Below, piece after piece: positions 1-64,000 of a DNA stretch of 64,000 nucleotides. The stretch is from a virus. Lineage: Duplodnaviria > Caudoviricetes. The notes under the pieces were generated by a model. It was not told the origin of the DNA. It saw only the letters and a program-made list of their open reading frames with translations, and ran no database searches. Location of the stretch: the IMG/VR virus record IMGVR_UViG_3300037501_000255; one strand, written 5' to 3'. The stretch's first letter is position 1. The number at the start of each line of letters is the position of its first letter. A program made the position numbers and the translations under genes.

Positions 1-447
1 TGGCCCAGGGCTAGAGTCTGCAATGGTATCGAACAGTGCGAAGTGACGCTGATCGTCGCCAGCCTCACCAGAGATTCGACCGAAGGCGCGCATGGTGCCA
101 CCATCGACCGCACGATTCTCGACATTCCGATATCGACCCTCACGCTTGATCGGCGCACAGCGAGACTGGCGAATCTCGGATTCCATCCACTTCTGAATGG
201 AAGCGCGAATCCACTGCATCGCGAACGTGGGGAATGGACCTTTGGTGGGATCGAAGCGCTCAATCCCCCTGCACAGACCGAATACGCCCTCCTGAAAGGC
301 ATCCTCGTGCAGCTCCCTCGGGATACGCAAGAAGCGACGGATGACGAAGTGAATCAGGTTGTGATGATGAGCAATCAGCGCATTGCGCGTGGCATTGCAC
401 GGGTTGCCGAGATACTGAGTGAGGGCGTTGTCACGTTCAGTCGTCAT
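1..447 (-). CDS. Sigma-70 family RNA polymerase sigma factor (3' end runs off window)
   Basis: Not in ORF track. Hand translation from ATG at 447 (AAGGAG RBS): MTTERDNALTQYLG...RNALIAHHHNLIHFVIRRF...EDAFQEGVFGLCRGIERFDPTKGPFPTFAMQWIRASIQKW, matching sigma region 2 (DLxQEGxxGLxxAxExFDPxKG..F.TYAxxWIR). Confidence 0.88.
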   Translation of the reverse strand, partial: MTTERDNALTQYLGNPCNATRNALIAHHHNLIHFVIRRFLRIPRELHEDAFQEGVFGLCRGIERFDPTKGPFPTFAMQWIRASIQKWMESEIRQSRCAPIKREGRYRNVENRAVDGGTMRAFGRISGEAGDDQRHFALFDTIADSSPGP

Positions 448-617
448 TGCTGCTCTCCTTGGTGAGACGGATCATGGCCTTCGCCAATTGCCGCATCGCG
501 GTTTGCTGAAGTTCGCAACTCATGCGAACGCAATCCTCATCAGTCGCTTCGTCATTCAAGCGATAGATTTCCTCTTCCTTCACACTCTTCCATCAAAATC
601 TCTTCGAAAGATTTCAT
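437..617 (-). CDS. Small acidic hypothetical protein, apparently frameshifted
   Basis: GGAGG RBS + ATG at 617 (MKSFEEILM); acidic frame VKEEEIYRLNDEATDED...SSNDD* ends at 437 overlapping the sigma start; needs a 1-nt shift. Confidence 0.4.
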
Positions 618-631
618 GCTTACCTCCGTTG

Positions 632-661
632 TGGTGGGGCTTTTTCGGCTGACCCCAAGCC
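632..661 (-). ncRNA. H-type pseudoknot motif A, copy 1
   Basis: GGCUUGGGGUCAGCCGAAAAAGCCCCACCA: S1 GGCU/AGCC, S2 UGGGG/CCCCA, A-rich loop; 28/30 identical to copy at 2307-2336. Confidence 0.6.
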
Positions 662-670
662 TCGGCGATA

Positions 671-1096
671 CTAGCGAATCAGCCCGGTGGTGACAGGCGT
701 GACCGTCAGGGCGCTGCTGACCTTGCCGTTGCGCGTCTTGTTCGGCAGCTCTGCCAGCACCTTCTGGCGGAACTCTGCCTCGAATTCCTCAAGGCCGGAC
801 TGAGCAATCAGTGCAGACCTCATGTTGCGATCTGCCAGCACCACCTCATTGACCGCTTCGCGCATCACCTTGAGGAAGTGCGCGCGCTGCACACCCATCT
901 TCTTGAGAGCAAGGGCGACCGTGGGAATCAGCGGGATATCCACGGTGGGAGTGTAGGTCTCGTCAGCCGACACCGTGAGGGCTCCGCGCACCTCGATGGT
1001 GAACGGCTGCACCGTATGAGTGCCGGAAGTGATCTGGGTGCGGTCGGCCTTGACGGAGAGCTTCTCAAGGGCGAGCTTCTGGATTTCGGTGAGCAT
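671..1096 (-). CDS. Hypothetical protein
   Basis: 141 aa ORF with AGGAGG RBS, co-oriented in operon. Confidence 0.75.
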   Translation of the reverse strand: MLTEIQKLALEKLSVKADRTQITSGTHTVQPFTIEVRGALTVSADETYTPTVDIPLIPTVALALKKMGVQRAHFLKVMREAVNEVVLADRNMRSALIAQSGLEEFEAEFRQKVLAELPNKTRNGKVSSALTVTPVTTGLIR

Positions 1097-1120
1097 CGAT
1101 GCCTCCTGCAGTTGTCTGAG

Positions 1121-1183
1121 CGGACTGGCTCATCAGGCAGGGTAGTCCATGTCCCTGCGACGAGGCCGAAGCCTCGTTTCGCC
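1121..1183 (-). ncRNA. Hammerhead ribozyme, type II, with loop I/3'-tail pseudoknot
   Basis: GGC-GAAA-C-GAGGC-UUCG-GCCUC-GUC|GCAGGG-ACAUGGACUA-CCCUGC-CUGAUGA-GCC-AGUCCG: complete core (CUGAUGA, GAAA, GUC site), stems I-III all pair, loop GGACU pairs with tail AGUCC; cleavage between 1159 and 1158. Confidence 0.93.
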
Positions 1184-2242
1184 TCAGGCGAGTTCAAGCT
1201 CGCGCGAGCGCTTGGGTGCCTTGTACACGGCATCAGGTGCATCGGCGAGGAGGAAGTCCAGCGCCTTCTGATTCATCTTCTCCGCGACACCCCCACCGAA
1301 GAGGGCATCAAACTTGTTCGTGTCCGCACCCGACTGCTCGGTATTGCGGTAGTTGCGCTCGTGGGTGTTGTACTCGGTCACCGCATTGAGCAGAGCCCAG
1401 CGCGTACCAGTCACACCAGGGATGTGCGTTCCCTTGCCCATCATAGACAGGTGGAGAATCTCCTTCTGAATGTTCTCGGCACGAGTGACCGCCTTCGGAC
1501 CCTTGCCCTCCGTGGGGGCCATGGTCTCCAGGAAATCTCGGGTGTAGGCGGCATCCGCACGCAGACCGGCAAGCCACGTAGAGATCCGACGGAACTGCTC
1601 GGCTTCCTCCGAGGCCAGACCGAGAATCTCGCGCGCCTGCTGAATCTTGCGAGTCGGGTCACCAACGTGCTTGATGGTCACCCCATCCTCACCCGTGCGC
1701 AGGGCGAGGTTGAGTGTGTTCTGACACACGATGCGGACCGACGTGAACTTGCACTTCAACGAGTTATTGCCGTCGTGGCCGGTCGTGAGCATCAGGAACA
1801 TCTTGGTCTTATCACCAAGAATCGGCTCCAGCTCGTATCCATCACCAAGCAGCTGCGCCAGCAGCCAGATGCGCTTACCGCCATCGATCGAGCCGGCCGT
1901 CACGTAGCGCAGCTGACTAAGCTCGCCCACCGCCGAATCGAGGAAGTTGAATGCCTCGGAGTTCTGGATGGGAGTGTAGCGCTCGGTGCAGGTCCCGAGA
2001 ATCTTGTTGTCGCGATCTCGCACGATATGCAGGAGCTCCTCGCTCTTGAATACTCGACCGCCGATCTCGACAGCGGCCGGGTGGAGACCGACTCGCCAAT
2101 CGAGACCCGAGAGACGCACGGTCTCGGCAGCGCTCAGAGGGCTGGCACCACCATATCCGTAGAACTTCTCCGGATTCATGTGCCAGGGCATGTCCTTGGT
2201 GAAGTCACCAACCCACATCATCGATTCAACATTCGCGGCCAT
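1184..2242 (-). CDS. DUF932 / phage-plasmid LGT TIGR03299-type protein
   Basis: Motifs GSIDGGKRIW, LTTGHDG, TSVRIVCQNTL, GTRWALLNAVTEY. Confidence 0.9.
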   Translation of the reverse strand: MAANVESMMWVGDFTKDMPWHMNPEKFYGYGGASPLSAAETVRLSGLDWRVGLHPAAVEIGGRVFKSEELLHIVRDRDNKILGTCTERYTPIQNSEAFNFLDSAVGELSQLRYVTAGSIDGGKRIWLLAQLLGDGYELEPILGDKTKMFLMLTTGHDGNNSLKCKFTSVRIVCQNTLNLALRTGEDGVTIKHVGDPTRKIQQAREILGLASEEAEQFRRISTWLAGLRADAAYTRDFLETMAPTEGKGPKAVTRAENIQKEILHLSMMGKGTHIPGVTGTRWALLNAVTEYNTHERNYRNTEQSGADTNKFDALFGGGVAEKMNQKALDFLLADAPDAVYKAPKRSRELELA

Positions 2243-2306
2243 TGCGGACTCCTGACGGTAGCATCGCGGCTACTCGGTGTTGCCGGAGCCTATCCCGGCA
2301 TGGGGC

Positions 2307-2336
2307 TGGTGGGGCTTTTTTGGCTAACCCCAAGCC
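2307..2336 (-). ncRNA. H-type pseudoknot motif A, copy 2
   Basis: GGCUUGGGGUUAGCCAAAAAAGCCCCACCA, 7 nt after a UAG stop. Confidence 0.6.
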
Positions 2337-2343
2337 ACCATTT

Positions 2344-2844
2344 CTACTCTAGACCCATGACCTTGCGAGACATTCTGCGCAGGCGCTCGCCGATGAATTC
2401 AATATCTGCCTCAGAGAACGCCTCAGAGCACATGATGACCCAGAGGTTGTGCGTGCGGTCCGGCTCGAAGTATCGCTCCAATTCTCGATACCTCTGCGTT
2501 TTTGGATGGACCTTGGTGCCGACAATCAGCACATTCAGGTAGTTGCCGTGACCATATACTCGATCGCAGCGCTCCACGAGATGCGGGTCCAGCATGCGAG
2601 TGCGCTTCTGCTCGCTGTATGCTGCGCCGCAATTGATTTCCACATTGAGGAAGAAGCTGCGCCCATTCCGACGTGGGAGTGCGAACTGCAGGTCCATCCT
2701 ACGAGGGTGCCTTAGCTCACCGGGGTAGGTAACCTCCTCTCGGGTTTGGATTGCTGCAAGCACGGCACTCTCGCGCACTTGCGAAGGACGATGAATGAAG
2801 GGGCGCAGGCTTGTCGCAACAGATCGTTCGAGTCGTGTCAGCAT
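2344..2844 (-). CDS. Hypothetical protein (possible PD-(D/E)XK-like fold)
   Basis: 166 aa ORF; MDLQF...NVEIN spacing weakly resembles D..E-x-K. Confidence 0.6.
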   Translation of the reverse strand: MLTRLERSVATSLRPFIHRPSQVRESAVLAAIQTREEVTYPGELRHPRRMDLQFALPRRNGRSFFLNVEINCGAAYSEQKRTRMLDPHLVERCDRVYGHGNYLNVLIVGTKVHPKTQRYRELERYFEPDRTHNLWVIMCSEAFSEADIEFIGERLRRMSRKVMGLE

Positions 2845-3089
2845 GGCTCACCTCAGATGAGACCTTCGGTTGCGGACATCGGGGCGGGCGCCTTGACCTT
2901 ATCCTTCGGAGCTTTCTTCGTGAACACAGGATTATCGCGGTCAAAGAACCCAGCATCAACGCTAAGCTCAATCTCTGACCTTGAGAGCAATAATGAGGCT
3001 TTCGAGTTCGGGAACATTCTTCTTCTTGAGTACAATGCGACCCAGCATGGTTCGTCTCCATCGTATGCGTTACGGTATCAAACGAAGTA

Positions 3090-3173
3090 TGCAGGTGGCG
3101 GGACTCGAACCCGCACGGGTTTTCCCCACAGGAATCTAAATCCTGCGCGTGCTGCCAATTTCGCCACACCTGC
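3090..3173 (-). tRNA. trnL: tRNA-Leu (anticodon TAG), no encoded CCA
   Basis: GCAGGTG/CACCTGC acceptor stem, TGGCGAAATTGGCA D-arm, CAGGA-TTTAGAT-TCCTG anticodon arm, long variable arm, GGTTCGAGTCC T-arm. Confidence 0.95.
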
Positions 3174-3200
3174 ATGGAGGAGCTTACGCTCCTCTGGGAC

Positions 3201-3401
3201 TCAGTCGCCCCGGTACCTGCCGAACTCTGGTTCATCCTCATCATCCGCATCGACATCATCCATGTCTGCGGATACCAACTGGCCCGTTGCGGGGTCCACA
3301 GACAGGCCGGTATGAATGATGATTTCTGCCCCGTCCTCATCCACCATCCCATTCGGGAAATAGCGGCGAGCGAGGTCCTTCAGGTCTTTCACGGTTCTCA
3401 C
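3201..3401 (-). CDS. Small acidic hypothetical protein
   Basis: 66 aa ORF in tightly packed operon. Confidence 0.65.
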   Translation of the reverse strand: MRTVKDLKDLARRYFPNGMVDEDGAEIIIHTGLSVDPATGQLVSADMDDVDADDEDEPEFGRYRGD

Positions 3402-3408
3402 AGATTCC

Positions 3409-3636
3409 TCACTTCGGATTGTTCAGGCGATTCTTGATTGCTTCGATGGCTTCCACTCCCCACCGTGGGTTGCGGGCCACCGCATCTCGTGCATGATTCA
3501 GAGCTTCATTCATTGCCTCCAAGATGACATCTTCTGCTTCGCGAAATGCTTGCCTGTCACCATCGAGATGCAAGCGCTTGAGTAGCATGTGAGCGAACTG
3601 CTGAGGATCTTCGATGTCGCGGTCAGGTCGCTGCAT
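3409..3636 (-). CDS. Hypothetical protein
   Basis: MQRPDRD... start after GAGGAAG RBS, coupled to the ligase end. Confidence 0.65.
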   Translation of the reverse strand: MQRPDRDIEDPQQFAHMLLKRLHLDGDRQAFREAEDVILEAMNEALNHARDAVARNPRWGVEAIEAIKNRLNNPK

Positions 3637-4795
3637 TCTCTTCCTCCTTGTAGCGGTCACCCAGGACAGCGCGAACCTTGCTCTTAAAGAGCTTACAGAA
3701 TCCCGTGTCATTCATTTGCATGAATGCATTGTGGACCGTGTTGCTCTTGCCTGCACGAGTCGTGAACAGAGCTGCGGTGTAATCGAGCTTTCGGGCCTGA
3801 ATGGCGAGGGCGAATTCCTTCTGAGATTCAATCCATCGACACTCCTCGAACACCGCTTCATGCTGAGCGATGACGGACTGGATGATGTTCGACACTGCAT
3901 CCAAGTCATCCTTGTACTGCGGGAAATGCGTGGTAATTTCCTCGTAGTCATTCGACTTGGCGAGGAGAATCAGGTTGTTGATGCCCCGCAGACCGTCTTT
4001 GGCTCGGTGCAGCTGGACATACTGGTCGCTCTTGATCTTCACACGGTTGTAGTCGCCGTCACACGCCACGAAGCCCTCAAGCTCGGTGGCTGCATGCTTA
4101 TTGGCAAACTCTGCCACCTCCGCACCGCTGGCAAAGCGGTAACTCTTGGGAAGCGTGGCTCCATGACCGCAGACCTCAACCGCCTCTTCTTGCATGGTGC
4201 GGATGTTGCGGATGGCTAGCAGCTTGGCCGAAAATCCCTCATGGCGCACAACCACCATGTTGTGCTGGGAGCAGATCTCAAATGTCCAGGTTTCGTATGG
4301 CGGTTGCAGGTCCAGGGGAGAGGTTCCGTCCTCTCTCACGCCTACATTCCCCACACACCGATCAATCAACTCCTGCCAGGTGATGACCCCGGAGTTGACC
4401 GTATTGGTCCGCAGACCATCAGGCAGCTGGAACCGCGTCGAGTACTCGAACCGCTGGGTGTGAGGACTCCACCAGCGATTCACCATCGAGCCATCGATCT
4501 TCTCGTAGACCTTTGCAGTCCCCCAGTCGATTGGGGCAGCGTAGTGCTCGCCGAAGTTAAAGAACTTCGCCAGACCGAATGCGATGACATCGAAGGTTTT
4601 CGCATCCAGCACCAGCCCACGACACGCGTAACCGAAGGGCTCGGTCCACTTCACTGCCAACTGATCGTAGTCGAGAATGAGATGCAATCCATCGGACTTG
4701 CCACTGATGCCATGCTCAGCGTCGAACTGTTCGAGCGTTTTCCCTGAGCGCAGGTAGTCCTGCGTAGCTCGCAGGGCATCTTGGATGGTGAACAT
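3623..4795 (-). CDS. T4 Rnl1-like ATP-dependent RNA ligase
   Basis: Motif I YEKIDGS, ACRGLV, KFFN, TFEI, EGFV, RVKIKSDQY; start MFTIQ at 4795. Confidence 0.9.
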   Translation of the reverse strand: MFTIQDALRATQDYLRSGKTLEQFDAEHGISGKSDGLHLILDYDQLAVKWTEPFGYACRGLVLDAKTFDVIAFGLAKFFNFGEHYAAPIDWGTAKVYEKIDGSMVNRWWSPHTQRFEYSTRFQLPDGLRTNTVNSGVITWQELIDRCVGNVGVREDGTSPLDLQPPYETWTFEICSQHNMVVVRHEGFSAKLLAIRNIRTMQEEAVEVCGHGATLPKSYRFASGAEVAEFANKHAATELEGFVACDGDYNRVKIKSDQYVQLHRAKDGLRGINNLILLAKSNDYEEITTHFPQYKDDLDAVSNIIQSVIAQHEAVFEECRWIESQKEFALAIQARKLDYTAALFTTRAGKSNTVHNAFMQMNDTGFCKLFKSKVRAVLGDRYKEEENAAT

Positions 4796-4797
4796 TT

Positions 4798-4992
4798 CTA
4801 CCTCGGTTCCCAGTCGTTGCAGACTTGCACTTTCCTGCAACGCATGTTGTTATGAGTGCCATGACACTGCATCTCAGTAGAATGTGAGATGCAGCGCATG
4901 TTTGTATGCCACCAGTATGTGCCGCCGAAGATTGCCACTGTGATGGTAATCAGCAGTAGAACCACGCCGGCATTACTCAGTCGTTGCCTCAT
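4798..4992 (-). CDS. Small membrane protein with Cys-rich extracellular part
   Basis: MRQRLSNAGVVLLLITITVAIFGGTYWW TM helix followed by four Cys. Confidence 0.6.
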   Translation of the reverse strand: MRQRLSNAGVVLLLITITVAIFGGTYWWHTNMRCISHSTEMQCHGTHNNMRCRKVQVCNDWEPR

Positions 4993-5186
4993 CCGCCAGT
5001 CGAGCCGCCGGGCGTTCCGGACTTTCGATAACCTCGACGAGGGCGAGGTCGACGCCACCGATGCACTGGTAGCTCGTACCGCCATCGATAAACGTGCGGT
5101 TGGGGCGACAAGTCGTGGCGGTGTCGCGATTCCAGAACATCCAGACACTCCTTGCAGAGGATAATGTTGCGTGGTCTCTCACTCAT
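4973..5186 (-). pseudogene. Small phage Zn-binding protein (CxxC..ESxHRHD..CxC..IDGG family), frameshifted
   Basis: Frame 1 LCKECLDVLESRHRHD joins frame 2 CRPNRTFIDGGTSYQ; the usual FVxCxC segment is missing. Confidence 0.65.
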
Positions 5187-5319
5187 AACGAGGCCTCCGT
5201 GTGGTTTCTTCGGGAAACTCATCCTGTGTAGTACTTGACGAGCTTATCACCGTCAGGAACAGCCAGCGCCTCTTGTGCGATCTCGCTGAGGCTGGTCCGG
5301 CCAGGGTCGGGAATCTCAA

Positions 5320-5551
5320 TCATGCCAACGCCTCCCTCTTTTCTTTGGGAATCATATGTTCGCCCAGAGTCACATCTAGGAGAATGGCACGGGCCAGCGG
5401 GAAGGATGGATTCTTCTCGCAAGCATCAATGGCGCCCGTGCGTTTCAGGTAGGTCACCACCACTGTGGCGCCCATCCAGCGCGAGAGTGTCTGATGTCGA
5501 GTCTGCGCGTCTTTGGCTTCCATTTCAAAGCCCCATTCGGTTGATGAGCAT
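5320..5551 (-). CDS. Hypothetical protein (probable 1-nt homopolymer frameshift near 5525)
   Basis: AGGA RBS + ATG 5551 (MLINRMGL) joins ORF 5320-5523 if CTTTG is read as CTTG. Confidence 0.5.
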
Positions 5552-5557
5552 GTTATA

Positions 5558-5648
5558 TCCTGTTCGTAGGACTTCGGTCACCATCATTGCAGGCGACTGC
5601 GGCTACGCGATGTGGCTGCCGGCCCCATTGCCCAGGGGCCGTTTGGGT
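5558..5648 (-). ncRNA. Structured RNA motif B, copy 1 (pseudoknot + 3 hairpins, riboswitch-like)
   Basis: 91 nt, same length and loops as copy at 7712-7802, compensatory changes in two stems. Confidence 0.7.
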
Positions 5649-5894
5649 TCACTGTGGTGTACCGCACTCCCTCACGATGAGCGCATCACACTCCCTGCCC
5701 GGCTTCTTCTGGAAGCACTGCGTGCGATCCAGGAAGTCGCGAACGCACTGATCGCGCCTCATCCCCTCCACGCGAGTCTGCACCTCCGAGATGCCGCTGT
5801 ATGCGGCCTGTCCGACCTTGCGCGGATTTTGGAAGGCGAGCACGCCGAAAACTCCGATGACGATTCCGATGACGAGAGCAATGAACTTGTCCAT
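5649..5894 (-). CDS. Small membrane protein
   Basis: N-terminal TM helix, four Cys. Confidence 0.7.
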   Translation of the reverse strand: MDKFIALVIGIVIGVFGVLAFQNPRKVGQAAYSGISEVQTRVEGMRRDQCVRDFLDRTQCFQKKPGRECDALIVRECGTPQ

Positions 5895-5983
5895 ATTTCC
5901 TTCTCAGTCTGCCATGATGTCTGCGAAGAGTATCACCACGCCCCAGATGAACGTGGTGGTGGCAAAGAATGCTGCGATGTAAA

Positions 5984-6181
5984 TCATACCGAGTATTGCA
6001 TGCGATCCATGCGGTCGCGTGCCTCCAAGTATTCCAGCGTCACCACCTGAGTGAGCTGGTCGTTGCAGAGGTGGTCGAAATCATCGCCGAGACCCAGGAT
6101 GGAATTGCGGTCCTCGACCGGCGAATCATTCAGCGGGGTACCGTCAGGTTCGTGCATGTCGATGTTGATGAGCTTGTGCAT
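5984..6181 (-). CDS. Hypothetical protein
   Basis: 65 aa acidic ORF with GGAG RBS. Confidence 0.6.
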   Translation of the reverse strand: MHKLINIDMHEPDGTPLNDSPVEDRNSILGLGDDFDHLCNDQLTQVVTLEYLEARDRMDRMQYSV

Positions 6182-6386
6182 GATTCACTCCAGGTTGGTG
6201 GTTTTGGCGCCGTCCACAACGGACAAAGAACAGGGCACCATCTCACGCGCAACTTCTTCTGCGTAGTGTGTTGCTTACGGGGAGGTATGTTTCCGCCAGG
6301 ACTCCACACCATCCATAATGTCTTGCCCTGCTGCACACGCGGATGGGACACTTGCGCTCCTGCAAATCAGAGATCGTCCGTACGCA

Positions 6387-6821
6387 TCACTGCACCTCAC
6401 GAATGAACTTGCTGAGCTGCTCCTGCTCCAGCACACAGCCATTAGGGCTGCGGCTTGCGGAGAGCTGCGCGGCGGTCATCATCACCACACCGAAGTAGAT
6501 GTCACTGTCTACATCTAGGTCGTGGCTGCGCTGGGCCGCAACCTCAGCATGCGCCTTCTCGGCGAACCCATGCCAGTAAGTGTTGCCGTTGGGGTATTGT
6601 GTGCGGATCAGGAAGCATCCGCGCTCATCGGTTTGTGCGATCCTTTGGCTCATTTTCATTGTCCCTCGAAAGCGTTGACGGTCGGCGTAGTGCATCATGC
6701 TGCCGTCATGGCCCAGCACGAACACTACATCTAGAATCTGGTCTGCAGCGATGACCTCTCTCCCATGTTCACTTTTCTTGCGTGGATTTGGAAACGGCAC
6801 GCCGCAGTCGGCCGTGCTCAT
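6387..6821 (-). CDS. Hypothetical protein
   Basis: 144 aa ORF in operon. Confidence 0.6.
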   Translation of the reverse strand: MSTADCGVPFPNPRKKSEHGREVIAADQILDVVFVLGHDGSMMHYADRQRFRGTMKMSQRIAQTDERGCFLIRTQYPNGNTYWHGFAEKAHAEVAAQRSHDLDVDSDIYFGVVMMTAAQLSASRSPNGCVLEQEQLSKFIREVQ

Positions 6822-6961
6822 CCGAAGCTTCCAGCAACTTCCGACAGCAAATGTCCACCCAGGTTTTGTGCGAGAATGCTCGGCACTTCATGAAGGTCTT
6901 GCTTGCCTCCTCGAAATCCCTAAGTGCTTTGTTGAGCCGCTCTTCTGAGCGGGCGAGCGCA

Positions 6962-7264
6962 TCACTCATCATCATCCTCCTCGGGGAACAACTTGTCATC
7001 CTCCTCGGGGAACAACTTGTCCCATTCGGCAGGGGTCGTGCCGGTCATGATAAACTCACGCTCAGGTGGGGCGAGGAACGGAAATGCATCTTGTATGAGT
7101 GCACCGTTTACGTAGGACGAGATGGCCGTACACATCTTGCCGAAAGGATGGTCGAACACCATCTCCTTAGAGACGATCCCTGGGCCCATCAGGCTTCGAC
7201 CTTCGCGAACCACGATAGTGCGATCGGCGCCGTCGTGAAGCAGACGAAAAGTAGCAGGAAACAT
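6962..7264 (-). CDS. Conserved phage protein (LIQDAFPxL..EREFIxTG..WD motif)
   Basis: Start MFPATF after GGAGG; C-terminal KLFPEEDD twice. Confidence 0.75.
   Translation of the reverse strand: MFPATFRLLHDGADRTIVVREGRSLMGPGIVSKEMVFDHPFGKMCTAISSYVNGALIQDAFPFLAPPEREFIMTGTTPAEWDKLFPEEDDKLFPEEDDDE
6973..7021. repeat. 24-bp perfect tandem duplication
   Basis: catcctcctcggggaacaacttgt x2, encodes DKLFPEED x2. Confidence 0.9.
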
Positions 7265-7265
7265 C

Positions 7266-7706
7266 TCAGACCTCCTCGGGAAGTTGCACGGCCGAAGCCA
7301 TGCGCTTGATGCCTTCGAGCGGAACACCGTGCGTGTTGCGACGAGCGTACGTCTCGCACGCCTCGGGTGTGAACTCGCCCACCACCTCGAACACCACGTC
7401 GTACCCCATGGCACGAGCAAGCTTGATGTAGGGCTCGCGGTGCTCGGCACGGATGTTCGTGTTGTCCACGATCACCTGATCGACGCTGTCGGCGAGGGCG
7501 AGCGCGAACTTCTGGAAGTTCAGTGCGTGATTTTGCGTGAGCTTGCCCGGATTGAACCGGTAGACTCCGCCCTCCATGAAAAAGTCGTCCGTGGAACACA
7601 CCACGGTCCTAAGACCGAAATCCTCGCCCGCCTTGACCATCTTGGACACAGCAGTCGACTTGCCGGCGCCAGGAAGGCCGATCATAAGCACAGCAACCTT
7701 CGACAT
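7266..7706 (-). CDS. AAA_33 / polynucleotide-kinase-like P-loop kinase
   Basis: GLPGAGKST, STDDFF, VIVDNTN, RNTHGVP (N4BP2/PNK-type). Confidence 0.88.
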   Translation of the reverse strand: MSKVAVLMIGLPGAGKSTAVSKMVKAGEDFGLRTVVCSTDDFFMEGGVYRFNPGKLTQNHALNFQKFALALADSVDQVIVDNTNIRAEHREPYIKLARAMGYDVVFEVVGEFTPEACETYARRNTHGVPLEGIKRMASAVQLPEEV

Positions 7707-7711
7707 AGGAA

Positions 7712-7802
7712 CCCCGTTCGTGGGACTACGTTCCCCATCATTGCAGGGGAATACGGCTACATGATGTAGCTGCCGGCCCCATTACCCAGGGGCCGTTTGG
7801 GT
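7712..7802 (-). ncRNA. Structured RNA motif B, copy 2
   Basis: ACCCA-AAC-GGCCCC-UGGGU-AAU-GGGGCC pseudoknot, GCUAC/GUAGC, UUCCCC/GGGGAA, UCCC/GGGG hairpins. Confidence 0.7.
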
Positions 7803-8210
7803 TCACTTCTTGAGGATGGCGTCGAGCGGACGAGCGGCGGACCGGGCCTGCACCTCCTCGGCGCGCTGACGACGGACGAGGCTGATGGTCTGAGTCTTGA
7901 CCCAGCCGACGCACGGGGTGTTGAGGGGGAGGCGGATCGTGCGGGACTCCCCCTTGTCCATGGCATCCGGAACGGTGGTCACATCCGCGAAATTCATGTG
8001 CGGAATGACCCGCACGCACGCGATGGCACGGTGCCCGCCGCTGGGGAGCTGGACCACCGGACGGTCCGCCTCCGGGTCGTTGGCGGCGAACAAGACCGAG
8101 CTCAGGGGGCGGGTGAGGGGCTTGCCGCTGGTCTTATTCGCCGCCTCCTTCTGCTGCGTCTTGCTGATCTCGATGTGGCCGATGACGCGAGCGGTGTTGT
8201 TCTGGGACAT
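7803..8210 (-). CDS. Hypothetical protein
   Basis: Start MSQNN after AGGAG RBS. Confidence 0.7.
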   Translation of the reverse strand: MSQNNTARVIGHIEISKTQQKEAANKTSGKPLTRPLSSVLFAANDPEADRPVVQLPSGGHRAIACVRVIPHMNFADVTTVPDAMDKGESRTIRLPLNTPCVGWVKTQTISLVRRQRAEEVQARSAARPLDAILKK

Positions 8211-8250
8211 GTCTCTCTCCTGTATGCGCAAAGACCCTGCGCAAGGTGTT

Positions 8251-8324
8251 CCCGGACTTGGAACCGGGCTCCGGAGACTCTTTCCGGAGGGCCTTACTAA
8301 GAGTTCCCCCCTAGTCCTCGGTCA
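8251..8324 (-). ncRNA. Twister-like ribozyme candidate, copy 1
   Basis: GAG-GA/P1(GGAA loop)/UAA, P3, P4 CCCGG-UUCCAAGU-CCGGG; L4 UC pairs with GA after GAG. Confidence 0.6.
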
Positions 8325-8507
8325 ACGATCCCACGCCTTCCGACCACGCCGCTGGAACTTCCAATTACGCTGTTTTTCGCGGGTTTCGTCATCATATGCA
8401 TCCGCGAGGTTACGGGGGGTGCGCTTGCCACGCACGAACTCCCGAACCTCGGGCGCAGCGTTCTGAACCTTCTCGTTCTGGGACTTAGGACGACGCATCC
8501 AACCCAT
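8322..8507 (-). CDS. Small basic (Arg-rich) protein between the two twister-like RNAs
   Basis: 61 aa, RRPK..VRGKRTPRNLADAYDD, GGGAGA RBS. Confidence 0.7.
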   Translation of the reverse strand: MGWMRRPKSQNEKVQNAAPEVREFVRGKRTPRNLADAYDDETREKQRNWKFQRRGRKAWDR

Positions 8508-8557
8508 TGTCTTCTCCCAAATAAAAGGCCGTAAAATCTTGTTTTTGTTTATTTTTC

Positions 8558-8632
8558 CCGGGACTTGGGACCCGGCCCCTAAGAGTCTCCCAGGGGGGCC
8601 TTACTAGGGGTTTACCCCCTAGCCCTCGGTCA
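8558..8632 (-). ncRNA. Twister-like ribozyme candidate, copy 2
   Basis: GAG-GG/P1/UAA, P3, P4 CCGGG-UCCCAAGU-CCCGG; L4 CC pairs with GG after GAG (covaries with copy 1). Confidence 0.6.
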
Positions 8633-8818
8633 GCGGCGGGCCGGCAGGCCCACACCCAGACGCTCACGACGCCAGAAGAACCGGCGACGGATCGTCTCCT
8701 CGAACACGTCGGGCCGCTGGCCCTCGGGGACCGAGTAGGTCACACCCTCCACCGAGATCATGCCCTCGGACAGCGGCTTACAATCCTCGGTCCGACGGCG
8801 GATGAAGGTTGCGGTCAT
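8630..8818 (-). CDS. Hypothetical protein (first ORF of left arm)
   Basis: 62 aa ORF with AGGT RBS; stop overlaps twister-like copy 2. Confidence 0.6.
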   Translation of the reverse strand: MTATFIRRRTEDCKPLSEGMISVEGVTYSVPEGQRPDVFEETIRRRFFWRRERLGVGLPARR

Positions 8819-8829
8819 GTTGCACCTAT

Positions 8830-9555
8830 CTGCGTTCCCCCAGGGTTATCCCAGGGTCCTACGGCTTTAGACGTAGCTTAGGCCCATTAGTGCAATGCAC
8901 CGGCGTATCTCCTACTAGTCAGTCCCTCACCCTAAGGCATCCCCTAGGGTCAGTAGACACACCCCTACCGTGGACCGCTTCGGGCAGTCAAGCTAGTGTC
9001 ACACCCTTTCGGGCTAGCTTCCTTTTGTAGTGGCGTTTTCCTTTAGGTGCCAAAGGATGCGCGGTCACTTGTCTAGGCAGACAGACCGGCTCACACGCTA
9101 TGGCATCGGAGACTTGCCGGTGTCCCGATTAGCTTACTGTTTCGCTTTAGCCTTTACGTTTGGGAATAGATGGGGCTAGCTGGCAATTGGGTTAGGGAAG
9201 GAACCTAACCGCGTTGCTGCTTGCCCGGTTCGGCTAGGTAGCGTGGCCCGTATTGCCTCGCTTCCCTAACCCATCCTAACCCCTTTCGGTTAGGCGCTAG
9301 CTAGGGATCTCTCCCGTAAGCTAGTCGGGGCACCTTATTACGCCAGCCCTTTCGGACCGACTACGCACACGCCGCTTGCGCGGGATGCGTGGGGGATTCC
9401 GGGCTATCTAGACCCGCTCCTACCCTACTATACTTCCCTTTATGACCCGACCAGGTTAGTGAAACCGGATCTGATCCTATCGGGCTTGGGCCGTCCCGCT
9501 ACCGCGTTCCGCCCGTAGCGGTGTCACCCGCTAGCACCTTGTCATCGGCGCACCC
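8830..9555 (-). ncRNA. Large highly structured non-coding RNA (GOLLD/ROOL size class, unassigned)
   Basis: No long ORF; more than 12 hairpins including GNRA loops (GUCC-GAAA-GGGC, CCUAACC-GAAA-GG..GUUAGG, CCGC-GCAA-GCGG, GGGA-GAGA-UCCC, CCC-GAAA-GGG) and long-range GGGUUAGGGAAG/CUUCCCUAACCC. Confidence 0.65.
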
Positions 9556-9606
9556 TTTATTATGATTCAATCGGGTTAGTGAAAAGAGATCTAGATCTAG
9601 ATCTAG
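9436..9606 (-). promoter_or_regulatory. Duplicated promoter-like motif TTTCACTAACC-N8-TCATAA plus (GATCTA)3 palindromic array
   Basis: Two copies about 120 bp apart, each preceded by GATC-A/TAGATC; AGATCTAGATCTAGATCT at 9587-9604. Confidence 0.45.
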
Positions 9607-10228
9607 CGTACCTTATCGCACACATTCCTACATGTAGGAGGGGGTAGGGGGGTGTAGGTCCCACCGAGAATGCCTCCAAACTACCCAGTTACACTTTTTT
9701 CCACTCACAAACTCTATAGTATATCACTATCTTTTCTATAGTCTAGCGCTATCTAGGTACTGTGGGAGTCATCCGTAATTAAATCACACATATTTCCAAT
9801 AGCTTTCCCCTACCTTATACGGTTGCTCTCTTATATTAGCTACGTGGGCGGGTGGCTCTATGTGAAAAATACGGTTGGTCTAGGGATATGGGGGGGGGGG
9901 TGATGGTAGCTGTTGCGGGAGACCTGAGCCTATGCGTGAACGGTGGTATTGGGGCGGTTTTTGTCGTGATTTTAATAGGGCGGGAGATTCTGCTTTTCAG
10001 CTATATGATGATGTTATAATGGTGGGTTTGAATTCTTCCGGGGATTTGGTACGTGCCGGAGATTGTTATCCTATGGTGGGTATTTTTGTGTGTCATGGTA
10101 GTACTTTTTGTCAGGAATATTATCATGTTCAGCAGTGTGCAGCTGGATTCTATACGTAACACTTGGATGAGAGTGGGAGTATTATTTGGATTGAAGGCTA
10201 GGCTGGCCTAGATTTTGGTGGGAGGGGT

Positions 10229-11438
10229 ATGATATTGCGTTACGAGGATGGGTTAATTCGGGATATTTGGTCTGGGTCACGGACTTTGATTTTGTGGGAT
10301 TTATTAGAACGGTTGCATGTTGAAGCCCAGACTGGTTGGGCATTGGGGCAATTCGTTTGCGATTGGGATGCCTTTGGGGTTCGCAAGGCGGCTTTGGAGT
10401 TGGAAACCCGGCATGAATTTGTAGCGTTTTTGGGGCAATCGGTGAGGTAGAACATCCGGATCGTGAGTGGGTAGACCGCTACTACCATCGTAGGCTAACC
10501 TCTTCTGATATTTTAGATAGCGCGTTTTCGGTACAGATTACCGAGTCTGTGGTATATTTGCGGAGTTTGGTGGGCGGCTTACGCGATACTTTAAAAAATT
10601 TGGGAGATCGATTTCTATCGGCCGTTCGGGCGGGGCGTACTCATGGTCAGATAGCTGAAGCCACTTCTTTGGGTTGGACTTTTATAGTGCCAGATCGGAC
10701 GTTGGCGCTGAGCGTGCCGGAGTTGCCGTTAAAAGCTTCGGGTGCTACGGGCAGCTACAGCAATACCTCGTGGGAAACCGAACAGCGATTTGTGGAGTTG
10801 GTGAGTGCGCGGGTGGGTTTGCGATTCATCAGTGTTCCCAGTACGCAGGTGGTACACCGTGCGTATTATGCGCGAGTATTCAGTGAGTTAGCGGTACTCG
10901 CCTCGGTATTGGATGGCATAGCTACAGAGATGAGGCATTTGGCTATGCTGGGCTGGGCGAGGCGAGTCCTGGGTTTGGAGGCGGGCAGCGCGGTTCATCG
11001 GCTATGCCCCACAAAAATAATCCCGCAGTTTTCGAGAATATCACTGGATTATGCCGTTTGGTTCGCGGCTATATGTCTCCGGTTTTGGAGAATGTCGTAC
11101 TATGGGGCGAGCGCGACATTTCGCACTCTTCGGTTGAACGGGTTGTTTGGCCGGATGCCCTTCATGCACTGTGCACTGCGGTGGTACGACTAAACGTGGA
11201 GCTAGTACGTATGAATTGGAACGTAGACTTCATGCGTCAGGTGGTTGACGGGGCTCTTCGACAAGTTAATTCTAGCCGGGCACTTACACTGAACCGGGGA
11301 GCGATGGACTATCAGCGTGCCTATCGCGACGTACAATCTCGATGTAACGGCGATATGCCAGATGTGGTATTGGACTCTGTTCCCGTGCTAAACCTTGAAG
11401 ATCTTAAAAAGGCAGCGCGTAAAGCGCAAGGAGTATAA
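10229..11438 (+). CDS. purB: Adenylosuccinate lyase, split by two 1-nt frameshifts
   Basis: ETRHEFVAF, LTSSDILD, GRTHGQ, SGATG, STQV, GQRGSSAMPHKNNP signature, ERDISHSSVER across three frames; both shifts repaired by adding one G to a G-run. Confidence 0.88.
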
Positions 11439-11442
11439 GAAT

Positions 11443-11718
11443 ATGCTGGATCAGTGGCTTTTTACTTGCAATGGCGGTAGCAGACCGAGTGGTCCCAGTC
11501 GCTTTGTTGGCAGCTATATCGGGGATCGCGAGTCTGCTGTGGGTTGGATGAGCGATTACCTACGTAGTGGTAGTGAAAACCGGTACAATTTTGATGGCAC
11601 GGTAGACTATGCTTTTGAGCGAATTGTTATGAGTGAGATTGATTGGGCTGGCAATTTGGTCACAAGTGGCGTGTGGGCATGGCGCGATGGGGTATGGGAG
11701 TTTAGCGATGTTTTCTAA
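11443..11718 (+). CDS. Hypothetical protein
   Basis: AGGAG RBS, ATG 11443. Confidence 0.65.
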   Translation: MLDQWLFTCNGGSRPSGPSRFVGSYIGDRESAVGWMSDYLRSGSENRYNFDGTVDYAFERIVMSEIDWAGNLVTSGVWAWRDGVWEFSDVF

Positions 11719-11726
11719 TCGGTATT

Positions 11727-11975
11727 ATGCAAAATATCGTGTTGAGGGGGTTGCCGGAGCTGCCGTGGTGGAACCTGTTTAATTACGACGGGTGGGAAGG
11801 TGGATTGTGCTATTGGCGGGGAGAATCGCGTTGTGTGGTACGCACTTATAACCCCGAGAAATTTCTGGTGTACCTGAAGGAGGCTCTGGCTATGGCGCTG
11901 CTTACTTGTAGGCGGGAATTCCGAGGTAGTTTCCGGTATTTGCCGGGGTTTGAGTCGCTATTGCCAGACGGGTAG
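11727..11975 (+). CDS. Hypothetical protein
   Basis: 82 aa ORF in operon. Confidence 0.6.
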   Translation: MQNIVLRGLPELPWWNLFNYDGWEGGLCYWRGESRCVVRTYNPEKFLVYLKEALAMALLTCRREFRGSFRYLPGFESLLPDG

Positions 11976-12280
11976 CGACCGGCGTATAGCGAAAGTGCTA
12001 TGCGGCACGAAATTTAACTCACTTTTACCAAACAAATACTGAGATGGTAACGACACAGTAGGCTGGCATTCTGATGATGAGCGTTCTCTAGGAGTTTAGC
12101 CAATAATTGCAAGCCTCGGCTTTGGAGTCGCATGTGACTTCTATATAAGACATAAGTATAAGTGCAGTTATCTGAAATTAAAGCTAAATTCTGGCAGCAC
12201 TCGGTTCCTAGAAGAAAAGCAGTAGATGAAGCGCGAATAAATTTAACATTTAGAAATATAGTAGAAATATAGGAGACGAT

Positions 12281-12576
12281 ATGAGTTGCAAACACACGGC
12301 GGGTACATATAGCGCGGAGCCTCACGGAAGTGGCTATGGGTTGTACGCAGGCCGGGACAGACGGCATCACGGATTAAGACTATTAAATATTGAAGATTGG
12401 GATATCAATCTAGCTGCGAATATGCGGCTAATATGTGCTGCTCCGGAGCCGCTAGCGGCCTGCTAGGCAACGTTAGTGATTTAGATATATATCCTCCAAA
12501 TGCGCGTGGGAGGACGAGAGCCGCATTCGACCTGGTATATGAGGCGATAGCTAAAGCTGTGGTGGGGGGGGGGTAA
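12281..12576 (+). pseudogene. HTPGPW-family phage protein, damaged paralog of 23090-23395
   Basis: HHGLRLLNIED and YPPNARGR shared; in-frame TAG plus deletion at about 12464. Confidence 0.75.
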
Positions 12577-13533
12577 ATGGGGTTGATTATAGAAACTGAT
12601 ATAGGCCGCGATGCAGATGACCTGTTTGCTCTACTATACTTCATTGGTCTCAAGACAAAGATCGAGGCAATTCTAGTATCTCCGGGAGATCATGATCAGG
12701 TTGCCGTAGTTAAGGCCGTCTTGGGTCATTTTGGTCTAGAAGTGCCTGTGCTTACTCCGCGCTTACGTATATCGAAGGAGTCAATTACACCATTTCATAG
12801 GTGGGTAATACAATATCTGGGCGGAAATCATGCCGCCTCACCAGATGGGCATGAGGAGGATATTCCGGTCAGGCCTATAGAGCATTGGCATCATGGTCAG
12901 CCAGATGTTTTCATATGTGGCCCAGCAAAGATGGCTCATTTAGTCAATGCCATGAGTATTACTTTCCAAGGTGGATTTGTGCCGTATAATCGTTATAGGC
13001 CACGGAATGTATTAGATAAATTTGAGGGGATAGAGTACTGCGCTACATTTAACCTTGGCGGTACCAAGCCAGCAGTAGCTCAGGCAATTTTGGATAAAAC
13101 CGCACGCCACACGTGGGTAGGCAAGAATGTATGTCATACTGTAGTATATACTCCGGAAGTACACGAACAATACTGCCTTCCGCTGGGCGGTGTCTCTGAA
13201 GCCTGTCGACTACATCGAGTTTTTGTAGAGAAATATATGGAGAAATCTGGAGCCAAAGCATTTCACGATCCACTAGCTGCTACACTAATGTGTAACCCTG
13301 AATTAGGTAAGCGGCTGAAGCTAAAGCCGCATAAAGATAAGGGTCGGTGGTCTGCTATTCCTATGACAGAAAGGCTTGTGTCAAATATACCTGACCAACC
13401 GTGGGCTCGCGAGGAGGAGCACTACTCCTTGGTAGACCTGGTTTCTGAGCCGTGGACGAGATACTTTGCAGGCTTGAATGGCGTGCGCGGAACAGACCCT
13501 GACATATACTTTAGGGAGCACATTACGACATGA
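12577..13533 (+). CDS. Inosine-uridine-preferring nucleoside hydrolase family protein
   Basis: N-terminal ETDIGRDADD (DxDxxxDD), FN, FHDPLAA. Confidence 0.82.
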   Translation: MGLIIETDIGRDADDLFALLYFIGLKTKIEAILVSPGDHDQVAVVKAVLGHFGLEVPVLTPRLRISKESITPFHRWVIQYLGGNHAASPDGHEEDIPVRPIEHWHHGQPDVFICGPAKMAHLVNAMSITFQGGFVPYNRYRPRNVLDKFEGIEYCATFNLGGTKPAVAQAILDKTARHTWVGKNVCHTVVYTPEVHEQYCLPLGGVSEACRLHRVFVEKYMEKSGAKAFHDPLAATLMCNPELGKRLKLKPHKDKGRWSAIPMTERLVSNIPDQPWAREEEHYSLVDLVSEPWTRYFAGLNGVRGTDPDIYFREHITT

Positions 13534-13831
13534 CTAGTCATACTATACATATCTGGACCCCAAGGGTCGCGCTGCGGTGCCGCCAAATGCATTTAAAATT
13601 AACACCACCTCGACCTCGACAGATTTCGGCAGGGCGTTCTCCCCATTCCTGAATCAGGGGCCTCTGGAATTTTATTGGCTACGTGCGCATAATGTAGAAA
13701 ATGGGTGGCAATTCACGAAGACTTGCCCACAACATATAGGCAATTATCGCGCATGGGTTGCCTGGCGGGATTCTGTAGGTAATTATGGATTTATCATGGA
13801 GCCCGACAAGGTCATGCTGTGGAGTTGGTAA
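13530..13831 (+). pseudogene. Truncated paralog of 22492-23090 (DUF6939-like)
   Basis: HTIHIW..PPNAFKINTTSTSTDFG.AFSPF..AHNVEN.WQFTK; frameshift near 13566; about 100 aa, stops early. Confidence 0.7.
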
Positions 13832-13834
13832 TTT

Positions 13835-14197
13835 ATGTTTGTAGTTATTGACCAACATTCTTGTGCGCGATTTCACAGACAGTGTCGCGACGGAGTGACG
13901 GATGGTACAGCTGTGGGATTAGCTAGCGACGGATGTGTGGTGCCTGCCGGTGGAGATATTCCCCCTTTTGGTATAGCCACACAGACGAGCGTATTGGATC
14001 CAAAGCAGGCAACAGTGGCCGTTGGGCGCGGTATTTTTCGGACAGATATTTGGCTCGAGAGTTGCAAAGATCCGGTTGGGCCCGGTGATCTGCTATGTGT
14101 ACGCGAGGGAGTACTTATAAAGGGCAGCGATGGCAATCCTGTCACTATGGTTCTAAATGTATATGTCGACCAAATTATTGAGTTTATGACTATATGA
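13835..14197 (+). CDS. Capsid decoration/cement-like protein
   Basis: G.AV.L..DG.VVPA...PFGIA...ATV..GRGIFRTD pattern recalled from jumbo-phage head decoration proteins. Confidence 0.4.
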   Translation: MFVVIDQHSCARFHRQCRDGVTDGTAVGLASDGCVVPAGGDIPPFGIATQTSVLDPKQATVAVGRGIFRTDIWLESCKDPVGPGDLLCVREGVLIKGSDGNPVTMVLNVYVDQIIEFMTI

Positions 14198-14751
14198 ATA
14201 CGAACAATGATACTCGTGAATATTACGCCGATCTTATCAGTACGATGATTCGTCTGAGCGAGGCTGCCCAACGCGCACAAATCGAAGCCAGGCAGCGAGC
14301 CGAGGAGGAACAACGCGCGCGTTCGCAGGCTCTTATTGATCACTGGATGCGCGAGCGCAGAGCGAGGGTGGACCTTGAGCTCAGCGCTCATACAGAGCAT
14401 GACGCAAGGCGGTGCGCAACGCGTATTCTCTGTGAAGTATGCGCTCCGCATCTTACGGAGCAGTCCGCTCATCTGCTGGCTTTCAAGTGGAATCTAGGTA
14501 ATGACCCTTGGGGGCGGACCGTTCGCTACATGCATTCCACTACCGTCGCTGAGATGGTAAATCCCCGCAGACCTGTGGCTCTAACATGGAAACTGCTAAC
14601 TGACGAGCACCCAGAGTGGCGAGCGGAGCTAGCGCAGCACAAGGCAGGCCTAACCACAGAAATTATTATGGAGAGGATGAATTGCTTAGTTGTATCAGTA
14701 TTCTATAACTGGTGTAATCTAGAGAAGTATCTAAGGAATAATAATGTCTGA
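14194..14751 (+). CDS. Hypothetical protein
   Basis: 185 aa, coupled ORF. Confidence 0.7.
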   Translation: MNTNNDTREYYADLISTMIRLSEAAQRAQIEARQRAEEEQRARSQALIDHWMRERRARVDLELSAHTEHDARRCATRILCEVCAPHLTEQSAHLLAFKWNLGNDPWGRTVRYMHSTTVAEMVNPRRPVALTWKLLTDEHPEWRAELAQHKAGLTTEIIMERMNCLVVSVFYNWCNLEKYLRNNNV

Positions 14752-15097
14752 TAACCTAATGAACCTACGTGTTCGGGAATTGGTGGATAAGCATGCTGGT
14801 GATTTTGTGGAACATTTATCTAGAGGGTGGCGGCTGGGCGTTGTACGGGGCATTGCGTCTAATTACGACCTCTGCGATGCGCGCTTGGCTGAGGACGCTT
14901 TCTTCTTGGATTGGCGCGGTTGGCGCCACAGTGAGGCAGTGTATACGATCGCAGAGCGGACAGTAGGTTCATTGATAGATGAGTGGCGAGAGGTAATTTG
15001 TGGACAGGTGCGAGCGCATATCCGTGCTACCAATGAACGTCTGGCTCGTGAGCTAGACGAAATCGGACAGCTTGAAGTCGAACTACTGAGCGCCTAG
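14744..15097 (+). CDS. Hypothetical protein
   Basis: 117 aa, coupled ORF. Confidence 0.7.
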   Translation: MSDNLMNLRVRELVDKHAGDFVEHLSRGWRLGVVRGIASNYDLCDARLAEDAFFLDWRGWRHSEAVYTIAERTVGSLIDEWREVICGQVRAHIRATNERLARELDEIGQLEVELLSA

Positions 15098-15161
15098 CCC
15101 TTTAATAGATGCCGTCTAAAGTCGCAACCCTGTAAGTACATAGGGTACGAGGTCTTATATT

Positions 15162-15770
15162 ATGTATAATGTTATTGGCGATATAGCTGGACAGTTCAAG
15201 ACTCTACAGGCTCTAATAGCCAAAATGCCGCAGGGCACTGTGTTGAGCGTAGGCGATATGATTGATCGCGGCCCTCGAAGCAATGAGGTTGTGGAATTTT
15301 TTATGAATGGAGGTGGGGAGGCGCTTCGTGGCAATCACGAAGATCTCTGCCTGGAATTCTATAGGCCTACTGGCAGGTATCACCCTACAGATTGGCACTG
15401 GAATGGTGGAGATGCCACCGAACGCGCATGGGGCGGACGAGTACCAGACGTCGCGCTGGACTGGATGGCATCGCGTCCCTTATACAAGGAGATTGAGGCC
15501 GACGGCAAACGCTTCTTCGTAAGCCATGCATTCGTACGCTGGGATCGCGGTGGGCTGACCGCACGCGAGGAAACGTTGATGTGGAATCGCTCTATACCCG
15601 TAGCAAATCCTGCGTACGATTTACAGATCTGCGGTCACAATTCACAATTCGGATTGCAGTACTGGGGAAATCCCGCCTATGCAGTTTGCATAGATACTAG
15701 CCGCAATAACGTACTGACCGGTATTCGCCTACCAAGTGGGAAAATCTATGAACAAGCGTATATCGATTAA
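15162..15770 (+). CDS. Calcineurin-like metallophosphoesterase (PrpA/NinI-type)
   Basis: GDIAG (H to A variant of GDxHG), GDMIDRGP, RGNHE, SHA, CGHN. Confidence 0.88.
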   Translation: MYNVIGDIAGQFKTLQALIAKMPQGTVLSVGDMIDRGPRSNEVVEFFMNGGGEALRGNHEDLCLEFYRPTGRYHPTDWHWNGGDATERAWGGRVPDVALDWMASRPLYKEIEADGKRFFVSHAFVRWDRGGLTAREETLMWNRSIPVANPAYDLQICGHNSQFGLQYWGNPAYAVCIDTSRNNVLTGIRLPSGKIYEQAYID

Positions 15771-15774
15771 ACCA

Positions 15775-15951
15775 ATGCGTCCAGTGAATTTACCTGACCG
15801 TGACCAGGTATTTGAAATTATGAAGGCGCGCTCTCGTCAGATAAAGGGTATCACAAATCCATGTAGCGAAATTGCACTGGGCGAAGTTCACGAGTGCTAT
15901 CTTGACCAAGAAGAGATTGTTAACTCTAATGACTTTGAATGGGGAGAATGA
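15775..15951 (+). CDS. Mini-protein with acidic-aromatic C-terminal tag (NDFEWGE)
   Basis: Short ORF coupled to the phosphatase. Confidence 0.6.
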   Translation: MRPVNLPDRDQVFEIMKARSRQIKGITNPCSEIALGEVHECYLDQEEIVNSNDFEWGE

Positions 15952-16169
15952 TGTTTTATGCGCGGCTGGTATATGCGTGAAATCGTAAGTCTAGGTGTTG
16001 TCAATTCCGTGAGGGAAGATAATCTCATTTAAGTACGACCCAGACCATATTTCCATACATCCAATACCTAAGAATTGGTGGACGCTGGAGGAGCTTAATG
16101 ACGACAGAGATTCGGATCTCGAGTGGCTCGACAAGCCAAACGTTGGAGCTGATACGTAATTTGAGCGAA

Positions 16170-16394
16170 ATGACTCGCGCAATAGCAGATACCCATTCGC
16201 TTAATCCCGATATGATACAACAGCTGGGTGAATCAATGGCGTCGCCCATACGGCGAAATCTAGACTATACAGTCGTTGCCAGCAGACTCTTTGCGGTAGA
16301 CCCCCTGCCTGATGGTGCAAATCCGCTATTCTTCGAAGCAATTGAGGAAGTTGAGGAGATTTTTGATGGTGCCGACGACTTCACCAATGAGTAG
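16170..16394 (+). CDS. Major-capsid N-terminal-segment-like mini-protein with acidic tag
   Basis: LGESMASPIRRNLDYTVVASRLFAVDPLPDGANP resembles MCP segment LAQAMANPIRRNLDYQGIARRALVVDPLPQGALP (recalled); ends EEIFDGADDFTNE. Confidence 0.7.
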   Translation: MTRAIADTHSLNPDMIQQLGESMASPIRRNLDYTVVASRLFAVDPLPDGANPLFFEAIEEVEEIFDGADDFTNE

Positions 16395-16686
16395 AATACC
16401 AGAGTTTTGGCTATATTGCAATGATGCCGACTATGTCGATATTAAGTGGAAGGATCCCGCCTTCCCTTATGATGTGGGGTGGTACCTGCTGGATTGCATA
16501 GGGCGTCCCAGATTTGAAGCAAAGTTAATATCCCAATACACCCGAGATATCTATATTCTATTGTCCGATGTATGCCAGCGAGGATTATTGTGGCGCCTCA
16601 GAAATGCATGGGTGTGCCAGCCGTATATCTGGGATGAACTTGGCTATCCAGATTTATCTGATGGAGATTTTGTATTCAATGAGTAG
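16387..16686 (+). CDS. Hypothetical mini-protein (MSRIPEF start, acidic-aromatic end)
   Basis: ATGA-coupled; ends DLSDGDFVFNE. Confidence 0.7.
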   Translation: MSRIPEFWLYCNDADYVDIKWKDPAFPYDVGWYLLDCIGRPRFEAKLISQYTRDIYILLSDVCQRGLLWRLRNAWVCQPYIWDELGYPDLSDGDFVFNE

Positions 16687-17089
16687 AATTCCTGATTTTC
16701 ACGTGCGACTCGATGCGAATAGAATCGGTGTAGAGATCGACTTTCGCGATAATTTTCTAAATGATGGAAGTAGTAAGCGCACTCTGCTGGAACACATATG
16801 CGATAAGTGCGAGTGGTCTTTTATTGGTCGCCCAACGCACGGCATAGTGCAATTCGCAGAGGCGGTTATTACTGAGGAGTTAAATTATCTAGTGGCTATC
16901 GGTGCACTATGCCGCAGAAGTGATGGTTTTTGGGTATACAATTACAAAACCACAGAACGCAGAGAGCGCAAATATCGAGAGCACAATCCATCTAGTGATT
17001 GGTACAAACCTATACGAAATAGGCATGTAGATCCTGAGGAGGTTGTTGAGACCTTTGCCGGGGCTGAGGACTTTGAAGATGCGGCCTAA
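16679..17089 (+). CDS. Hypothetical protein (MSRIPDF start, acidic tag)
   Basis: Ends ETFAGAEDFEDAA. Confidence 0.7.
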   Translation: MSRIPDFHVRLDANRIGVEIDFRDNFLNDGSSKRTLLEHICDKCEWSFIGRPTHGIVQFAEAVITEELNYLVAIGALCRRSDGFWVYNYKTTERRERKYREHNPSSDWYKPIRNRHVDPEEVVETFAGAEDFEDAA

Positions 17090-17240
17090 GCTTAAGTTAG
17101 TAATCAATGGCTTCTCTACTGGCGTATTCCTCACGCTATTTTTTGTTACACTCGCACTAGGCATGAATCCCGCGCTCTTCTTTATTGCCGCTATGTTGAC
17201 TGGCGGACTTGTAGTGCTGGGATTAAACCATGATATCTGA
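17079..17240 (+). CDS. Small two-TM membrane protein
   Basis: Two hydrophobic helices. Confidence 0.6.
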   Translation: MRPKLKLVINGFSTGVFLTLFFVTLALGMNPALFFIAAMLTGGLVVLGLNHDI

Positions 17241-17492
17241 CTTATCAGAGCTCAGGCTAATACAGGTCGGTGGGGCGTATTGGAATCGTGGACTGTGCGC
17301 GTCGTTACAAATGAAGATGAGCTGCGGTTCGTAAATTCTGTGAGCAGTACGCGCATTCTCGTGGTCACGCCGTAGATGCGGAGTATCGAGGGATACATGG
17401 ATTCAACATATTGTATACCATAGACTTTGCATCAGTACATAGGACTAACTCAGATGGAGCTGTGAGCCGGGCTGCTATGAGGTACGTGCTCG

Positions 17493-18293
17493 ATGAAACA
17501 GGCAATGGGAGCATTAATGTTGGGAGCAATGATTGGCGATATTATTGGGTCGCCCTACGAATTCAACAATATACACACTACTGAGTTTCCTCTCTTTAGT
17601 GACAAGTGTAAGACTACCGACGACACCGTTTGCACGGCGGCTGTAGCATGGAAGCTTGTGCATGGCGGCGCCTATGAAAGCCGTCTTGTAGAGCTGGGGC
17701 AACGCTACTACGACAAAGGTTGGGGCAAGAAATTCGCGGATTGGATTAACGATGAGCAACGCAAGCCTTATTCAAGTTGGGGTAATGGAGCAGCAATGCG
17801 CGTTAGTCCGATCGGTTGGTGGCACTCGGACTTGCAGTCTGTACTTACAGAGGCCAAGGAGAGTTGTTTGTGCTCGCATAACCATGAAGATAGTTATACT
17901 GCTGCGCAGGCTGTGGCAGGTAGTATCTTCAAATTGCGGACCGGTTCCTCTAAGGATGAGGTCCGCACATGGGTAGCTGAGCAGTTCGGCTATGATCTAA
18001 CCCGTAAACTCGATGATATCCGTCCAACATTCAAATTTGAAGTATCATGCGCGAAGAGCGTGCCTGAAGCTATTATCGCATTTCTGGAGGGAAACTCATT
18101 TGAGGAGGTGGCTCGGTTGGCAGTCAGCCTTGGTGGAGACTCTGACACAATATGCGCCATAGCCTGCTCTTTGGCCGAGGCGTACTTTGAAGTGCCTACT
18201 ACAATACTGGTAGATGCATCACGTTTTATAGAACCAGAAATTATACACATATGGACGGAGTATACCGAAGCAGTTATACGGAGGCAGGCATGA
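17493..18293 (+). CDS. ADP-ribosylglycohydrolase (DraG/ARH family)
   Basis: GAMIGDIIG, TTDDT, GNGAAMRVSP, SHNH, GGDSDTICAIA. Confidence 0.93.
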   Translation: MKQAMGALMLGAMIGDIIGSPYEFNNIHTTEFPLFSDKCKTTDDTVCTAAVAWKLVHGGAYESRLVELGQRYYDKGWGKKFADWINDEQRKPYSSWGNGAAMRVSPIGWWHSDLQSVLTEAKESCLCSHNHEDSYTAAQAVAGSIFKLRTGSSKDEVRTWVAEQFGYDLTRKLDDIRPTFKFEVSCAKSVPEAIIAFLEGNSFEEVARLAVSLGGDSDTICAIACSLAEAYFEVPTTILVDASRFIEPEIIHIWTEYTEAVIRRQA

Positions 18294-18895
18294 GTGGCCT
18301 AGCAATTGTACTGTCGGGTCCCAGCGGCTGTGGTAAAACAACGCTAAGTCGTCTTATACTTGACAGTAGCGACAATATGCGTGAGAGCGTATCTTATACT
18401 ACCCGCCCCCCTCGACGCGGAGAAGAGGACGGCGTGCATTATCACTTCATAGATCAAGCGCAATTCAATAGGATGTCGGATGACGGCGAGTTTATTGAAT
18501 CAGCAGAAGTCCATGGATTTAGCTACGGCACGGGCGCAACCTCAGTTAAAACTCAATTGCAACACGGGCATGACTTATTGTTCATATTGGATATTGTCGG
18601 AGGTATGCAGATGAAGAAGTCTGTTGATGCTGTGACAATATTCTTGGTGCCACCGCATATCAACTCATTAGAGGAGCGCCTAATAAGACGCGGAACCGAC
18701 AGTGCTGATATAATCCAGCGTAGAATGAGCACTGCGCGGGATGAGATCCGACGTGGCGTAGCATCATATGACTACATAATACACAATAACAAACTAGAGA
18801 CTGCGCTTAATGATATTCTTGCTGTAATACGCACTGAGCATCTCAAACGTGCTCGCAGAGAAGATATCATTAAAAGCTTAATGGAGCATATATGA
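18290..18895 (+). CDS. gmk: Guanylate kinase
   Basis: SGPSGCGKTT, SVSYTTRPPRRGEEDGVHYHF, EVHGFSYGT, YDYIIHN. Confidence 0.95.
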   Translation: MSGLAIVLSGPSGCGKTTLSRLILDSSDNMRESVSYTTRPPRRGEEDGVHYHFIDQAQFNRMSDDGEFIESAEVHGFSYGTGATSVKTQLQHGHDLLFILDIVGGMQMKKSVDAVTIFLVPPHINSLEERLIRRGTDSADIIQRRMSTARDEIRRGVASYDYIIHNNKLETALNDILAVIRTEHLKRARREDIIKSLMEHI

Positions 18896-19203
18896 AGACG
18901 GACTCTTTGGCTGACTATACGATTAGAAATTGGAGCGACTCGCTGGATAGTTTCTGTTTTGATCACAATATATCCAACTCTTATTACTACAAAGAGCGTT
19001 CCGAGTATTTTTCAGGGTATCTAGATCATAATAAGATAGCCGGGGTGCTCAACGATCATCATGATAATATGGAGAAGCGGGTTAGGGCTCCTCTAGCAAT
19101 CTGCGATGTAGCCTTTGAGCGCATAGCCCATATGGATAGAGCTATCGAGAGTCTGCGGGTAGAGATTGCGAAACGTGATGATGAGATGTCCACTATACGA
19201 TAG
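18892..19203 (+). CDS. Hypothetical coiled-coil protein (last gene of + arm)
   Basis: Coupled to gmk; frame continues past TAG to 19248. Confidence 0.6.
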   Translation: MKTDSLADYTIRNWSDSLDSFCFDHNISNSYYYKERSEYFSGYLDHNKIAGVLNDHHDNMEKRVRAPLAICDVAFERIAHMDRAIESLRVEIAKRDDEMSTIR

Positions 19204-19274
19204 GAGATCCGCGAACTCGATGAATTGCGTGCATTGTCTGATTTAAAATAGACGCGGGTTGGCAGCGGCCGGCA

Positions 19275-19769
19275 TCAAGAGGGAAGGTTCGCCTTCCCTC
19301 TTCTTATTGCCTCAAAGGCTTCGGCTAGCGATAGAACTCCGGTGCGGTTCATCCACAGATAAATACCGTGCTCATAACACTTGCGACATTCTGATGGTGT
19401 AGCTGCTGGAATGTCTAAAACGCGGAGCGGATGCTGAGACTGGCGCAGAGAAACGGGAGAAAGATCGTAGCGGCTGCCTGCGCATGTGTACCCCATATCA
19501 TTTACTACCACCCTATACTCTTCATCGGGTTCACTTAAACTCTCTAAAGCATATATTGGGACATTACTGGCAAAAGCTAAGATTTTATCAGCCACACGTA
19601 AGCAGTACGGAATATTGGAATTAGGGCTAAGACTGGCTACAGTGATATCTCTTAGGGCAGAAAAGGAGTGTAGCGTCTCTCCTGGAAATTCAGCATTAAA
19701 CCCCATTCCTAAATCAAAATACCGCTTGAAGTAGTGATCTGCCAAAATGCGTCTAGTTCCAGGTATCAT
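19275..19769 (-). CDS. Hypothetical protein
   Basis: 164 aa ORF. Confidence 0.65.
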   Translation of the reverse strand: MIPGTRRILADHYFKRYFDLGMGFNAEFPGETLHSFSALRDITVASLSPNSNIPYCLRVADKILAFASNVPIYALESLSEPDEEYRVVVNDMGYTCAGSRYDLSPVSLRQSQHPLRVLDIPAATPSECRKCYEHGIYLWMNRTGVLSLAEAFEAIRRGKANLPS

Positions 19770-20076
19770 ACCATCCCCCGCCTACTAATGCCTGAAATTC
19801 ATCAGTATTACCTATATTATATACACCCTGACCCGCTCTACGTAGCTTAGTAGCTAATTCCTGCTGCATGTGGCCGGGGCCGAGAAGCAGATGGATATCT
19901 CCCGGCAATTTATTGTAGAGATCATCCATTACAAATTCTGCGTTGAAGATAAGACTACTATCATATACATATGGAGAGCCGTCCGCAATGTATGCTGGTA
20001 TGAAGTTGCGACCTTCGGGTATCTTCGGGCGACCAAAGACCCTGCAGCTAGCGACATCAATGAGGATGTAAACCAT
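19753..20076 (-). CDS. Hypothetical protein
   Basis: 107 aa ORF. Confidence 0.65.
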   Translation of the reverse strand: MVYILIDVASCRVFGRPKIPEGRNFIPAYIADGSPYVYDSSLIFNAEFVMDDLYNKLPGDIHLLLGPGHMQQELATKLRRAGQGVYNIGNTDEFQALVGGGWYDTWN

Positions 20077-20078
20077 GC

Positions 20079-20597
20079 TTAGATTCCAAGATATTGTTCC
20101 CTTACTCTATCTAAAAAATCATAATGCGTTTTTGGCCATCTCGGTCCATTGTTGAGGTGTTTTGGATACATATCTCCGGCTATGGCTCCATAGGCAACGT
20201 GTATCAATTCGTGCCCCAGAGAGGTACAGCTGGCATCTTTACAGTCTGGAGGTACGTAGACGTACATTCTAATCTTGCCATGCTCAGGAGGATACGTAAG
20301 TCCAAATAGTGCCGATGTACCGTCCGGGGTCCGAAAGATATGTGGTTGCCAGAAGATTGTCAATTTATTTAGAGCCAGGCGCAATGCCTGGCTATCATGC
20401 GGGAAGATCGGCTCCTCATTCCACATGTACTCGAATGTTAGTATGTATTGCTCAAAATCCATGCTAGGCGGCGGGGCGCCACAATATGAGATATCGTATG
20501 AACTCAAATGCTGTGTTGGGGTGCAATTGCGATATTCCGGAATATGAGCGACGCAGCTACATAAGAAAACCACTAGGAAAAGGAGTATGTTCCTCAT
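20079..20597 (-). CDS. Lipoprotein, putative zinc metallopeptidase
   Basis: Lipobox LCSC; LGHELIH (HExxH). Confidence 0.65.
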   Translation of the reverse strand: MRNILLFLVVFLCSCVAHIPEYRNCTPTQHLSSYDISYCGAPPPSMDFEQYILTFEYMWNEEPIFPHDSQALRLALNKLTIFWQPHIFRTPDGTSALFGLTYPPEHGKIRMYVYVPPDCKDASCTSLGHELIHVAYGAIAGDMYPKHLNNGPRWPKTHYDFLDRVREQYLGI

Positions 20598-20629
20598 TCC
20601 TAGTGGTATATTTTTATTGAACGATGGTC

Positions 20630-20917
20630 TTATTCCCAGACGGCTGGGTCATACTTGTCAATTTCTATGAAGTCCTTATATGTATACCCATCAGTAATCT
20701 GAGTATCTGAATTGAATTTCTCTAGTACAGAGGGGTGTATCATCCCGTAGGCGCTGCCGTCAGTGTATACACTCACAAATAGAACTTCTTGTAAGTCCTT
20801 AGTAACATTTTCTGATGCTGTAAACAATATACTTGGATCAAATTGACAATAGAATACTCTTTCGCCTGCCCTTAGAGGTTCACGCGCTTTTATTAATACC
20901 TGTTCAGGATGGTTCAT
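20630..20917 (-). CDS. Hypothetical protein
   Basis: 95 aa ORF coupled to map. Confidence 0.6.
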   Translation of the reverse strand: MNHPEQVLIKAREPLRAGERVFYCQFDPSILFTASENVTKDLQEVLFVSVYTDGSAYGMIHPSVLEKFNSDTQITDGYTYKDFIEIDKYDPAVWE

Positions 20918-21665
20918 GTGTTAATATCTCCGCTTTATTATTTCCTACCAATATAGTATGTTCGGCCTGAGCTGTTAGGCTGCCAGACACCAGAATGGCC
21001 TCCCAGGCATTTCTGAATGTTATCTTAGAATCGCCTTTACATAGAATGGGCTCTATTGTAAATATCATTCCAGCCTTAAGTCGCACTCCGGTATTGGGTA
21101 CACCATAATGTGGTACGTATGGCTGCGTATGAAATTTCCTGCCTATACCATGTCCAACAAATTCCTTAATTATAGAATATCCTTTTGAATTAGCATGCTG
21201 CTCAATGGCCGCCCCAAGAGAGCCGAGGTATTCGCCTTCAACTGCATGACTTATGCCCACATCCAAGCACTCCTCAGTCACTGCAATTAGCTCCAACGCT
21301 TCTGCGCTGCACTCGCCTACAGGAAAGGTGCGCGATGTATCTCCATGATAACCATTGAAAATGGGGGTAACATCTATATTGATAATATCTCCCTCGCGTA
21401 AAACTACTGCGTCCGATGGTATGCCATGACAGACAACCTCGTTAATACTGGTGCAAATATGAGCGGGGAACGGAGCGTATCCCCCTTGGGTATACCCAAG
21501 GGGTGCTGATGTTGCCAGCGCCTCGCTGGTCCATTCAGCTGCCAGGCGATCTAATTCGCCTGTAGAAATGCCCGGACGTACACATTTGCCCAGATACGCG
21601 AGGAGTCTGGCAGCCAAGCGTCCAGCTCGGCGCATACCTCTAATATCCTCTACTGTAGCTAGCAT
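20904..21665 (-). CDS. map: Methionine aminopeptidase type I
   Basis: CTSINEVVCHGIP, GDIINIDVT, GYHGDTSRT, FVGHGIG, FTIEP, AQAEHT. Confidence 0.95.
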   Translation of the reverse strand: MLATVEDIRGMRRAGRLAARLLAYLGKCVRPGISTGELDRLAAEWTSEALATSAPLGYTQGGYAPFPAHICTSINEVVCHGIPSDAVVLREGDIINIDVTPIFNGYHGDTSRTFPVGECSAEALELIAVTEECLDVGISHAVEGEYLGSLGAAIEQHANSKGYSIIKEFVGHGIGRKFHTQPYVPHYGVPNTGVRLKAGMIFTIEPILCKGDSKITFRNAWEAILVSGSLTAQAEHTILVGNNKAEILTHEPS

Positions 21666-22001
21666 TCATACCTTTCTTCTGGGACGCAGCATTTCGCTCA
21701 TAGACATCTCGTCTTTAGTTATGAACTTCGACGCCAATTCGCGCATACGCTTCCTGCTGCGCTCTTCTAGATGGTCAATCAACTGCCCTACACCTTTGTC
21801 TAAGCTACGCAGCTGTAAAGTGTCCCGTAATGTATGCAGACCGATATACCTCATGCTGTTACTCATCTCGTCTATAAGAGCATCTGGAGATGCCTTGGGA
21901 ATATTCAATAGTGAGACAACTCGCGCCTCGTCTGAAAATACCCTATCATATAGGTTGTCCAATACTTCTCTTGCTAATTCAAGCTTTTCCTCGTGAGTCA
22001 T
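21666..22001 (-). CDS. Hypothetical protein
   Basis: 111 aa, GGAGG RBS. Confidence 0.7.
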   Translation of the reverse strand: MTHEEKLELAREVLDNLYDRVFSDEARVVSLLNIPKASPDALIDEMSNSMRYIGLHTLRDTLQLRSLDKGVGQLIDHLEERSRKRMRELASKFITKDEMSMSEMLRPRRKV

Positions 22002-22025
22002 TACTACCTCCGTATAGATAGTAAT

Positions 22026-22535
22026 TTATGCATTGCCCCATGCACGATCAATCTCGTCGGCGATTTTGTTAAGCTCAGCTTTTAGCGCATCCCTTTTCTT
22101 TTGTAGATCTAGGATCTTCTTCTGCTTCTTAATTTCTGCCAGCATTCGCTTCTTTTCTTCGGTAGGCAGGCTTTCCCATCGCGTATGTTCCTCGAGCGCG
22201 CGCTCGTACTCCTCATATCGCTTTAGGTAAGCCTCTTCTGATTCTGTAAAGACATGCTGTTCTATTGCAATTGAGTTATTCTGTGAGGCCTTGCGCACAA
22301 CGACTCGCTCCATATCTAGACCCAGGGCCTTGGCCTCCGCCAGCAATTTTTCAATGAAAAGCTTTAGCGGCACACCCGCCTGCTCCTTGCGCACATAACG
22401 TCCATTGGACCACTCCAATTGTGGATCTGGACCTAGGGCAGCTGCAAGCAGCTTTTTAGCAAAAGCTTTCATCTTAAACTTGCGCTGCGGCTCAATCGGG
22501 CGCGGAGTTGATGGTGGGAGAATAATATTTTCCAT
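22026..22535 (-). CDS. Hypothetical coiled-coil protein
   Basis: Charged helical C-terminus. Confidence 0.7.
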   Translation of the reverse strand: MENIILPPSTPRPIEPQRKFKMKAFAKKLLAAALGPDPQLEWSNGRYVRKEQAGVPLKLFIEKLLAEAKALGLDMERVVVRKASQNNSIAIEQHVFTESEEAYLKRYEEYERALEEHTRWESLPTEEKKRMLAEIKKQKKILDLQKKRDALKAELNKIADEIDRAWGNA

Positions 22536-23090
22536 AGTTTTCCTCTAAGTATTTCTTTATTACAAATGCATGACCTGCTCGGTCATTAGGATCATCGAAA
22601 ACTTCATCTAGCGTTTGAGTAGTAATACTGCTGTCAAAATCAAATAACCATACATCGGTAATGGTCAGAATATCAGCTAGAGTTTGTAACTCACGGGTGC
22701 AGTAGCGATCTAACTTCTGCTCGTATATCGGTATATATATCTTCTTGCGAGCATCGACATATGATAATTTACCTAGACCATTTATATATGAGAATTCTGG
22801 GCGGGCGCCTTTACCCATTGGATACCGATGCGGTTTAAAATCAGCCAATCCAGCATCTCGCCAGGCCAGCCAGGCTTTGGAATTGTCGACATGTTCCGCG
22901 TAGCACTTGGTAAATTGCCAGAAATTCTCGACATTATGCGCGGTCAAATCATACAACCCAAGCGGCCCATGATTCATGAAGGGGAAAAAGCCTTGCCAAA
23001 GTCTGTTGATGTTGATGTTGTGTTGATTTTGAATGCGTTGGGCGGGATAGCTGCGCGGTCTTTTGGACCCCAAATATGTATGGTATGCAT
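22492..23090 (-). CDS. DUF6939-like phage protein (1-nt frameshift near 22981)
   Basis: NVENFWQFTK, HRYPMGKGARP, LSYVDARKKIYIPIY, LFDFD; true N-terminus MHTIHIWGPKD in the adjacent frame. Confidence 0.7.
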
Positions 23091-23395
23091 CATGTATCCC
23101 CGGCAGTAGCCTTCGCTACTGCCTCTACAATCATCTCAAAAGCCTGCTTATTTCTTCCGCGCGCATTTGGAGGATACATATCAAAATCCCCCACATCTTG
23201 CAGCACTGCCTTGCAAGCGGCCAGCAAGTCCGGAGCCGCAACGATAAGGTTGATATTTGCCCTAAGATTCTGGTTGCCATCTTCGATATTGAGCAGTCGT
23301 AAGCCATGATGATTGCTGTCGCGACCAGAATACAATCCCAGACCTTTGCCGTGCGCCTCAACGCTCCACGGTCCCGGCGTGTGTGTAAAGCTCAT
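23090..23395 (-). CDS. HTPGPW-family phage protein
   Basis: HTPGPW...ANINLIVAAPDLLAAC. Confidence 0.8.
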   Translation of the reverse strand: MSFTHTPGPWSVEAHGKGLGLYSGRDSNHHGLRLLNIEDGNQNLRANINLIVAAPDLLAACKAVLQDVGDFDMYPPNARGRNKQAFEMIVEAVAKATAGDT

Positions 23396-23408
23396 AATTC
23401 CTCCCGCG

Positions 23409-23964
23409 CTACGCGCATATTGCTCTAAAGGTTAGATTGATGCGTGGCTCGGTTATCCTTTTACGACGCGGAAGAGCATGTTTCCAATACTCCTGAGTAT
23501 GCCCACGCATGATTAATAGGCTGCCATGTCTTAGCTGTATCTTTAGTTCATTCGGCTTATACTTGTGTCTCAAGATGAAGTCCCGGGCAATACCTAGGCT
23601 GAGGCTTGCTATGATAGGATTTCGTCCCAATTCCCGCTCATCGTCTGAGTGCCATCCGACAGTGTCATTGCCATCCCGATACTTATTCAGTAACACCGAA
23701 TTGAAAGCAGCCTCGGACACTTCCTCTATTTTACTTTTCAATTGAAGCAAAGTTGGCGTCCACGGAAGCGGCAACAGTGGTATGCCTGACCAAGTATATG
23801 CACATCCTGGGTCGCCGTACCACTGTTGTAAGCGTGGCAATGGATGCGTTTTGTTGTAAATGGTGATATAATCCTGGCGCCATGCAAAAGCAGCATCAGC
23901 CTCAGCTGCTAAAGGAAGTTCTCGATTAGTTCAATGCCCCATCTATAATTGAGAGTTGTGACAT
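23409..23964 (-). CDS. alkB: AlkB/ALKBH2-3-like 2OG-Fe(II) dioxygenase (5' part frameshifted)
   Basis: PRLQQWYGD, FNSVLLNKYRDGNDTVGWHSDDE (HxD), HALPR, RINLTFR; N-terminus in shifted frames. Confidence 0.88.
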
Positions 23965-23981
23965 ATAGTTAAGCTTCGATA

Positions 23982-24360
23982 TCAATCATCCCAATCAAAA
24001 TCTGCTGCAGCTGGAAGTTCCTGTATCATTTCAATAATTGCTTTAATTAAAAGTATCTTCGGAAACTTCTAATTCCCTATTTTCAACTTTGACATAGCAA
24101 TGTATCATGCCGCTGATAGTCTCTAATAATCCGCCATATGATGATGATAGGAGGGGAATGGTGTCTCGCTCCTGTCGTACTGATTTTACAATTGCTGGAT
24201 TGTTTGCGATGCACTCAATCAATTGAGACTCAAGCTCAGCCCAATCGCATATAGATCTCCAGTCGGCCTGAGATGTGAGGGGTTTATCTGGGTTGATAGA
24301 ATGTTTCTCTAGGATGTTGCGCAGCTCTTCACTCGTCCGCCCATTCAAAGTCGTCGACAT
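23982..24360 (-). CDS. Hypothetical protein with acidic tag (needs -1 T near 24048)
   Basis: ORF 24043-24366 continues as LIKAIIEMIQELPAAADFDWDD* in the next frame. Confidence 0.55.
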
Positions 24361-24700
24361 ATTCAAGTTCCTCCCGCTCTACTTGTTCAATTTCCAGTTT
24401 AGCACCAGGGGCAGATGTGCCTATGCCAATAAAATCCACTCCAATCTCTGGTCGTGCAAGCATCTGACCAACGAAATGCGGTTCGCTAACCGCAAATACT
24501 ATTCCTGGCGGAATAATGCGTGAGACAATAAGGTCTGCACCGAAAACCGAAGCGAATTGTCCAGACCTTACCAGCTCGGCTGCTACCACAGCGCCCGCTT
24601 GAACGCCATCATGAATCTCCGGCAAAGGTTGCCCATTCAGCGTCTGCGTGTCTGCCGGTACGTTTACAAATGACCATTCAGTAATATCATTCAAAGTCAA
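24329..24700 (-). CDS. Major-capsid C-terminal-segment-like mini-protein with acidic tag
   Basis: ELVRSGQFASVFGADLIVSRIIPPGIVFAVSEPHFVGQM resembles EILQTGLYGHIFGADIIVSKVVPAGTAFACADPEFVGVM (recalled); ends EYVDDFEWADE. Confidence 0.7.
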   Translation of the reverse strand: MTLNDITEWSFVNVPADTQTLNGQPLPEIHDGVQAGAVVAAELVRSGQFASVFGADLIVSRIIPPGIVFAVSEPHFVGQMLARPEIGVDFIGIGTSAPGAKLEIEQVEREELEYVDDFEWADE

Positions 24701-24905
24701 AATACTCTGCGCCAGCGAAGATTTCCTCAGCCTCTTCTCGCGTCAGACCTAGATTGGCCAGCTCGGCATCCGAGATATCTGCGGCTGCACTATATCTATC
24801 CATGATATTGAATATTCGTTTGCGAATATCACATATTCTTATTGTTGGCTCAACAACAATATAAAATTCTGGAATAAGTACTCTTTTACCTTTTATAAAA
24901 TTCAT
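24687..24905 (-). CDS. Major-capsid middle-segment-like mini-protein with acidic tag
   Basis: IKGKRVLIPEFYIVVEPTIRICDIRKRIFNIMDR resembles VFGDRVTVPEFEVVSNPTVRIAEVKRRRFNVIDR (recalled); ends EEIFAGAEYFDFE. Confidence 0.72.
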   Translation of the reverse strand: MNFIKGKRVLIPEFYIVVEPTIRICDIRKRIFNIMDRYSAAADISDAELANLGLTREEAEEIFAGAEYFDFE

Positions 24906-24908
24906 ATC

Positions 24909-25253
24909 TTATTCCATGTAGGGCACTGCATGGCCAGACGAAACCATTAGTTCATTAACTGTGGTAACATCACCAACTGTTGGATCTGTAAGATATATTT
25001 GCCCCAGTAGCCTTCCGTACTTTTCAGACTTGTCTTTAAAGGTGCGTATTAAGACATCTTTATTTAGTATCTGAGCGGAAAGAAAGTCCCTCGCCTCTAG
25101 TCCGGCAAGCTTCGTGTCTCCACGCAACTCTGGGGCATTAATGCCATATAGCCTAATCGGCCTCTCGATCGAGACGAAACAACCTAAGTCTAGCCGTGCT
25201 ATGCACGAATCTCCATCGTAGACAGATAAGATTTTTGCTTTATACAGATACAT
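24909..25253 (-). CDS. Thermonuclease (SNase) family protein
   Basis: VYDGDS, RLYGINAPE, EKYGRLLG. Confidence 0.92.
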   Translation of the reverse strand: MYLYKAKILSVYDGDSCIARLDLGCFVSIERPIRLYGINAPELRGDTKLAGLEARDFLSAQILNKDVLIRTFKDKSEKYGRLLGQIYLTDPTVGDVTTVNELMVSSGHAVPYME

Positions 25254-25254
25254 A

Positions 25255-25668
25255 TCAACTCCACTTTGCATTTACAGATGGAACCAATTCGCGTTTGGTT
25301 TCGGCAATTTTATCATATGCCAGTCGGAATGTATCCCCCTCTATGCGAGCCAGGTCTAGCAATTTTTGTGCAACAGCAGATGTGGCCAATGCTACCCTAT
25401 CATCTTTAATAACCAATTCACGACCAGCTTCCGGTGCAACCTTGGACATCCATGCCATTGAGGCTGCCCAGCCCGCCACTACATCGGGGAAGTAATTAAT
25501 AACTAGCGGCTCATCTAATGTCCACTGGGTTAGGCAACCAATGCGATTTAGCCGGGCTAGAGCAAGAGTGAGAAATGTGTCTAACTCAGTATCTAGGAAA
25601 ACAACTTGCGCGTCTGCGCCACCAAGACGAACTAGTAACATGTTTTTGAGTGCTTGTGAATTGCGCAT
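25255..25668 (-). CDS. Diverged head-completion/neck-like protein
   Basis: VFLDTELDTFL..AL..LN...E.GRELVIKD resembles jumbo-phage neck protein VFDDE.L..FL..AL..FN...EKGRDFTISD (recalled). Confidence 0.45.
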   Translation of the reverse strand: MRNSQALKNMLLVRLGGADAQVVFLDTELDTFLTLALARLNRIGCLTQWTLDEPLVINYFPDVVAGWAASMAWMSKVAPEAGRELVIKDDRVALATSAVAQKLLDLARIEGDTFRLAYDKIAETKRELVPSVNAKWS

Positions 25669-25933
25669 ACTATCTCCGTTAGTGATTTGATGAGCCCGTC
25701 TAGTTCGAGCCCAGAGACTCTGTAACCCTTTTTTGTTGGAATTAATCTTATGTTGCAGCCTAAGTAAATGTCTATACCGACATCTAGTAGCGTAGGATGT
25801 TCCCACGGAGTTATCCTACACCCGTAGGGATGCAGAATCTCTTGTAAGCTTATGGCATCACACCATATGTCGTCCGTCCTACGTCTTGGACGCAAAAGAA
25901 AGTTATGCAGAGCTTTGCGGTCAGCCCTATCCA

Positions 25934-26206
25934 TCATCGCAGCTTAGATGCAAGTTCCTCATATCTGGCTTTGGACTGGGCGCCAATAACCTGATCTACC
26001 ACTTGCCCATCTTTAACACCGACAACCATTGGTATGCTTCGAACGCCAAATGCACCGGCGGTCTGATGATCCTCATCTACATTGACTTCTATTAAGTCAA
26101 GTCCATTACTAGCTGCTACGTCTTTTACCGTGGGCGCAACTACATGGCATGGCTGACACCATGGCGCCCAAAATTTAACTATGGCTGTTTTATTTGAAAA
26201 GTTCAT
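25934..26206 (-). CDS. trxA: Thioredoxin
   Basis: FWAPWCQPC, NVDED, GVRSIP. Confidence 0.93.
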   Translation of the reverse strand: MNFSNKTAIVKFWAPWCQPCHVVAPTVKDVAASNGLDLIEVNVDEDHQTAGAFGVRSIPMVVGVKDGQVVDQVIGAQSKARYEELASKLR

Positions 26207-26208
26207 AT

Positions 26209-26802
26209 TCACCATCCTTTAGGCACATTGCCGTGCAGACATGTAATTGTATTGGTGTACCACGGCATTGACATGAGACTCTCACCTTTAGAGTTCCTCC
26301 CCTCATCATCCGACCATGAGGGCTCCTGTCCCGGCTTTATTGAGTGCAATCCTGACTGGAATGGACCGATAATAAATGTGTGCGCCGCTACCCTACACCC
26401 TAAGAAGTTTGCCAAGTCTACAGCAAACTTCTTTCCAATACGTCCGTTGAATGTTGAGCATGTTCTGAACCACACTAGTGAATTACTGTGCAGACGATCT
26501 TTTAATACCAGCAGATCGTTATGAAATTGATGTCCAGGGATCAACGCATCTGCTGTTAGCGGGGTGCCATCAATATAGACCGAACCCGGACTGCCGTGCC
26601 CCCAGAATTGCCATACATCGATCTTTTTGTCTGGCTCAACGGTACTTAGCCAATCGAACGCCTCGCGCCATGAGGAAGCAGGCCGAACCAGATCCAAGGT
26701 TCGAAAGAGCTTATATAGCTTACCCCCAGCAAACCACGAAGTGGTAAGCCCTTCACCTGCCCAATCTGTATCATCGTATGTCATCAAACGTATGCCGGTC
26801 AT
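26209..26802 (-). CDS. DUF4347/caspase-like (clan CD) protein
   Basis: QFWGHGSPG and VWFRTCSTF (His-Gly / Cys dyad). Confidence 0.65.
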   Translation of the reverse strand: MTGIRLMTYDDTDWAGEGLTTSWFAGGKLYKLFRTLDLVRPASSWREAFDWLSTVEPDKKIDVWQFWGHGSPGSVYIDGTPLTADALIPGHQFHNDLLVLKDRLHSNSLVWFRTCSTFNGRIGKKFAVDLANFLGCRVAAHTFIIGPFQSGLHSIKPGQEPSWSDDEGRNSKGESLMSMPWYTNTITCLHGNVPKGW

Positions 26803-27053
26803 TTCCCCTCCGCTTTTAATTGCCGCATAAAAGCCTCTATGGCTCTACTATTAGTTGTTACTGTGTTGCACTTATATGTCAAAAGCATGTTTGTTATTTG
26901 CTGCCCTAGTTGATTATTTACATGGATAATTGGGCCTATGCTACAGCGATAGGTCTCTTCGGTTGCAAGGGCGCCATCCCTATTTCGTACCACGGTCATA
27001 CGCAGCAATTCACTTGCATCCATCAGCCTGATACTGTATTTTGCATCTGCCAT
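26799..27053 (-). CDS. Hypothetical protein
   Basis: 84 aa coupled ORF. Confidence 0.6.
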   Translation of the reverse strand: MADAKYSIRLMDASELLRMTVVRNRDGALATEETYRCSIGPIIHVNNQLGQQITNMLLTYKCNTVTTNSRAIEAFMRQLKAEGK

Positions 27054-27317
27054 TCACTTATCCCAATTAAAATCCCTGCTACACTCAAGTGCGGCAAGGC
27101 GCTCTTCGAGATCTTCCAGTTTTTGCGCCAACTCCTTGACTGAAATCTGAGCTCCATCAGGCATATTTAGCACAATATGGCAATTATCTCCGCTATAGGT
27201 AATGCCTGAATCTATAGTGAATTTATTATTAGTATAATATAGCGAAGAGTATCCGCACGGGAGCAGGGAGCCGCTCTGTGTGTCAATGCCTATAACTAAT
27301 TCTTTATCACTAATCAT
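27054..27317 (-). CDS. Mini-protein with coiled coil and acidic-aromatic tag
   Basis: KELAQKLEDLEERLAALE (tail-chaperone-like coil), ends RDFNWDK. Confidence 0.65.
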   Translation of the reverse strand: MISDKELVIGIDTQSGSLLPCGYSSLYYTNNKFTIDSGITYSGDNCHIVLNMPDGAQISVKELAQKLEDLEERLAALECSRDFNWDK

Positions 27318-27772
27318 TCCACTCTCCTGAAATATTTGATTGCCGAGGCCTTATCTATTACAGGTGATATTTTGAATAGGTGTATATCCATAACTGCGCC
27401 GAATTTCTTTCCAGAAGTAGTCTTTAAAATATCATCTGATTCCATATCATCCAACATACTTTTAAAGAAGTCCGGATGTACCACCTCGCCAACCTCGGCC
27501 TCTTCTGGATGGGTTAGGTAAACGAAACATGGTAACCGATAATTGATATAGTTCTCTCTTGTGGATGGCATCTTTAGCAACTCACCGAACTCTACCCGAT
27601 ATTCGCGATGATCTGGCAGTGCCTCAAGAGCCTGCATGACTTGGCGACGCAGATGCTTTTCGATATCCAGGTCAATTTTATTGGACATCTTCTTGATGCG
27701 AGCTACGGTAGCATGCGGGAGAGATATTTCGGCTAATTTGAAATACGTATCTGGTGTAATCTGCATTTTCAA
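27314..27772 (-). CDS. Hypothetical protein
   Basis: 152 aa coupled ORF. Confidence 0.7.
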   Translation of the reverse strand: MKMQITPDTYFKLAEISLPHATVARIKKMSNKIDLDIEKHLRRQVMQALEALPDHREYRVEFGELLKMPSTRENYINYRLPCFVYLTHPEEAEVGEVVHPDFFKSMLDDMESDDILKTTSGKKFGAVMDIHLFKISPVIDKASAIKYFRRVE

Positions 27773-28758
27773 ATCCTATCTGGACGGTCAGATAAGGTAA
27801 TAGATACTGTGTTTGGCACACTATCGGTGATCGCATTTGCGAATGCTTCCTCGCTATCGAACTGTAGAATTGAAATTGCAGTCTTCAATTTCCACACATT
27901 AGCTTGGCGTAGTACATCCATTTTATTGATCAGCAAGTCTGTAACTCCCATGCGTCTAACGATTTTGGATAAATGGTCGATGTCAAGGTAGTTGCATTGG
28001 CGGCGGCGGCCGGTTGTAGCACCATACTCATGCCCTAGGTCTCCCAATAGGTCAAGAGTCGGATCACTTTTATCCTGAAAAGACCGCGCACCCACATATG
28101 TATCATAAGCTTTGGCAACGCCAATAACCTTACGTATTGCAGTATGGGGGATGCCATTATTTATCAGCGCCCCAACTCCGCAATGAGATGAGGTAACATA
28201 TGGATACTCTTCACTATCGATATCCAGCCCCATCGCCTGGGCACCCTCGGCCAATACGACTGCTGAGGCATTTTGCTCTACCCATTCATTCATATCTACC
28301 AGGTATGGTTCAAGCACTGCGGATGTTTCCGCGCGACGGCCAATACGGGCATATTTGTCGCGATAACATGGTCCCACGCCTTTACGCGTAGTGCCTATCT
28401 TTGACTCGGTCTGCTCTTCTTGTCTGTGAGCGTCCGTAACTATGTGGGTATTCTTAGCTACTTTCACTAGGGCATGGATGTTGGGCTGGATTGATAGTAG
28501 CTCATCTAGCTCAGATATAAAGTCCGCCTCATGGACAACGCAGCCGGGCCCTATGACTGACGGAAGTCCGAAGATAGCCCCAGTTGGAACTATGTGCGTT
28601 ACAATCTTCCTGCCATTAACGTAGATTGTGTGCCCAGCATTGTGTGAGCCATTGAAACGCATTGTATGAGTATAGACGCCGGATTTGGCCAATTCGGCTG
28701 CCAGCTTGCCCTTTCCTTCATCGCCATACCTAATACCACCTAGAAAATCAACTATCAT
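27769..28758 (-). CDS. purA: Adenylosuccinate synthetase (short type)
   Basis: GDEGKGK, NAGHT, GTTRKGVGPCY, EGAQ, YPYVTSS, GATTGRRR, NKMD. Confidence 0.93.
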   Translation of the reverse strand: MIVDFLGGIRYGDEGKGKLAAELAKSGVYTHTMRFNGSHNAGHTIYVNGRKIVTHIVPTGAIFGLPSVIGPGCVVHEADFISELDELLSIQPNIHALVKVAKNTHIVTDAHRQEEQTESKIGTTRKGVGPCYRDKYARIGRRAETSAVLEPYLVDMNEWVEQNASAVVLAEGAQAMGLDIDSEEYPYVTSSHCGVGALINNGIPHTAIRKVIGVAKAYDTYVGARSFQDKSDPTLDLLGDLGHEYGATTGRRRQCNYLDIDHLSKIVRRMGVTDLLINKMDVLRQANVWKLKTAISILQFDSEEAFANAITDSVPNTVSITLSDRPDRI

Positions 28759-28952
28759 ACATTCACCTGTTCTGAGGGTAGAGCTTCGCAAAACTTGATC
28801 ATTTGTGCTGTTCGACCTGCCGCACGTTCCTTCAACATGCGATTGATAGCGTGGCCTTCCTTCATATAGACCCAGAACGTTTTTTCTTCCGGTAAGGACA
28901 CGACGAATAGATTCTCCGGTTTGATGCCGGAGTGCTTCATTTGATTTGCCAT
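28755..28952 (-). CDS. Hypothetical protein
   Basis: 65 aa ORF. Confidence 0.55.
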   Translation of the reverse strand: MANQMKHSGIKPENLFVVSLPEEKTFWVYMKEGHAINRMLKERAAGRTAQMIKFCEALPSEQVNV

Positions 28953-28965
28953 ATATATTTATTTC

Positions 28966-29370
28966 CTACGGTTTGGGCAATACCTTTTCAAAGGCCCATG
29001 TTAGTATCTCTGATAGGGCGGCGTCGGTCGCCTGTAAGATGCGAGAAAGTACAGATCTGTGGTGATGCCGTGGATCTGCCCACAATTCCACGATGCGAGC
29101 TTGCCAGTCTGGGTAGGTTGAGAGTACTGCAGCCAACATCCGCAACTCACACGACTGCGGCGTGTACATCTTCAGATCATCAATATAATATGTTCTGTTT
29201 AGCAGCGGACGGGCGTAGCTGTTTCGACCATGGTAATAATTGGCTGCAATATAGTCAGTGTTCCATGTGCTATTAGAACTTCCGGATATCGAGTAGAATA
29301 TAATATCCTGCGTGGTCGTTGTATTTGTAGATGTTCCAGATGAAGTGGTGTATGTATAACCGGCTGCCAT
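28966..29370 (-). CDS. Hypothetical protein, Thr/Ser-rich N-terminus
   Basis: 134 aa ORF. Confidence 0.6.
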   Translation of the reverse strand: MAAGYTYTTSSGTSTNTTTTQDIIFYSISGSSNSTWNTDYIAANYYHGRNSYARPLLNRTYYIDDLKMYTPQSCELRMLAAVLSTYPDWQARIVELWADPRHHHRSVLSRILQATDAALSEILTWAFEKVLPKP

Positions 29371-29515
29371 AGTACCTTTTTGTGTATAATCCGCCTGTAA
29401 GTATTTGATTTTATTGATCTTTATATTCTAAACATCCAGTCGGGATCTGTGCAAAAATGACAAAAAGTGCTCTGTACAATATAGATCTGTCTGAATTACA
29501 AAAATATCTTTAAAA

Positions 29516-29923
29516 TCACAATCTTAGCGTGCTATTTTCAGTCTCAGACGAGACTGATGGGCTTTCGTGTACAAAATCAACTATCCCTTCTGGCTCAGCT
29601 AGAAGTACCCACTTACTTCCATCATTTGCGAACTTTAAGATGAAGAATGTGTGGCGTACATCGCCATTGGGTAGCGGTAAGGTGGCTTCAACTAGCGCTA
29701 TTCCAAGCATTTCGTCGGGTTCGGCAAGAGCCCCGCAGTACTCTACGGCAATCTTGCCTTCGCCAGATTGATCCATTTGCGATTGTACAAGTTGTGCAGA
29801 TTGCTCGGATAACGTACAGGTAGGATGTCTAAATTCTTGATTTTCTTGATTTTTCTGTGCTTGGGCAGCAGTAGAGCAGCCGCACATCAGTGCTAGCAGC
29901 ATACTTATAATTGTTTTGCGCAT
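29516..29923 (-). CDS. Lipoprotein
   Basis: MRK..hydrophobic..LMCGC lipobox. Confidence 0.7.
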   Translation of the reverse strand: MRKTIISMLLALMCGCSTAAQAQKNQENQEFRHPTCTLSEQSAQLVQSQMDQSGEGKIAVEYCGALAEPDEMLGIALVEATLPLPNGDVRHTFFILKFANDGSKWVLLAEPEGIVDFVHESPSVSSETENSTLRL

Positions 29924-30210
29924 CTCAGCTCCTCTATGTGAACACGCAGCCCTTCGGGACCATTATCGCGTAAAATCCTAAGAATGTGATCTATAAAATC
30001 ATATGATTGAATATCCACATCTTCAGCGAAATCTTCCGCACTAAGCTCGGCAATTCTTTTACCATCCATCCGAACTACCCAGTGCGATTTCTTCTTGTCC
30101 CAGGTTAGGTTATAGCATGGCGAGCTGTAATGGTGATAGTCAGTATCATCATGCTCTGTGCGTCCCAGTAAAAATTCACGCAGCTCTTCGGGTAACTTTT
30201 CTGTACTCAT
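29905..30210 (-). CDS. Hypothetical protein
   Basis: 101 aa ORF. Confidence 0.65.
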   Translation of the reverse strand: MSTEKLPEELREFLLGRTEHDDTDYHHYSSPCYNLTWDKKKSHWVVRMDGKRIAELSAEDFAEDVDIQSYDFIDHILRILRDNGPEGLRVHIEELRCAKQL

Positions 30211-30527
30211 GCGGTCCCCGTACCTTCGGATAGGCGCACACGAATCTCCTCTTCTTTTTGAATAATGAGCTCAGTCTTCGGATCGAGCTTTAGCTTCATA
30301 CCCAGGTAGCTATTTATGTAAACGATATCGCCGGCCTTAAGGGTCATTGGAACTGACCTCTTGCCCTCTACGTCGAACTTGCCATCACCCACTGCAAGAA
30401 CCCTGGCCTTGGTCAGAACCTGTTGCTGAGCGGTAATTGGGATGGTTATTCCACCGCGATCGGTCTCTTTTATTGGTTCAAGTACTACATTATCATATAG
30501 GGGCTTGAGATTACTTACGTCTACCAT
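30207..30527 (-). CDS. groES: Co-chaperonin GroES
   Basis: LKPLYDNVVLE, GGITIP, VLAVGDGK, LKAGDIV. Confidence 0.9.
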   Translation of the reverse strand: MVDVSNLKPLYDNVVLEPIKETDRGGITIPITAQQQVLTKARVLAVGDGKFDVEGKRSVPMTLKAGDIVYINSYLGMKLKLDPKTELIIQKEEEIRVRLSEGTGTA

Positions 30528-31731
30528 TTGCTTTTCTCCTTGAAATATTCTTCATAACATGCCTGGCAGCAACTATACCGCTGCAGCCTGCCTGAGCGAA
30601 GGAATTTGTGTGACCACTCATGTCACCGACAATATACAGCCCGTCTATGCTGCTTTCCATATCCTTGGACAGCTGAAATTTAACAGTGTTTAGCCTTGCT
30701 TCCGGAGCGTATACGACCGTACACTTTCTGGCAGATGGAAGGAGCCTAAACAGCTCTTCTAGACCATCCTTCAGCGAGGCGTACTCAGGAATTGGCGATA
30801 GCACACTTGTATCCGACAGCCACTTGGACACAGGCTCTCGCAAAAGCTGTTCATCCGCCAGTACGTTGGCCATTTTCACTAACCGTAGTACATCTTTGAG
30901 AGGAGTTGCGCTCTTAAAAGTCTTCAATAGACATAAGCTCGCACTGTGTGTTGGTTTCCCAGATACTACACGCACATTTGAAGTTTTAAAGTCATCAACA
31001 TTCTCCATTTCTATCGTGCCACTACACGAAATAACACTAGTGCGATAATTGCCAAAAGAAACCCTAAAATTAGATGAGGAGAAATCAGATAATACTCTCT
31101 CCGGAAACTCCAGGCGTATACCCAGCTCATAGCTGTCAGCCGCTTGGTCAATTTTTAAACTTTGAAGGGCGCCCGAAGCCCAATTGGCTCCACCGCGCCC
31201 CAATGCCAAAATGCACTTCTTTGCAACAAAAACGTGATCATCTGCTGTGTATAGATGAAATTCTCCGCGAATTTTATCTATCTTCTCTACTCTACAATTT
31301 GTTTTAATATCTATCTTTGCTTGTAGGTGCTTTTGTACGGAATTTTCAATCTGAATCATCTTATCTGCTGATATAATGTATGTGTTAGGCTCAAATATAT
31401 TAAATCCCCCATCTGTCATAGCCTTTAATTCACGCTTGCCTAAACGCTGTATAATCATACGCGGATTTCCGGTCATATGCTCCTTCAAATGTGTTATAAA
31501 AGAGCGGAATAATTTAGCGGTCAATATATGACCGCCGAACCCTACATCATCAAAAATACGCACATCAGATTTGGCAGATCCGCCAAACCAACCGTTACTG
31601 ACATTGCGACTATCATGCAGCCTCTTGACCTGCTCAATTAATAGCACCGACAGATTTGTTTTTTTGGCCAGTTCCATGGCTGCTAAAAGACCGGCTGTGC
31701 CGGCCCCAACAATAACTACATCATATACCAT
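30511..31731 (-). CDS. FAD-dependent oxidoreductase
   Basis: YDVVIVGAGTAG, ILALGRGG, ELGIRLE, GLYIVGDMSG. Confidence 0.85.
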   Translation of the reverse strand: MVYDVVIVGAGTAGLLAAMELAKKTNLSVLLIEQVKRLHDSRNVSNGWFGGSAKSDVRIFDDVGFGGHILTAKLFRSFITHLKEHMTGNPRMIIQRLGKRELKAMTDGGFNIFEPNTYIISADKMIQIENSVQKHLQAKIDIKTNCRVEKIDKIRGEFHLYTADDHVFVAKKCILALGRGGANWASGALQSLKIDQAADSYELGIRLEFPERVLSDFSSSNFRVSFGNYRTSVISCSGTIEMENVDDFKTSNVRVVSGKPTHSASLCLLKTFKSATPLKDVLRLVKMANVLADEQLLREPVSKWLSDTSVLSPIPEYASLKDGLEELFRLLPSARKCTVVYAPEARLNTVKFQLSKDMESSIDGLYIVGDMSGHTNSFAQAGCSGIVAARHVMKNISRRKANGRRK

Positions 31732-31943
31732 TACTGCCCCTTGGAATCAATCTGCAGCCACTCATTTAATATCTGCATCATAAGAGCTGCGTCGCCTGGT
31801 TCAAGTACGGCGCTCATGATTGTTACGGCTTTATTTTCACGCAAACCGCGCATGGACATCTGCAGCTTCGTGCCCTCGCCGGTTATACGATCGCTAAATT
31901 CAATATAACTACTTTCATCTAAGTGTATTGCTTTAAGAAACAT
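31731..31943 (-). CDS. Hypothetical protein
   Basis: 70 aa coupled ORF. Confidence 0.6.
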   Translation of the reverse strand: MFLKAIHLDESSYIEFSDRITGEGTKLQMSMRGLRENKAVTIMSAVLEPGDAALMMQILNEWLQIDSKGQ

Positions 31944-32687
31944 TCAGACCACGTTCCTATTACACGTATAGGTTGGACGTGCGCCGGACGCTGCCCTTAC
32001 CTTATCAGCATATTCTGCTGCTTCACGCGGAAGTTGACCCCCTGAACGCAATATTTTACGATAGGCGGACTCACCTAAATTATACATCGTCAGCGCAACT
32101 TTTTCCACGTCTGAGTCTGGACGATACTTCAATACATCCGAGGCAGCACGCATCATTGCATTTAGGTGAGCCGCTGCACCCCAGATGGAAGATACCGGGT
32201 CGAACGGGTCTGTAACTCCATACATGCGCTGTATGTGGGGCATTAGCTGCATTAGGCCTTGGGCTCCGGCTCCCGACTGAGCGCACACATCACCTCCGGA
32301 CTCGACCATTGCCATGCCGCGTAAAATAGCCTCGGGCACACCGTGCGCGCTTGCAGCTGCGCTGAAAGCTTCGTCGATCTGCTGTTGGAGACCATGCGCC
32401 GTGGTTGCACGCGGTGCTTCACGACGCCGGCGAATTTCGGACAGGGTATCTCCGCTAGGTATAATAACGGATTGCCCAATTTGTAGTCGGGCTGGATCTA
32501 TACCAGGATTTGCATCCATCAACTCGTGCACCATCAATTTATCGCGCACCGCTGAAGGGTGTTTTTTTACTATCTTATCGAAAGTGTCTTCTTTTTGTAT
32601 AGAATATACTTCAGCTTTTTTTAATAAAGCATTGAAGATGGTAGCCAGTTCGTCAGCCATTAATTTCTCCCAAGATATATCATCCAC
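31944..32687 (-). CDS. LysM + soluble lytic transglycosylase (SLT)
   Basis: LMDANPGIDPARLQIGQSVIIP (LysM); MVESGG, GAQGLMQLMP, MYNLG. Confidence 0.92.
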   Translation of the reverse strand: MDDISWEKLMADELATIFNALLKKAEVYSIQKEDTFDKIVKKHPSAVRDKLMVHELMDANPGIDPARLQIGQSVIIPSGDTLSEIRRRREAPRATTAHGLQQQIDEAFSAAASAHGVPEAILRGMAMVESGGDVCAQSGAGAQGLMQLMPHIQRMYGVTDPFDPVSSIWGAAAHLNAMMRAASDVLKYRPDSDVEKVALTMYNLGESAYRKILRSGGQLPREAAEYADKVRAASGARPTYTCNRNVV

Positions 32688-33163
32688 TCTTTCGGAATAT
32701 CTACGATATTTAGTACGATACCGCGAATAGGTGCGCCGGGCGGACGCACCAACCTCATCTGTGCCTCTTCAGGAGTCCGATCCCCCTTATACTGGTTACA
32801 CTCTCGGCATGCGGCAACACAATTCGTGTACGAGGTTGGTCCACCGCGTGATTTGGGGAGTACGTGATCGATTGTTAGCTCAGATTTTTTATCTGCCCCG
32901 CAATATACGCACTGAAAGCGGTCCCTAATGAAAACCTGCCTGCGGTAAAATTTAACCTTTATGTTGTAAGGGTTGCCTGGAAATACTCTATGTGTAAGTC
33001 TTACCACCGAAGCATCATATTCGGTCTCGGCATCATCGTAAAAGCAAAGAATTTCCGCTCTGCCACGACCATATACGAGTTGCATCGCTCGTTTCCAGGA
33101 GATTACCCTTACAGGAATATAGTTTCTATCTAATAGAAGAGCTATTCTTCTCTTGCACCTCAT
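32660..33163 (-). CDS. HNH endonuclease
   Basis: RDRFQCVYCG, TIDHVLPKSRGG, NCVAACRECNQYKG. Confidence 0.93.
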   Translation of the reverse strand: MRCKRRIALLLDRNYIPVRVISWKRAMQLVYGRGRAEILCFYDDAETEYDASVVRLTHRVFPGNPYNIKVKFYRRQVFIRDRFQCVYCGADKKSELTIDHVLPKSRGGPTSYTNCVAACRECNQYKGDRTPEEAQMRLVRPPGAPIRGIVLNIVDIPKEWMIYLGRN

Positions 33164-33166
33164 ATC

Positions 33167-33883
33167 TTAACCTATACGATTAATTTCAAATACTGGACTA
33201 CAATCAACCTTGTCCTTTCTTACATTCGAATGAAATAAATATGTGGCGCTCGGTATCTTTTGGAAATAGTCAAATGCTTTTTCTTCATTTATTTTAGATA
33301 ATGGGATGCCATGCTTATTACACAACTCTTTAGTAAGATAGTTTATCGATTCATACTGAGCGTCCGTTAGTGTAGCGTAGTACGAATATCCCCTATATGA
33401 CAATTGCTTATAAAATTCAGTATCAGATTTACTACAGTATGGTTTGCCATACGAATCAATAAGCACATCTGGATCTGCAGATGACTCAGATAGCGGCCCT
33501 ATGCAAGATGCCTCTATAGCTATCGAGCGTGGTGACCATATCGAATTCGGCGCAGATGTGTTGCTGCCAAGGTGATACGACCAGCATGACGATGGAAATA
33601 GCTGATATATCGTACCGTCACGTGCCACGACAAAAGCCGTGCTAACATGAACGCCTGGCTGCGATAAGGTGCCGATATCTCCTGGCAACACACCGTGAGT
33701 TAGGTGCTGAAAAATCTTAGTTTTTTTTACATTTTCTCCGTAGAAGAAGTTTGAGCTATCATTTGTTTTCAAACGAATCACGTTATGAAATTCACCTTCC
33801 GATGCCACCCAGCGTTTACCATATGAATCAACAAGTGTAGACTTAAACTTTTTTTCTATATCTGCGAGTTTATATGCGCGCAT
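33167..33883 (-). CDS. N-acetylmuramoyl-L-alanine amidase (Amidase_2-like)
   Basis: FQHLTHG, STAFVVARDGTIYQL, WSYHLG, SIAIE, HSNVRKDKVD; start MRAYKL after GGAGG. Confidence 0.8.
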   Translation of the reverse strand: MRAYKLADIEKKFKSTLVDSYGKRWVASEGEFHNVIRLKTNDSSNFFYGENVKKTKIFQHLTHGVLPGDIGTLSQPGVHVSTAFVVARDGTIYQLFPSSCWSYHLGSNTSAPNSIWSPRSIAIEASCIGPLSESSADPDVLIDSYGKPYCSKSDTEFYKQLSYRGYSYYATLTDAQYESINYLTKELCNKHGIPLSKINEEKAFDYFQKIPSATYLFHSNVRKDKVDCSPVFEINRIG

Positions 33884-33962
33884 GCGTACCTCCATATCAT
33901 ATTCTGGTGATATATATCTGAATATATTAGTAACTACGTACGGATTTTTTATTGGAGATGTC

Positions 33963-34994
33963 ATGAATAATCTTAATCACTCTTTTTTTTCCAACTCAAC
34001 AAGCGAGTCGTACTACTTTGCAGGTTACTTGCTGGCTGATGGAAGTGTTGGCCAGACAGGGGTAACGTGGACTTGTCATATTCAAGATGTGTGTGCACAC
34101 GAGGCTTTCGTGTCGTCCATTGGCCTCACGCCTGAGCGTATAAAAATTACAAATTATATTCTATCGGATGGAATAACTGTAAACCAGAAATCAACCGTAT
34201 ATGTGCCATCGAGAAAAATAGTTTATGATCTGAAAAAGTTCGGTATTATTCCAAATAAAACATATAATCATATTGACCCTATAATTGATGATAGATTTTT
34301 CCCCGCATTCCTCACCGGATTTATTGATGGTGACGGCTGTATTGTTAAACGTGGCAAATCCCATATTACAAGAATTAGTAAAGTAAATCTAACTGGTAAC
34401 AGACTGCTCATGCGCTGGTTCTCATCAAAAATAAACGAGCTATATAATATAAGTGGAACCATAGTAGATAGGGGTGTGTGGGCACATCTCATCTATTATG
34501 GAAAGAGTAGAGACATAATACTCAAAGAGTGCCTGAATAACTATAGTGGATTCAGGCTTGAACGTAAGTGGGGTCCGGCGCGCGCGCATCTTGCCAACTG
34601 GAATAGGACAGGATACCCATCAGACCTGGAGGACTTTATAGTATCTTCATATCTTGGAGGTAGCAGTATACCTGAAATTTTAAGGAAATACACTGGTAGT
34701 ATACCGATAGGTGAAAAGGGTATTAGAAGAACATTGAAAAAACACAATGTTGTTATTAGAGGACTTTCTGAGGCGTTTCGACTATCGCGACGCGTAGATC
34801 CGCAGGATCCAACTGTCGGAAGCGTTGTTGACTTATACCTGCGCGGCTTTGGATGCCTATCTATACAGAAGTTATTGGGCGTCGATCAGAAAAGGGTCAA
34901 GCGCATACTTACTCAACTGGGAATTCCTCTCCGTACACGCTCAGAGGCTAAGAAGGCCGCGCTGCGCGCAACTACTGCCGCCTGCGATATGTAA
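33963..34994 (+). mobile_element. Free-standing two-motif LAGLIDADG homing endonuclease with HTH tail, antisense to its neighbours
   Basis: YFAGYLLADGS and FLTGFIDGDG; GGAG RBS before ATG 33963. Confidence 0.88.
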
Positions 34995-35475
34995 AGAACT
35001 GCATTGGAAATTGGTCTTTTTCACCCTTAATCACTTCAGGGTTTAACTCATCACACTTCCACATACTCCAGTTTACTTCTGGAAACACAGTATCTCCATC
35101 TACATCGGCCAATATGCGTGTTAGGTACATTCTGTCTGCAATGCCTAGAAAGTATTGATAAATCTTAGAGCCACCTATAATAAATGCATCCTTATCACGT
35201 ATCAAGCCGGTCATGAGTTCCGGTATTGCCTCACCCGGTGACGATACCCACTCAACACTAGAGTTATCCTCCTCTTGAAGTTTGCTGCTTATAACTATAT
35301 TTCTACGATTTGGTAGTGGTTGGCCAATAGATTCGTACGTCTTTCTGCCCATTACAACGATACTATTATATGTAAGCTTAGAGAAGTGCTTCAGGTCGGT
35401 CGGACATCTCCATGGTATTTTACCATTAGCGCCAATTATACCATTATTTGCTACTGCTGCTATTATATTTATCAT
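34972..35475 (-). CDS. folA: Dihydrofolate reductase
   Basis: IAAVANNGIIG..IPW, DLKHF, MGRKTYESIG.PLPNRRNIV, IIGGSKIY. Confidence 0.96.
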   Translation of the reverse strand: MINIIAAVANNGIIGANGKIPWRCPTDLKHFSKLTYNSIVVMGRKTYESIGQPLPNRRNIVISSKLQEEDNSSVEWVSSPGEAIPELMTGLIRDKDAFIIGGSKIYQYFLGIADRMYLTRILADVDGDTVFPEVNWSMWKCDELNPEVIKGEKDQFPMQFFTYRRRQ

Positions 35476-36284
35476 ACTGCTATCGGAGCCTCAATCTTGG
35501 CGTGACTTTGGTAGTCTATCACGCGCATATGCTCATATTTGAAATCATCTATTTTCGTGATTTCTTTGTTTAACTCAAGACGTGGAAACTGATATGGCTC
35601 ACGGGACAGCTGCTCCGCAACCTGTTCGATATGGTTTTCATAAATATGGGCATCGTGAATTGTGTGGTACAGCATACCAGGTTCAATGCCTACCACTTGC
35701 GCAATCATTCGTGTCAACAGCGCATATGATGCGATATTGAATGGGATTCCCAGGAAGGCGTCTCCGCTCCGTTGTACCATATGGCAGTTAAGCTTGTTCT
35801 TGAACACTGTAAATTGAAATGCAAAGTGGCATGGCGGGAGATGCATGTGTTCGACCTCGCCCGCGTTCCATGCCGACACAAGATGTCTTCGGCTGTATGG
35901 AGAATTCTTCAGGCTTTCAATGACTTCGGCAATCTGGTCGATTTTTCGACCTTCCAAATTCATCCATGTACGCCACTGCACTCCGTACACTGGCCCCAAG
36001 TCGCCATTCTGATCGGCCCATTCGTCCCATATGTGTACATTGTGGTCATTGAGATATTTAATGTTGCTATCGCCTTTTAGCATCCACAGCAATTCATAAG
36101 CCACGCCTTTAAAGAATACCCTCTTGGTAGTTAGAAGTGGAAATCGATCACTGATGTCGAATTCTAAAACCGCGTGAGGAATCATTCGTGTTCCCACGCC
36201 AGTCCTATCTATGCGGGCCTCGCCCTCGTCTATGATATACTTCAATAACTCTAAGTAGCCACGTTCTTCCTTACCTACAAACAT
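35472..36284 (-). CDS. thyA: Thymidylate synthase
   Basis: DRTGVGT, LLTTKR, IWDEWA, YGVQWR, LPPCH, QRSGDAFLGIPFN. Confidence 0.97.
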   Translation of the reverse strand: MFVGKEERGYLELLKYIIDEGEARIDRTGVGTRMIPHAVLEFDISDRFPLLTTKRVFFKGVAYELLWMLKGDSNIKYLNDHNVHIWDEWADQNGDLGPVYGVQWRTWMNLEGRKIDQIAEVIESLKNSPYSRRHLVSAWNAGEVEHMHLPPCHFAFQFTVFKNKLNCHMVQRSGDAFLGIPFNIASYALLTRMIAQVVGIEPGMLYHTIHDAHIYENHIEQVAEQLSREPYQFPRLELNKEITKIDDFKYEHMRVIDYQSHAKIEAPIAV

Positions 36285-36291
36285 TGTAACC

Positions 36292-36948
36292 TCATTCGCA
36301 TTCCAAGTGCTGAACCACTCTGTTTAGTACAAATGCTGCAATCTCGCTCTCTGTGTGCCCAGAAGTATCAGGTACATATACTATATCTTTTGGTGCTATG
36401 TGCAGCATCTTGGTCAATGTTGAAATCTGCTCTACTCCGAATAGTGTGTGTGTTCTAGCATGGAAGCTCTCGTCAAAACATTCTATTCTATCCAAGGCTC
36501 CCCGGGAACGCATTTGCGCAAGCGACCACTCTACGTCTGAGTTGAAAATCAAACACATCTCAGGTCTGATTTGCTGGGCAAAGTCTAGCATGCCGCATAG
36601 GTCGGTATCCATCCCTGAAACATAATCTCGCTCGCGTGCGGTGTGATAGACGTACGTGCTTAGTGATGAGCGATCTGAAATCACAACCTTGTCCTTGGCG
36701 AGCGCCTCGGCGACTTTTTCCATATGCTGCGCACGATCGGCAAGGAAGAGGAGGAGAGCTGCTCGATCTGCTATGATATTATTTGGATCAAGTAGTAACT
36801 TCCTAATTGATGTGCAAATTGCATCATGCGGAGAGCCGGGCTCTTTAGTGAGGAATACATCATATCCTCGTTCCGAGAGGGCATTTGCGAGTATACGTGC
36901 ATGCGTACTTTTGCCGGTAGCCTCCGGCCCTTCAATAGTTATATACAT
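36292..36948 (-). CDS. tmk: Thymidylate kinase
   Basis: TIEGPEATGKST, KEPG, FLADRAQH, ISDR. Confidence 0.9.
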   Translation of the reverse strand: MYITIEGPEATGKSTHARILANALSERGYDVFLTKEPGSPHDAICTSIRKLLLDPNNIIADRAALLLFLADRAQHMEKVAEALAKDKVVISDRSSLSTYVYHTARERDYVSGMDTDLCGMLDFAQQIRPEMCLIFNSDVEWSLAQMRSRGALDRIECFDESFHARTHTLFGVEQISTLTKMLHIAPKDIVYVPDTSGHTESEIAAFVLNRVVQHLECE

Positions 36949-37565
36949 ATTCCTCCAAGGTACTTCTTGCAGTAGCTTCTTCGATGATGCGGGGAAAGGC
37001 CGTGCTTTAAAATTGCCTCCCGATGTCCCGAAGATTCATACCCCTTATTGCCATCCCAGCCGTATACCGGAAATTCCTTGTGTAGGAAAAGCATCTGCCG
37101 ATCCTTGGCACATTTGGCTAGTACAGAAGCTGCGGCTATAGACAGGCACTTACCATCACCCTTCACAAGGCACTTCGAGGAGTGTGCTGACGGCAGAGCG
37201 ACACTCACATTTCCGTCCATTATGACATCTAGGCTAGATATGAATTGTATTTTTTCTATCTCCGCTTTTGCAACATCGAATCTTAGATGGTATGGCCTAC
37301 CAGCATCAATTTCTGATGCCGACACTTCTTTACAAAAGAAGTGCAGTGCCGACTTGCGTATGATGCCTTCGAGATAGAATCTCTTCTTTTCTGTAAGAGC
37401 CTTACTGTCATTTAGCGTCGCCAGCTCTTTAAAATCGAAATCCTTATCAAAGACAACCCCGGCTACAAACATACTTCCGGCAATACATCCGTATCCGGCT
37501 TCATCACAGCCCAGCAGCAATCTGCCGTCAGACCATGACGCCAACTCATAAGCAGTACTTATCAT
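36939..37565 (-). CDS. rnhB: Ribonuclease HII
   Basis: GCDEAG.G, NDSK, DGN, KGDG, IAAASVLAK, KGY, HRRSY. Confidence 0.93.
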   Translation of the reverse strand: MISTAYELASWSDGRLLLGCDEAGYGCIAGSMFVAGVVFDKDFDFKELATLNDSKALTEKKRFYLEGIIRKSALHFFCKEVSASEIDAGRPYHLRFDVAKAEIEKIQFISSLDVIMDGNVSVALPSAHSSKCLVKGDGKCLSIAAASVLAKCAKDRQMLFLHKEFPVYGWDGNKGYESSGHREAILKHGLSPHHRRSYCKKYLGGICI

Positions 37566-37573
37566 GCCTTCCC

Positions 37574-38860
37574 TTACAATATTTCTGATGCTAACTCGGA
37601 GAAGCTTGAACGCTCGCCCTTAGTTAGAGTTATATGAGCAGCACATTTCTGTCCTTTAAAGGATTCAATCAAGTGCGTGAGCCCATTATTAGAGAAATCC
37701 AGTCCATTACGATCTATTTGATAAATATCTCCCATAACTACCAATTTGGAACCCTCACCAACACGGGTTGCAATCGTTTTAATTTCTTCCTTTGTCAGAT
37801 TCTGCGCCTCATCACATATAATGAATGTCTTTGGCAGTGACCGACCGCGAATATATGTTGGTGGAGTCATTTCCAACTTCCCCATGTCCATAAGGTGTGT
37901 CAGGAATGTCTGGGCGGCCTTTTCGGCCGGGGGCATCAGCACCTCTAGATTATCTAGATAACTCTGAAAGTGAGGTAATATCTTCTCCATAAGATTGCCC
38001 GGCAGAAAGCCTACATCTAGACCTACTGGTACTGGAGCCTTCATCAGAACTATCTTATCATACTCGGGATTACTTCCCAAAGTTTGCTCAAGCGCTGCAG
38101 AAAGCGCGCAGAGTGTCTTACCACAACCAGCTCGCCCCAGCATAGTGACTAGGGTGACGTCCTGATCCATAAGCACATCTATGGCCATTGACTGACTCAT
38201 GTTTCTTGGCTTGATTCCAGACACGTGCTTGTAATCGGTAATTTTGACAAATTTGCCATCCTGAAATCTTGCCATGGCAGCGTGCTTCTCATCTATAGAT
38301 GAGCGCAGGTGCACGAATTGATTTTCCGGCATTTTCAGTTTAGTAGCGACGCTGCCTGCGGCGTATACGGTATTGATTACCTCTGCGCCGACTGAAACCT
38401 CAGTCAATCCACGATACACTTCTTCAATGCTGTCTGTATGCAGATCCTTTGTATGCGATTCGCACTTTTGACCCAGCGATGTACCCTTCAATCTTAGCGC
38501 GAGATCATTGCTAAGAAATATCGAATTTTTGTAACAGAGTGCTGTAGCGACAATTCTGTTGTCTGGCATATCGACTAGCCCAAGCGAAGTGAGCTTATCT
38601 TCAACTTTACCATGCCACGGCACAGCAACAACGTCTGCCTTGCCTGTTTTTATTCCAGTCAATAGATCGCCGGACTTCATTAGCTCATTAAGCTGTCGTG
38701 TAAAATATCGCGCATTTGCGCCAACTTCATTTCTATCTTTTTTGTGAGTGTCAATCTCCTCTAGGACTTGAAATGGAATCACTACCTTGCCTTCTAATTT
38801 ATCCAAGATTCTTGCGTCGTCCAATATAATATTGGTGTCCAGCACATAAGTTTTTTTCAA
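37574..38860 (-). CDS. phoH: PIN domain + PhoH ATPase
   Basis: VLDTN, DNRI, SNDLALR, GRAGCGKT, GFLPG, YIRGRSL, DEAQN, MGDIYQ. Confidence 0.93.
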   Translation of the reverse strand: MKKTYVLDTNIILDDARILDKLEGKVVIPFQVLEEIDTHKKDRNEVGANARYFTRQLNELMKSGDLLTGIKTGKADVVAVPWHGKVEDKLTSLGLVDMPDNRIVATALCYKNSIFLSNDLALRLKGTSLGQKCESHTKDLHTDSIEEVYRGLTEVSVGAEVINTVYAAGSVATKLKMPENQFVHLRSSIDEKHAAMARFQDGKFVKITDYKHVSGIKPRNMSQSMAIDVLMDQDVTLVTMLGRAGCGKTLCALSAALEQTLGSNPEYDKIVLMKAPVPVGLDVGFLPGNLMEKILPHFQSYLDNLEVLMPPAEKAAQTFLTHLMDMGKLEMTPPTYIRGRSLPKTFIICDEAQNLTKEEIKTIATRVGEGSKLVVMGDIYQIDRNGLDFSNNGLTHLIESFKGQKCAAHITLTKGERSSFSELASEIL

Positions 38861-38873
38861 GGAAACTCTCCTA

Positions 38874-39239
38874 TTAGATAAGGTTGAAGTACTTAAGGTG
38901 TACTTCGTATCTCTTTGTCTTTCCGTCGTTTATCTGTATGATTTCCGGCTGGCGCCATTCACCAACAGTGATCGTGTCCCCCTTCTTAAAATTAGTCCTT
39001 TTCACGATAGTTTTCTTTAGCCCAAAGTCCTTTTCGATTTGAAGACCGAAGTTTGCAATAAGATAATCTCTCCATTCGTATTTTGGATACGACGGGTCAT
39101 TTTTGGCTCTTTCTATTATTTCTGAAGAAACATTGAAGCGGGTAAGCAGTGCCCATACCCACTCATTTTCCAGGGCTTCGATTTGCCTGCCGACCTCAGC
39201 ATAGGTCTCGCACTGTACGACTTTAGTCGTGAAATTCAT
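38874..39239 (-). CDS. Hypothetical protein
   Basis: 121 aa ORF. Confidence 0.7.
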   Translation of the reverse strand: MNFTTKVVQCETYAEVGRQIEALENEWVWALLTRFNVSSEIIERAKNDPSYPKYEWRDYLIANFGLQIEKDFGLKKTIVKRTNFKKGDTITVGEWRQPEIIQINDGKTKRYEVHLKYFNLI

Positions 39240-39805
39240 AATTTGATAATAGCTTCTCTGGTCCCCAAAATTATGGTATGAAGAACCTTATCTTCTTCCG
39301 CCAGCGCCGACTGGCGCCGCGCGGCAGGGCATTCGACTTCAATGCGGCCACAAGAAAGCAGATATGGTTCATACACTATATCATAGTTTTTATTGCTATA
39401 TTTGATATTTACCTCATCTGGAGTGAGTATTCTAACTACTAATGTGTATGGATCTACATTCCATAAGTTAGCATAGTACTTGAATATACCTAGGAATTTG
39501 CGATCTGGTATATTAGTATCTATATTATCTATGATGTACTTGAAATCTTGCCCTATAAATGACATCTGAGAATTGCATTTCTCATGCACGCGTACGGTAG
39601 CCCATAGCTTATGCTTTGAAACTGGCGCAATAATTCTTTCATTAAGATCTGGATCTGAATTATAGTTCGCTCTGAGCGCCCATGAGAAGCTGGACGGCAC
39701 GCATAACTTATCGAAGTTCCTTATCAGGACCTGATGTACATAATGTTCTAAATTAGTGGGATACCTGCCCAACCCTTCGTGACATAGAACGCATGTATCT
39801 GTCAT
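39236..39805 (-). CDS. Hypothetical protein, degenerate HNH-like
   Basis: CVLC...HYVH...HEKCN. Confidence 0.55.
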   Translation of the reverse strand: MTDTCVLCHEGLGRYPTNLEHYVHQVLIRNFDKLCVPSSFSWALRANYNSDPDLNERIIAPVSKHKLWATVRVHEKCNSQMSFIGQDFKYIIDNIDTNIPDRKFLGIFKYYANLWNVDPYTLVVRILTPDEVNIKYSNKNYDIVYEPYLLSCGRIEVECPAARRQSALAEEDKVLHTIILGTREAIIKL

Positions 39806-40362
39806 AGATAATCTCGCAACGGCGTATATGCCGATAGACGTGATAGAGAACCCGATATCCGCTTACGTCTTTTGAAGTAAGACTCGGTATTGTATACACA
39901 GTCCTCATCTAAGAATTGCTCTATAATGGCTTTTTTATTCTTAGCTCCGATACTGTTCAGTGCCGTATCTAAGACGCGCGCAAATTCACTACTCAAATAC
40001 TCTTGTTCGGGATGTTCACAGGTGCCTAATAAATCGACACCGACCTTCTTGAGGCGCTCTGCTGCAACCTTATATCGCTTTTGCTTGCGCACGAAATCAA
40101 CTATCTCTCTTCTTATTGTATGCCCTGCCCAGCCAAAAAAATTGACTGTAGAGTTAATAGGAAAAGTCTGTATGGCTAAAGTATGTGCCATATATGCAAT
40201 TTGCGATACGTCTTCAACGCTTGTAATTATACCATACTTCTTAATATATTTGTTTGGTATAAATTTTGTACGTTCAAATATCACATCAATCTTTTCCAAC
40301 CCGTCGCGCAACAATATAATATGGGCCCTCGCCTCATCGGCATCAAACTGATTTAGATCCAT
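39802..40362 (-). CDS. Sigma-70 family (ECF-like) sigma factor
   Basis: EDVSQ..Y.A..F....NFFGWA..TIRREIVDFVRK (region 2) plus region-4-like C-terminus. Confidence 0.7.
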   Translation of the reverse strand: MDLNQFDADEARAHIILLRDGLEKIDVIFERTKFIPNKYIKKYGIITSVEDVSQIAYMAHTLAIQTFPINSTVNFFGWAGHTIRREIVDFVRKQKRYKVAAERLKKVGVDLLGTCEHPEQEYLSSEFARVLDTALNSIGAKNKKAIIEQFLDEDCVYNTESYFKRRKRISGSLSRLSAYTPLRDYL

Positions 40363-41412
40363 ATATAATCTCCATTAATTCCTCTTTCTTGGCGAGCCAA
40401 TCATCGCTCTCCCATATGACCAGTACGCGGTACCCGGCCTGCTGGAGACTTGTTATTTTTTTCTCATCCGCCTCCCAACGCTCCCGTGCACGATATCTGT
40501 TGCCCGGGAGTATAATAACATCATCACTATCATAGTGCCTTGGGTTAGCATGTACATAATCTCCGTTTATCTCTACAACAATCTTCCTCTCTTCATTTAG
40601 TTCATCTGCACAGTATTTTGTGCATAAAATCTGCTCACCTAAAATCCATGTTCTCTAAATTGAAAGAATTTTTCAGCTTTTAGATGTAATTTTGAAAATC
40701 TATTGCGCAGAGCGCGCAGGGCTGACAGGCGCATCTCCCTCGCGCCATTCACATCCAATTCAAAACGCTTAATTAACAACTCTCGCCTTTTCTGACGCAC
40801 TTCGGGCGTGCTAAGTGCGCGGCGGATGTTTTGGGAAGTACGGCTGCGAAATTCATCGTCTTGCCACATCAGTTTTGTGGCTATGCTGCGACGGAGGTGG
40901 GACTCCTCAGTTGTATTGTACTTAAATTTTCCACTGCGACGCAGCTCGCTATGTGAGGCGCTAATTTGTTTCTTTACTATCTCGAGCTTCGATATATTAT
41001 CTACGCCGTACCTATCTTTAATGACGCGAGCGATTTCGTCTTGGGTTTTACTGAGAGAGAATCCACACTGTTTGCCGGAACATGCGAACGAACAGAAGGA
41101 TTTGGGCTTACCTCTGCAGAATCCAACTTCTATGCCGCACTGCCTACAGCGTGGCGCACCATGTGTCAAGATATGTTGCCGCTCACGGTATTCGAATGTG
41201 TTGTGCCCAAGAGCAAATTTTGAAAATCTGCCGCGCCTGAATGCAGGCCTATCTGAACAATATCCGCACGCGCATACTGGGGCTACCCCTTCGTAATCCC
41301 GCGCTATAATATACTCTTCGATAGTCAACGAATGCTTTTCTTGCACATACTTGGATAGCTGTCCTGCCAAATTGTTTGTACATTCAAAATCACACAATAC
41401 ACATGTTTGCAT
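40343..41412 (-). mobile_element. Vsr/DUF559 (EDxHD)-type homing endonuclease with Zn-finger/NUMOD-like N-terminus; 1-nt frameshift at about 40641
   Basis: ORF 40639-41412 continues as EQILCTKYCADELNEERKIVVEINGDYVHANP...GYRVLVIWESD if one T is added. Confidence 0.8.
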
Positions 41413-41452
41413 GATTACTCATGTCACATATATCGGGTAATTAATAGATGCC

Positions 41453-43924
41453 CTAGCATTTAGACGAACCGCAATCCTTGCATGTTAAACACCCTTCGGC
41501 GTACATGACATTCTTTGAGCCGCAGTCTTTGCACTTAACGCCGGTTGTCGCACCATCGGCAATATATTTTTTAAGCACCCGAGAAAGAACCTTATTGATG
41601 TCAGTTATATTTCCATCTTTATTCAACTGAGCCACAACAAATTCAACGTTGACCCCGTGACGCAAGGACATTGAGATCATTCTAGTTGCCCAGGCTGACT
41701 CTGGATTATCGAATGTATTGACGATATTCTTAACAACAAGCTCCTCCTCTCCGTCTGGAAGATGCAGGCTGTATGTTCCATGCTTGATCTTTTTAATGAA
41801 GCCACCCTTTAACTTGGAGGGCAGTATCAGATTCTCTGCTGCGCCAGCAAAGATTTCATATGGCTTACCGTTCATGAGTCCAACAAGAATGACCCATTTG
41901 ATGCCCTTTACTGTTACATGATGTATCTCGCACGGCAGTGTTTCAGGCCGCTTCGGGGCATGTGTTGGCTGAATTTCTGTTGGTCGACCATCAGAGTCGG
42001 TTTTGGGGCCGACATCTGCGGCAACAAGAACTCCGCTCCTGCAGCTATCGCGATAAACAGTAATCCCCTTGCAACCAGACTTCCAGCCTCTACGGTAAAC
42101 CCTGTCAACATCAGCCTTAGATGCGCTATTTGGAAGATTAGTCGTCTTGGAAATAGCATGGCATACCCATTTCTGCGCCGCAGCCTGCAGATCAACTGCA
42201 GCCTCCCAGTCAATCTCGTTTGCTGTCGCCTTGTTGTACGGGCTCTGCTCTACATCGGATTTGCCAGTAATCTCCATCCATTTCGTTACACCGTGATGAT
42301 ATACGGTATACTCTTGCCACTTATCTCCCATATGATCTACAAAATCAACTCGCGCATCCTTATCATTAGGATTGATCTTCTTACGACGCTTGTAGTGAGT
42401 CATAAATACCGGCTCGATACCGCTAGTCGTCTGGGTTAGGGTAGATACAGAGCCTGTGGGAGCGGTGGTTGTGAGTGCTATATTTCTACGGCCGTGCTTG
42501 AGGTACAACTTGTGTAGCTCAGGGTCTGCATCCCAAATTCTTTGCAGGAATTTATGCCCCTTCTCTTTTTTAAGGTTAAAAATCGGGAATGCACCACGCT
42601 CACGAGCCATGATTACACTGGAGCGGTATGCTCCCAGGGCCATAGTCATATATATGGATTCTACCGCAGCAATACTCGCATCTGAGCCGTAGCGTAAGCC
42701 GAGCGCTGCAACCGTATCGCCGATAGCTGTTACCCCAAGACCGGTACGACGGCCATTTATAGCTGCAGTCCGGATACGCTGCCAAAGCACACGCTCGATC
42801 AGCTTTACCTCTTCGGGCTCTGGATCTGTATCAATTTTAGCAAGCACTTTATCTACTTGTTCAATTTCTAAATCAATCAAGTCATCCATAAGACGCTGTG
42901 CCTTCTCAGCGTCGGACTTGAATGCTTCAAAATCGAAGCTTGCCTGTTTAGTAAATGGATTTTTGACATATGAAAAGGTGTTTAGAATCATCAGACGGCA
43001 TGAATCATATTCAGACAGAATTATTTCGCCACATGGATTTGTACTCTTCGAACCAAAGCCTTCCTCGGTATATACGTCGGCAGGCGTATTCTCAAGTGCG
43101 GTATCCCAAAATAAACATCCTGGCTCAGCACTCGCATGCGCAGCTTCAACGAATTCATCCCAAATCTGCTTAGCATCTACCATTTCCTCAATAATATGCT
43201 TGGCATCTTTAGCTACAGGAAATCGTAGCTGCACTTGTGTGCCAGCCTCAACAGCGGAAAGAAATTCATCGCTCCAGCGAACAGATATGTTGGCACCAGT
43301 TACCTTTTTAAGGTCTCTCTTGATATTTATAAAGGTTCGAATCTCTGGATGGTGGCAGTTAATTGTTAGCATCAGAGCGCCACGTCGACCGCCCTGAGCG
43401 ACCTCGCGGCAAGTGTTAGAGAACCGCTCCATAAATACAGCAATGCCATCAGTTGTCCCTGCCGCATTTTGTGTAGTGAGGCCCTTGGGGCGAATAGTTG
43501 AGATATCGAAACCTACACCACCTCGCCTCTTCATAATCTGAGCTTCTTGCTGATCTGTGAACAACAGACCGCCGTAGGAGTCTGACGGTGCGGGGATAAC
43601 AAAACAATTGCTTGCAGACTGTAATTTATATGGATTCCCCAATGCACTCATTGGGGAGCCTTGGGGCACAACACGCCTAAATTCTTTGAAGAGTTCAAAA
43701 ATCTCATCTTCACTCATGGGATTAGGATACTTTGCCTCAATTCTGGCAAATTCCTTAGCCAGCCTACGGTGCATATCATGAGGAGTTGCTTCAAGCAGCC
43801 TACCATCATTATCACGCAATGCGTATTTGTTTATGAAAACTGATGCGGCTAGTTCATCGCCGCCAAAATAATTCTTAGATAATTGCATTGCCTCTTCAAC
43901 TGAAACGACCATGTTGCTCTCCAT
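41453..43924 (-). CDS. nrdJ: Class II (B12-dependent) ribonucleotide reductase
   Basis: PQGSP, SNCFV, GGVGFD, STNPCGE, RRTGLG, TAPTGS, QKWVCHAISKT, KGITVYRD, C-terminal CxxC Zn ribbon. Confidence 0.95.
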   Translation of the reverse strand: MESNMVVSVEEAMQLSKNYFGGDELAASVFINKYALRDNDGRLLEATPHDMHRRLAKEFARIEAKYPNPMSEDEIFELFKEFRRVVPQGSPMSALGNPYKLQSASNCFVIPAPSDSYGGLLFTDQQEAQIMKRRGGVGFDISTIRPKGLTTQNAAGTTDGIAVFMERFSNTCREVAQGGRRGALMLTINCHHPEIRTFINIKRDLKKVTGANISVRWSDEFLSAVEAGTQVQLRFPVAKDAKHIIEEMVDAKQIWDEFVEAAHASAEPGCLFWDTALENTPADVYTEEGFGSKSTNPCGEIILSEYDSCRLMILNTFSYVKNPFTKQASFDFEAFKSDAEKAQRLMDDLIDLEIEQVDKVLAKIDTDPEPEEVKLIERVLWQRIRTAAINGRRTGLGVTAIGDTVAALGLRYGSDASIAAVESIYMTMALGAYRSSVIMARERGAFPIFNLKKEKGHKFLQRIWDADPELHKLYLKHGRRNIALTTTAPTGSVSTLTQTTSGIEPVFMTHYKRRKKINPNDKDARVDFVDHMGDKWQEYTVYHHGVTKWMEITGKSDVEQSPYNKATANEIDWEAAVDLQAAAQKWVCHAISKTTNLPNSASKADVDRVYRRGWKSGCKGITVYRDSCRSGVLVAADVGPKTDSDGRPTEIQPTHAPKRPETLPCEIHHVTVKGIKWVILVGLMNGKPYEIFAGAAENLILPSKLKGGFIKKIKHGTYSLHLPDGEEELVVKNIVNTFDNPESAWATRMISMSLRHGVNVEFVVAQLNKDGNITDINKVLSRVLKKYIADGATTGVKCKDCGSKNVMYAEGCLTCKDCGSSKC

Positions 43925-44415
43925 TACAAATCAACTTCCTGTAATTCATTCATTGCGTTCAAAACTTGTCTGCCGGTACGCAGAGCGTATTTGATAGTGT
44001 TATATGTACCACCGCTTTTGCGCCCTTCCCAAAAACATATCATTATGTGGGATTTGTCGACTATCTGGCGATCCCTAATGTGATAATTCGCAGGCCTATA
44101 GACCTTTCCTACAATACTGGTTGACTTCGCTCTCAGTGCATGTGATAAAAGAAGCTCGGCTTCCTCTCTAGTCCAAAATTTGCCTTGAATATCTGCCGGA
44201 AATGGCAGAAAGAGATTGTACGAGATATTCTTCTCAATGCAGGCCTGCGCTACCCACATGTCCGCACCAATGCAGCCGCCAAGATTAAATTCTGCATTGT
44301 GAAAAGTGTGAGCGCAATACTCAACAAGGAGATTTGCTATCTCCTTGGCGTACTCGACATTTGCAAATCCTGTCGGTCTATGCCCCGTCACACCTATCTG
44401 TGGTACAAACATCAT
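43924..44415 (-). CDS. YspA/DUF1273 SLOG-family protein
   Basis: IGVTGHRP, GGCIGAD, YHIRD..IVD, SGGTYNTI. Confidence 0.85.
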   Translation of the reverse strand: MMFVPQIGVTGHRPTGFANVEYAKEIANLLVEYCAHTFHNAEFNLGGCIGADMWVAQACIEKNISYNLFLPFPADIQGKFWTREEAELLLSHALRAKSTSIVGKVYRPANYHIRDRQIVDKSHIMICFWEGRKSGGTYNTIKYALRTGRQVLNAMNELQEVDL

Positions 44416-45018
44416 TTACCTTTTCATGGCTGCAGGTACTGCCCCGTTAGTCTTTTGCTTCTGCTGGCGCAGTTTTGGCCGTAGAATGCTCAGTAATCCG
44501 GCAGTTCCAAACGCAGTAAGTGCTACTGCGAATAGATCAGCATTCGACCCATCACTTTTTTCCTCCGATTGAACCCCGCCATCAGCTATACTCAAGACAG
44601 TAGTCTGGCCATCTCTAGCTATGAAGATTGGAGAATTAGTAGCGGGGTTATCGTTTATGAGCCGAGCTGAATGGAGCATTTCATGTTCGTATATGGTGTC
44701 AACATGCATGCCGTCTCTCCAGTATTGATGTACGCCTTGCACTGTATCAATTACAGCGGGGCCATCCGTGCGGTGATATTTTCCGTTAACTACCCAGGCC
44801 ATTGAACCATCGGCAAAGAAGATGGCGGGGCCGCTATCGCTGTGGATTGTGAGCTGCAGGTCTCGCTGATAATAATCAAAGTACAGAATGCCATCACTGG
44901 AGAGAAGAATTTGCTCTCCTCCAGTGTTCGCGTAGTCGAAATATATGTGAAAGGGGCGGTCTGACCTGACAAGGCGAATTTGAGAAAGAGAACGCTCGTC
45001 AATCGTCGGGCTCACCAT
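44416..45018 (-). CDS. HRxDGPA-repeat protein with C-terminal TM anchor
   Basis: HSDSGPAI, HRTDGPAV; ends FAVALTAFGTAGLLSIL-RPKLRQQKQK. Confidence 0.8.
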   Translation of the reverse strand: MVSPTIDERSLSQIRLVRSDRPFHIYFDYANTGGEQILLSSDGILYFDYYQRDLQLTIHSDSGPAIFFADGSMAWVVNGKYHRTDGPAVIDTVQGVHQYWRDGMHVDTIYEHEMLHSARLINDNPATNSPIFIARDGQTTVLSIADGGVQSEEKSDGSNADLFAVALTAFGTAGLLSILRPKLRQQKQKTNGAVPAAMKR

Positions 45019-45304
45019 ATGTATCTCTTACCTGTTGTTCGCCAAATATATTATCTAACGTTTTGGAATCCTCGTTTAAAGCCTCTTTGCCTATCTGGGC
45101 ATACATCTCTTGTAACTCAGGATTCATCTTTTTCTGCACATATTCAATTGTATTAGCATATTGCACATCAACGCGAAATTTGCTGAAAATTTTACAGTAA
45201 TTGTTTGATCCACAGGCCGGGCATGCTGGATTTACTCCGCCCATATATACAAAATGCTCCTTCTTAAACTCACAATCCTTACATCGAAAATCAAAGAGCG
45301 GCAT
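44999..45304 (-). CDS. FmdB-family zinc-ribbon protein
   Basis: MPLFDFRCKDC...CPACGS. Confidence 0.85.
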   Translation of the reverse strand: MPLFDFRCKDCEFKKEHFVYMGGVNPACPACGSNNYCKIFSKFRVDVQYANTIEYVQKKMNPELQEMYAQIGKEALNEDSKTLDNIFGEQQVRDTYGEPDD

Positions 45305-47546
45305 GTGTTACCTCGCGATTTCGTACTTCCTGTTTCTTTGCGGAGGAGGGTTTTGCTGCTCCGGATAGATAAGAGACCAATGCAGCTATTCCTAAGGCGC
45401 CAATGGCTGTAACCCATGAGCTGCTATCATCAGTGTTGGCCACAGCCTCATCTTGCTCAGTCACCTCATTCGCGTCCAGCACAAAGGCATACTGTATCGG
45501 TATAGCGGGGGTGCCCTGTAACGATACACGCAGTACTCCCGGATCTTCTGAATCTCTCTCGACCTTCACATCCGGTTCGTTGTCAAGATCTTTTAGAATA
45601 TTCTCTATTCTTTTTTTAACACTATCTATATCAATATGCTTAATATCGTTACCGATATACCTACTCATGCTTTCCTTCAGAAGTTGCTTGACGCGCGCCT
45701 CCTGCTCTTCTGGGCTTAAGTGATCTACTTTGAATTGCATTTCTAGTTGTTCCATAGCCTCCTCAACCTCTTCGGCCGTAAAGAATGGAGCCTCAGAATT
45801 ATGCGCAGCAGTGTGGGTCGTCGCCGAGCGAAGCGCCTCTTCACGCACGGCGCGTTCGTGCATTCTGCGGACACTAGCCGCTACCGACTCACCTGTACCA
45901 CCATCGTCCTCGGCGGCATCCCTAATGGCTGAACGATCGTCTATTAAATTATTAGATGCGATACCTTTTAGGTAAAAAATTTTTGAATTAACTAGATAGT
46001 TGCCAATAACAGATATTTGGCTGTTATCTTCGACCTCAATAAAAATTGTTGCATCTCTGATGATGCAATTGGCCAGCTCCACATCTCTAGTTGACTTTAT
46101 TTTGAGCGTCCCTCCGGTAATCTCGGCATCTGCTATACCTAGAGGTGTAAGCTCCCCGCGCAGGACTGCAGTTCCCGTCGCGCTAACTGTCATTCCGCCA
46201 AGAGATAACATGCGCATACTCATCATATCGGCGCTATTTTGAGGGGTTTCGGCTATTTTTATACCTTCACGATAGAATTCATACTGATTTACAGGTTTTA
46301 CATTGTATGTCTTAATCTTATAGAAAAACTTGTTATCCGGACACGGGACGCTCTTCAGAAGGTGATGGGTTGACTGTTCAAGGCCATCTCCGCCACCCCA
46401 CTTAACAGCAGGGAGGCCCAGCTCATCTCTATGTAATTTACCATTGCGCGCCCAAATTACGGTATGATCTCCATTATTCTCGACTAGAATAGCGGCAGGC
46501 AGATCTCCGTCGCGATGCCATACACCATTCTTAAAGAAAATCTGAGTTCCACATGGCAACTTTACAGCAGGCGTAGCGGAATTAAGGCTATGAAGTTTGC
46601 CATCCACATAGCAGTATTCCTCGCCGCCAGGCTTTATGAATGCCGGACCATCTTCGCGATGCATTGCACCGTTTTTGTAATATATTTTCGTACCATCTGT
46701 AAGCTCTATTGCAGGACCATCATCGCGATGTTTTATAGTCGTACCTGCCACATACCAAAAACGATTTCCCTGTAAATCTTGAAGACAATAGCCACGCTCG
46801 TCATCGTGCACTACAGTCGCTTCAAGTCTAGTAGCCATGAAATGCGCAATTGATGCCCGATTCTGGCCATCAGCCGAGATTCCTCTTGAAAAGATTGTTT
46901 TTGGTTGCTCACTTGCCCTGCCTCTGTGATAATATAATGTTTCGTCTCCATTTATTACAGCTGGCCCATCTTCGCGGTGTATACGACCGTGCTGTACCCA
47001 AATAGACGTTCCACCGGGAAGCGTGATTGCCGGGCCATCCGTTCGATGAATATGACCATTTTGTATATATACTGACGTACCGTCATCAAATTCAAGAGCT
47101 GGAGCTCCATCGCGATGAGGTACTCCATTCTCACACCAGCACGTATACTTGATGTTAGTGTCCGGAATCAACATCTCTACTGCCGGTCCATCCGTGCGGT
47201 GCAGCACTCCAGTCTTGAAATACATTTTAGAATGATCGGTGACTAACGCAGGGCCGTCTGTCCTGTGCAAATTTCCATACTGATACCAAAATTCGTGGCC
47301 ATCGGCGTTTATCATGGCAGGGCCAGATTTTCTATGCAAAAGGTGCGAGTCTTGTAGGCGATACTCGGTTGTATTATCAGAGGCTGTCTTTTCCAGGACG
47401 ACCTCCGTCGCATCTTCTACATCAAACTTACCGAGAAATGTAACAATATCCTCTCCGGCAAGCGAGCGTGGTGGAGAGGCCAGCGTGCTTAAAATTCCAC
47501 GTATGCTGTCTACTACAGCATTGTATTTATCTTTGTTTAATGACAT
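45291..47546 (-). CDS. Large HRxDGPA-repeat protein (about 11 repeats) with C-terminal TM anchor
   Basis: Repeated LHRxDGPAV units; ends WVTAIGALGIAALVSYL-SGAAKPSSAKK. Confidence 0.85.
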   Translation of the reverse strand: MSLNKDKYNAVVDSIRGILSTLASPPRSLAGEDIVTFLGKFDVEDATEVVLEKTASDNTTEYRLQDSHLLHRKSGPAMINADGHEFWYQYGNLHRTDGPALVTDHSKMYFKTGVLHRTDGPAVEMLIPDTNIKYTCWCENGVPHRDGAPALEFDDGTSVYIQNGHIHRTDGPAITLPGGTSIWVQHGRIHREDGPAVINGDETLYYHRGRASEQPKTIFSRGISADGQNRASIAHFMATRLEATVVHDDERGYCLQDLQGNRFWYVAGTTIKHRDDGPAIELTDGTKIYYKNGAMHREDGPAFIKPGGEEYCYVDGKLHSLNSATPAVKLPCGTQIFFKNGVWHRDGDLPAAILVENNGDHTVIWARNGKLHRDELGLPAVKWGGGDGLEQSTHHLLKSVPCPDNKFFYKIKTYNVKPVNQYEFYREGIKIAETPQNSADMMSMRMLSLGGMTVSATGTAVLRGELTPLGIADAEITGGTLKIKSTRDVELANCIIRDATIFIEVEDNSQISVIGNYLVNSKIFYLKGIASNNLIDDRSAIRDAAEDDGGTGESVAASVRRMHERAVREEALRSATTHTAAHNSEAPFFTAEEVEEAMEQLEMQFKVDHLSPEEQEARVKQLLKESMSRYIGNDIKHIDIDSVKKRIENILKDLDNEPDVKVERDSEDPGVLRVSLQGTPAIPIQYAFVLDANEVTEQDEAVANTDDSSSWVTAIGALGIAALVSYLSGAAKPSSAKKQEVRNREVTHAAL

Positions 47547-48339
47547 GTGCTAATGTGCGCTCCTCTTTCTTCGTCTTTTTCTTTGCCTTAGTAGCGGCAA
47601 TTAGGCCGGCGAAGGCTAGGCAGGCGGCAGCACTTGCAGCTAAGCCGCCTGCCCCCTCTTCTACCACGTCTTCCTCAAGAATATCGTCTGCATCGCTTCT
47701 AATATAGTCCAAAAGTTGCTCAAGTTCCTCGTCTGATGGCATGGTCTCAGAAATACGTATCTTATCTGAGTCGTATTCCCTGCCATTATTATCCACAATC
47801 TGTACAGAGGAGGCCGACATATTCGAACCGATGATAAATATCTCTGGATTTATATCAGAGATTATCATTATCTTTGTGTCCACAAACTGTGAATTTATTA
47901 TAGCAATTCTCTTAAACGATCCACGTATAGTCATTTGGCCAGGATAATCACTTAGCGGAAGAGGAGAGAACTTTACTCTGTTTAGGATAACGTACTGCAG
48001 ATCTGCATCGGCTTCCATATTATACATTAACTCACCCTCATATTCAATGTCATATAGCTCTCGCGGATCTAGCCTGCGCGACATTCTCCTAAAAATCCCA
48101 TTTCCACACATAGCTGCCGCACGTCGATAGTATAGATCACCATTCTCATGACCGGCTAGAGAACTAAGGGCGTGATAAATCTCGAGGTCAGGCTCTTCCG
48201 TCAGTCGAGTAACACTCTTTGTATGGCTATTTAGCAGATATTTGTGCCCATGAACATCATAGAAGATCGAGCCATCAGGATGAAACTCTCGTCTCTCAAT
48301 GCGACACTGAGCTATCTCTTTCTCTGTGGTATAAGGCAT
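47527..48339 (-). CDS. Tail-anchored hypothetical protein
   Basis: Acidic linker then GLAASAAACLAFAGLIAA-TKAKKKTKK. Confidence 0.8.
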   Translation of the reverse strand: MPYTTEKEIAQCRIERREFHPDGSIFYDVHGHKYLLNSHTKSVTRLTEEPDLEIYHALSSLAGHENGDLYYRRAAAMCGNGIFRRMSRRLDPRELYDIEYEGELMYNMEADADLQYVILNRVKFSPLPLSDYPGQMTIRGSFKRIAIINSQFVDTKIMIISDINPEIFIIGSNMSASSVQIVDNNGREYDSDKIRISETMPSDEELEQLLDYIRSDADDILEEDVVEEGAGGLAASAAACLAFAGLIAATKAKKKTKKEERTLAHVIKQR

Positions 48340-49532
48340 TCTTTCTCCTCGAGACTCTTCTTTTGTACTACTTTCTTTGTTTTATACATCTTGCTCAACA
48401 TACCTACCCCTGCCGCCAAAGCCAGTGGTAGCGTCCACGAGAAAATTCCTTCCGGACCATCGGACTCTTTTACCTCTGGTTCAACCTTATCCTGCTGCGG
48501 TGAAGAGAATTCCTTGTATTCCATGGGCAGATCTAGTCTGCCAGAATCCTCTATAGCCGACGACAATATATCCACGCTATCTTTTTCTGGTGACATCATT
48601 GTGAAACATGCCGAAGGATCACATTTATGTATTCCGAATGTTGCCAAGTATAGTTCATATGGTATATCCACATCCCCGGCATCCATAACGTATAGCGATG
48701 AGCCCTCTTCTTGTAATGAACCATGAATTGCAGAGAAGTCATCTGTAGTCATAGCATCTCCGGCCAAAGCATGATAGATTCCTATAGCCGCTGCGCGGCG
48801 CTCATATCCGTGCTTAAGAGATGCCAGATCATTGAGCAGCTCGATCACCTGCAGCGAGGTGCCGCGTTCATACGCCTTTGATGATATGATGCTCCTGAAT
48901 ATCCTCCAAGCATCAATGTATGCCTTATATGCGGTGCGGCGGGCAACGACCTCTCTCATTTTAGATCGAGTTTTTTGTTTACTCATAAATTCAGCCTTTG
49001 ATAGTCTTTTGCCATTTAGGTAGTAGCTCGTTCTATTGGTTAAATGATTTATCTTAGCTGGGCCGTCGGGATTATGCAGTTTCCCGTTGTAATAGAACAT
49101 TTCTTCTGTTGTAGATTTGTTTGAGGCAATTACTGCCGGCCCACCAACACGATGGAGTGTCCCATTAATCATCCAAGCCGTATATGAACCGTCACTTGTC
49201 TCTACTGCCGGCCCATCGGTCCTATGCGGTTTGCGTGTTTGGCGACTCTTCCAGATCCGCTGCAGCGCTCCGTTTGGCAGGTAGTGGTAGTGGGGCTCAA
49301 TTTTGACGCGCTCACAATACTGTTCGTACGTTAGTCTTTGACCGTCACAGTAATACAGTTCTTTGCCATCACTAGTGACGATTGCTGGGCCCGACTCGCA
49401 ATGAATAGGTGAGCCACCAACAGTCTCTATGGCAACACCAAAAGTATCGCACGTGCTTTCTACCAAATACTCTTTAACATTACGGACTTTGCCGTCACGT
49501 GTTTTAATCACCGTCATTTTCTGAGCTGACAT
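48312..49532 (-). CDS. HRxDGPA-repeat protein (4 repeats) with C-terminal TM anchor
   Basis: HCESGPA, HRTDGPA, HRVGGPA, HNPDGPA; ends IFSWTLPLALAAGVGML-SKMYKTKK. Confidence 0.82.
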   Translation of the reverse strand: MSAQKMTVIKTRDGKVRNVKEYLVESTCDTFGVAIETVGGSPIHCESGPAIVTSDGKELYYCDGQRLTYEQYCERVKIEPHYHYLPNGALQRIWKSRQTRKPHRTDGPAVETSDGSYTAWMINGTLHRVGGPAVIASNKSTTEEMFYYNGKLHNPDGPAKINHLTNRTSYYLNGKRLSKAEFMSKQKTRSKMREVVARRTAYKAYIDAWRIFRSIISSKAYERGTSLQVIELLNDLASLKHGYERRAAAIGIYHALAGDAMTTDDFSAIHGSLQEEGSSLYVMDAGDVDIPYELYLATFGIHKCDPSACFTMMSPEKDSVDILSSAIEDSGRLDLPMEYKEFSSPQQDKVEPEVKESDGPEGIFSWTLPLALAAGVGMLSKMYKTKKVVQKKSLEEKECLIPQRKR

Positions 49533-50958
49533 GTTCCACACCTATAAAGTCATCCAATTGCTCAACTAATTCTGAGGCTGCAGATGGATCGTATACCCTC
49601 ATCTTACCGAAATCTTTTACAAATTGCAATTCGCCCTTCTCCGCATCACGCATTTTGACAATTTGAAATGGCATATCTTGGTATTGATGCTCATTATCCC
49701 TGCTCTCGATAACGAATACCATGTTGGCATTTTGTGATATGCCTGAAGCTCGCGCAAGCCTTGTGGTATTGTACTTTTGATTATTTAGTGAGTGACTAGC
49801 ATTATTAGGACGATTTACTTGACATGGTGTTACTATAGGAACATCATAAATTCGGGCCAGTTCATGCAAGCCGGCAGCAATATCGCCCTGAGCCTTCCAG
49901 TCCGCTTCGTCCTCGGCACCCTTCATTAGTCCGATATAATCGACTACAACAAGATCTACATCCATTGACTCTTTGACTTCGAGTAACTTTGCCTCAACGT
50001 CATCGACACCCACACCTCTAGGCATGTCTGCCACGAACAACTTCTTCTGCTTATCATATTCTTTGATAAACTTACATGCTTTCTTGAATGAATTCATGTC
50101 TTCGGCCTGAAGCTGTCCCCGTCTAAGATCGCCAAATGGCAGCTTGCCGATACAGGAAACCATTCTCTTGTTTAGGTAGGCGCTGCTGGATGCCTGACCT
50201 CTGTTTGAGCGCGGCATTTCCAATGAGATGTACAGAATATTATTCCCATCATCTTTAAAGTCTGCCGGTGCCGTATCAATTGTATTGCTGCCCATCCAAG
50301 CATTGATTGCCCAATTCATTGATACAAGAGATTTACCTGATCCCTCAAAACCCGCAATAATGATCAGCTCTCCGCCGAAGAAGCCATTAGTGAGATTATC
50401 TAGGCTATCGAAGCGCGTTAGTACACCCTTGAAGTCCTGCGGACTTGTGGCGATGTGATTGTATTCTTTAAAAATGTTGACTATATCCTCGCCGAGAGTT
50501 CCCTCATCAAGTGCCTTGCCTTGGCTTATTAGATTAATCTCGCGGTGGGCATCAGTGAGGCGCTTATTTAACTCGCGAATATCCATATTAGCCGAAAGTC
50601 CGGCACCAAGACTGCTGGAGAGTTCTGAAACTAAGGCTTTATTGTACCTGTCTTTAAGTAGTTTAAGGTAAAATTTGAAATCAGTCTCTGGACCGGTCTG
50701 TATGCCTAGAACTTCTTGGTACTGATTTCCAATCTTTGTCTTCAGTGCCCCATAACCCGCAGCATCGCAATACTGCATCATAGCCTGTGGGCTTAGAACC
50801 TCCTTGATAGATGGCTCCAGAAATGCTGAGTGGAGGATAGTAAAGAAGTCTCTAAACTCTGCTGAAAAGTACCCCGCTTTAACTGAGCGTGATAATTCCA
50901 TCATACTTTTTCGGCTACGCACAGCATAGCTAAGTATTGTCTGATCTAAATTATTCAT
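49504..50958 (-). CDS. dnaB: DnaB-like replicative helicase
   Basis: AGFEGSGKS, YISLEM, VVVDYIGL, VTPCQVNR, IVKMRD. Confidence 0.92.
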   Translation of the reverse strand: MNNLDQTILSYAVRSRKSMMELSRSVKAGYFSAEFRDFFTILHSAFLEPSIKEVLSPQAMMQYCDAAGYGALKTKIGNQYQEVLGIQTGPETDFKFYLKLLKDRYNKALVSELSSSLGAGLSANMDIRELNKRLTDAHREINLISQGKALDEGTLGEDIVNIFKEYNHIATSPQDFKGVLTRFDSLDNLTNGFFGGELIIIAGFEGSGKSLVSMNWAINAWMGSNTIDTAPADFKDDGNNILYISLEMPRSNRGQASSSAYLNKRMVSCIGKLPFGDLRRGQLQAEDMNSFKKACKFIKEYDKQKKLFVADMPRGVGVDDVEAKLLEVKESMDVDLVVVDYIGLMKGAEDEADWKAQGDIAAGLHELARIYDVPIVTPCQVNRPNNASHSLNNQKYNTTRLARASGISQNANMVFVIESRDNEHQYQDMPFQIVKMRDAEKGELQFVKDFGKMRVYDPSAASELVEQLDDFIGVEHVSSENDGD

Positions 50959-51638
50959 TTCTCCGCCACCCTAGACTTAATTCGGTGATCTACGCCAAGT
51001 GATACAATAGTTTTTACAGACTGTGAGCTAATCGACTCGAATATCTTCTTAAATTGCCCAGTAAAAGCCTCGTTCAGAGAAGAGTGATTTGTCGCGAATA
51101 ATATCGGTAGTCTATTCTGTACTCTATATCTAAACACGCGCTCGAAGGAGCGACCGAAGAAATTCTCAGAAGATTCGGTATCTGCAAAGTGTCGCGAGTC
51201 TACTTCATCTATACAAAGAAAATCTACATTGATCAGCTTATGATAAAATGTGGTTTTGTATGTATGGTCTGCCAGGTATGAGGCTATGTCCGAAAGCGAT
51301 GTGTAGTATGAAGTATAGCCACTCTTTAGCGCCGCCTTGAGGATAGTGCAGGCGCTCATTGTCTTCCCCGTCCCCGGCGAACCAGCATAGCATATCGATT
51401 GTCCGCCACGATACATATCGTCGATGTGTTCAACATACGCCTCTGTACTCTTTTTTATATGATCAGAGCCGGCGAAGTTTTTATAGGACAACATCCAGTA
51501 CGCTTCTGGTATATTTGCGTCCGCCATCGAATCTATGAATGAACGCATCGGAGTGCACTTCGCACAGCCGGTCTTACAGCCACACTTTTTACTAATCTCG
51601 GATTTCGCTAGCTGCTTCTTCCTCTCGATGACCGACAT
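50955..51638 (-). CDS. DnaC/IstB-like helicase loader ATPase
   Basis: N-terminal Cys cluster, GSPGTGKT, LCIDEV, FATN. Confidence 0.85.
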   Translation of the reverse strand: MSVIERKKQLAKSEISKKCGCKTGCAKCTPMRSFIDSMADANIPEAYWMLSYKNFAGSDHIKKSTEAYVEHIDDMYRGGQSICYAGSPGTGKTMSACTILKAALKSGYTSYYTSLSDIASYLADHTYKTTFYHKLINVDFLCIDEVDSRHFADTESSENFFGRSFERVFRYRVQNRLPILFATNHSSLNEAFTGQFKKIFESISSQSVKTIVSLGVDHRIKSRVAEK

Positions 51639-52329
51639 TGTCGTCCTCCATATTATCATTCACTTCGGATAGCGGCACGGGGCGCTCAAACGGCGAGCTT
51701 GACATTGAGAAGTCTGTGGGTAGGCGCATTGATAGACGACCAGTGCGAGGTGCTCCGAACTTCGTTGCGGCCGTAGCTATCTGGTTAACTAAATTCACCT
51801 TAGCTTGAATGTCCGCCATAGCAGCGTCCTTCTTTTCCGAATCTGTAGTGATAGTGATATTTGAGCCATCCAGTACGATATCTTTAACTACAAAAGAGCC
51901 TAGCACCGTCTTGATTTCTGAATTGGTAAATATTAGCTTCGCCAAATCTGGCGTCCAGCGAGATTGCTCTATAAGCGCTCTGTCTACGCCATCAATTGTG
52001 AACAATCTATTTAGTGCGCCAGTAAATGCTACCGTAATTGATGTCTTTGCAGGCATTTGCGGTTGAATTGGGTTTGGTGACGGAGATATTGGATGTAATT
52101 GTACCGGCCGGAATTGATCGTCGTCATCGGGGCCGTCGCTTGGTGGAGCTGGTGGAGGCGCGGTATCTACGGCTGGAATTTCTTCCACATACAGAACGTT
52201 CTCCCACAATATTTTACGACGAATAACATCTTGAACTATAACAAGGTATCTTTCGTCCTCGAAAAGCAGTCTGCCAACTACGGCATGGGGACGGGGCACT
52301 CCTGGTATCTTGAGAAATACTTTTAGCAT
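51592..52329 (-). CDS. Hypothetical protein, Pro-rich linker
   Basis: 245 aa ORF in replication operon. Confidence 0.7.
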   Translation of the reverse strand: MLKVFLKIPGVPRPHAVVGRLLFEDERYLVIVQDVIRRKILWENVLYVEEIPAVDTAPPPAPPSDGPDDDDQFRPVQLHPISPSPNPIQPQMPAKTSITVAFTGALNRLFTIDGVDRALIEQSRWTPDLAKLIFTNSEIKTVLGSFVVKDIVLDGSNITITTDSEKKDAAMADIQAKVNLVNQIATAATKFGAPRTGRLSMRLPTDFSMSSSPFERPVPLSEVNDNMEDDNVGHREEEAASEIRD

Positions 52330-53046
52330 TCATTCACTCCAACCAACTATATTCATCTTCTCGTCGACTATATTATTGAAACGCAGTCGATCGACGAATG
52401 TCTTGAAATCCGGCACGGCATCAAGATGCCCGTCGCGATACGCGAGAAGTGCCATCCTTAGTTCGCCGAAGTCGCGAAGGGACACGATATTTAATACCTC
52501 AGGACAGTTGTCCTGTATCCATGAGATCATCTTTTCAGGTAGTGGTTTGTCGCGAGTGATCTTTCTGGCTTTGTTGCGATAAAATTTGAACTCCTGCACT
52601 AAGTCCGGCACCGTCAAAAAGCTTAGACTTGTTATTTTTTTATTCTTCTTAGAGACCTTGTTAGTAAATATCCAATCTATATACTCCTTGCTAAGCAGCG
52701 CATCATTTCCAAGCATTGCGTATACTTTCCTAATACAGAAGATCTCCACACCGTTGAATAGTCCACGATCATTTAGTGAAAATGTAAACGAAAAGCCGTA
52801 ATATCGCTTATATTGCTCAGCAAAATAGCCTAAAAGGCATACGAGGTGGTCTTTCTTTGAATCCCACTTCTGAGGATCTTGCCAAAATGAGGAATAGCTA
52901 TCGCGCCAGCGTCTCCAATCATCAATTACCTTTCCGCAGTTGCTGCACTCAAGCCACGGCGTATTATCATCATCATAGCGAATATTGAAAATACCAACAT
53001 CGCGGCATGCGGCGGTATCGTGAATAATCGGCTTTTTCTTGCTCAT
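52330..53046 (-). CDS. Hypothetical replication-associated protein with CxxC
   Basis: ECSNCG; lies between helicase genes. Confidence 0.7.
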   Translation of the reverse strand: MSKKKPIIHDTAACRDVGIFNIRYDDDNTPWLECSNCGKVIDDWRRWRDSYSSFWQDPQKWDSKKDHLVCLLGYFAEQYKRYYGFSFTFSLNDRGLFNGVEIFCIRKVYAMLGNDALLSKEYIDWIFTNKVSKKNKKITSLSFLTVPDLVQEFKFYRNKARKITRDKPLPEKMISWIQDNCPEVLNIVSLRDFGELRMALLAYRDGHLDAVPDFKTFVDRLRFNNIVDEKMNIVGWSE

Positions 53047-54557
53047 TACAACTTACCCTTTTTTGATAGGTATTTGTGCATGTCTGGGCCAGTCTTCACT
53101 GCAAAGGCAGGCTCAGACTTATATATATCATAGCGCAATACTGAGTGATCCTTCATAAAGTGCGTCTGATCGAATGTCTCTATTATGAATGCGTCTCGCT
53201 TGTTTGATTCGGGATTTGTGCGGATTACTCTCCCAACCCGCTGAAGCGCCTTGGCGGTACTCTTGCCACCAGCGCACGGGATGAGCGCATCGAGCTCCTT
53301 AATATCTACGCCTTGGTCATAGATGGTGCTGGCAACCAGGATATCGATAAGGCCGGCTCGGTAGTCATCTCGTATTTTTTCTCTCTCCGAGGCTCGCATT
53401 CGTCCATTGACAAGTCTTACTCGAATATCCGCAGGCATCTTCTCAATTAACCTCTCGCCGTGAGAGATTTCGCGATAAAGCATTAGTGGTCGACGACCCA
53501 TCTCTAGTAGCTTTAAAGTGTTACTAACGAGCATGCCGTCCCTTACATCATTGTCATTAATGTATTTCTTCTTAACATCTCGCCACTGCTTTTCTATAAA
53601 TGACTCATATTTGGGTATATCTCTAAAGATAATCTTTGGCTGTGCAAGATAGCCCTTCTCAATTAATTCGGATGCAGTGATGTCGCATATTCGCGGTCCA
53701 AAAGCAGCCTCGAGGAGAATATCATCTCCTGATGTTCTCCATGGTGTTGCTGTAAATCCAAGACGGTATGAGGCGTCCTTGCTTTCGCGCAAAATGAGGC
53801 GTATGGACTGGGCTGCTGCAAACTGCGCTTCATCAAGAATTATTACTTTAGATGAGTGTATTGCATCAAGTATGTCCCGTTTCTGCTTTTCATTTGGCGT
53901 CCAGCGCTCAACGTCTTCTTCATCAAGTGCCTTGATTGCCTGACCGCATGCCGTGCCAGCTGTCCATACACTGCATACATTTATTTTTCGTATCTCGCAT
54001 TTCCCACCGCCTATTATGCCGACATCAAGGCCTGTGGCGTCCGCGATAGTTTCATGCATTTGATTTAGCAGCTCCAAACTGACTACGTATACCATTGTCG
54101 GTAGATTCAGTTGCCCTACGATATTAGCTATCGCATAAGTCTTTCCGGAGCCGGTGGGCGATTTTATCATACCACGCTTTTTATCTAGGGCCATGTCCGT
54201 TATTCGAATCTGGTGGGGGTAGAGCTTTGGGCCCAGATACGGAGCCGGTTTGAGGCGCTCCTCATAGCGTATATTGTTTACTATCTCAACTTCAATTCCA
54301 AATCCCCTAAGTGCCGTATGTACCTTTTCTACCAGTCCAGATGGGAATTTGAGAGTGCGTGTAAGAAGTCGATTTTTACCGTCCCACCCGCCTGTTTTAT
54401 ATTGCAGTTGGAATTTATAACCGGGCTCAGAGTATGATAATAGATCAGATATCGCATCTATTATTTCAAGTTGCGTTAGACCTTCAATTTGAGTATAGAC
54501 TGAACTTACTATTAGTTTAACCACATTGCCTGGCCAATTAAGACACATAAGGGCCAT
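53046..54557 (-). CDS. UvsW/Rad25-like SF2 DNA helicase
   Basis: SPTGSGKT, DEAQ, GFTATP, QGVDI, QRVGRVIR. Confidence 0.93.
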   Translation of the reverse strand: MALMCLNWPGNVVKLIVSSVYTQIEGLTQLEIIDAISDLLSYSEPGYKFQLQYKTGGWDGKNRLLTRTLKFPSGLVEKVHTALRGFGIEVEIVNNIRYEERLKPAPYLGPKLYPHQIRITDMALDKKRGMIKSPTGSGKTYAIANIVGQLNLPTMVYVVSLELLNQMHETIADATGLDVGIIGGGKCEIRKINVCSVWTAGTACGQAIKALDEEDVERWTPNEKQKRDILDAIHSSKVIILDEAQFAAAQSIRLILRESKDASYRLGFTATPWRTSGDDILLEAAFGPRICDITASELIEKGYLAQPKIIFRDIPKYESFIEKQWRDVKKKYINDNDVRDGMLVSNTLKLLEMGRRPLMLYREISHGERLIEKMPADIRVRLVNGRMRASEREKIRDDYRAGLIDILVASTIYDQGVDIKELDALIPCAGGKSTAKALQRVGRVIRTNPESNKRDAFIIETFDQTHFMKDHSVLRYDIYKSEPAFAVKTGPDMHKYLSKKGKL

Positions 54558-54595
54558 ATTTCAGGCCCCTCCGTGTTGGGTTGTAACGCAGCTGT

Positions 54596-56047
54596 TTAGC
54601 GGCGCCTATCTAAAATGTCCTTGCGTGAAGCTGAGATTAGCTTGCCAACAGCGCTTTTGTTTTTGCGTATCTTGTCAAGCATCTTATCTGCCGCAGTGGT
54701 AGTTCTATCTTTGTTTAGTCCGACATTCATCTTGTCTGCAGACATCTTCTTCTTGTCTACTAGGGCAGACATGTGGCGATCTGCTTCCTTCTTGAGCGAA
54801 TCAACGCGCTCGCGCGGGAGCCCCATTCCACTGAATATGAAGTAGATCTGTATATCATCATTATCTGATGGAACTTGGTATATGCCCTTGAATACGCGAG
54901 CTGAGCTGTACTCATCTGCAATGAACTTAAATATGAATGAAATCGACTGTGTCGGCACTCTATCTAGCACCTCTTGGCGCGCAGTTACGAGAATGCCGAC
55001 GCTTTGAGCTTCTTTGAGGTCAAAGCCGCTGGCCAATAGACCATGCTCGAGATTGTCGGAGATTGCGGACACTAGAGCAAGGTCATTGCTCTCATACTCA
55101 TCTCTTGAAATACGATTGGAGCCGAAGAGTACGCAATTGCCTGCTTCCAGCAGTGATTTTGCTAAATCCATCGGATCAAGAGATTCTAGATTTGATGGTT
55201 GTGAGGCTAGAGCATTAAACATATGCAGAGGCTCAACAATAGCGTTGTTGGCGACTTTCCAGAATTGAGCAGGGCCCAGATTTGAGTAGGCGAGCTCAAT
55301 TTTGGCATTATCCACGAGAACTAGCGAATTAATTACCTCTTTCGAGGCCATGTCCGCCATCTCGGATAGCACCTGTACAGCATTGAATTTAGACTGACTG
55401 TCGTCCGTTGAGCCGGGCAGTACCAGCATTACTATTACTGGCTTTCCAAATGTCGCAAGCAGGCTTGCAATTGTACTGGCGCTTCCTGCGCCGGTACCGC
55501 CGCCAGCCGATGCACACAATACAAGTACGTCAGCCTCTGCAATATGCTCGGTAATGAATGTTTTGACATGTTCAAAGTTGTCTTCTATGGCAGCACGAGC
55601 TACTTCCAAATCCTTACCTGTTCCGCCAAGGGAGTAGTTCATGAAGAATTTGCGACCCTCAGGAATTTCCAGCAGCTCAAGATCCTGCTTTGCGGTATTT
55701 ACAGCGCAAACGTCGTACCCAAGGTCATAAAAGACCTTGGCTAACTTGCCGCCGGCCTGACCGGAGCCGATTACACCAAAACGAAGAGACACTCGCCTCT
55801 CAACTGTTTTTGGCTTTGGCTGCTCGGTACCAGAAGACTCGCGCTGGGCCTTCTTTTGCTCTAGGAATTTTTCAAAATCCTGATTTCTAATTGCTTCTTT
55901 TGTTGGGTCTGTCATCTCTGGTCTCCCGTGACTTAATAGTATTTTTAGTTGTTCATTTTCTTTTATTATTTGAGCTTCGGACTTGATGTACGTAGTACGG
56001 GTGTCCTCATCAATTATTACAACTCTAGACGACTTATTTTCACTCAT
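54596..56047 (-). CDS. Tubulin/FtsZ-superfamily GTPase (PhuZ/TubZ-like)
   Basis: GSGQAGGKL, AVNTA..D, GGTGKD, GGGTGAG signature, LVDN, T7-like LDPMD, charged C-terminal tail. Confidence 0.92.
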   Translation of the reverse strand: MSENKSSRVVIIDEDTRTTYIKSEAQIIKENEQLKILLSHGRPEMTDPTKEAIRNQDFEKFLEQKKAQRESSGTEQPKPKTVERRVSLRFGVIGSGQAGGKLAKVFYDLGYDVCAVNTAKQDLELLEIPEGRKFFMNYSLGGTGKDLEVARAAIEDNFEHVKTFITEHIAEADVLVLCASAGGGTGAGSASTIASLLATFGKPVIVMLVLPGSTDDSQSKFNAVQVLSEMADMASKEVINSLVLVDNAKIELAYSNLGPAQFWKVANNAIVEPLHMFNALASQPSNLESLDPMDLAKSLLEAGNCVLFGSNRISRDEYESNDLALVSAISDNLEHGLLASGFDLKEAQSVGILVTARQEVLDRVPTQSISFIFKFIADEYSSARVFKGIYQVPSDNDDIQIYFIFSGMGLPRERVDSLKKEADRHMSALVDKKKMSADKMNVGLNKDRTTTAADKMLDKIRKNKSAVGKLISASRKDILDRRR

Positions 56048-56897
56048 TGCGCGCCTCATTTGAAGCCCAGGTATTCACAGCATGCCACGACAGCGTATGC
56101 TCCAAGGCTTCTCTGAGTTCATATTTTGAGTTCCACCCCATAGCCTGTAGCCTGTCACAGTTGGCTGGGGTAAATTCATGCTTTGCAATGTCAATTGGAA
56201 GCCCTTCTGAAATCCTCTGTAGGCCCATCATAATCTCATACTCGCTCGCAACCCTACCCGAGGCAGCAAAGTACTCTCCGCTCATACTGCCGGAGTTTAA
56301 CAGAAGCTCGGCAGACGATAATAGGTCTTTTATATATAACCATTCTCTGGGCGTATTTGAGGCTGCCTCTGTGTTGGGCCACTTACTTGCAATAATGCGA
56401 CCCATTGCCGCGGTGAGCGGATCGCCGTCCTCCTGACGTGGACCATATATTCGGCATGTGCGCAAAATGCTTGTCGTATCCATATTGCTATCTGATTTGC
56501 AAATTTCAACGCCATAACGATACGATTCATTTCTATCCTCTGACCATGAATCCGGCACTAGGTAGAGCACATGCGCGCCAAATTCTTTGGCACTAGCAAT
56601 GGTCCGTACAAGGGATTGGTGATACGTGCTGCGCTCTGGGGTTTTGCAGAAAACCACCTGGGAGGGGCGCTCTAATTCAAATAACTTCCTGGTTATATGT
56701 GGGTCGCTCATTTGTGTAAGGTAAAATTTGTGCCTCTCCCCTCTTTTATGCGAGAGCGCAAAGTGTAGATTTCGCAAATCTCGCTCTACACGCAAATCAT
56801 CTACTGTGACTAGCGTATGTTGCGTGTTTTGCAGCAGGGATGCTGCTAGACTTGCGCCTAGACCCGAGGCGGCTCCAACAATCAAAATCTTAGACAC
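56040..56897 (-). CDS. NAD-dependent epimerase/dehydratase family
   Basis: ILIVGAASGLG, R..RIYGPRQ, REWLYIKD, L..TL.W. Confidence 0.8.
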   Translation of the reverse strand: MSKILIVGAASGLGASLAASLLQNTQHTLVTVDDLRVERDLRNLHFALSHKRGERHKFYLTQMSDPHITRKLFELERPSQVVFCKTPERSTYHQSLVRTIASAKEFGAHVLYLVPDSWSEDRNESYRYGVEICKSDSNMDTTSILRTCRIYGPRQEDGDPLTAAMGRIIASKWPNTEAASNTPREWLYIKDLLSSAELLLNSGSMSGEYFAASGRVASEYEIMMGLQRISEGLPIDIAKHEFTPANCDRLQAMGWNSKYELREALEHTLSWHAVNTWASNEARNE

Positions 56898-56905
56898 TCT
56901 AGCTC

Positions 56906-57511
56906 CTATTTTGTAAACCTTGCCTCTTCTAAGAATTGAGGTCGGGTGGGACGGAGGATATTTGCCGGTATATATCCCCGCTTTTCATTGATTAATACAT
57001 CGAGGGTCTGCTCAAACGTAGTTCCTTGGATTGATGCTGCGTAAATATCTGCAGCGCCCGATGCCCGCGCAAGGTGTAAGCCGGGGTCGCTAACGCTAAG
57101 GCCGTATGGGATTCTGGCATCTGCGCCAAATATATCGGAGGCAACAATGTTCATAGGCTGCCATACTAAAACATATGAAGAGTGATACTTTGCTATCTTT
57201 TTTAGCATATCGATCTCAGGCTGAGTAACGCAAAGTATTGATGATTGGTAGCTACTATAGATTGTCAGATCCAAAACCCCATCAACATGCGGATCTGTTC
57301 GCTGAGATATGAATATGTCTGGTGTGACGCAGAATTGCGCCGCCCGCTCACCAACAGCAATGACTACATCAAAAAATGCTCTCAAAGTCTTATAGCTTAT
57401 TGCGGGAAGGCGATTGTCTAAGACGAGGACACGCCGCCCGTCCATTGAGTGCTGTAGTGCGGAAACATTTACAGCCGAGCTGTGATTTCCAAAGAGATTA
57501 TTTTTGTTCAT
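56906..57511 (-). CDS. Hypothetical protein, possible Maf/MptE-like fold
   Basis: Rossmann-like pattern RVLVL..FDVVIAV, within sugar cluster. Confidence 0.45.
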   Translation of the reverse strand: MNKNNLFGNHSSAVNVSALQHSMDGRRVLVLDNRLPAISYKTLRAFFDVVIAVGERAAQFCVTPDIFISQRTDPHVDGVLDLTIYSSYQSSILCVTQPEIDMLKKIAKYHSSYVLVWQPMNIVASDIFGADARIPYGLSVSDPGLHLARASGAADIYAASIQGTTFEQTLDVLINEKRGYIPANILRPTRPQFLEEARFTK

Positions 57512-58187
57512 GCCATTCTTTAAGTAAATCGCTAAGATCTGCACCAGATACTACATCTGTGAGAAGCGCATCTAACATAGCAATACTGGACTTGGTTTCA
57601 AACCTAAGGTCTTGTATTCCATCATATATATAGTATGGACCTTCATTAGTATTGTTTATCGACTCCCATGCAATACTCTTAATTAACTCCGCCTGCTTTT
57701 CAGCATAATTCCTATATCTGTATAAATTGGCTATAGTGTGAAATGGTAGGACTGAAACTTCAATCCCTGCAGGGTATCCAACCGTATGTACTGGTGCGAG
57801 AGTCTCTGCATGCCTCATAATACACTCTTTGATTAGTCCAGGGGGCGTAAGTGCCGCGTCAGCCCGGACAATACAAAGTGAAGTCAGTCCAAATTTAATA
57901 CACGCCTCATATGCTTTTCCTACCCAGTCTTTCTTATCTGAGAAATGCAACTTAACCCTCTCATCTGACTGAATAAGTGTTTTATCTAGTGCTGCTGAAT
58001 TAAATGCCGTGCCGTTAACCTGCGCCATATCTTTATAGTCGAGACACACAACTATCTTATGTGCAACCTCAACATCAGTTACTGCTAAAATCGTATGCTC
58101 CAATATGGTCTTACCAGCTGCCCTGTAAAGAAGCTTCCACTCCCACATTGGATCTCGCAGGCTCCCCAAAATGACGACGCCAATCAT
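57498..58187 (-). CDS. SpsF/acylneuraminate cytidylyltransferase-like protein
   Basis: GKTILEHTI, IVV, IVRADA, YPAGIEV; N-terminal ARxxSxR motif degenerate. Confidence 0.7.
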   Translation of the reverse strand: MIGVVILGSLRDPMWEWKLLYRAAGKTILEHTILAVTDVEVAHKIVVCLDYKDMAQVNGTAFNSAALDKTLIQSDERVKLHFSDKKDWVGKAYEACIKFGLTSLCIVRADAALTPPGLIKECIMRHAETLAPVHTVGYPAGIEVSVLPFHTIANLYRYRNYAEKQAELIKSIAWESINNTNEGPYYIYDGIQDLRFETKSSIAMLDALLTDVVSGADLSDLLKEWHEQK

Positions 58188-58753
58188 CGGAGCCTCTCGA
58201 AAAATTCCTTGATAGTTAAAGAGAATATTGACTCATCTTTGTATTTACCTTTAATGAAGACGGACCGGCGCCGAATACCTTCAGCAGTGAAGCCATTGGC
58301 ATCTAATACTTCTGCTATATCATTGGTGCTCACAGCGCTTATCCACACCTTATTTAGACACAACTCTCTAAATGCATAGTCCAAAAGAGTTTTGAATGCA
58401 TGCTGGGAGGCAGGATGATCTTGCAGTGTGCTTTTGTGTCCATCCTTATCTACCATTATGAATATCAGCCGACCATGGCGAGAGGCCCAATCTATATCAG
58501 TAATTCCACATATTCCAACAAGCCAACTGCGACTTGCTGAAGAGCTGTCTGACTTAGATACTCTTATAGCAAACATATGTTTATCTGTGTGCAGTATACG
58601 CTCATACCACTCAGAAAAGTTCATATCATTAAATTCAGAACGCTCATCCATAAGTAGGTTGAATCCAGAATTTATGATATTCTTCACTGAGTTAATGTCG
58701 GATCGATCGATCTGAGATAATTCTACATGAAGATCACTCATTTTTAAACTCAT
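58184..58753 (-). CDS. GNAT (RimJ/RimL-type) acetyltransferase
   Basis: VGICGITDIDW, DYAFRELCLNKV, GFTAEGIRR, G.YKD. Confidence 0.85.
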   Translation of the reverse strand: MSLKMSDLHVELSQIDRSDINSVKNIINSGFNLLMDERSEFNDMNFSEWYERILHTDKHMFAIRVSKSDSSSASRSWLVGICGITDIDWASRHGRLIFIMVDKDGHKSTLQDHPASQHAFKTLLDYAFRELCLNKVWISAVSTNDIAEVLDANGFTAEGIRRRSVFIKGKYKDESIFSLTIKEFFERLR

Positions 58754-59204
58754 TTTGGAATATGGACATCTCTACCACATGAACATATTTTCCATCTAAA
58801 TAGTAGTGCTGTCTTTTACGCACCTCAATATTACCACCTAGGAAAATATGGTCTTTGATAGCCTCGCTACGATCGTATATTATGTCTGCAGTGAGTTTAT
58901 TGCAGTTATATGTGTCGAATAAATCTGACAATACTCTGCGTATTATCATCCGGCGATCGGCATCTGTAGAAAATATTATTGAATATTTCAGAACACGACT
59001 TATCCAATTTATACTATGTACCTTGATAAAGGCTACGGGGTTTCCATCTTCAGACAGGATTACGCGCCAGGAGCCCAGCTCCCCCTCGATCTCATCCATT
59101 GTCCGCTTATGCTTGTCGTACAACACATAGTCATGCTCTTTTCTATTGATTGCAACAACTATATTGGATATGTGTATCTTTTCTGCCTTACTTGCTCTCA
59201 GCAT
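58734..59204 (-). CDS. Second GNAT (RimJ/RimL-like) protein
   Basis: I.WISR, FDTYNCNKL, EVRKRQHYYLDGKY. Confidence 0.7.
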   Translation of the reverse strand: MLRASKAEKIHISNIVVAINRKEHDYVLYDKHKRTMDEIEGELGSWRVILSEDGNPVAFIKVHSINWISRVLKYSIIFSTDADRRMIIRRVLSDLFDTYNCNKLTADIIYDRSEAIKDHIFLGGNIEVRKRQHYYLDGKYVHVVEMSIFQNEFKNE

Positions 59205-59305
59205 TACTAAGTCCCTCTTGCACCGGGATTGTCGTACAGTCCCGTACGCTACTGCATACTATTTTTGTGCCAGAGTAGGTCCATTTTACAATTTTGAATA
59301 CGCCA

Positions 59306-60472
59306 TCAGGTCTTTTGTGAATCTTCTTCTTCAATAATCCTCCCTGTTGATTTTGCAAGTGCCAAAATCTTGTCTAGTGCAAGATTCCAGGTATATTGGG
59401 GCGCAGTTTTAGCCATTTCAGGCTTCATCTTAATACACACATCGCTATAATTTTCATAAACATACCGCAACTTCTCGCCAAAATCCACAGGGTCAGGATT
59501 TCCCGTAGTTGCACCTGGGGTTACACCCCAGTATTGCTCTTGCGGAAGAGCTTTTCTTACACCGCAACGCGTAAGTATAGAGTTGGAATCATTTAAGAAA
59601 TCTAGTTGGCCGCCGAAACGGGGGGCTACAACCGGCAAGCCGCAGGAGAGTGCCTCTAAGAAGGGCATCCCCCACCCTTCAGATGCAGTCATAAGCGCAA
59701 ATGCATTGCAGGCCGTATATAGGGATGCCATGTTATCCACTTTCTTATTGACTATACAGATTTCTGGCATCATTTTACCATATTTCTTAGACAATTGATT
59801 TAACTTCGGTCTCAAGTCAACCTCGAAGGGCTTGACTTGCTCTCCATTTTTGAATATTTTAGTTTTAAGAACCAGGCACACATCGTCATCTACAGCAAAT
59901 GTTTTACAAAATACATCTAGTAGGGCAGGCAATTGTTTTCTGTAGTGCGGGGCTGCAACGCATAGAAATTTGAATTTCTTTTGTGTTGGAAGCTCTGCAG
60001 GCGGCGCTGATGGGTTAAATAGACCCAGATCTATTCCGTGATGTACGACGTGTATCTTTTCCGAGGGGCATCCGTTGCGGCGGAACATGTCGGCAACATA
60101 GTTGCTGGATGGAAGCACGAAATCAACTAGGTGGTAGAATTTTTTCCAGCCTGCAGGCATATGACTTGATTCATAGTCGTATAGTGCCATCTTAACTTTT
60201 GATGATGTTAAGAATCTTTGTTGGAAATTCTGTGGTACAGTGAATACTATATCGATATCATATGGTATTCCCTTCCTTATCATATGTCGTTCTGATAGCA
60301 TCGCATCGGAATTCCTCTTTTCATTCCAATACATCATCCCATTAGTACCATTTGTTGATATGAAATCTACCGCATGACCGCGAAGCTCCGCAGCGTGCAG
60401 TAATTCCTCCATAACCACAGACCATGATAGGTCTGCGGCTCCCCAGGTAAAACTTCGTATCCTCATTGTCAC
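59306..60472 (-). CDS. GT4-family glycosyltransferase
   Basis: VHHGID, YRKQ, SEGWGMPFLEALSCGLPVV..FGG..DF. Confidence 0.92.
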   Translation of the reverse strand: MTMRIRSFTWGAADLSWSVVMEELLHAAELRGHAVDFISTNGTNGMMYWNEKRNSDAMLSERHMIRKGIPYDIDIVFTVPQNFQQRFLTSSKVKMALYDYESSHMPAGWKKFYHLVDFVLPSSNYVADMFRRNGCPSEKIHVVHHGIDLGLFNPSAPPAELPTQKKFKFLCVAAPHYRKQLPALLDVFCKTFAVDDDVCLVLKTKIFKNGEQVKPFEVDLRPKLNQLSKKYGKMMPEICIVNKKVDNMASLYTACNAFALMTASEGWGMPFLEALSCGLPVVAPRFGGQLDFLNDSNSILTRCGVRKALPQEQYWGVTPGATTGNPDPVDFGEKLRYVYENYSDVCIKMKPEMAKTAPQYTWNLALDKILALAKSTGRIIEEEDSQKT

Positions 60473-60954
60473 CTATTCTTGACAGTTGCTTGGTGTTGAT
60501 GTTCGCTGAGCTTCATAGCTGGTTTCTGCTTCTTTTGGACCTTTTGTTTTTTATTATTCGATCCAAGCAGTGAGGCCAGGCCTGCGATAGTTACGCATGC
60601 AATGGCTAGGCGTGCAATGCTTTCCGTGGCTGGGGTACTATCACTATCCTCTCTGGGCGACAGGTCGTCTTCTGACATATCTAGGACGGAGTAAAGCATA
60701 ACCTCGGCGCCCGCGCGGCGGGCCTCTTCTATGAATTCCTGCTGCAAATGCAACGTATATTCGTCTGTATATAGCTCTCTTGGATCCCACATTGCAATGA
60801 TGAACTTGGAGATTTCCTCTCCGAATGCGCCAGCATGTACATCCAATTTTACTGAACGAATGCCTCCGACCATATAGCCGTTATAGTGCACACTCGTCTT
60901 GCCCATAGAAGCATCTAGCGCCATTTTAATCTCGATATTATTGCCCAGCTTCAT
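60469..60954 (-). CDS. Tail-anchored hypothetical protein
   Basis: Acidic linker then IARLAIACVTIAGLASLLG-SNNKKQKVQKKQK. Confidence 0.75.
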   Translation of the reverse strand: MKLGNNIEIKMALDASMGKTSVHYNGYMVGGIRSVKLDVHAGAFGEEISKFIIAMWDPRELYTDEYTLHLQQEFIEEARRAGAEVMLYSVLDMSEDDLSPREDSDSTPATESIARLAIACVTIAGLASLLGSNNKKQKVQKKQKPAMKLSEHQHQATVKNR

Positions 60955-60965
60955 TCTTTACCTCA

Positions 60966-63734
60966 TTATATCAAAAGATCTGCAATTTGAGATGAGGTTA
61001 CTTTGGTTACCGCGTCTTTAAATCCGGCTTTCTTAAGACTTACGGAAATAACTATTCTTGTGCGCAACTGCGGGAGAGCACTGCTCTCTTTTATATTCTT
61101 GCAGTGTAGACGCAATAGCCCAGTTGAGTGGTCAATGTAAGTACCAATGATCTCATCTGATATAAAATACCCGTCGTTATAGTCGTAGCCATCTAGATCC
61201 TTAGAGAAAGAGCTTATGGCAACTTCAAATCTAACTTGATTATCTGCAATGGCAGATGAGGCCACATAAGTGCCATCAGAGAAACGCATCTTACCCAAGA
61301 CAAGTGACGAGAATATATTGATCTCGCCAACAGTATCACCTGTCGGCAATTCCAATTCGATAATGTTCTTTTCAAAATCCAGAGTATGCACGGAGCCATC
61401 AAGATGCTTAATATCTCCAGTCAGATACACATCTCCTGGTATAAATGCACTGTTTAGGCCGCCATTCTCAGGGGAGCTCTGCAAGTCTGAGAGATCGAAA
61501 TCTATAAATGTCGTCGTGACAAATCTACGCAGATCAAGCACTTCGATACTATCACAATCCCATGTTGGCACGAAGTTTATTTGGAACGTTATAGGCGAGA
61601 ATGATGTGTTGTTTACAAGAGTTGTGTCCTCGCTATGGATTGCTAGTGTCGACTCTGCTGTTGTTGTCAGTTTTGAAAATTGATTAAATAGCGGCTCAAC
61701 CGTCAGTCTAACGCGCGTAAACGATGAGCCAGCAGTGAAGCCTGTGCCATTATTAAGGTATTGCGTTAGCTCATACCCATCATCGGCGGCCGTGACGTAA
61801 CCATCGCCCGACACATCAGCGCGCAGCAGCTCAGCTACGCTTACGGCCCCATTTAGCACAGCCTGTAGTTGAGTTGATGGCGAGACCGTGCCCTGATTAA
61901 GATTGGGGGCATACCCATCCAACTCAACCAGACGAGCCGCATCTTCTAAGCTGATTACGCCGTCGCCATCCAGATCACCGTAAATATCAGTGAGGATTTC
62001 CTGCTTTATTATCCTATATTTCTTAGTTGGTTGCAATGTGTTTGGGATAATGGTTGACCCAACCACGTTTTGAACCAACAAGTCTGATCCCGGATTGATG
62101 ATATCAAGCGTGTTGTTGATCGCCAAAGCCGGGTAGAGCAGACTTCCAGATATTTGTGGATTGTTTTTCGGATTTCTGTCGCGCATTCTACCTAAAAGTA
62201 GTGGCTTGAGTCCGGAATCTAGGAGATCGCTTACACTGTCTTGCTCGAGTGCGGATATTAGGGCTACATCCGTTTGGCGGGATGCCTGGCTGTCGCCCGT
62301 CTTTGGATGTGCTATTATGTCAGAATATTCTTCTGTATTCTGAAGAATGATATAATTCTCCGCATCTTCGGAAGTATTAACTAGCGGTATGTTATCTGCA
62401 AACCGCTGTACCGTTACCGCGTTATTGTCTAGCTCGGTTTTTGGTTCAGCGATTCGAATGCCGGCATCATATGCAATACCGCTGGCGGCAAAGGCCCCGG
62501 CCGTCCATACCTGGAACCACATTGACTTGTCTGCTACATCCGTCCAAACTCCGGTATCAAATACGCTAAGGCGCAGGTCTGCGTTAGAATTGCGCGCTTC
62601 TGGAGTAACAAGCGTGCCAGTCGCAGTAGATCCTAGACGACGTATCGTGATGGCGTAGAATTGCCCGTCTACCAGCCCACTAAGAGTGGGATTGCCTAGT
62701 TTTGTACCTGAAAATACAACGTCAATTATCTTATAATTTGTATCTAGTACAATCCCTTGATTAAGCAGATCATTCTGAGTTAGTGTAATTGTCTCTATTG
62801 AGTTTACATCTGGATCGAATGCTATCTCCGTGTCTGGCAGATAATCCGTCGAAACCGAAGCTGTATCAAGAAGTGGTCTGAGGCCAACCTCTAGCGAGCC
62901 GCTCCATGATGTGCCGGAAGATAGTGCAAATGCTAGCGATATTTTCTGTATGTTATTGCCGCGCATCTTGAACTTCTGCGCGAGCATAAACGCAGTGTCG
63001 GCACCTTGGGTAAATTCGCGTGTAGTCGCCGTTGTAGTGTTAACGTTAAGATCGTCTATATCATTCGCTGGCCCCAGTGCCGCCACGAGTTCCTCATGAA
63101 GGCTCTTGGCTACTTCGGATGTTTTAAAGTATGCAAGGCGTAGATCGGGTTCTGCTATCTGCTCGGCTGCGATACATCCGCGATCAAGTCGAAATGATGA
63201 GGCCTCGGTAAGAATGAGTCTTCCGCCTACATCAAAACACCCATAGCCATCAATAGATGTATTTTGATTTCCACGTAAATTTTGTGTTAGAATATTCGTA
63301 ACTTCAATAAAGTGATTTCTAGTTATCTTGGACACGTTGTCATTTAATTCAACCATCTCATAAATCAAGCTGTTGTCGAAAGTTTTGCCTAATATTAGAA
63401 CTGATGTTTTCAGGATGCCATCAACTCTTGCATCTGACAGGGTCACGGCCAATTGATTGCCCCCAACCCTGTCTGTGCACAGATACGGCGAGCTTAGCAA
63501 GCCCTGTCCGTCAAACGTATTAAGTGCCTCAAGCCCTTGCTGAAATGCGTCGAGTGAATCACTGTCAAAAATGACGGGCTCTTCCGGAAAGTCAAGCTGA
63601 ATTCCGCTTCCGGCGACGGTGCTGGCGAGGGCTGCGGTGTTTTTGAGGTGAAATTCCTGCTCAGTTTGCAGGTCATCCTTGCTTACCTGCATAAAATCGA
63701 AGAAATTGTTACGTTTTAGTAATTCAATAGTCAT
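60966..63734 (-). CDS. Large virion structural protein with dockerin-like Ca-binding repeat pair
   Basis: 922 aa, acidic and beta-rich; GDLDGDGVISLED and ADVSGDGYVTAAD. Confidence 0.7.
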   Translation of the reverse strand: MTIELLKRNNFFDFMQVSKDDLQTEQEFHLKNTAALASTVAGSGIQLDFPEEPVIFDSDSLDAFQQGLEALNTFDGQGLLSSPYLCTDRVGGNQLAVTLSDARVDGILKTSVLILGKTFDNSLIYEMVELNDNVSKITRNHFIEVTNILTQNLRGNQNTSIDGYGCFDVGGRLILTEASSFRLDRGCIAAEQIAEPDLRLAYFKTSEVAKSLHEELVAALGPANDIDDLNVNTTTATTREFTQGADTAFMLAQKFKMRGNNIQKISLAFALSSGTSWSGSLEVGLRPLLDTASVSTDYLPDTEIAFDPDVNSIETITLTQNDLLNQGIVLDTNYKIIDVVFSGTKLGNPTLSGLVDGQFYAITIRRLGSTATGTLVTPEARNSNADLRLSVFDTGVWTDVADKSMWFQVWTAGAFAASGIAYDAGIRIAEPKTELDNNAVTVQRFADNIPLVNTSEDAENYIILQNTEEYSDIIAHPKTGDSQASRQTDVALISALEQDSVSDLLDSGLKPLLLGRMRDRNPKNNPQISGSLLYPALAINNTLDIINPGSDLLVQNVVGSTIIPNTLQPTKKYRIIKQEILTDIYGDLDGDGVISLEDAARLVELDGYAPNLNQGTVSPSTQLQAVLNGAVSVAELLRADVSGDGYVTAADDGYELTQYLNNGTGFTAGSSFTRVRLTVEPLFNQFSKLTTTAESTLAIHSEDTTLVNNTSFSPITFQINFVPTWDCDSIEVLDLRRFVTTTFIDFDLSDLQSSPENGGLNSAFIPGDVYLTGDIKHLDGSVHTLDFEKNIIELELPTGDTVGEINIFSSLVLGKMRFSDGTYVASSAIADNQVRFEVAISSFSKDLDGYDYNDGYFISDEIIGTYIDHSTGLLRLHCKNIKESSALPQLRTRIVISVSLKKAGFKDAVTKVTSSQIADLLI

Positions 63735-63743
63735 AATCCCTCT

Positions 63744-64000
63744 TTACTCCACAAAATTAACATATGCCCGTGTATGTGCCGGCTTAATTCTACCAATTAG
63801 ACTCTCGATGAGGGTCATGGCAATGGCATTATTCATAATTACATCAAATGAGTCTACAACGTTAACATCAAAGCTGGACAGGTGCGTGCTGCGAGACAGC
63901 AGGTTTGATAGGAATTCCGTTTCAACAACATTCTTATCAAAATCATATATAGCTGTAGTTAATGTATCTTCTATTACAGGCGATGCCGCTTCAAGATTCG
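63744..64000 (-). CDS. Baseplate/tail protein, C-terminal part (5' end outside window)
   Basis: Hand translation ends LIESLIGRIKPAHTRAYVNFVE*; KPAH is typical of baseplate wedge proteins of contractile tails. Confidence 0.7.
   Translation of the reverse strand, partial: NLEAASPVIEDTLTTAIYDFDKNVVETEFLSNLLSRSTHLSSFDVNVVDSFDVIMNNAIAMTLIESLIGRIKPAHTRAYVNFVE

Follow-up and report, generated by a model that had tools for sequence, protein, structure and literature searches.

The window analysed here is a 64-kb stretch of the 368-kb genome of an uncultured freshwater giant phage. It contains an accessory gene island of ~12 kb, extending from a Metallophos phosphatase gene to purA, in which eight small proteins with a common C-terminal tag are encoded (g1 to g8). 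The tag carriers make up about one quarter of the island genes, and the surroundings consist of nucleotide-metabolism genes, the head genes being located far off. The carrier genes form two tandem clusters. An exhaustive search revealed two related, syntenic phages, L088 and L089, which encode counterparts with bodies that are 27-53% identical; the comparison therefore comprises three genomes, all of them metagenomic, and the window DNA itself is represented in one sequencing run only. All eight C-termini quoted in a first-pass annotation were located where it had placed them, that at 23982 being reached only via a +1 shift.

Four carriers are encoded on the + strand. The first, g1 (15748..15951), is a protein of 67 aa with the tail EEIVNSNDFEWGE. 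Its body contains a fragment of the finger loop of ribonucleotide reductase (RNR; TNPCSEIALGEVHECYL), which matched residues 295-311 of the window's own RNR in BLASTP (E = 2e-4); the match of g1 to phrog_367 had an E-value of 0.021. An ortholog of g1 was detected neither in L088 nor in L089, and the small gene at the g1 position of L089 (725-886) resembles a short g2 ortholog. g2 (16098..16394, 98 aa) is an N-terminal fragment of a major capsid protein family (phrog_2522, E = 4e-5, profile positions 41-93 of 318) with the long-form tail EEIFDGADDFTNE. Its L088 ortholog (3398-3664) matches phrog_2522 as well and has the C-terminus EESFDGAEDFSDG, and the short L089 ortholog ends in DDDIEEFSFED, the short form in place of the long one. 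g3 (16387..16686, 99 aa, tail LSDGDFVFNE) and g4 (16679..17089, 136 aa, tail VETFAGAEDFEDAA) are paralogs. The starts of both had been placed too early before; they open with MSRIP[ED]F at 16387 and 16679, each ATG overlaps the stop of the preceding gene, and an independent gene call on the identical Logan contig agreed with these starts. The g3 ortholog of L088 (3621-3938) has the C-terminus EKDFLF, following an indel of five residues. g4 consists of a folded body (residues 1-102), a linker (106-129) and the tail. The AlphaFold2 model had a mean pLDDT of 71, with values below 50 for residues 106-129 and low confidence throughout 106-136, which may be read as a disordered tether; the body is possibly winged-helix-like, and a Foldseek search with the model gave no significant match. 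The two g4 orthologs, P0124 and P0125, show 44% identity and keep the tail as ETF-x-G-[AS]-x-DF. When the window protein is compared with that of L088, 9 of 12 tail residues are identical but only 3 of the 25 linker residues, where indels also occur; the body is 39% identical.

The other four carriers are encoded on the - strand. g5 (23982..24366) has a body ORF of 107 aa (24043-24366), from which a +1 shift and 20 further codons lead to the tail ELPAAADFDWDD at 23982. Because the tail lies in another frame than the ORF, the shift has to occur within the run ACTTTTAAT, as read in the one sequencing run. g5 is homologous to the C-terminal half of L088 9205-9813, in which an in-frame TAA is found 25 codons ahead of the C-terminus ELPDTDDFEWSDE; the intact counterpart is L089 6180-6449, with the C-terminus GGDFTWSEE. 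Severance of g5 from its tail by a frameshift in the window and by a stop codon in L088 counts against a docking function. g6 (24329..24700, 121-123 aa, tail EELEYVDDFEWADE) is a C-proximal fragment of the same capsid protein family as g2 (phrog_2522, E = 4.6e-5, profile positions 232-282; L088 homolog, E = 1.4e-7, positions 228-288), and its Atlas feature matches to capsid families are weak. The L088 homolog of g6 reads on into the g5 body and is untagged at the very point at which g6 of the window carries the tag. g7 (24687..24905, 72 aa) ends in EEIFAGAEYFDFE, a combination of long and short form, and its L088 ortholog (9807-10016) is 53% identical. At the g7 locus of L089, beside the SNase gene, a body without detectable similarity to g7 has the C-terminus DSDFMWEE. 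The last carrier, g8 (27054..27317, 87 aa), comprises a beta-rich N-terminal part, a helix and the tail CSRDFNWDK; its orthologs L088 11929-12213 and L089 9236-9511 end in DKEFKW and GRDFDV, and no further homolog was found in an index of 5.8 billion proteins.

In its short form the tag is [DE]-F-x-[WF], after which the protein stops at once or continues for up to three residues, most of them acidic; the long form reads EE-[IY]-F-x-G-A-[DE]-D-F, most fully EE-[IY]-F-x-G-A-E-D-F-E-W. The consensus E-x-F-x-G-A-[DE]-[DY]-F-[DE]-[WF], proposed from the window sequence at first pass, is complete in the L088 ortholog of g7 (EEYFAGAEDFEW). The 83 genes called in the phage part of the window contain [DY]F.[WF] seven times, in four cases no more than three residues from the stop. 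C-terminal occurrences thus amount to 4 called genes (expected, 0.066; Poisson P = 8e-7), or 6 with g3 and g5. A shuffled control gave a mean of 0.07, as compared with the 4-6 tails observed. The tag was found in 0 of the 52 called window genes outside the island, its restriction to the island being a statement about the window alone, and a search of the overlapping 42.8-kb relative G001 did not reveal it either. A looser motif was C-terminal six times among ~7200 ORFs of unrelated metagenome loci. Twelve proteins of the window have acidic C-termini, with the aromatic pair confined to those from the island, and four of the six GAYTTYNNNTGG sites in the DNA of the window are these tails.

The orthologs of g2, g3, g5, g7 and g8 in L088 and L089 all keep the end [DE]-F-x-[WFV] despite adjacent indels, and nearly all tagged genes of both phages retain the tail behind a variable linker. 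The possibility raised at the outset, that the tails are not conserved in homologs, therefore did not materialise. Between orthologs, long and short forms can be interchanged. At the conserved F, D, G, A and E positions the codons differ among paralogs as well as among orthologs; since the tails differ at synonymous sites, selection acts on the peptide and not on the DNA. The motif is real, selected as a peptide, conserved across three genomes and separable from the body.

Phages wire many proteins to one hub by shared terminal peptides, as in the case of the T4 clamp, the T7 polymerase and capsid targeting. Because the tail is kept while the remainder of the protein drifts or is swapped, it resembles an address tag read by one putative partner, and we consider it probable, at roughly 60%, that the tails are one tethered short linear docking motif for such a common partner. 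The motif would be an acidic stretch, ~8 to 13 residues long and anchored by two aromatic side chains, that terminates small accessory proteins which evolve fast and is joined to them by a variable linker; in g4, at least, this linker is probably flexible. The proteins are encoded in one island in a clade of freshwater giant phages. The tail might plug a hydrophobic pocket flanked by basic residues, and varied small binding modules (capsid fragments, a winged-helix-like domain, a coiled-coil protein) would be brought to one place; candidate partners are a ring or hub of the phage replisome, the procapsid, a protease and a protein of the host. A motif that is kept on a variable linker, the pattern of short linear docking motifs on disordered tethers, was found in g4 and, despite indels, in g3 and g7. 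Of the modular docking peptide suggested in the first-pass annotation, the modular part stands: the tail is portable, peptide-selected, kept while linker and body diverge and, in L089, carried by a dissimilar body; the docking part retains the probability given above. Since no carrier has a known function, identification of the tag's reader would place an entire set of uncharacterised genes in a pathway at once, and it would account for the retention of fragments of the phages' own capsid protein. Being short and portable, the motif is also a possible handle for pull-downs and reporter targeting in these uncultured phages.

The bodies had been described as unrelated, but this does not hold throughout: g3 and g4 are paralogs, g5 and g6 correspond to the halves of one L088 gene, and g2 and g6 belong to the same capsid family. 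Furthermore, g2 and g5 have an N-terminal patch of 16 residues in common, g3, g4 and g7 the N-terminal patch IP[ED]F[WHY], and g1, g6 and g7 an 11-base identity (GACTTTGAATG). The carriers being partly co-ancestral, the sharing of the tail is in part inheritance and not independent recruitment. Together with the two tandem clusters, these findings would also suit one old, fast-diverging paralog family in which the tail is merely the best-kept segment, serving folding, self-association or stability without any docking, a reading that we regard as unlikely. Between the groups no body similarity is detectable and the kinds of body apparently differ (capsid fragments, winged-helix-like domain, coiled coil); an intramolecular structural role across different folds is improbable, the g4 tail is parted from its fold by a non-conserved linker that is disordered in the model, and the L089 gene at the g7 locus carries the tag on a body without detectable similarity. 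The homology along all bodies that a simple paralog family would show was not seen in all-against-all BLASTP, which returned only tails and short patches except for g3/g4 and g5/g6.

The closest known cases are, by likeness only, the clamp-binding tails of phage T4. The T4 proteins gp43, gp33 and gp55 have interchangeable hydrophobic-acidic C-termini, 0 to 1 residue from the end, which dock to the clamp gp45 (PMC2988020; PMC6212786); gp43 ends in EKASLDFLFG, and the T4 DNA ligase has LDFLF in an internal loop (PMC6212786). As in the island, the T4 tails are short, hydrophobic-acidic and C-terminal on a flexible linker of otherwise unrelated proteins, with the core D-F-x-[FY]. The tails might accordingly be a clamp-binding motif of the T4 kind by which the carriers dock to a phage or host processivity clamp as regulators or competitors of replisome or late-transcription factors. 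The core D-F-x-[FW] fits the T4 pattern, the g3 ortholog of L088 even ends in KDFLF, and a variable distance to the C-terminus is tolerated here as in T4. The T4 consensus [ST]-L-D-F-L-[FYL] was not found, however: Leu is missing before Asp (the residue is N, D, A, R or G in the window), the middle residue is mostly polar (x = E, D, N or V) where T4 has three consecutive hydrophobic residues filling the pocket of the clamp, and KDFLF of L088 alone comes close. Moreover, Trp is often the second anchor and an upstream F-x-G-A element is often present. Whereas the T4 carriers are polymerase and sigma factors, those of the island are small proteins of unknown function and not replication proteins; the sigma-like protein (39802-40362, ending in TPLRDYL) and the DnaB-like helicase (49504-50958, ending in SSENDGD) of the window are untagged, and the 64 kb showed neither a clamp gene nor one for a DNA polymerase. 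Clamp docking is for these reasons doubtful.

Acidic runs with a C-terminal aromatic residue that plugs a basic/hydrophobic site on replisome partners are likewise found in T7 gp2.5 and gp4 and in the tail of bacterial SSB (DDDIPF). Tails of the SSB/T7 type end exactly on the aromatic residue, and the free carboxylate is read. Here, two aromatic residues are present and one to three residues follow the last of them in every carrier of the window, while three L088 tails end on W or F; the position of the aromatic residue relative to the C-terminus is consequently not fixed, and the range of 0 to 3 following residues speaks against a reader that needs a free carboxylate at a fixed position. The carriers are neither SSB nor helicases, having no OB-fold or helicase matches, and the tag is missing from the DnaB-like helicase; in these features the tag departs from the SSB/T7 type.

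Rather improbable, too, is a capsid-targeting or packaging signal: by binding the scaffold or the inside of the procapsid, the tail would bring the mini-proteins into heads, and they would be delivered along with the DNA. In favour of this reading are the small size and diversity of the carriers and the variability of their island; in addition, two carriers are capsid protein fragments, which is the whole of the link to a shell. C-terminal docking on a shell protein of the HK97 fold is also the principle of encapsulin cargo-loading peptides. The 80alpha scaffolding protein and SaPI1 CpmB, two unrelated proteins, bind the capsid protein, again of the HK97 fold, via the same C-terminal 16 residues (PMC5644958), a parallel to the shared tail of the island. 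The peptides themselves differ: that of 80alpha/CpmB is a basic-hydrophobic helix-and-hook (RIIK) and those of encapsulin cargo are Gly/Ser/Leu-rich, whereas the tag is acidic-aromatic. The internal proteins of T4, which are likewise small, diverse and fast-evolving and come from a variable locus, have in common only an address peptide of ~10 residues at one end (PMC3012670). This signal, however, is N-terminal, removed by the head protease and of another sequence, so that the C-terminal tag is not a T4 capsid targeting sequence. Also against packaging are the position of the island, amid nucleotide-metabolism genes and remote from those for the head, and the failure to find a late-promoter signal.

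Still more speculative is the idea that the island is a kit of tagged decoys or adaptors for which the phage has used parts of its essential proteins (the capsid protein in g2 and g6; the active-site loop of RNR in g1). Every body would have its own target, perhaps a host immune sensor of capsid protein, the assembling capsid of a rival phage or an enzyme subunit, and the common tail would hand it to one phage effector, e.g. a protease, as a PROTAC-like counter-defence or inter-phage weapon.

A DNA-level gene-junction cassette (coupling of stop, ribosome site and start, or a recombination linker) with peptide similarity as a by-product is highly improbable and as the main cause looks refuted: in five of the eight cases (g2, g3, g4, g6, g7) the next gene does begin within the tail-coding DNA or overlap the stop, ATGAGTAG is found at the near-identical g2/g3 and g3/g4 junctions, and TTG or ATG starts lie within GACTTTGAATG at g7/g6 and g6/g5, but the conserved amino acids have different codons, g5 and g8 keep D-F-x-W without an overlapping downstream start, and the peptide motif persists while DNA and spacing change in the orthologs. 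The shared short DNA may help in shuffling tails between genes.

Two further proteins on the - strand are weak candidates for variant carriers. The product of 20630..20917 (95 aa) has the C-terminus KDFIEIDKYDPAVWE, and L088 and L089 likewise retain the tail DP[AS]VWE(D); since the whole protein is 57-60% identical, the tail is not distinct from the body. The product of 19753..20076 (107 aa) ends in GGGWYDTWN and its orthologs end in EGWHDSW (L088) and DIPYDDYI (L089), an aromatic-acid-aromatic arrangement in another register. Finally, all three uninterrupted short-form tails of L088 end exactly on the aromatic residue, as opposed to none of the six in the window (Fisher P = 0.012), the sole L088 tail with extra residues being the one severed by a stop codon; this difference is a weak sign of a coordinated change.

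The window belongs to an uncultured giant phage from fresh water; the protein index lists the same genes for a contig of 367,953 bases. Among its products are a TubZ-like tubulin, a UvsW-like helicase, DnaB- and DnaC-like proteins, a ribonucleotide reductase (RNR) and PhoH. A Metallophos phosphatase gene (15162-15770) and purA (27769-28791) flank an accessory island, which consists of two convergent gene arms meeting near 19.2 kb and contains eight small genes, g1 (15748-15951, +), g2 (16098-16394, +), g3 (16387-16686, +), g4 (16679-17089, +), g5 (23982-24366, -), g6 (24329-24700, -), g7 (24687-24905, -) and g8 (27054-27317, -), for which the first-pass annotation had reported a shared acidic-aromatic C-terminus. 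All eight quoted C-termini were found in the sequence. They have either a short form ([DE]-F-x-[WF] plus 0-3 residues) or a long form (EE-[IY]-F-x-G-A-[DE]-D-F). The starts of g3 and g4 were corrected to the ATGs at 16387 and 16679, which overlap the preceding stop (ATGAGTAG); both proteins then begin with MSRIP[ED]F, as also called independently on a Logan contig of identical sequence. The strict core [DY]-F-x-[WF] occurred seven times at 17,099 sites in 83 called genes, and four of these were at most three residues from the stop (expectation 0.066, Poisson P = 8e-7; shuffle mean 0.07), or six when g3 and g5 were added. Among ~7200 control ORFs from unrelated metagenome loci (a MetAP-based scan, mostly bacterial genes) even a looser motif ended only 6. 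The tag is missing from all 52 genes that were called elsewhere in the 64-kb window, and acidic C-termini of window genes outside the island lacked the aromatic pair. It was also absent from the sole relative found in IMG/VR, the 42.8-kb G001 (tubulin 92% identical), which spans only window 39.8-64 kb. The tubulin had been considered as a further carrier and was rejected because it does not contain the motif.

Cultured relatives were not found in INPHARED by megablast of the region or tblastn of g6, g6 and g8 retrieved only themselves in word-index searches of proteins, and searches of IMG/VR gave no match to g6, g4, PurA, the ADP-ribosylglycohydrolase, a 152-aa protein encoded next to g8 (alignment query) or the back-translated invariant peptide. 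An exhaustive HMMER search with g4 revealed two orthologs with 44% identity, in which the tails are conserved (ETFEGADDFEDVA, ETFEGSGDFSCDVD) and the preceding linker is not. Their contigs led to two syntenic DNA loci, L088 and L089, each spanning the whole island. Compared with the window, housekeeping neighbours there are mostly 45-90% identical, the tagged proteins 27-53%, and nearly every tagged gene has retained the tail (counterparts of window genes are primed). In L088, g2' ends in ..EESFDGAEDFSDG, g3' in ..EKDFLF, g7' in ..EEYFAGAEDFEW and g8' in ..DKEFKW, and g4' has kept its tail; in L089, a short g2' ends in ..DDDIEEFSFED, g5' in ..GGDFTWSEE, the protein at the g7 locus in ..DSDFMWEE and g8' in ..GRDFDV, and again g4' has kept its tail. 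Between window and L088, 9 of the last 12 columns of g4 are identical, compared to 3 of the preceding 25 and 39% of the body, and in g3 and g7 the motif is intact despite indels immediately adjacent to it. The first-pass annotation had named a lack of conservation in homologs as a refutation of its docking-peptide reading; since the tails are conserved in both loci, this objection does not apply. The short-form ends also differ between genomes: all three uninterrupted L088 tails stop exactly on the aromatic residue and all six window tails add 1-3 residues (Fisher P = 0.012), and the only L088 short-form tail with extra residues is one that lies behind a stop codon. With three genomes to compare, this is a weak hint of tail ends that change in a coordinated manner within a genome. 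A family of 91-92 aa, encoded at 4485-4760 (+) in L088 and 1430-1708 (+) in L089, ends in ..NTWNWE and ..NQWEWQ, respectively, apparently a Trp-x-Trp version of the tail; it is missing from the window, where an ADP-ribosylglycohydrolase gene occupies its place.

We propose, with a probability of roughly 0.6, that the tail docks on one partner. As a short linear motif on a tether, a reading that fits the data, it would do so by its two aromatic side chains in an acidic context; any particular partner has a low probability. Within this model, the tail may be a degron read by a protease. The similarity could instead reside in the DNA, and part of it does: g1, g6 and g7 have GACTTTGAATG in common, and in five tails the start of the next gene lies inside the tail-coding DNA or overlaps the stop, so that common descent and compact gene packing account for some of the likeness. 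In the long-form tails of g2, g4 and g7, F-x-G-A-[DE]-x-F is retained with different codons at almost all of the conserved positions (TTT/TTC, GGT/GGG/GGC, GCC/GCT/GCA, GAC/GAG), codon use in the short-form tails varies between GAC and GAT and between TTT and TTC, and g5 and g8 retain D-F-x-W without an overlapping downstream start. The varied codons and the tails of g5 and g8 therefore argue that selection acts on the tail peptide. The idea that the tails arise from 5' exons read through into group I introns was rejected, because the genes abut one another and leave no room for introns.

The tail is modular. The protein at the g7 locus of L089 (6913-7128, -), beside the SNase gene, is a tagged protein of 71 aa whose body has no detectable similarity to g7. 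The g2 tail is of the long form in the window and L088 and of the short form in the L089 ortholog, which indicates that the two forms are versions of one motif, and in g7' of L088 they are fused. Furthermore, L088 combines g6 and g5 in a single gene of 176 codons; in the window it is split, and the upstream half ends in a tag of its own exactly where the L088 protein runs on. The g5 tail at 23982 and the body ORF (24043-24366) are in different frames, so that a +1 shift in ACTTTTAAT is needed to reach the tail; in L088, an in-frame TAA cuts off the homologous tail, five codons upstream of the position equivalent to that in the window (break regions 23982-24066 (-) and 9205-9290 (-), respectively). 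Behind these interruptions both tails are complete and resemble each other (IKAIIEMIQELPAAADFDWDD and IKVLEFHVELPDTDDFEWSDE), and the L089 version is uninterrupted. The interruptions may reflect recoding, independent losses of recent date, or errors; the window DNA was found in one sequencing run, probably of the source sample, and in no listed RNA run.

The bodies were less independent than the first-pass annotation had claimed. Both g2 and g6 hit PHROG 2522 'major head protein' (E ~4e-5 each), in different regions of the profile, and their L088 orthologs match it independently (1.4e-3 and 1.4e-7). These capsid-family fragments (profile 41-95 and 228-288; window 16098-16394 (+) and 24329-24700 (-), L088 3398-3664 and 9283-9813) are kept as separate small genes in related phages. 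The Atlas features of g6 lean weakly towards capsid families, and AlphaFold2 of g6 from two sequences gave a pLDDT of 34. g3 and g4 are paralogs. An AlphaFold2 model of g4 from the alignment of the g3/g4 family is folded in residues 1-102 (pLDDT 75-90), where two hairpins and three helices are ordered as in a winged helix, and falls below pLDDT 50 in residues 106-136; a Foldseek search with it gave nothing significant, and many of the weak rows were winged-helix regulators. The hairpin region of g4 (residues 73-91, window 16895-16951 (+), ..GALCRRSDGFWVYNY..) matches seven repeats in the 3500-residue protein P0126 (E = 2e-13) and may represent one repeat of a giant protein of surface or RHS-like type. 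g1 contains an RNR finger-loop motif that aligns with the RNR of the window itself (residues 295-311, E = 2e-4) and also with PHROG 367; the copy in this 67-aa protein comprises 17 residues (15853-15903, +; TNPCSEIALGEVHECYL compared to TNPCGEIILSEYDSCRL in the RNR). The RNR of a 259-kb relative contains an intein with a LAGLIDADG endonuclease, and it is plausible that the finger loop is a homing site. g8 has a beta-rich part followed by a helix. Enzyme domains were not found in any carrier. Taking together the paralogy of g3 and g4, the capsid matches of g2 and g6 and the g5/g6 split, the "eight unrelated proteins" rather form about five or six groups, with duplication or fission linking some of the groups; the reading of the tail as a portable docking peptide is partly supported.

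The closest known sequence pattern is the clamp-binding tail of T4: gp43 ends in EKASLDFLFG, and the ligase loop LDFLF occupies a hydrophobic pocket of gp45 (PMC6212786). Unlike the tag, the T4 tail has a Leu before the Asp, and it packs three consecutive hydrophobic residues where the middle residue of the tag is polar; moreover, the window's sigma-like protein and helicase do not carry the tag. On these features the tag falls outside the T4 clamp-binding class. In logic, the tag also resembles two other systems, whose signals differ from it in position or chemistry: the internal proteins of T4 are diverse and have only a capsid targeting sequence in common (PMC3012670), and the 80alpha scaffold and CpmB have a common C-terminus that binds the capsid protein (PMC5644958).

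When IMG/VR was scanned for the pattern F-x-G-A-[DE]-D-F-[DE], at least 120 stretches were returned; among the matches listed, 37 of 119 had a stop within a few codons of the pattern and at least 30 of these loci, on contigs of mostly 4-60 kb, encoded one family of ~131 residues ending in ..EEAGTDD[SA]FTGADDFEAD (for example L091, 4341-4736 (+); others include L094, L098 and L103). Its gene adjoins split Pol III-like and UvsW-like genes. Annotation of this family and a second protein with the same tail in those loci were not found. Since the family ends in F-x-G-A-D-D-F-E, as does the island's long form, the tail chemistry recurs in an unrelated phage group, which may offer easier study of the tail. 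The family is an abundant phage protein of marine origin.

The most conserved gene of the island, with 90% identity in L088 and 75% in L089, is that of the 152-aa protein directly upstream of g8 (27314-27772, -); it had no family match and its Atlas model was poor. Scans for promoters and terminators gave no more than expected by chance, and the candidate late-promoter word TAYNAATW was patternless around the tagged genes. Window 1-10000 has 55-59% G+C, compared to ~45% elsewhere, and contains few convincing ORFs and one tRNA-Leu (3089-3174, minus strand). A free-standing gene at 33882-34994 (+), on the strand opposite to its neighbours, has a faint LAGLIDADG match.

Follow-up and report, generated by a model that had tools for sequence, protein, structure and literature searches.

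Tagged mini-proteins carrying single blocks of a major capsid protein in a freshwater jumbo phage

Capsid protein is sensed by several bacterial immune receptors, and its interfaces control head assembly. In a freshwater jumbo phage, represented here by a stretch of 64,000 nucleotides (the window), pieces of the major capsid protein (MCP) are encoded outside the head genes, as small proteins that end in a similar acidic-aromatic tail. This raises the question of whether these pieces are genuine genes and, if so, what a phage gains from making parts of a capsid protein separately. The first-pass annotation of this DNA had proposed that three open reading frames (ORFs) correspond to three different MCP segments, and that each is a gene in its own right rather than part of one decayed gene; it knew of no such system.

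Blocks of the capsid protein outside the head genes

The three ORFs are indeed intact and end in the tails originally quoted. The N-piece (16098..16394, + strand, 98 aa) consists of the MCP N-arm block, i.e., positions 65-112 of the MCP HMM, followed by the tail EEIFDGADDFTNE. The middle piece (24687..24905, - strand, 72 aa) covers HMM positions 124-174, which comprise the return strand of the E-loop, P-domain strands and the first two-thirds of the spine helix, before its tail EEAEEIFAGAEYFDFE. The C-piece (24329..24700, - strand, 123 aa) covers HMM positions 229-298, with an A-domain helix and strands up to a DPEFVG-like block, a degenerate IGIG strand and the tail EYVDDFEWADE. The start of the N-piece had been placed at 16170, yet 16098 is more likely, with GGAGGAG 4 nt upstream and orthologues that begin with MTT or MTN. 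Only TTG starts are available to the C-piece (24700 or 24694), and its start overlaps the stop of the middle ORF by 14 nt in the +1 frame. A programmed frameshift joining these two pieces was considered and rejected: there is no slippery site, and the C-piece orthologue in the related phage L006 has its own ATG start inside GAATGGTAA.

The assignment of the three bodies to separate MCP segments is borne out by sequence comparison. PHROG 2522 ('major head protein') is the best match of all three ORFs, at profile positions 41-93 for the N-piece (E 4e-5), 119-155 for the middle piece (E 0.11) and 232-282 for the C-piece (E 5e-5). BLASTP against gp27 of Bacillus phage G aligns them, in the same order, to residues 26-61 (E 4e-12), 83-136 (E 5e-10) and 197-247 (E 2e-9), and hhalign comparison of the piece families with an alignment of 12 MCPs yields E 8.8e-17, 3.3e-13 and 9.2e-16. 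The three ORFs are colinear, non-overlapping blocks of a phage-G-type MCP, a family whose AlphaFold model matches the HK97, D3, T5 and encapsulin shells (E 1e-7 to 1e-8) and is thus HK97-fold. Identity of the pieces to MCPs is 33-53% even within the core blocks. A metagenome scan recovered 72 loci of this MCP family, most of them with full-length MCPs, and the MCPs it returned were all foreign to this phage. Many MCP gene calls of the family stop where the middle piece, and roughly also the N-piece, ends.

A complete fold (N-arm, E-loop, P-domain with spine helix, A-domain) in one polypeptide was not found, each ORF carrying a single block. Together the pieces span about 40% of the fold, with no intact counterpart for HMM positions 1-64, 113-123, 175-228 and 299-334. 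Several residues that are invariant in the family (MCP sets A3 and A11) are changed: in the window, the second Arg of RRF is Ile in the middle piece and the Pro after VGxM is Leu in the C-piece, and in L006 the Arg and Asp of PIRRNLDY in the N-piece are replaced. The MCP HMM run over all six frames of the window finds, besides the three pieces, only a 26-aa remnant at 15952-16029. This belongs to a fourth piece (15952..16159, + strand), in which MRGWYMREIVSLGVVN.. corresponds to the MCP C-terminal strand; it meets a stop after 24 codons, and the remnant of an acidic-aromatic end (..DSDLEWLD..) runs on in another frame. The three ORFs are separate genes, as first proposed; this further piece is truly decayed.

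The pieces sit in nucleotide-metabolism and accessory operons outside any head-morphogenesis module, surrounded by genes for Metallophos, ADP-ribosylglycohydrolase, guanylate kinase, M24 peptidase, SNase, thioredoxin and PurA. A promoter and terminator scan found no enrichment over shuffled sequence, and Rfam detected one tRNA only in the window, with no group I intron RNA between the coding pieces.

A shared tail and its conservation in related phages

The tail is present on all three MCP pieces, as first reported, but it is not MCP-specific: besides the intact pieces, at least four further small ORFs, which encode unrelated proteins within the same two gene clusters, end in it. A motif defined after the data were seen (DF.[WF] or [FY].GA[DE].F within the last 11 residues) occurs in 7 of the 387 ORFs that reach 45 aa, where 0.25 would be expected (P about 1e-8), and all seven fall between 15.7 and 27.3 kb. 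The additional carriers are a 67-aa protein (15748..15951, + strand) that ends NSNDFEWGE and whose body has no detectable MCP likeness, a 99-aa protein (16387..16686, + strand) that starts MSRIPEF and ends GDFVFNE, a 136-aa protein (16679..17089, + strand) that starts MSRIPDF and ends ETFAGAEDFEDAA, and an 87-aa protein (27054..27317, - strand) that ends SRDFNWDK. The start of the 99-aa gene overlaps the N-piece stop within ATGAGTAG, and the same junction links the 136-aa gene to the gene before it. A 105-aa protein (24043..24360, - strand) is read from a different frame over the C-piece tail, and its L006 homologue is joined to the C-piece in a single ORF. The final residue of the window tails is E, D, K or A.

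Several origins of the tail and its carriers were considered and either rejected or left without support. Derivation of the other tagged proteins from the MCP is not supported: the MSRIPEF protein matches the MCP 'vPxFEI' strand over 11 columns only (hhalign E 0.022, probability 2%), and hhalign-type comparison gave no MCP match for the MSRIPDF and 67-aa proteins. An ESM Atlas look-up of the 136-aa protein provided no lead. An origin of the FxGAxDF tail from the end of the MCP spine helix (..NVFAALDFAGD..) is likewise unsupported, as tails score against the MCP HMM no higher than shuffled controls. Nor does the tail arise as a side effect of repeated DNA or of a Shine-Dalgarno sequence downstream, since repetition is limited to the 8-nt ATGAGTAG junction and tail codons differ between genes. 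Mimicry of a PhuZ-like tubulin tail was discarded because the tubulin-like protein has a basic end.

The N-piece with its tail is kept in two relatives, L005 and L006, and the gene order of the pieces is as in the window; orthologues P0006 and P0011 end in this tail too. L005 carries, in order, Metallophos, a 66-aa tagged gene, a 62-aa MCP C-strand piece with tail and the N-piece with tail. L006 has Metallophos followed by the N-piece with tail, as well as SNase followed by the middle piece with tail (9807-10016) and the C-piece. The layout of fragment plus tail thus recurs for the N-piece in both relatives and for the middle piece in L006, but not for the C-piece, which in L006 lacks the tail and is fused to the next gene. 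The fourth piece, decayed in the window and absent from L006, is intact in L005, where a 62-aa protein (MRGWVVNEIIGIGLVN...DFDWQ) matches MCP residues 314-332 (E 4e-8). Other carriers are retained as well, the L005 orthologue of the 67-aa protein ending DFEWDD and the L006 orthologue of the 87-aa protein ending DKEFKW. Array content is dynamic, with both fusions and fissions. Beyond these relatives, no close ones were found in IMG/VR for the N-piece, for the C-piece or for orf150, a neighbour that is 90% conserved; isolated phages gave no nucleotide match and no C-piece match, and word-indexed protein searches returned nothing beyond the known copies. The JGI and Logan copies of the window, L001 and L003, are partial contigs with 100% identity.

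The synteny and selection check suggested at the outset supports separate genes. For the pieces, pN is 0.36-0.43 versus a pS of 0.70-0.74, at which synonymous sites are saturated. Neighbouring enzymes are 70-90% identical, and between related phages the pieces evolve at about the rate of other small accessory ORFs; they nevertheless remain open and keep the tail. Tails are 71-73% identical versus 46-54% for the whole proteins. As would be seen for a shared terminal docking tag, the tail occurs on unrelated proteins of one genome, is better conserved than the bodies and is lineage-specific. Marks of a pseudogene (disrupted frames, ORFs not conserved, pN close to pS) are confined to 15952-16159.

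In more distant lineages, these MCP blocks recur in small genes arranged in tandem, with different tags. In L080, L084 and L086, the arrays read [tag + MCP C-strand][tag + middle block + N-arm][tag + other]; the tag is DFGLPE, mostly N-terminal and once C-terminal, and a gene for a C39/papain-like (C39/C1-type) peptidase often lies just upstream. Such a peptidase was not found near the array in the window lineage. In L085, the order is [tag + MCP C-strand][tag + N-arm], with yet another N-terminal tag. An AcrVA2-like gene adjoins a 321-aa protein bearing the N-arm block. AlphaFold modelling of a fused middle plus N-arm protein yielded a pLDDT of 52, a low score that may reflect the depth of an alignment of only four sequences.

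Possible roles of the tagged pieces

We are highly confident that the pieces are real, selected, MCP-derived tagged genes. The roles first suggested for them (decoys for sensors, poisons of a competitor's assembly, targeting through the tail) are plausible readings. Since the arrangement is kept in related phages, the tagged pieces are, judging from sequence, a use of capsid sequence that is under selection and, so far, undescribed, and they probably do not build capsids. The Gol peptide of T4 gp23 is a ligand for Lit. Each piece may act as a linear mimic of a conserved MCP block, binding the usual recogniser of that block, while the tail would be a docking tag read by one common partner. Host receptors sensing the MCP exist, such as CapRel, Avs7 and Dsr1 (PMC13581612). 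The pieces could occupy or divert receptors of the Lit/Gol, CapRel, Avs7 or Dsr1 kind, and the tag would link whatever is bound to a common factor. This factor might be a peptidase, as C39/papain-like genes neighbour the arrays in other lineages. We tentatively favour, as the most likely role, that the pieces are tag-addressed mimics of MCP blocks, putative baits in phage-host conflict. A more specific version, in which free-standing blocks of the phage's own MCP capture a host capsid receptor and the tag hands it to a phage factor for inactivation, e.g., the adjacent C39/papain-like peptidase, is in itself unlikely; such a hand-over would amount to counter-defence by targeted degradation, with an adaptor made from the very epitope by which the phage is recognised. 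The AcrVA2-like neighbour suggests an accessory or conflict context and is counted for the reading as baits, and the modelled pLDDT of 52 fits a binding peptide more than a folded domain. However, a free MCP segment could set off MCP sensors instead of blocking them, and the divergence of the pieces (33-53% identity to MCPs) is odd for a faithful decoy.

Roles in capsid assembly or encapsidation are close rivals of the reading as baits. The tag would then be a putative capsid-targeting peptide that loads the small proteins of the array into the procapsid, and the bodies would bind MCP or scaffold, thereby timing, capping or seeding assembly, or would travel inside the head as internal proteins. 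This is possible, if somewhat unlikely. A terminal tag on unrelated small proteins in variable tandem arrays resembles T4 internal-protein loci, the tag is found at either terminus, as a docking peptide would be, and Foldseek neighbours of the MCP model include HK97 Prohead I with protease and an encapsulin with bound targeting peptide. The N-arm and P-domain blocks are the ones that all lineages keep; in other HK97-fold shells, these elements make up the luminal surface for docking. However, the genes lie far from any head module, among nucleotide-metabolism genes; their fast evolution, with loss and fusion between close relatives, is unusual for assembly factors; and no similar tail stood out on proteins encoded beside the real MCP genes of the family. 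A decidedly doubtful role is interference between phages, in which dominant-negative peptides, presumably made early, would poison capsid assembly of co-infecting phages or satellites that use the same MCP family while the phage's own MCP would be resistant. The kept blocks are the most conserved ones of a very common environmental family (72 metagenome loci) and the array shows arms-race features, but the tag on non-MCP proteins is left unexplained.

Two further accounts deny the pieces a role of their own. They could be relics of a duplicated MCP gene split by a mobile element and drifting to loss, the tail being an accident of junction sequence. In favour of this, the middle piece (and, approximately, the N-piece) ends at a common stop site of family MCP gene calls, one piece is truly broken, and the ATGAGTAG stop/start junction is repeated. 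Yet ORFs stay open in two to three lineages despite saturated synonymous sites, with pN well below pS, tails are conserved above bodies, independent lineages have the same blocks with different tags, and Rfam finds no intron in the window; for the three ORFs, this account is already largely refuted and, overall, very improbable. That the pieces are a functional MCP reassembling non-covalently into a shell protein is hardly credible. Phages do have such split genes, Aeh1 nrdA being one, and these pieces are colinear blocks of one fold, but they lack about 60% of that fold, among it the E-loop and the A-domain helices (HMM 175-228). Several residues invariant across the family are gone, and the pieces lie on both strands, 8 kb apart.

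Tagged, selected MCP-block mini-proteins thus recur in several phage lineages with different tags. If baits, they would represent a new counter-defence principle; if assembly or encapsidation factors, a novel means of controlling or loading HK97-fold shells. In both cases, they would supply peptides that could serve directly as ligands for MCP-binding factors, along with portable docking tags for which a receptor can be sought.

Comparison with known systems

A full-text literature search for phages found no described system of this kind, in keeping with the first-pass annotation, and we know of no internal protein with a body of MCP sequence. In T4, the prohead protease cleaves the N-terminal capsid-targeting sequence (CTS) after LxE. 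Like the tags described here, the CTS is a short terminal peptide on unrelated, fast-evolving small proteins encoded in variable tandem arrays away from head genes. In contrast, the window tags are C-terminal, with no N-terminal peptide ending in an LxE site; tags at either terminus, and N-terminal ..DFGLPE.. tags, occur in other lineages only. The C-tail of the HK97 maturation protease and encapsulin cargo-loading peptides also dock cargo on an HK97-fold shell protein through a short terminal peptide, but their sequences are unrelated, the carriers here contain shell-protein sequence themselves, and docking is only putative. The tails of T7 gp2.5/gp4 and bacterial SSB (DDDIPF) likewise place an acidic stretch with aromatics at the C-terminus as a shared docking peptide. 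There, the last aromatic is critical and the carriers are replication proteins, whereas the window carriers are other small proteins, the last residue is usually acidic and the motif (DFxW/FxGAxDF) differs.

Aeh1 nrdA-a/nrdA-b offers a parallel in which one ancestral gene is made as separate polypeptides, with breaks near mobile-element sites of the gene family; unlike these, the pieces here are incomplete, dispersed, tagged and diverged, and seemingly do not reconstitute the parent. Satellite proteins such as PICI Ccm, SaPI CpmB and P4 Sid share the principle of capsid-protein mimicry or binding against the assembly of another element, yet they are satellite-encoded whole domains or dedicated scaffolds rather than phage-encoded single-block fragments with address tags. 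The MCP ligands of host defence (Gol/Lit; CapRel, Avs7, Dsr1) demonstrate that a host factor needs no more than a short or conserved stretch of an HK97-fold MCP for recognition (PMC13581612); in those systems, part of the real MCP triggers defence, whereas here the phage encodes the blocks as free-standing proteins.

MCP identity and limits of the pieces

The three intact ORFs reported by the first-pass annotation, with the tails it quoted, are confirmed at 16098-16394 (+) for the N-piece, 24687-24905 (-) for the middle piece and 24329-24700 (-) for the C-piece. Their assignment to three non-overlapping segments of a major capsid protein (MCP) is likewise borne out by PHROG profile, BLASTP and profile-profile matches. 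PHROG 2522 ('major head protein') is the best PHROG for all three, with colinear matches that do not overlap (profile positions 41-93, 119-155 and 232-282 for the N-, middle and C-piece, respectively). In gp27 of Bacillus phage G, a 282-residue protein annotated as the major head protein (NC_023719), BLASTP aligns the N-piece to residues 26-61 (E 4e-12), the middle piece to residues 83-136 (E 5e-10) and the C-piece to residues 197-247 (E 2e-9). Profile-profile comparison of each piece family with a 12-member MCP alignment, comprising phage G, an uncultured 485-kb phage and metagenomic MCPs, gives E-values of 8.8e-17 (N), 3.3e-13 (middle) and 9.2e-16 (C). An AlphaFold model of one MCP family member, of low confidence (pLDDT 58), matches the HK97, D3 and T5 capsid proteins as well as encapsulins (E 1e-7 to 1e-8). 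On the secondary structure of this model, the N-piece covers the N-arm helices and an extended segment; the middle piece covers the E-loop return strand, two P-domain strands and the first two thirds of the spine helix; and the C-piece covers an A-domain helix and strands as far as the DPEFVG block.

Besides these pieces, the only MCP-like stretch detected by a six-frame MCP HMM scan of the window is a 26-codon remnant at 15952-16029 (MRGWYMREIVSLGVVN), which corresponds to the MCP C-terminal strand. It belongs to a decayed gene (15952-16159, +) located between a 67-aa tagged ORF and the N-piece; an ORF of 24 codons specifies the strand, and the rest lies in another frame and has a degenerate acidic-aromatic end. 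Its intact counterpart on L005, a contig of a related phage, is a 62-aa gene in which the MCP C-terminal strand is followed by a DFDWQ tail. In total, three pieces in the window are thus intact and a fourth is dead.

Many database proteins of the phage-G-type MCP family end directly after the spine-helix motif QEDxxIFxALD, and some after YDKD. Among truncated MCP calls (contigs L009, L063, L068 and L071; proteins P0008, P0014, P0016, P0024, P0026-P0028, P0030 and P0036), stops recur after YDKD, within the VPEFE strand, after RRFNxIDR and after QEDxxIFxALD. Homology of the middle piece to MCP breaks off at the QEDxxIFxALD position; for the N-piece, it ends a few residues short of the YDKD position. 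The recurrence of these truncation positions suggests that introns, inteins or endonuclease genes insert there preferentially; the stops may mark where introns or endonucleases have inserted, or may partly be contig ends. No intron RNA was found in the window.

Genomic setting and evolution in related phages

The G+C content falls from ~0.57 at window positions 1-10000 to 0.45-0.47 at 10001-64000, and the GC skew changes sign near 10 kb; a tRNA-Leu gene lies at 3089-3174. Beyond ~10 kb, the window encodes jumbo-phage functions, namely a PhuZ-like tubulin, DnaB-like and other helicases, RNR, PhoH, ThyA, dTMP kinase and RNase HII. Identical DNA is present on Logan contig L001 and on JGI contig L003. 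In the protein collection, the same proteins are assigned to a contig of 367,953 bp, and the sole sequencing run listed for the window is a freshwater metagenome. The DnaB-like replicative helicase (49504-50958, -) ends in an acidic C-terminal tail with DDF (..EQLDDFIGVEHVSSENDGD) that recalls the tail of T7 gp4. A 172-aa protein (20079-20597, -), also conserved on the related contig L006, combines a lipoprotein-like signal (..FLCSCVAH) with an HExxH motif (LGHELIHV) and is a possible metallopeptidase, either secreted or membrane-bound. A variable slot separates the DUF6939 gene from the C-piece region: the window (23409-23840, -) has a 2OG-Fe(II) oxygenase there, and L006 (8777-9208, -) a CTP_transf_like nucleotidyltransferase instead.

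The window lineage is represented in databases by only three phages. A full HMMER search with the N-piece against 1.84 billion representative proteins returned 34 matches, two of which are orthologues aligned to the very end, tail included (P0006, TFEGADDFCDD; P0011, SFDGAEDFSDG). The contigs L005 and L006 are syntenic with the window. L005 carries, in order, a Metallophos gene, a 66-aa gene (..DFEWDD), the 62-aa C-strand gene and the tailed N-piece. In L006, a Metallophos gene precedes the tailed N-piece in one arm, and an SNase gene precedes the middle piece (..EEAEEYFAGAEDFEW) and the C-piece in the other. Between the window and L006, pN of the pieces (0.36-0.43) is well below pS (0.7-0.9), dN/dS values being rough because synonymous sites are saturated. 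The pieces are 35-52% identical between the two, and neighbouring enzymes 70-90%. Neutral sequence would not be expected to remain open at this distance, which argues that selection acts on the pieces as genes. Conservation within the proteins is highest in the tails: all three N-piece tails share invariant F, G, A, D and F residues, and tail identity reaches 11 of 15 residues for the middle piece and 10 of 14 for another tagged protein of 136 aa.

The array itself is plastic, with pieces lost, killed or fused between relatives. The C-strand piece, dead in the window, is absent from L006. The C-piece of L006 starts at a separate ATG within GAATGGTAA, which indicates that the split between middle and C-piece is old. 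A single 176-aa ORF of L006 (9283-9813, -) combines this C-piece with the homologue of the gene that comes next in the window, and lacks the DFEW tail; the window has two ORFs instead (24043-24700, -), whose 32-nt overlap encodes the tail. The fission or fusion of genes at the C-piece locus thus coincides precisely with a tag.

Tags within and beyond the window lineage

Seven ORFs have the motif DF.[WF] or [FY].GA[DE].F within their last 11 residues, against 0.25 expected (P about 1e-8), for a motif defined after the data were seen and an expectation taken from its rate elsewhere in ORFs. All seven map to the 15.7-27.3 kb interval of the window. The acidic-aromatic tail first described as shared by the three MCP pieces is indeed present on each of them, but it is not restricted to them, since four of the seven ORFs have no detectable MCP similarity. 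Tail codons vary from gene to gene and the only repeated DNA is an 8-nt stop/start junction, ATGAGTAG, so the similarity of the tails lies at the protein level. Further small proteins have Trp-containing acidic tips (..WYDTWN, ..DPAVWE, ..NTWNWE) that are kept in orthologues (window 19753-20076 and 20630-20917, -; L006 4485-4760, +), and the strict motif used for the count may capture only part of the tag family.

MCP blocks also recur in more distant lineages. In four representative proteins (P0009, P0010, P0023 and P0038), the middle and N-arm blocks are fused in permuted order. The contigs of such fused proteins (L080, L084 and L086) carry tandem small genes, each beginning ..I-T-x-x-D-F-G-L-P-E.., arranged as tag plus MCP C-terminal strand, tag plus middle and N-arm, and tag plus unrelated body; in L086, the tag is also found at the C-terminal end of one protein (..SDFGLEEYE). 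Directly upstream of the array, all three contigs encode a Peptidase_C39 or papain (C1)-type cysteine peptidase (L080 3273-3689; L084 3-503; L086 5231-5641), a candidate reader or processor of the DFGLPE tag. An intein interrupts the Thy1 (ThyX) gene of L086 (31-1665). In L085, a C-terminal strand and an N-arm piece follow another N-terminal tag (RRLxLL..D.P.P.WY). The order of C-strand piece then N-arm piece is common to the window lineage, L084, L085 and L086. Across lineages, the MCP blocks are thus constant and the tag variable. The N-terminal/N-arm block is also found mid-protein in a family of 240-355 aa with acidic tails (..LLEDDE, ..FLPDE; P0007, P0017, P0018, P0029, P0032, P0034 and L082 4082-5047), whose L082 gene adjoins AcrVA2-like, Ro60-type vWA and thymidine kinase genes.

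Possible functions and precedents

Altogether, the pieces are MCP-derived, separately translated and tagged mini-proteins that are selected, recur across lineages and lie in accessory operons. Because they lack ~60% of the fold and have lost invariant residues, and because their genes are scattered, we infer that they are not shell subunits; that the true MCP is encoded in pieces is correspondingly less likely. The pieces probably do not fold alone, as the fused middle and N-arm form is modelled with a pLDDT of 52, albeit from an alignment of only four sequences. Most plausibly, they would mimic conserved MCP blocks in linear form, and the tag would dock to one putative common partner.

Receptors sensing MCP are documented (PMC13581612). 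A role in conflict, in which the pieces would be putative baits for host factors recognising conserved MCP segments, is ranked first in view of their accessory context, fast evolution and gain, loss and fusion, the fact that it is the most conserved MCP blocks that were chosen, and, in other lineages, the proximity of peptidase and AcrVA2-like genes. A close rival is that the pieces act in capsid assembly or encapsidation, since the retained blocks come from the N-arm and P-domain, and since terminal peptides that dock to HK97-fold shells are already known. Interference with competing phages is a less likely use of such mimics than either of these, and drifting relics are a less likely origin for genes with the pN and pS recorded here.

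In line with the first-pass statement that no comparable system was known, a full-text literature search found no precedent for capsid-protein pieces that are free-standing, tagged and conserved, and we know of none. Shared terminal tags on phage proteins, for their part, have precedents in the T4 CTS, T7 tails and SSB tails.
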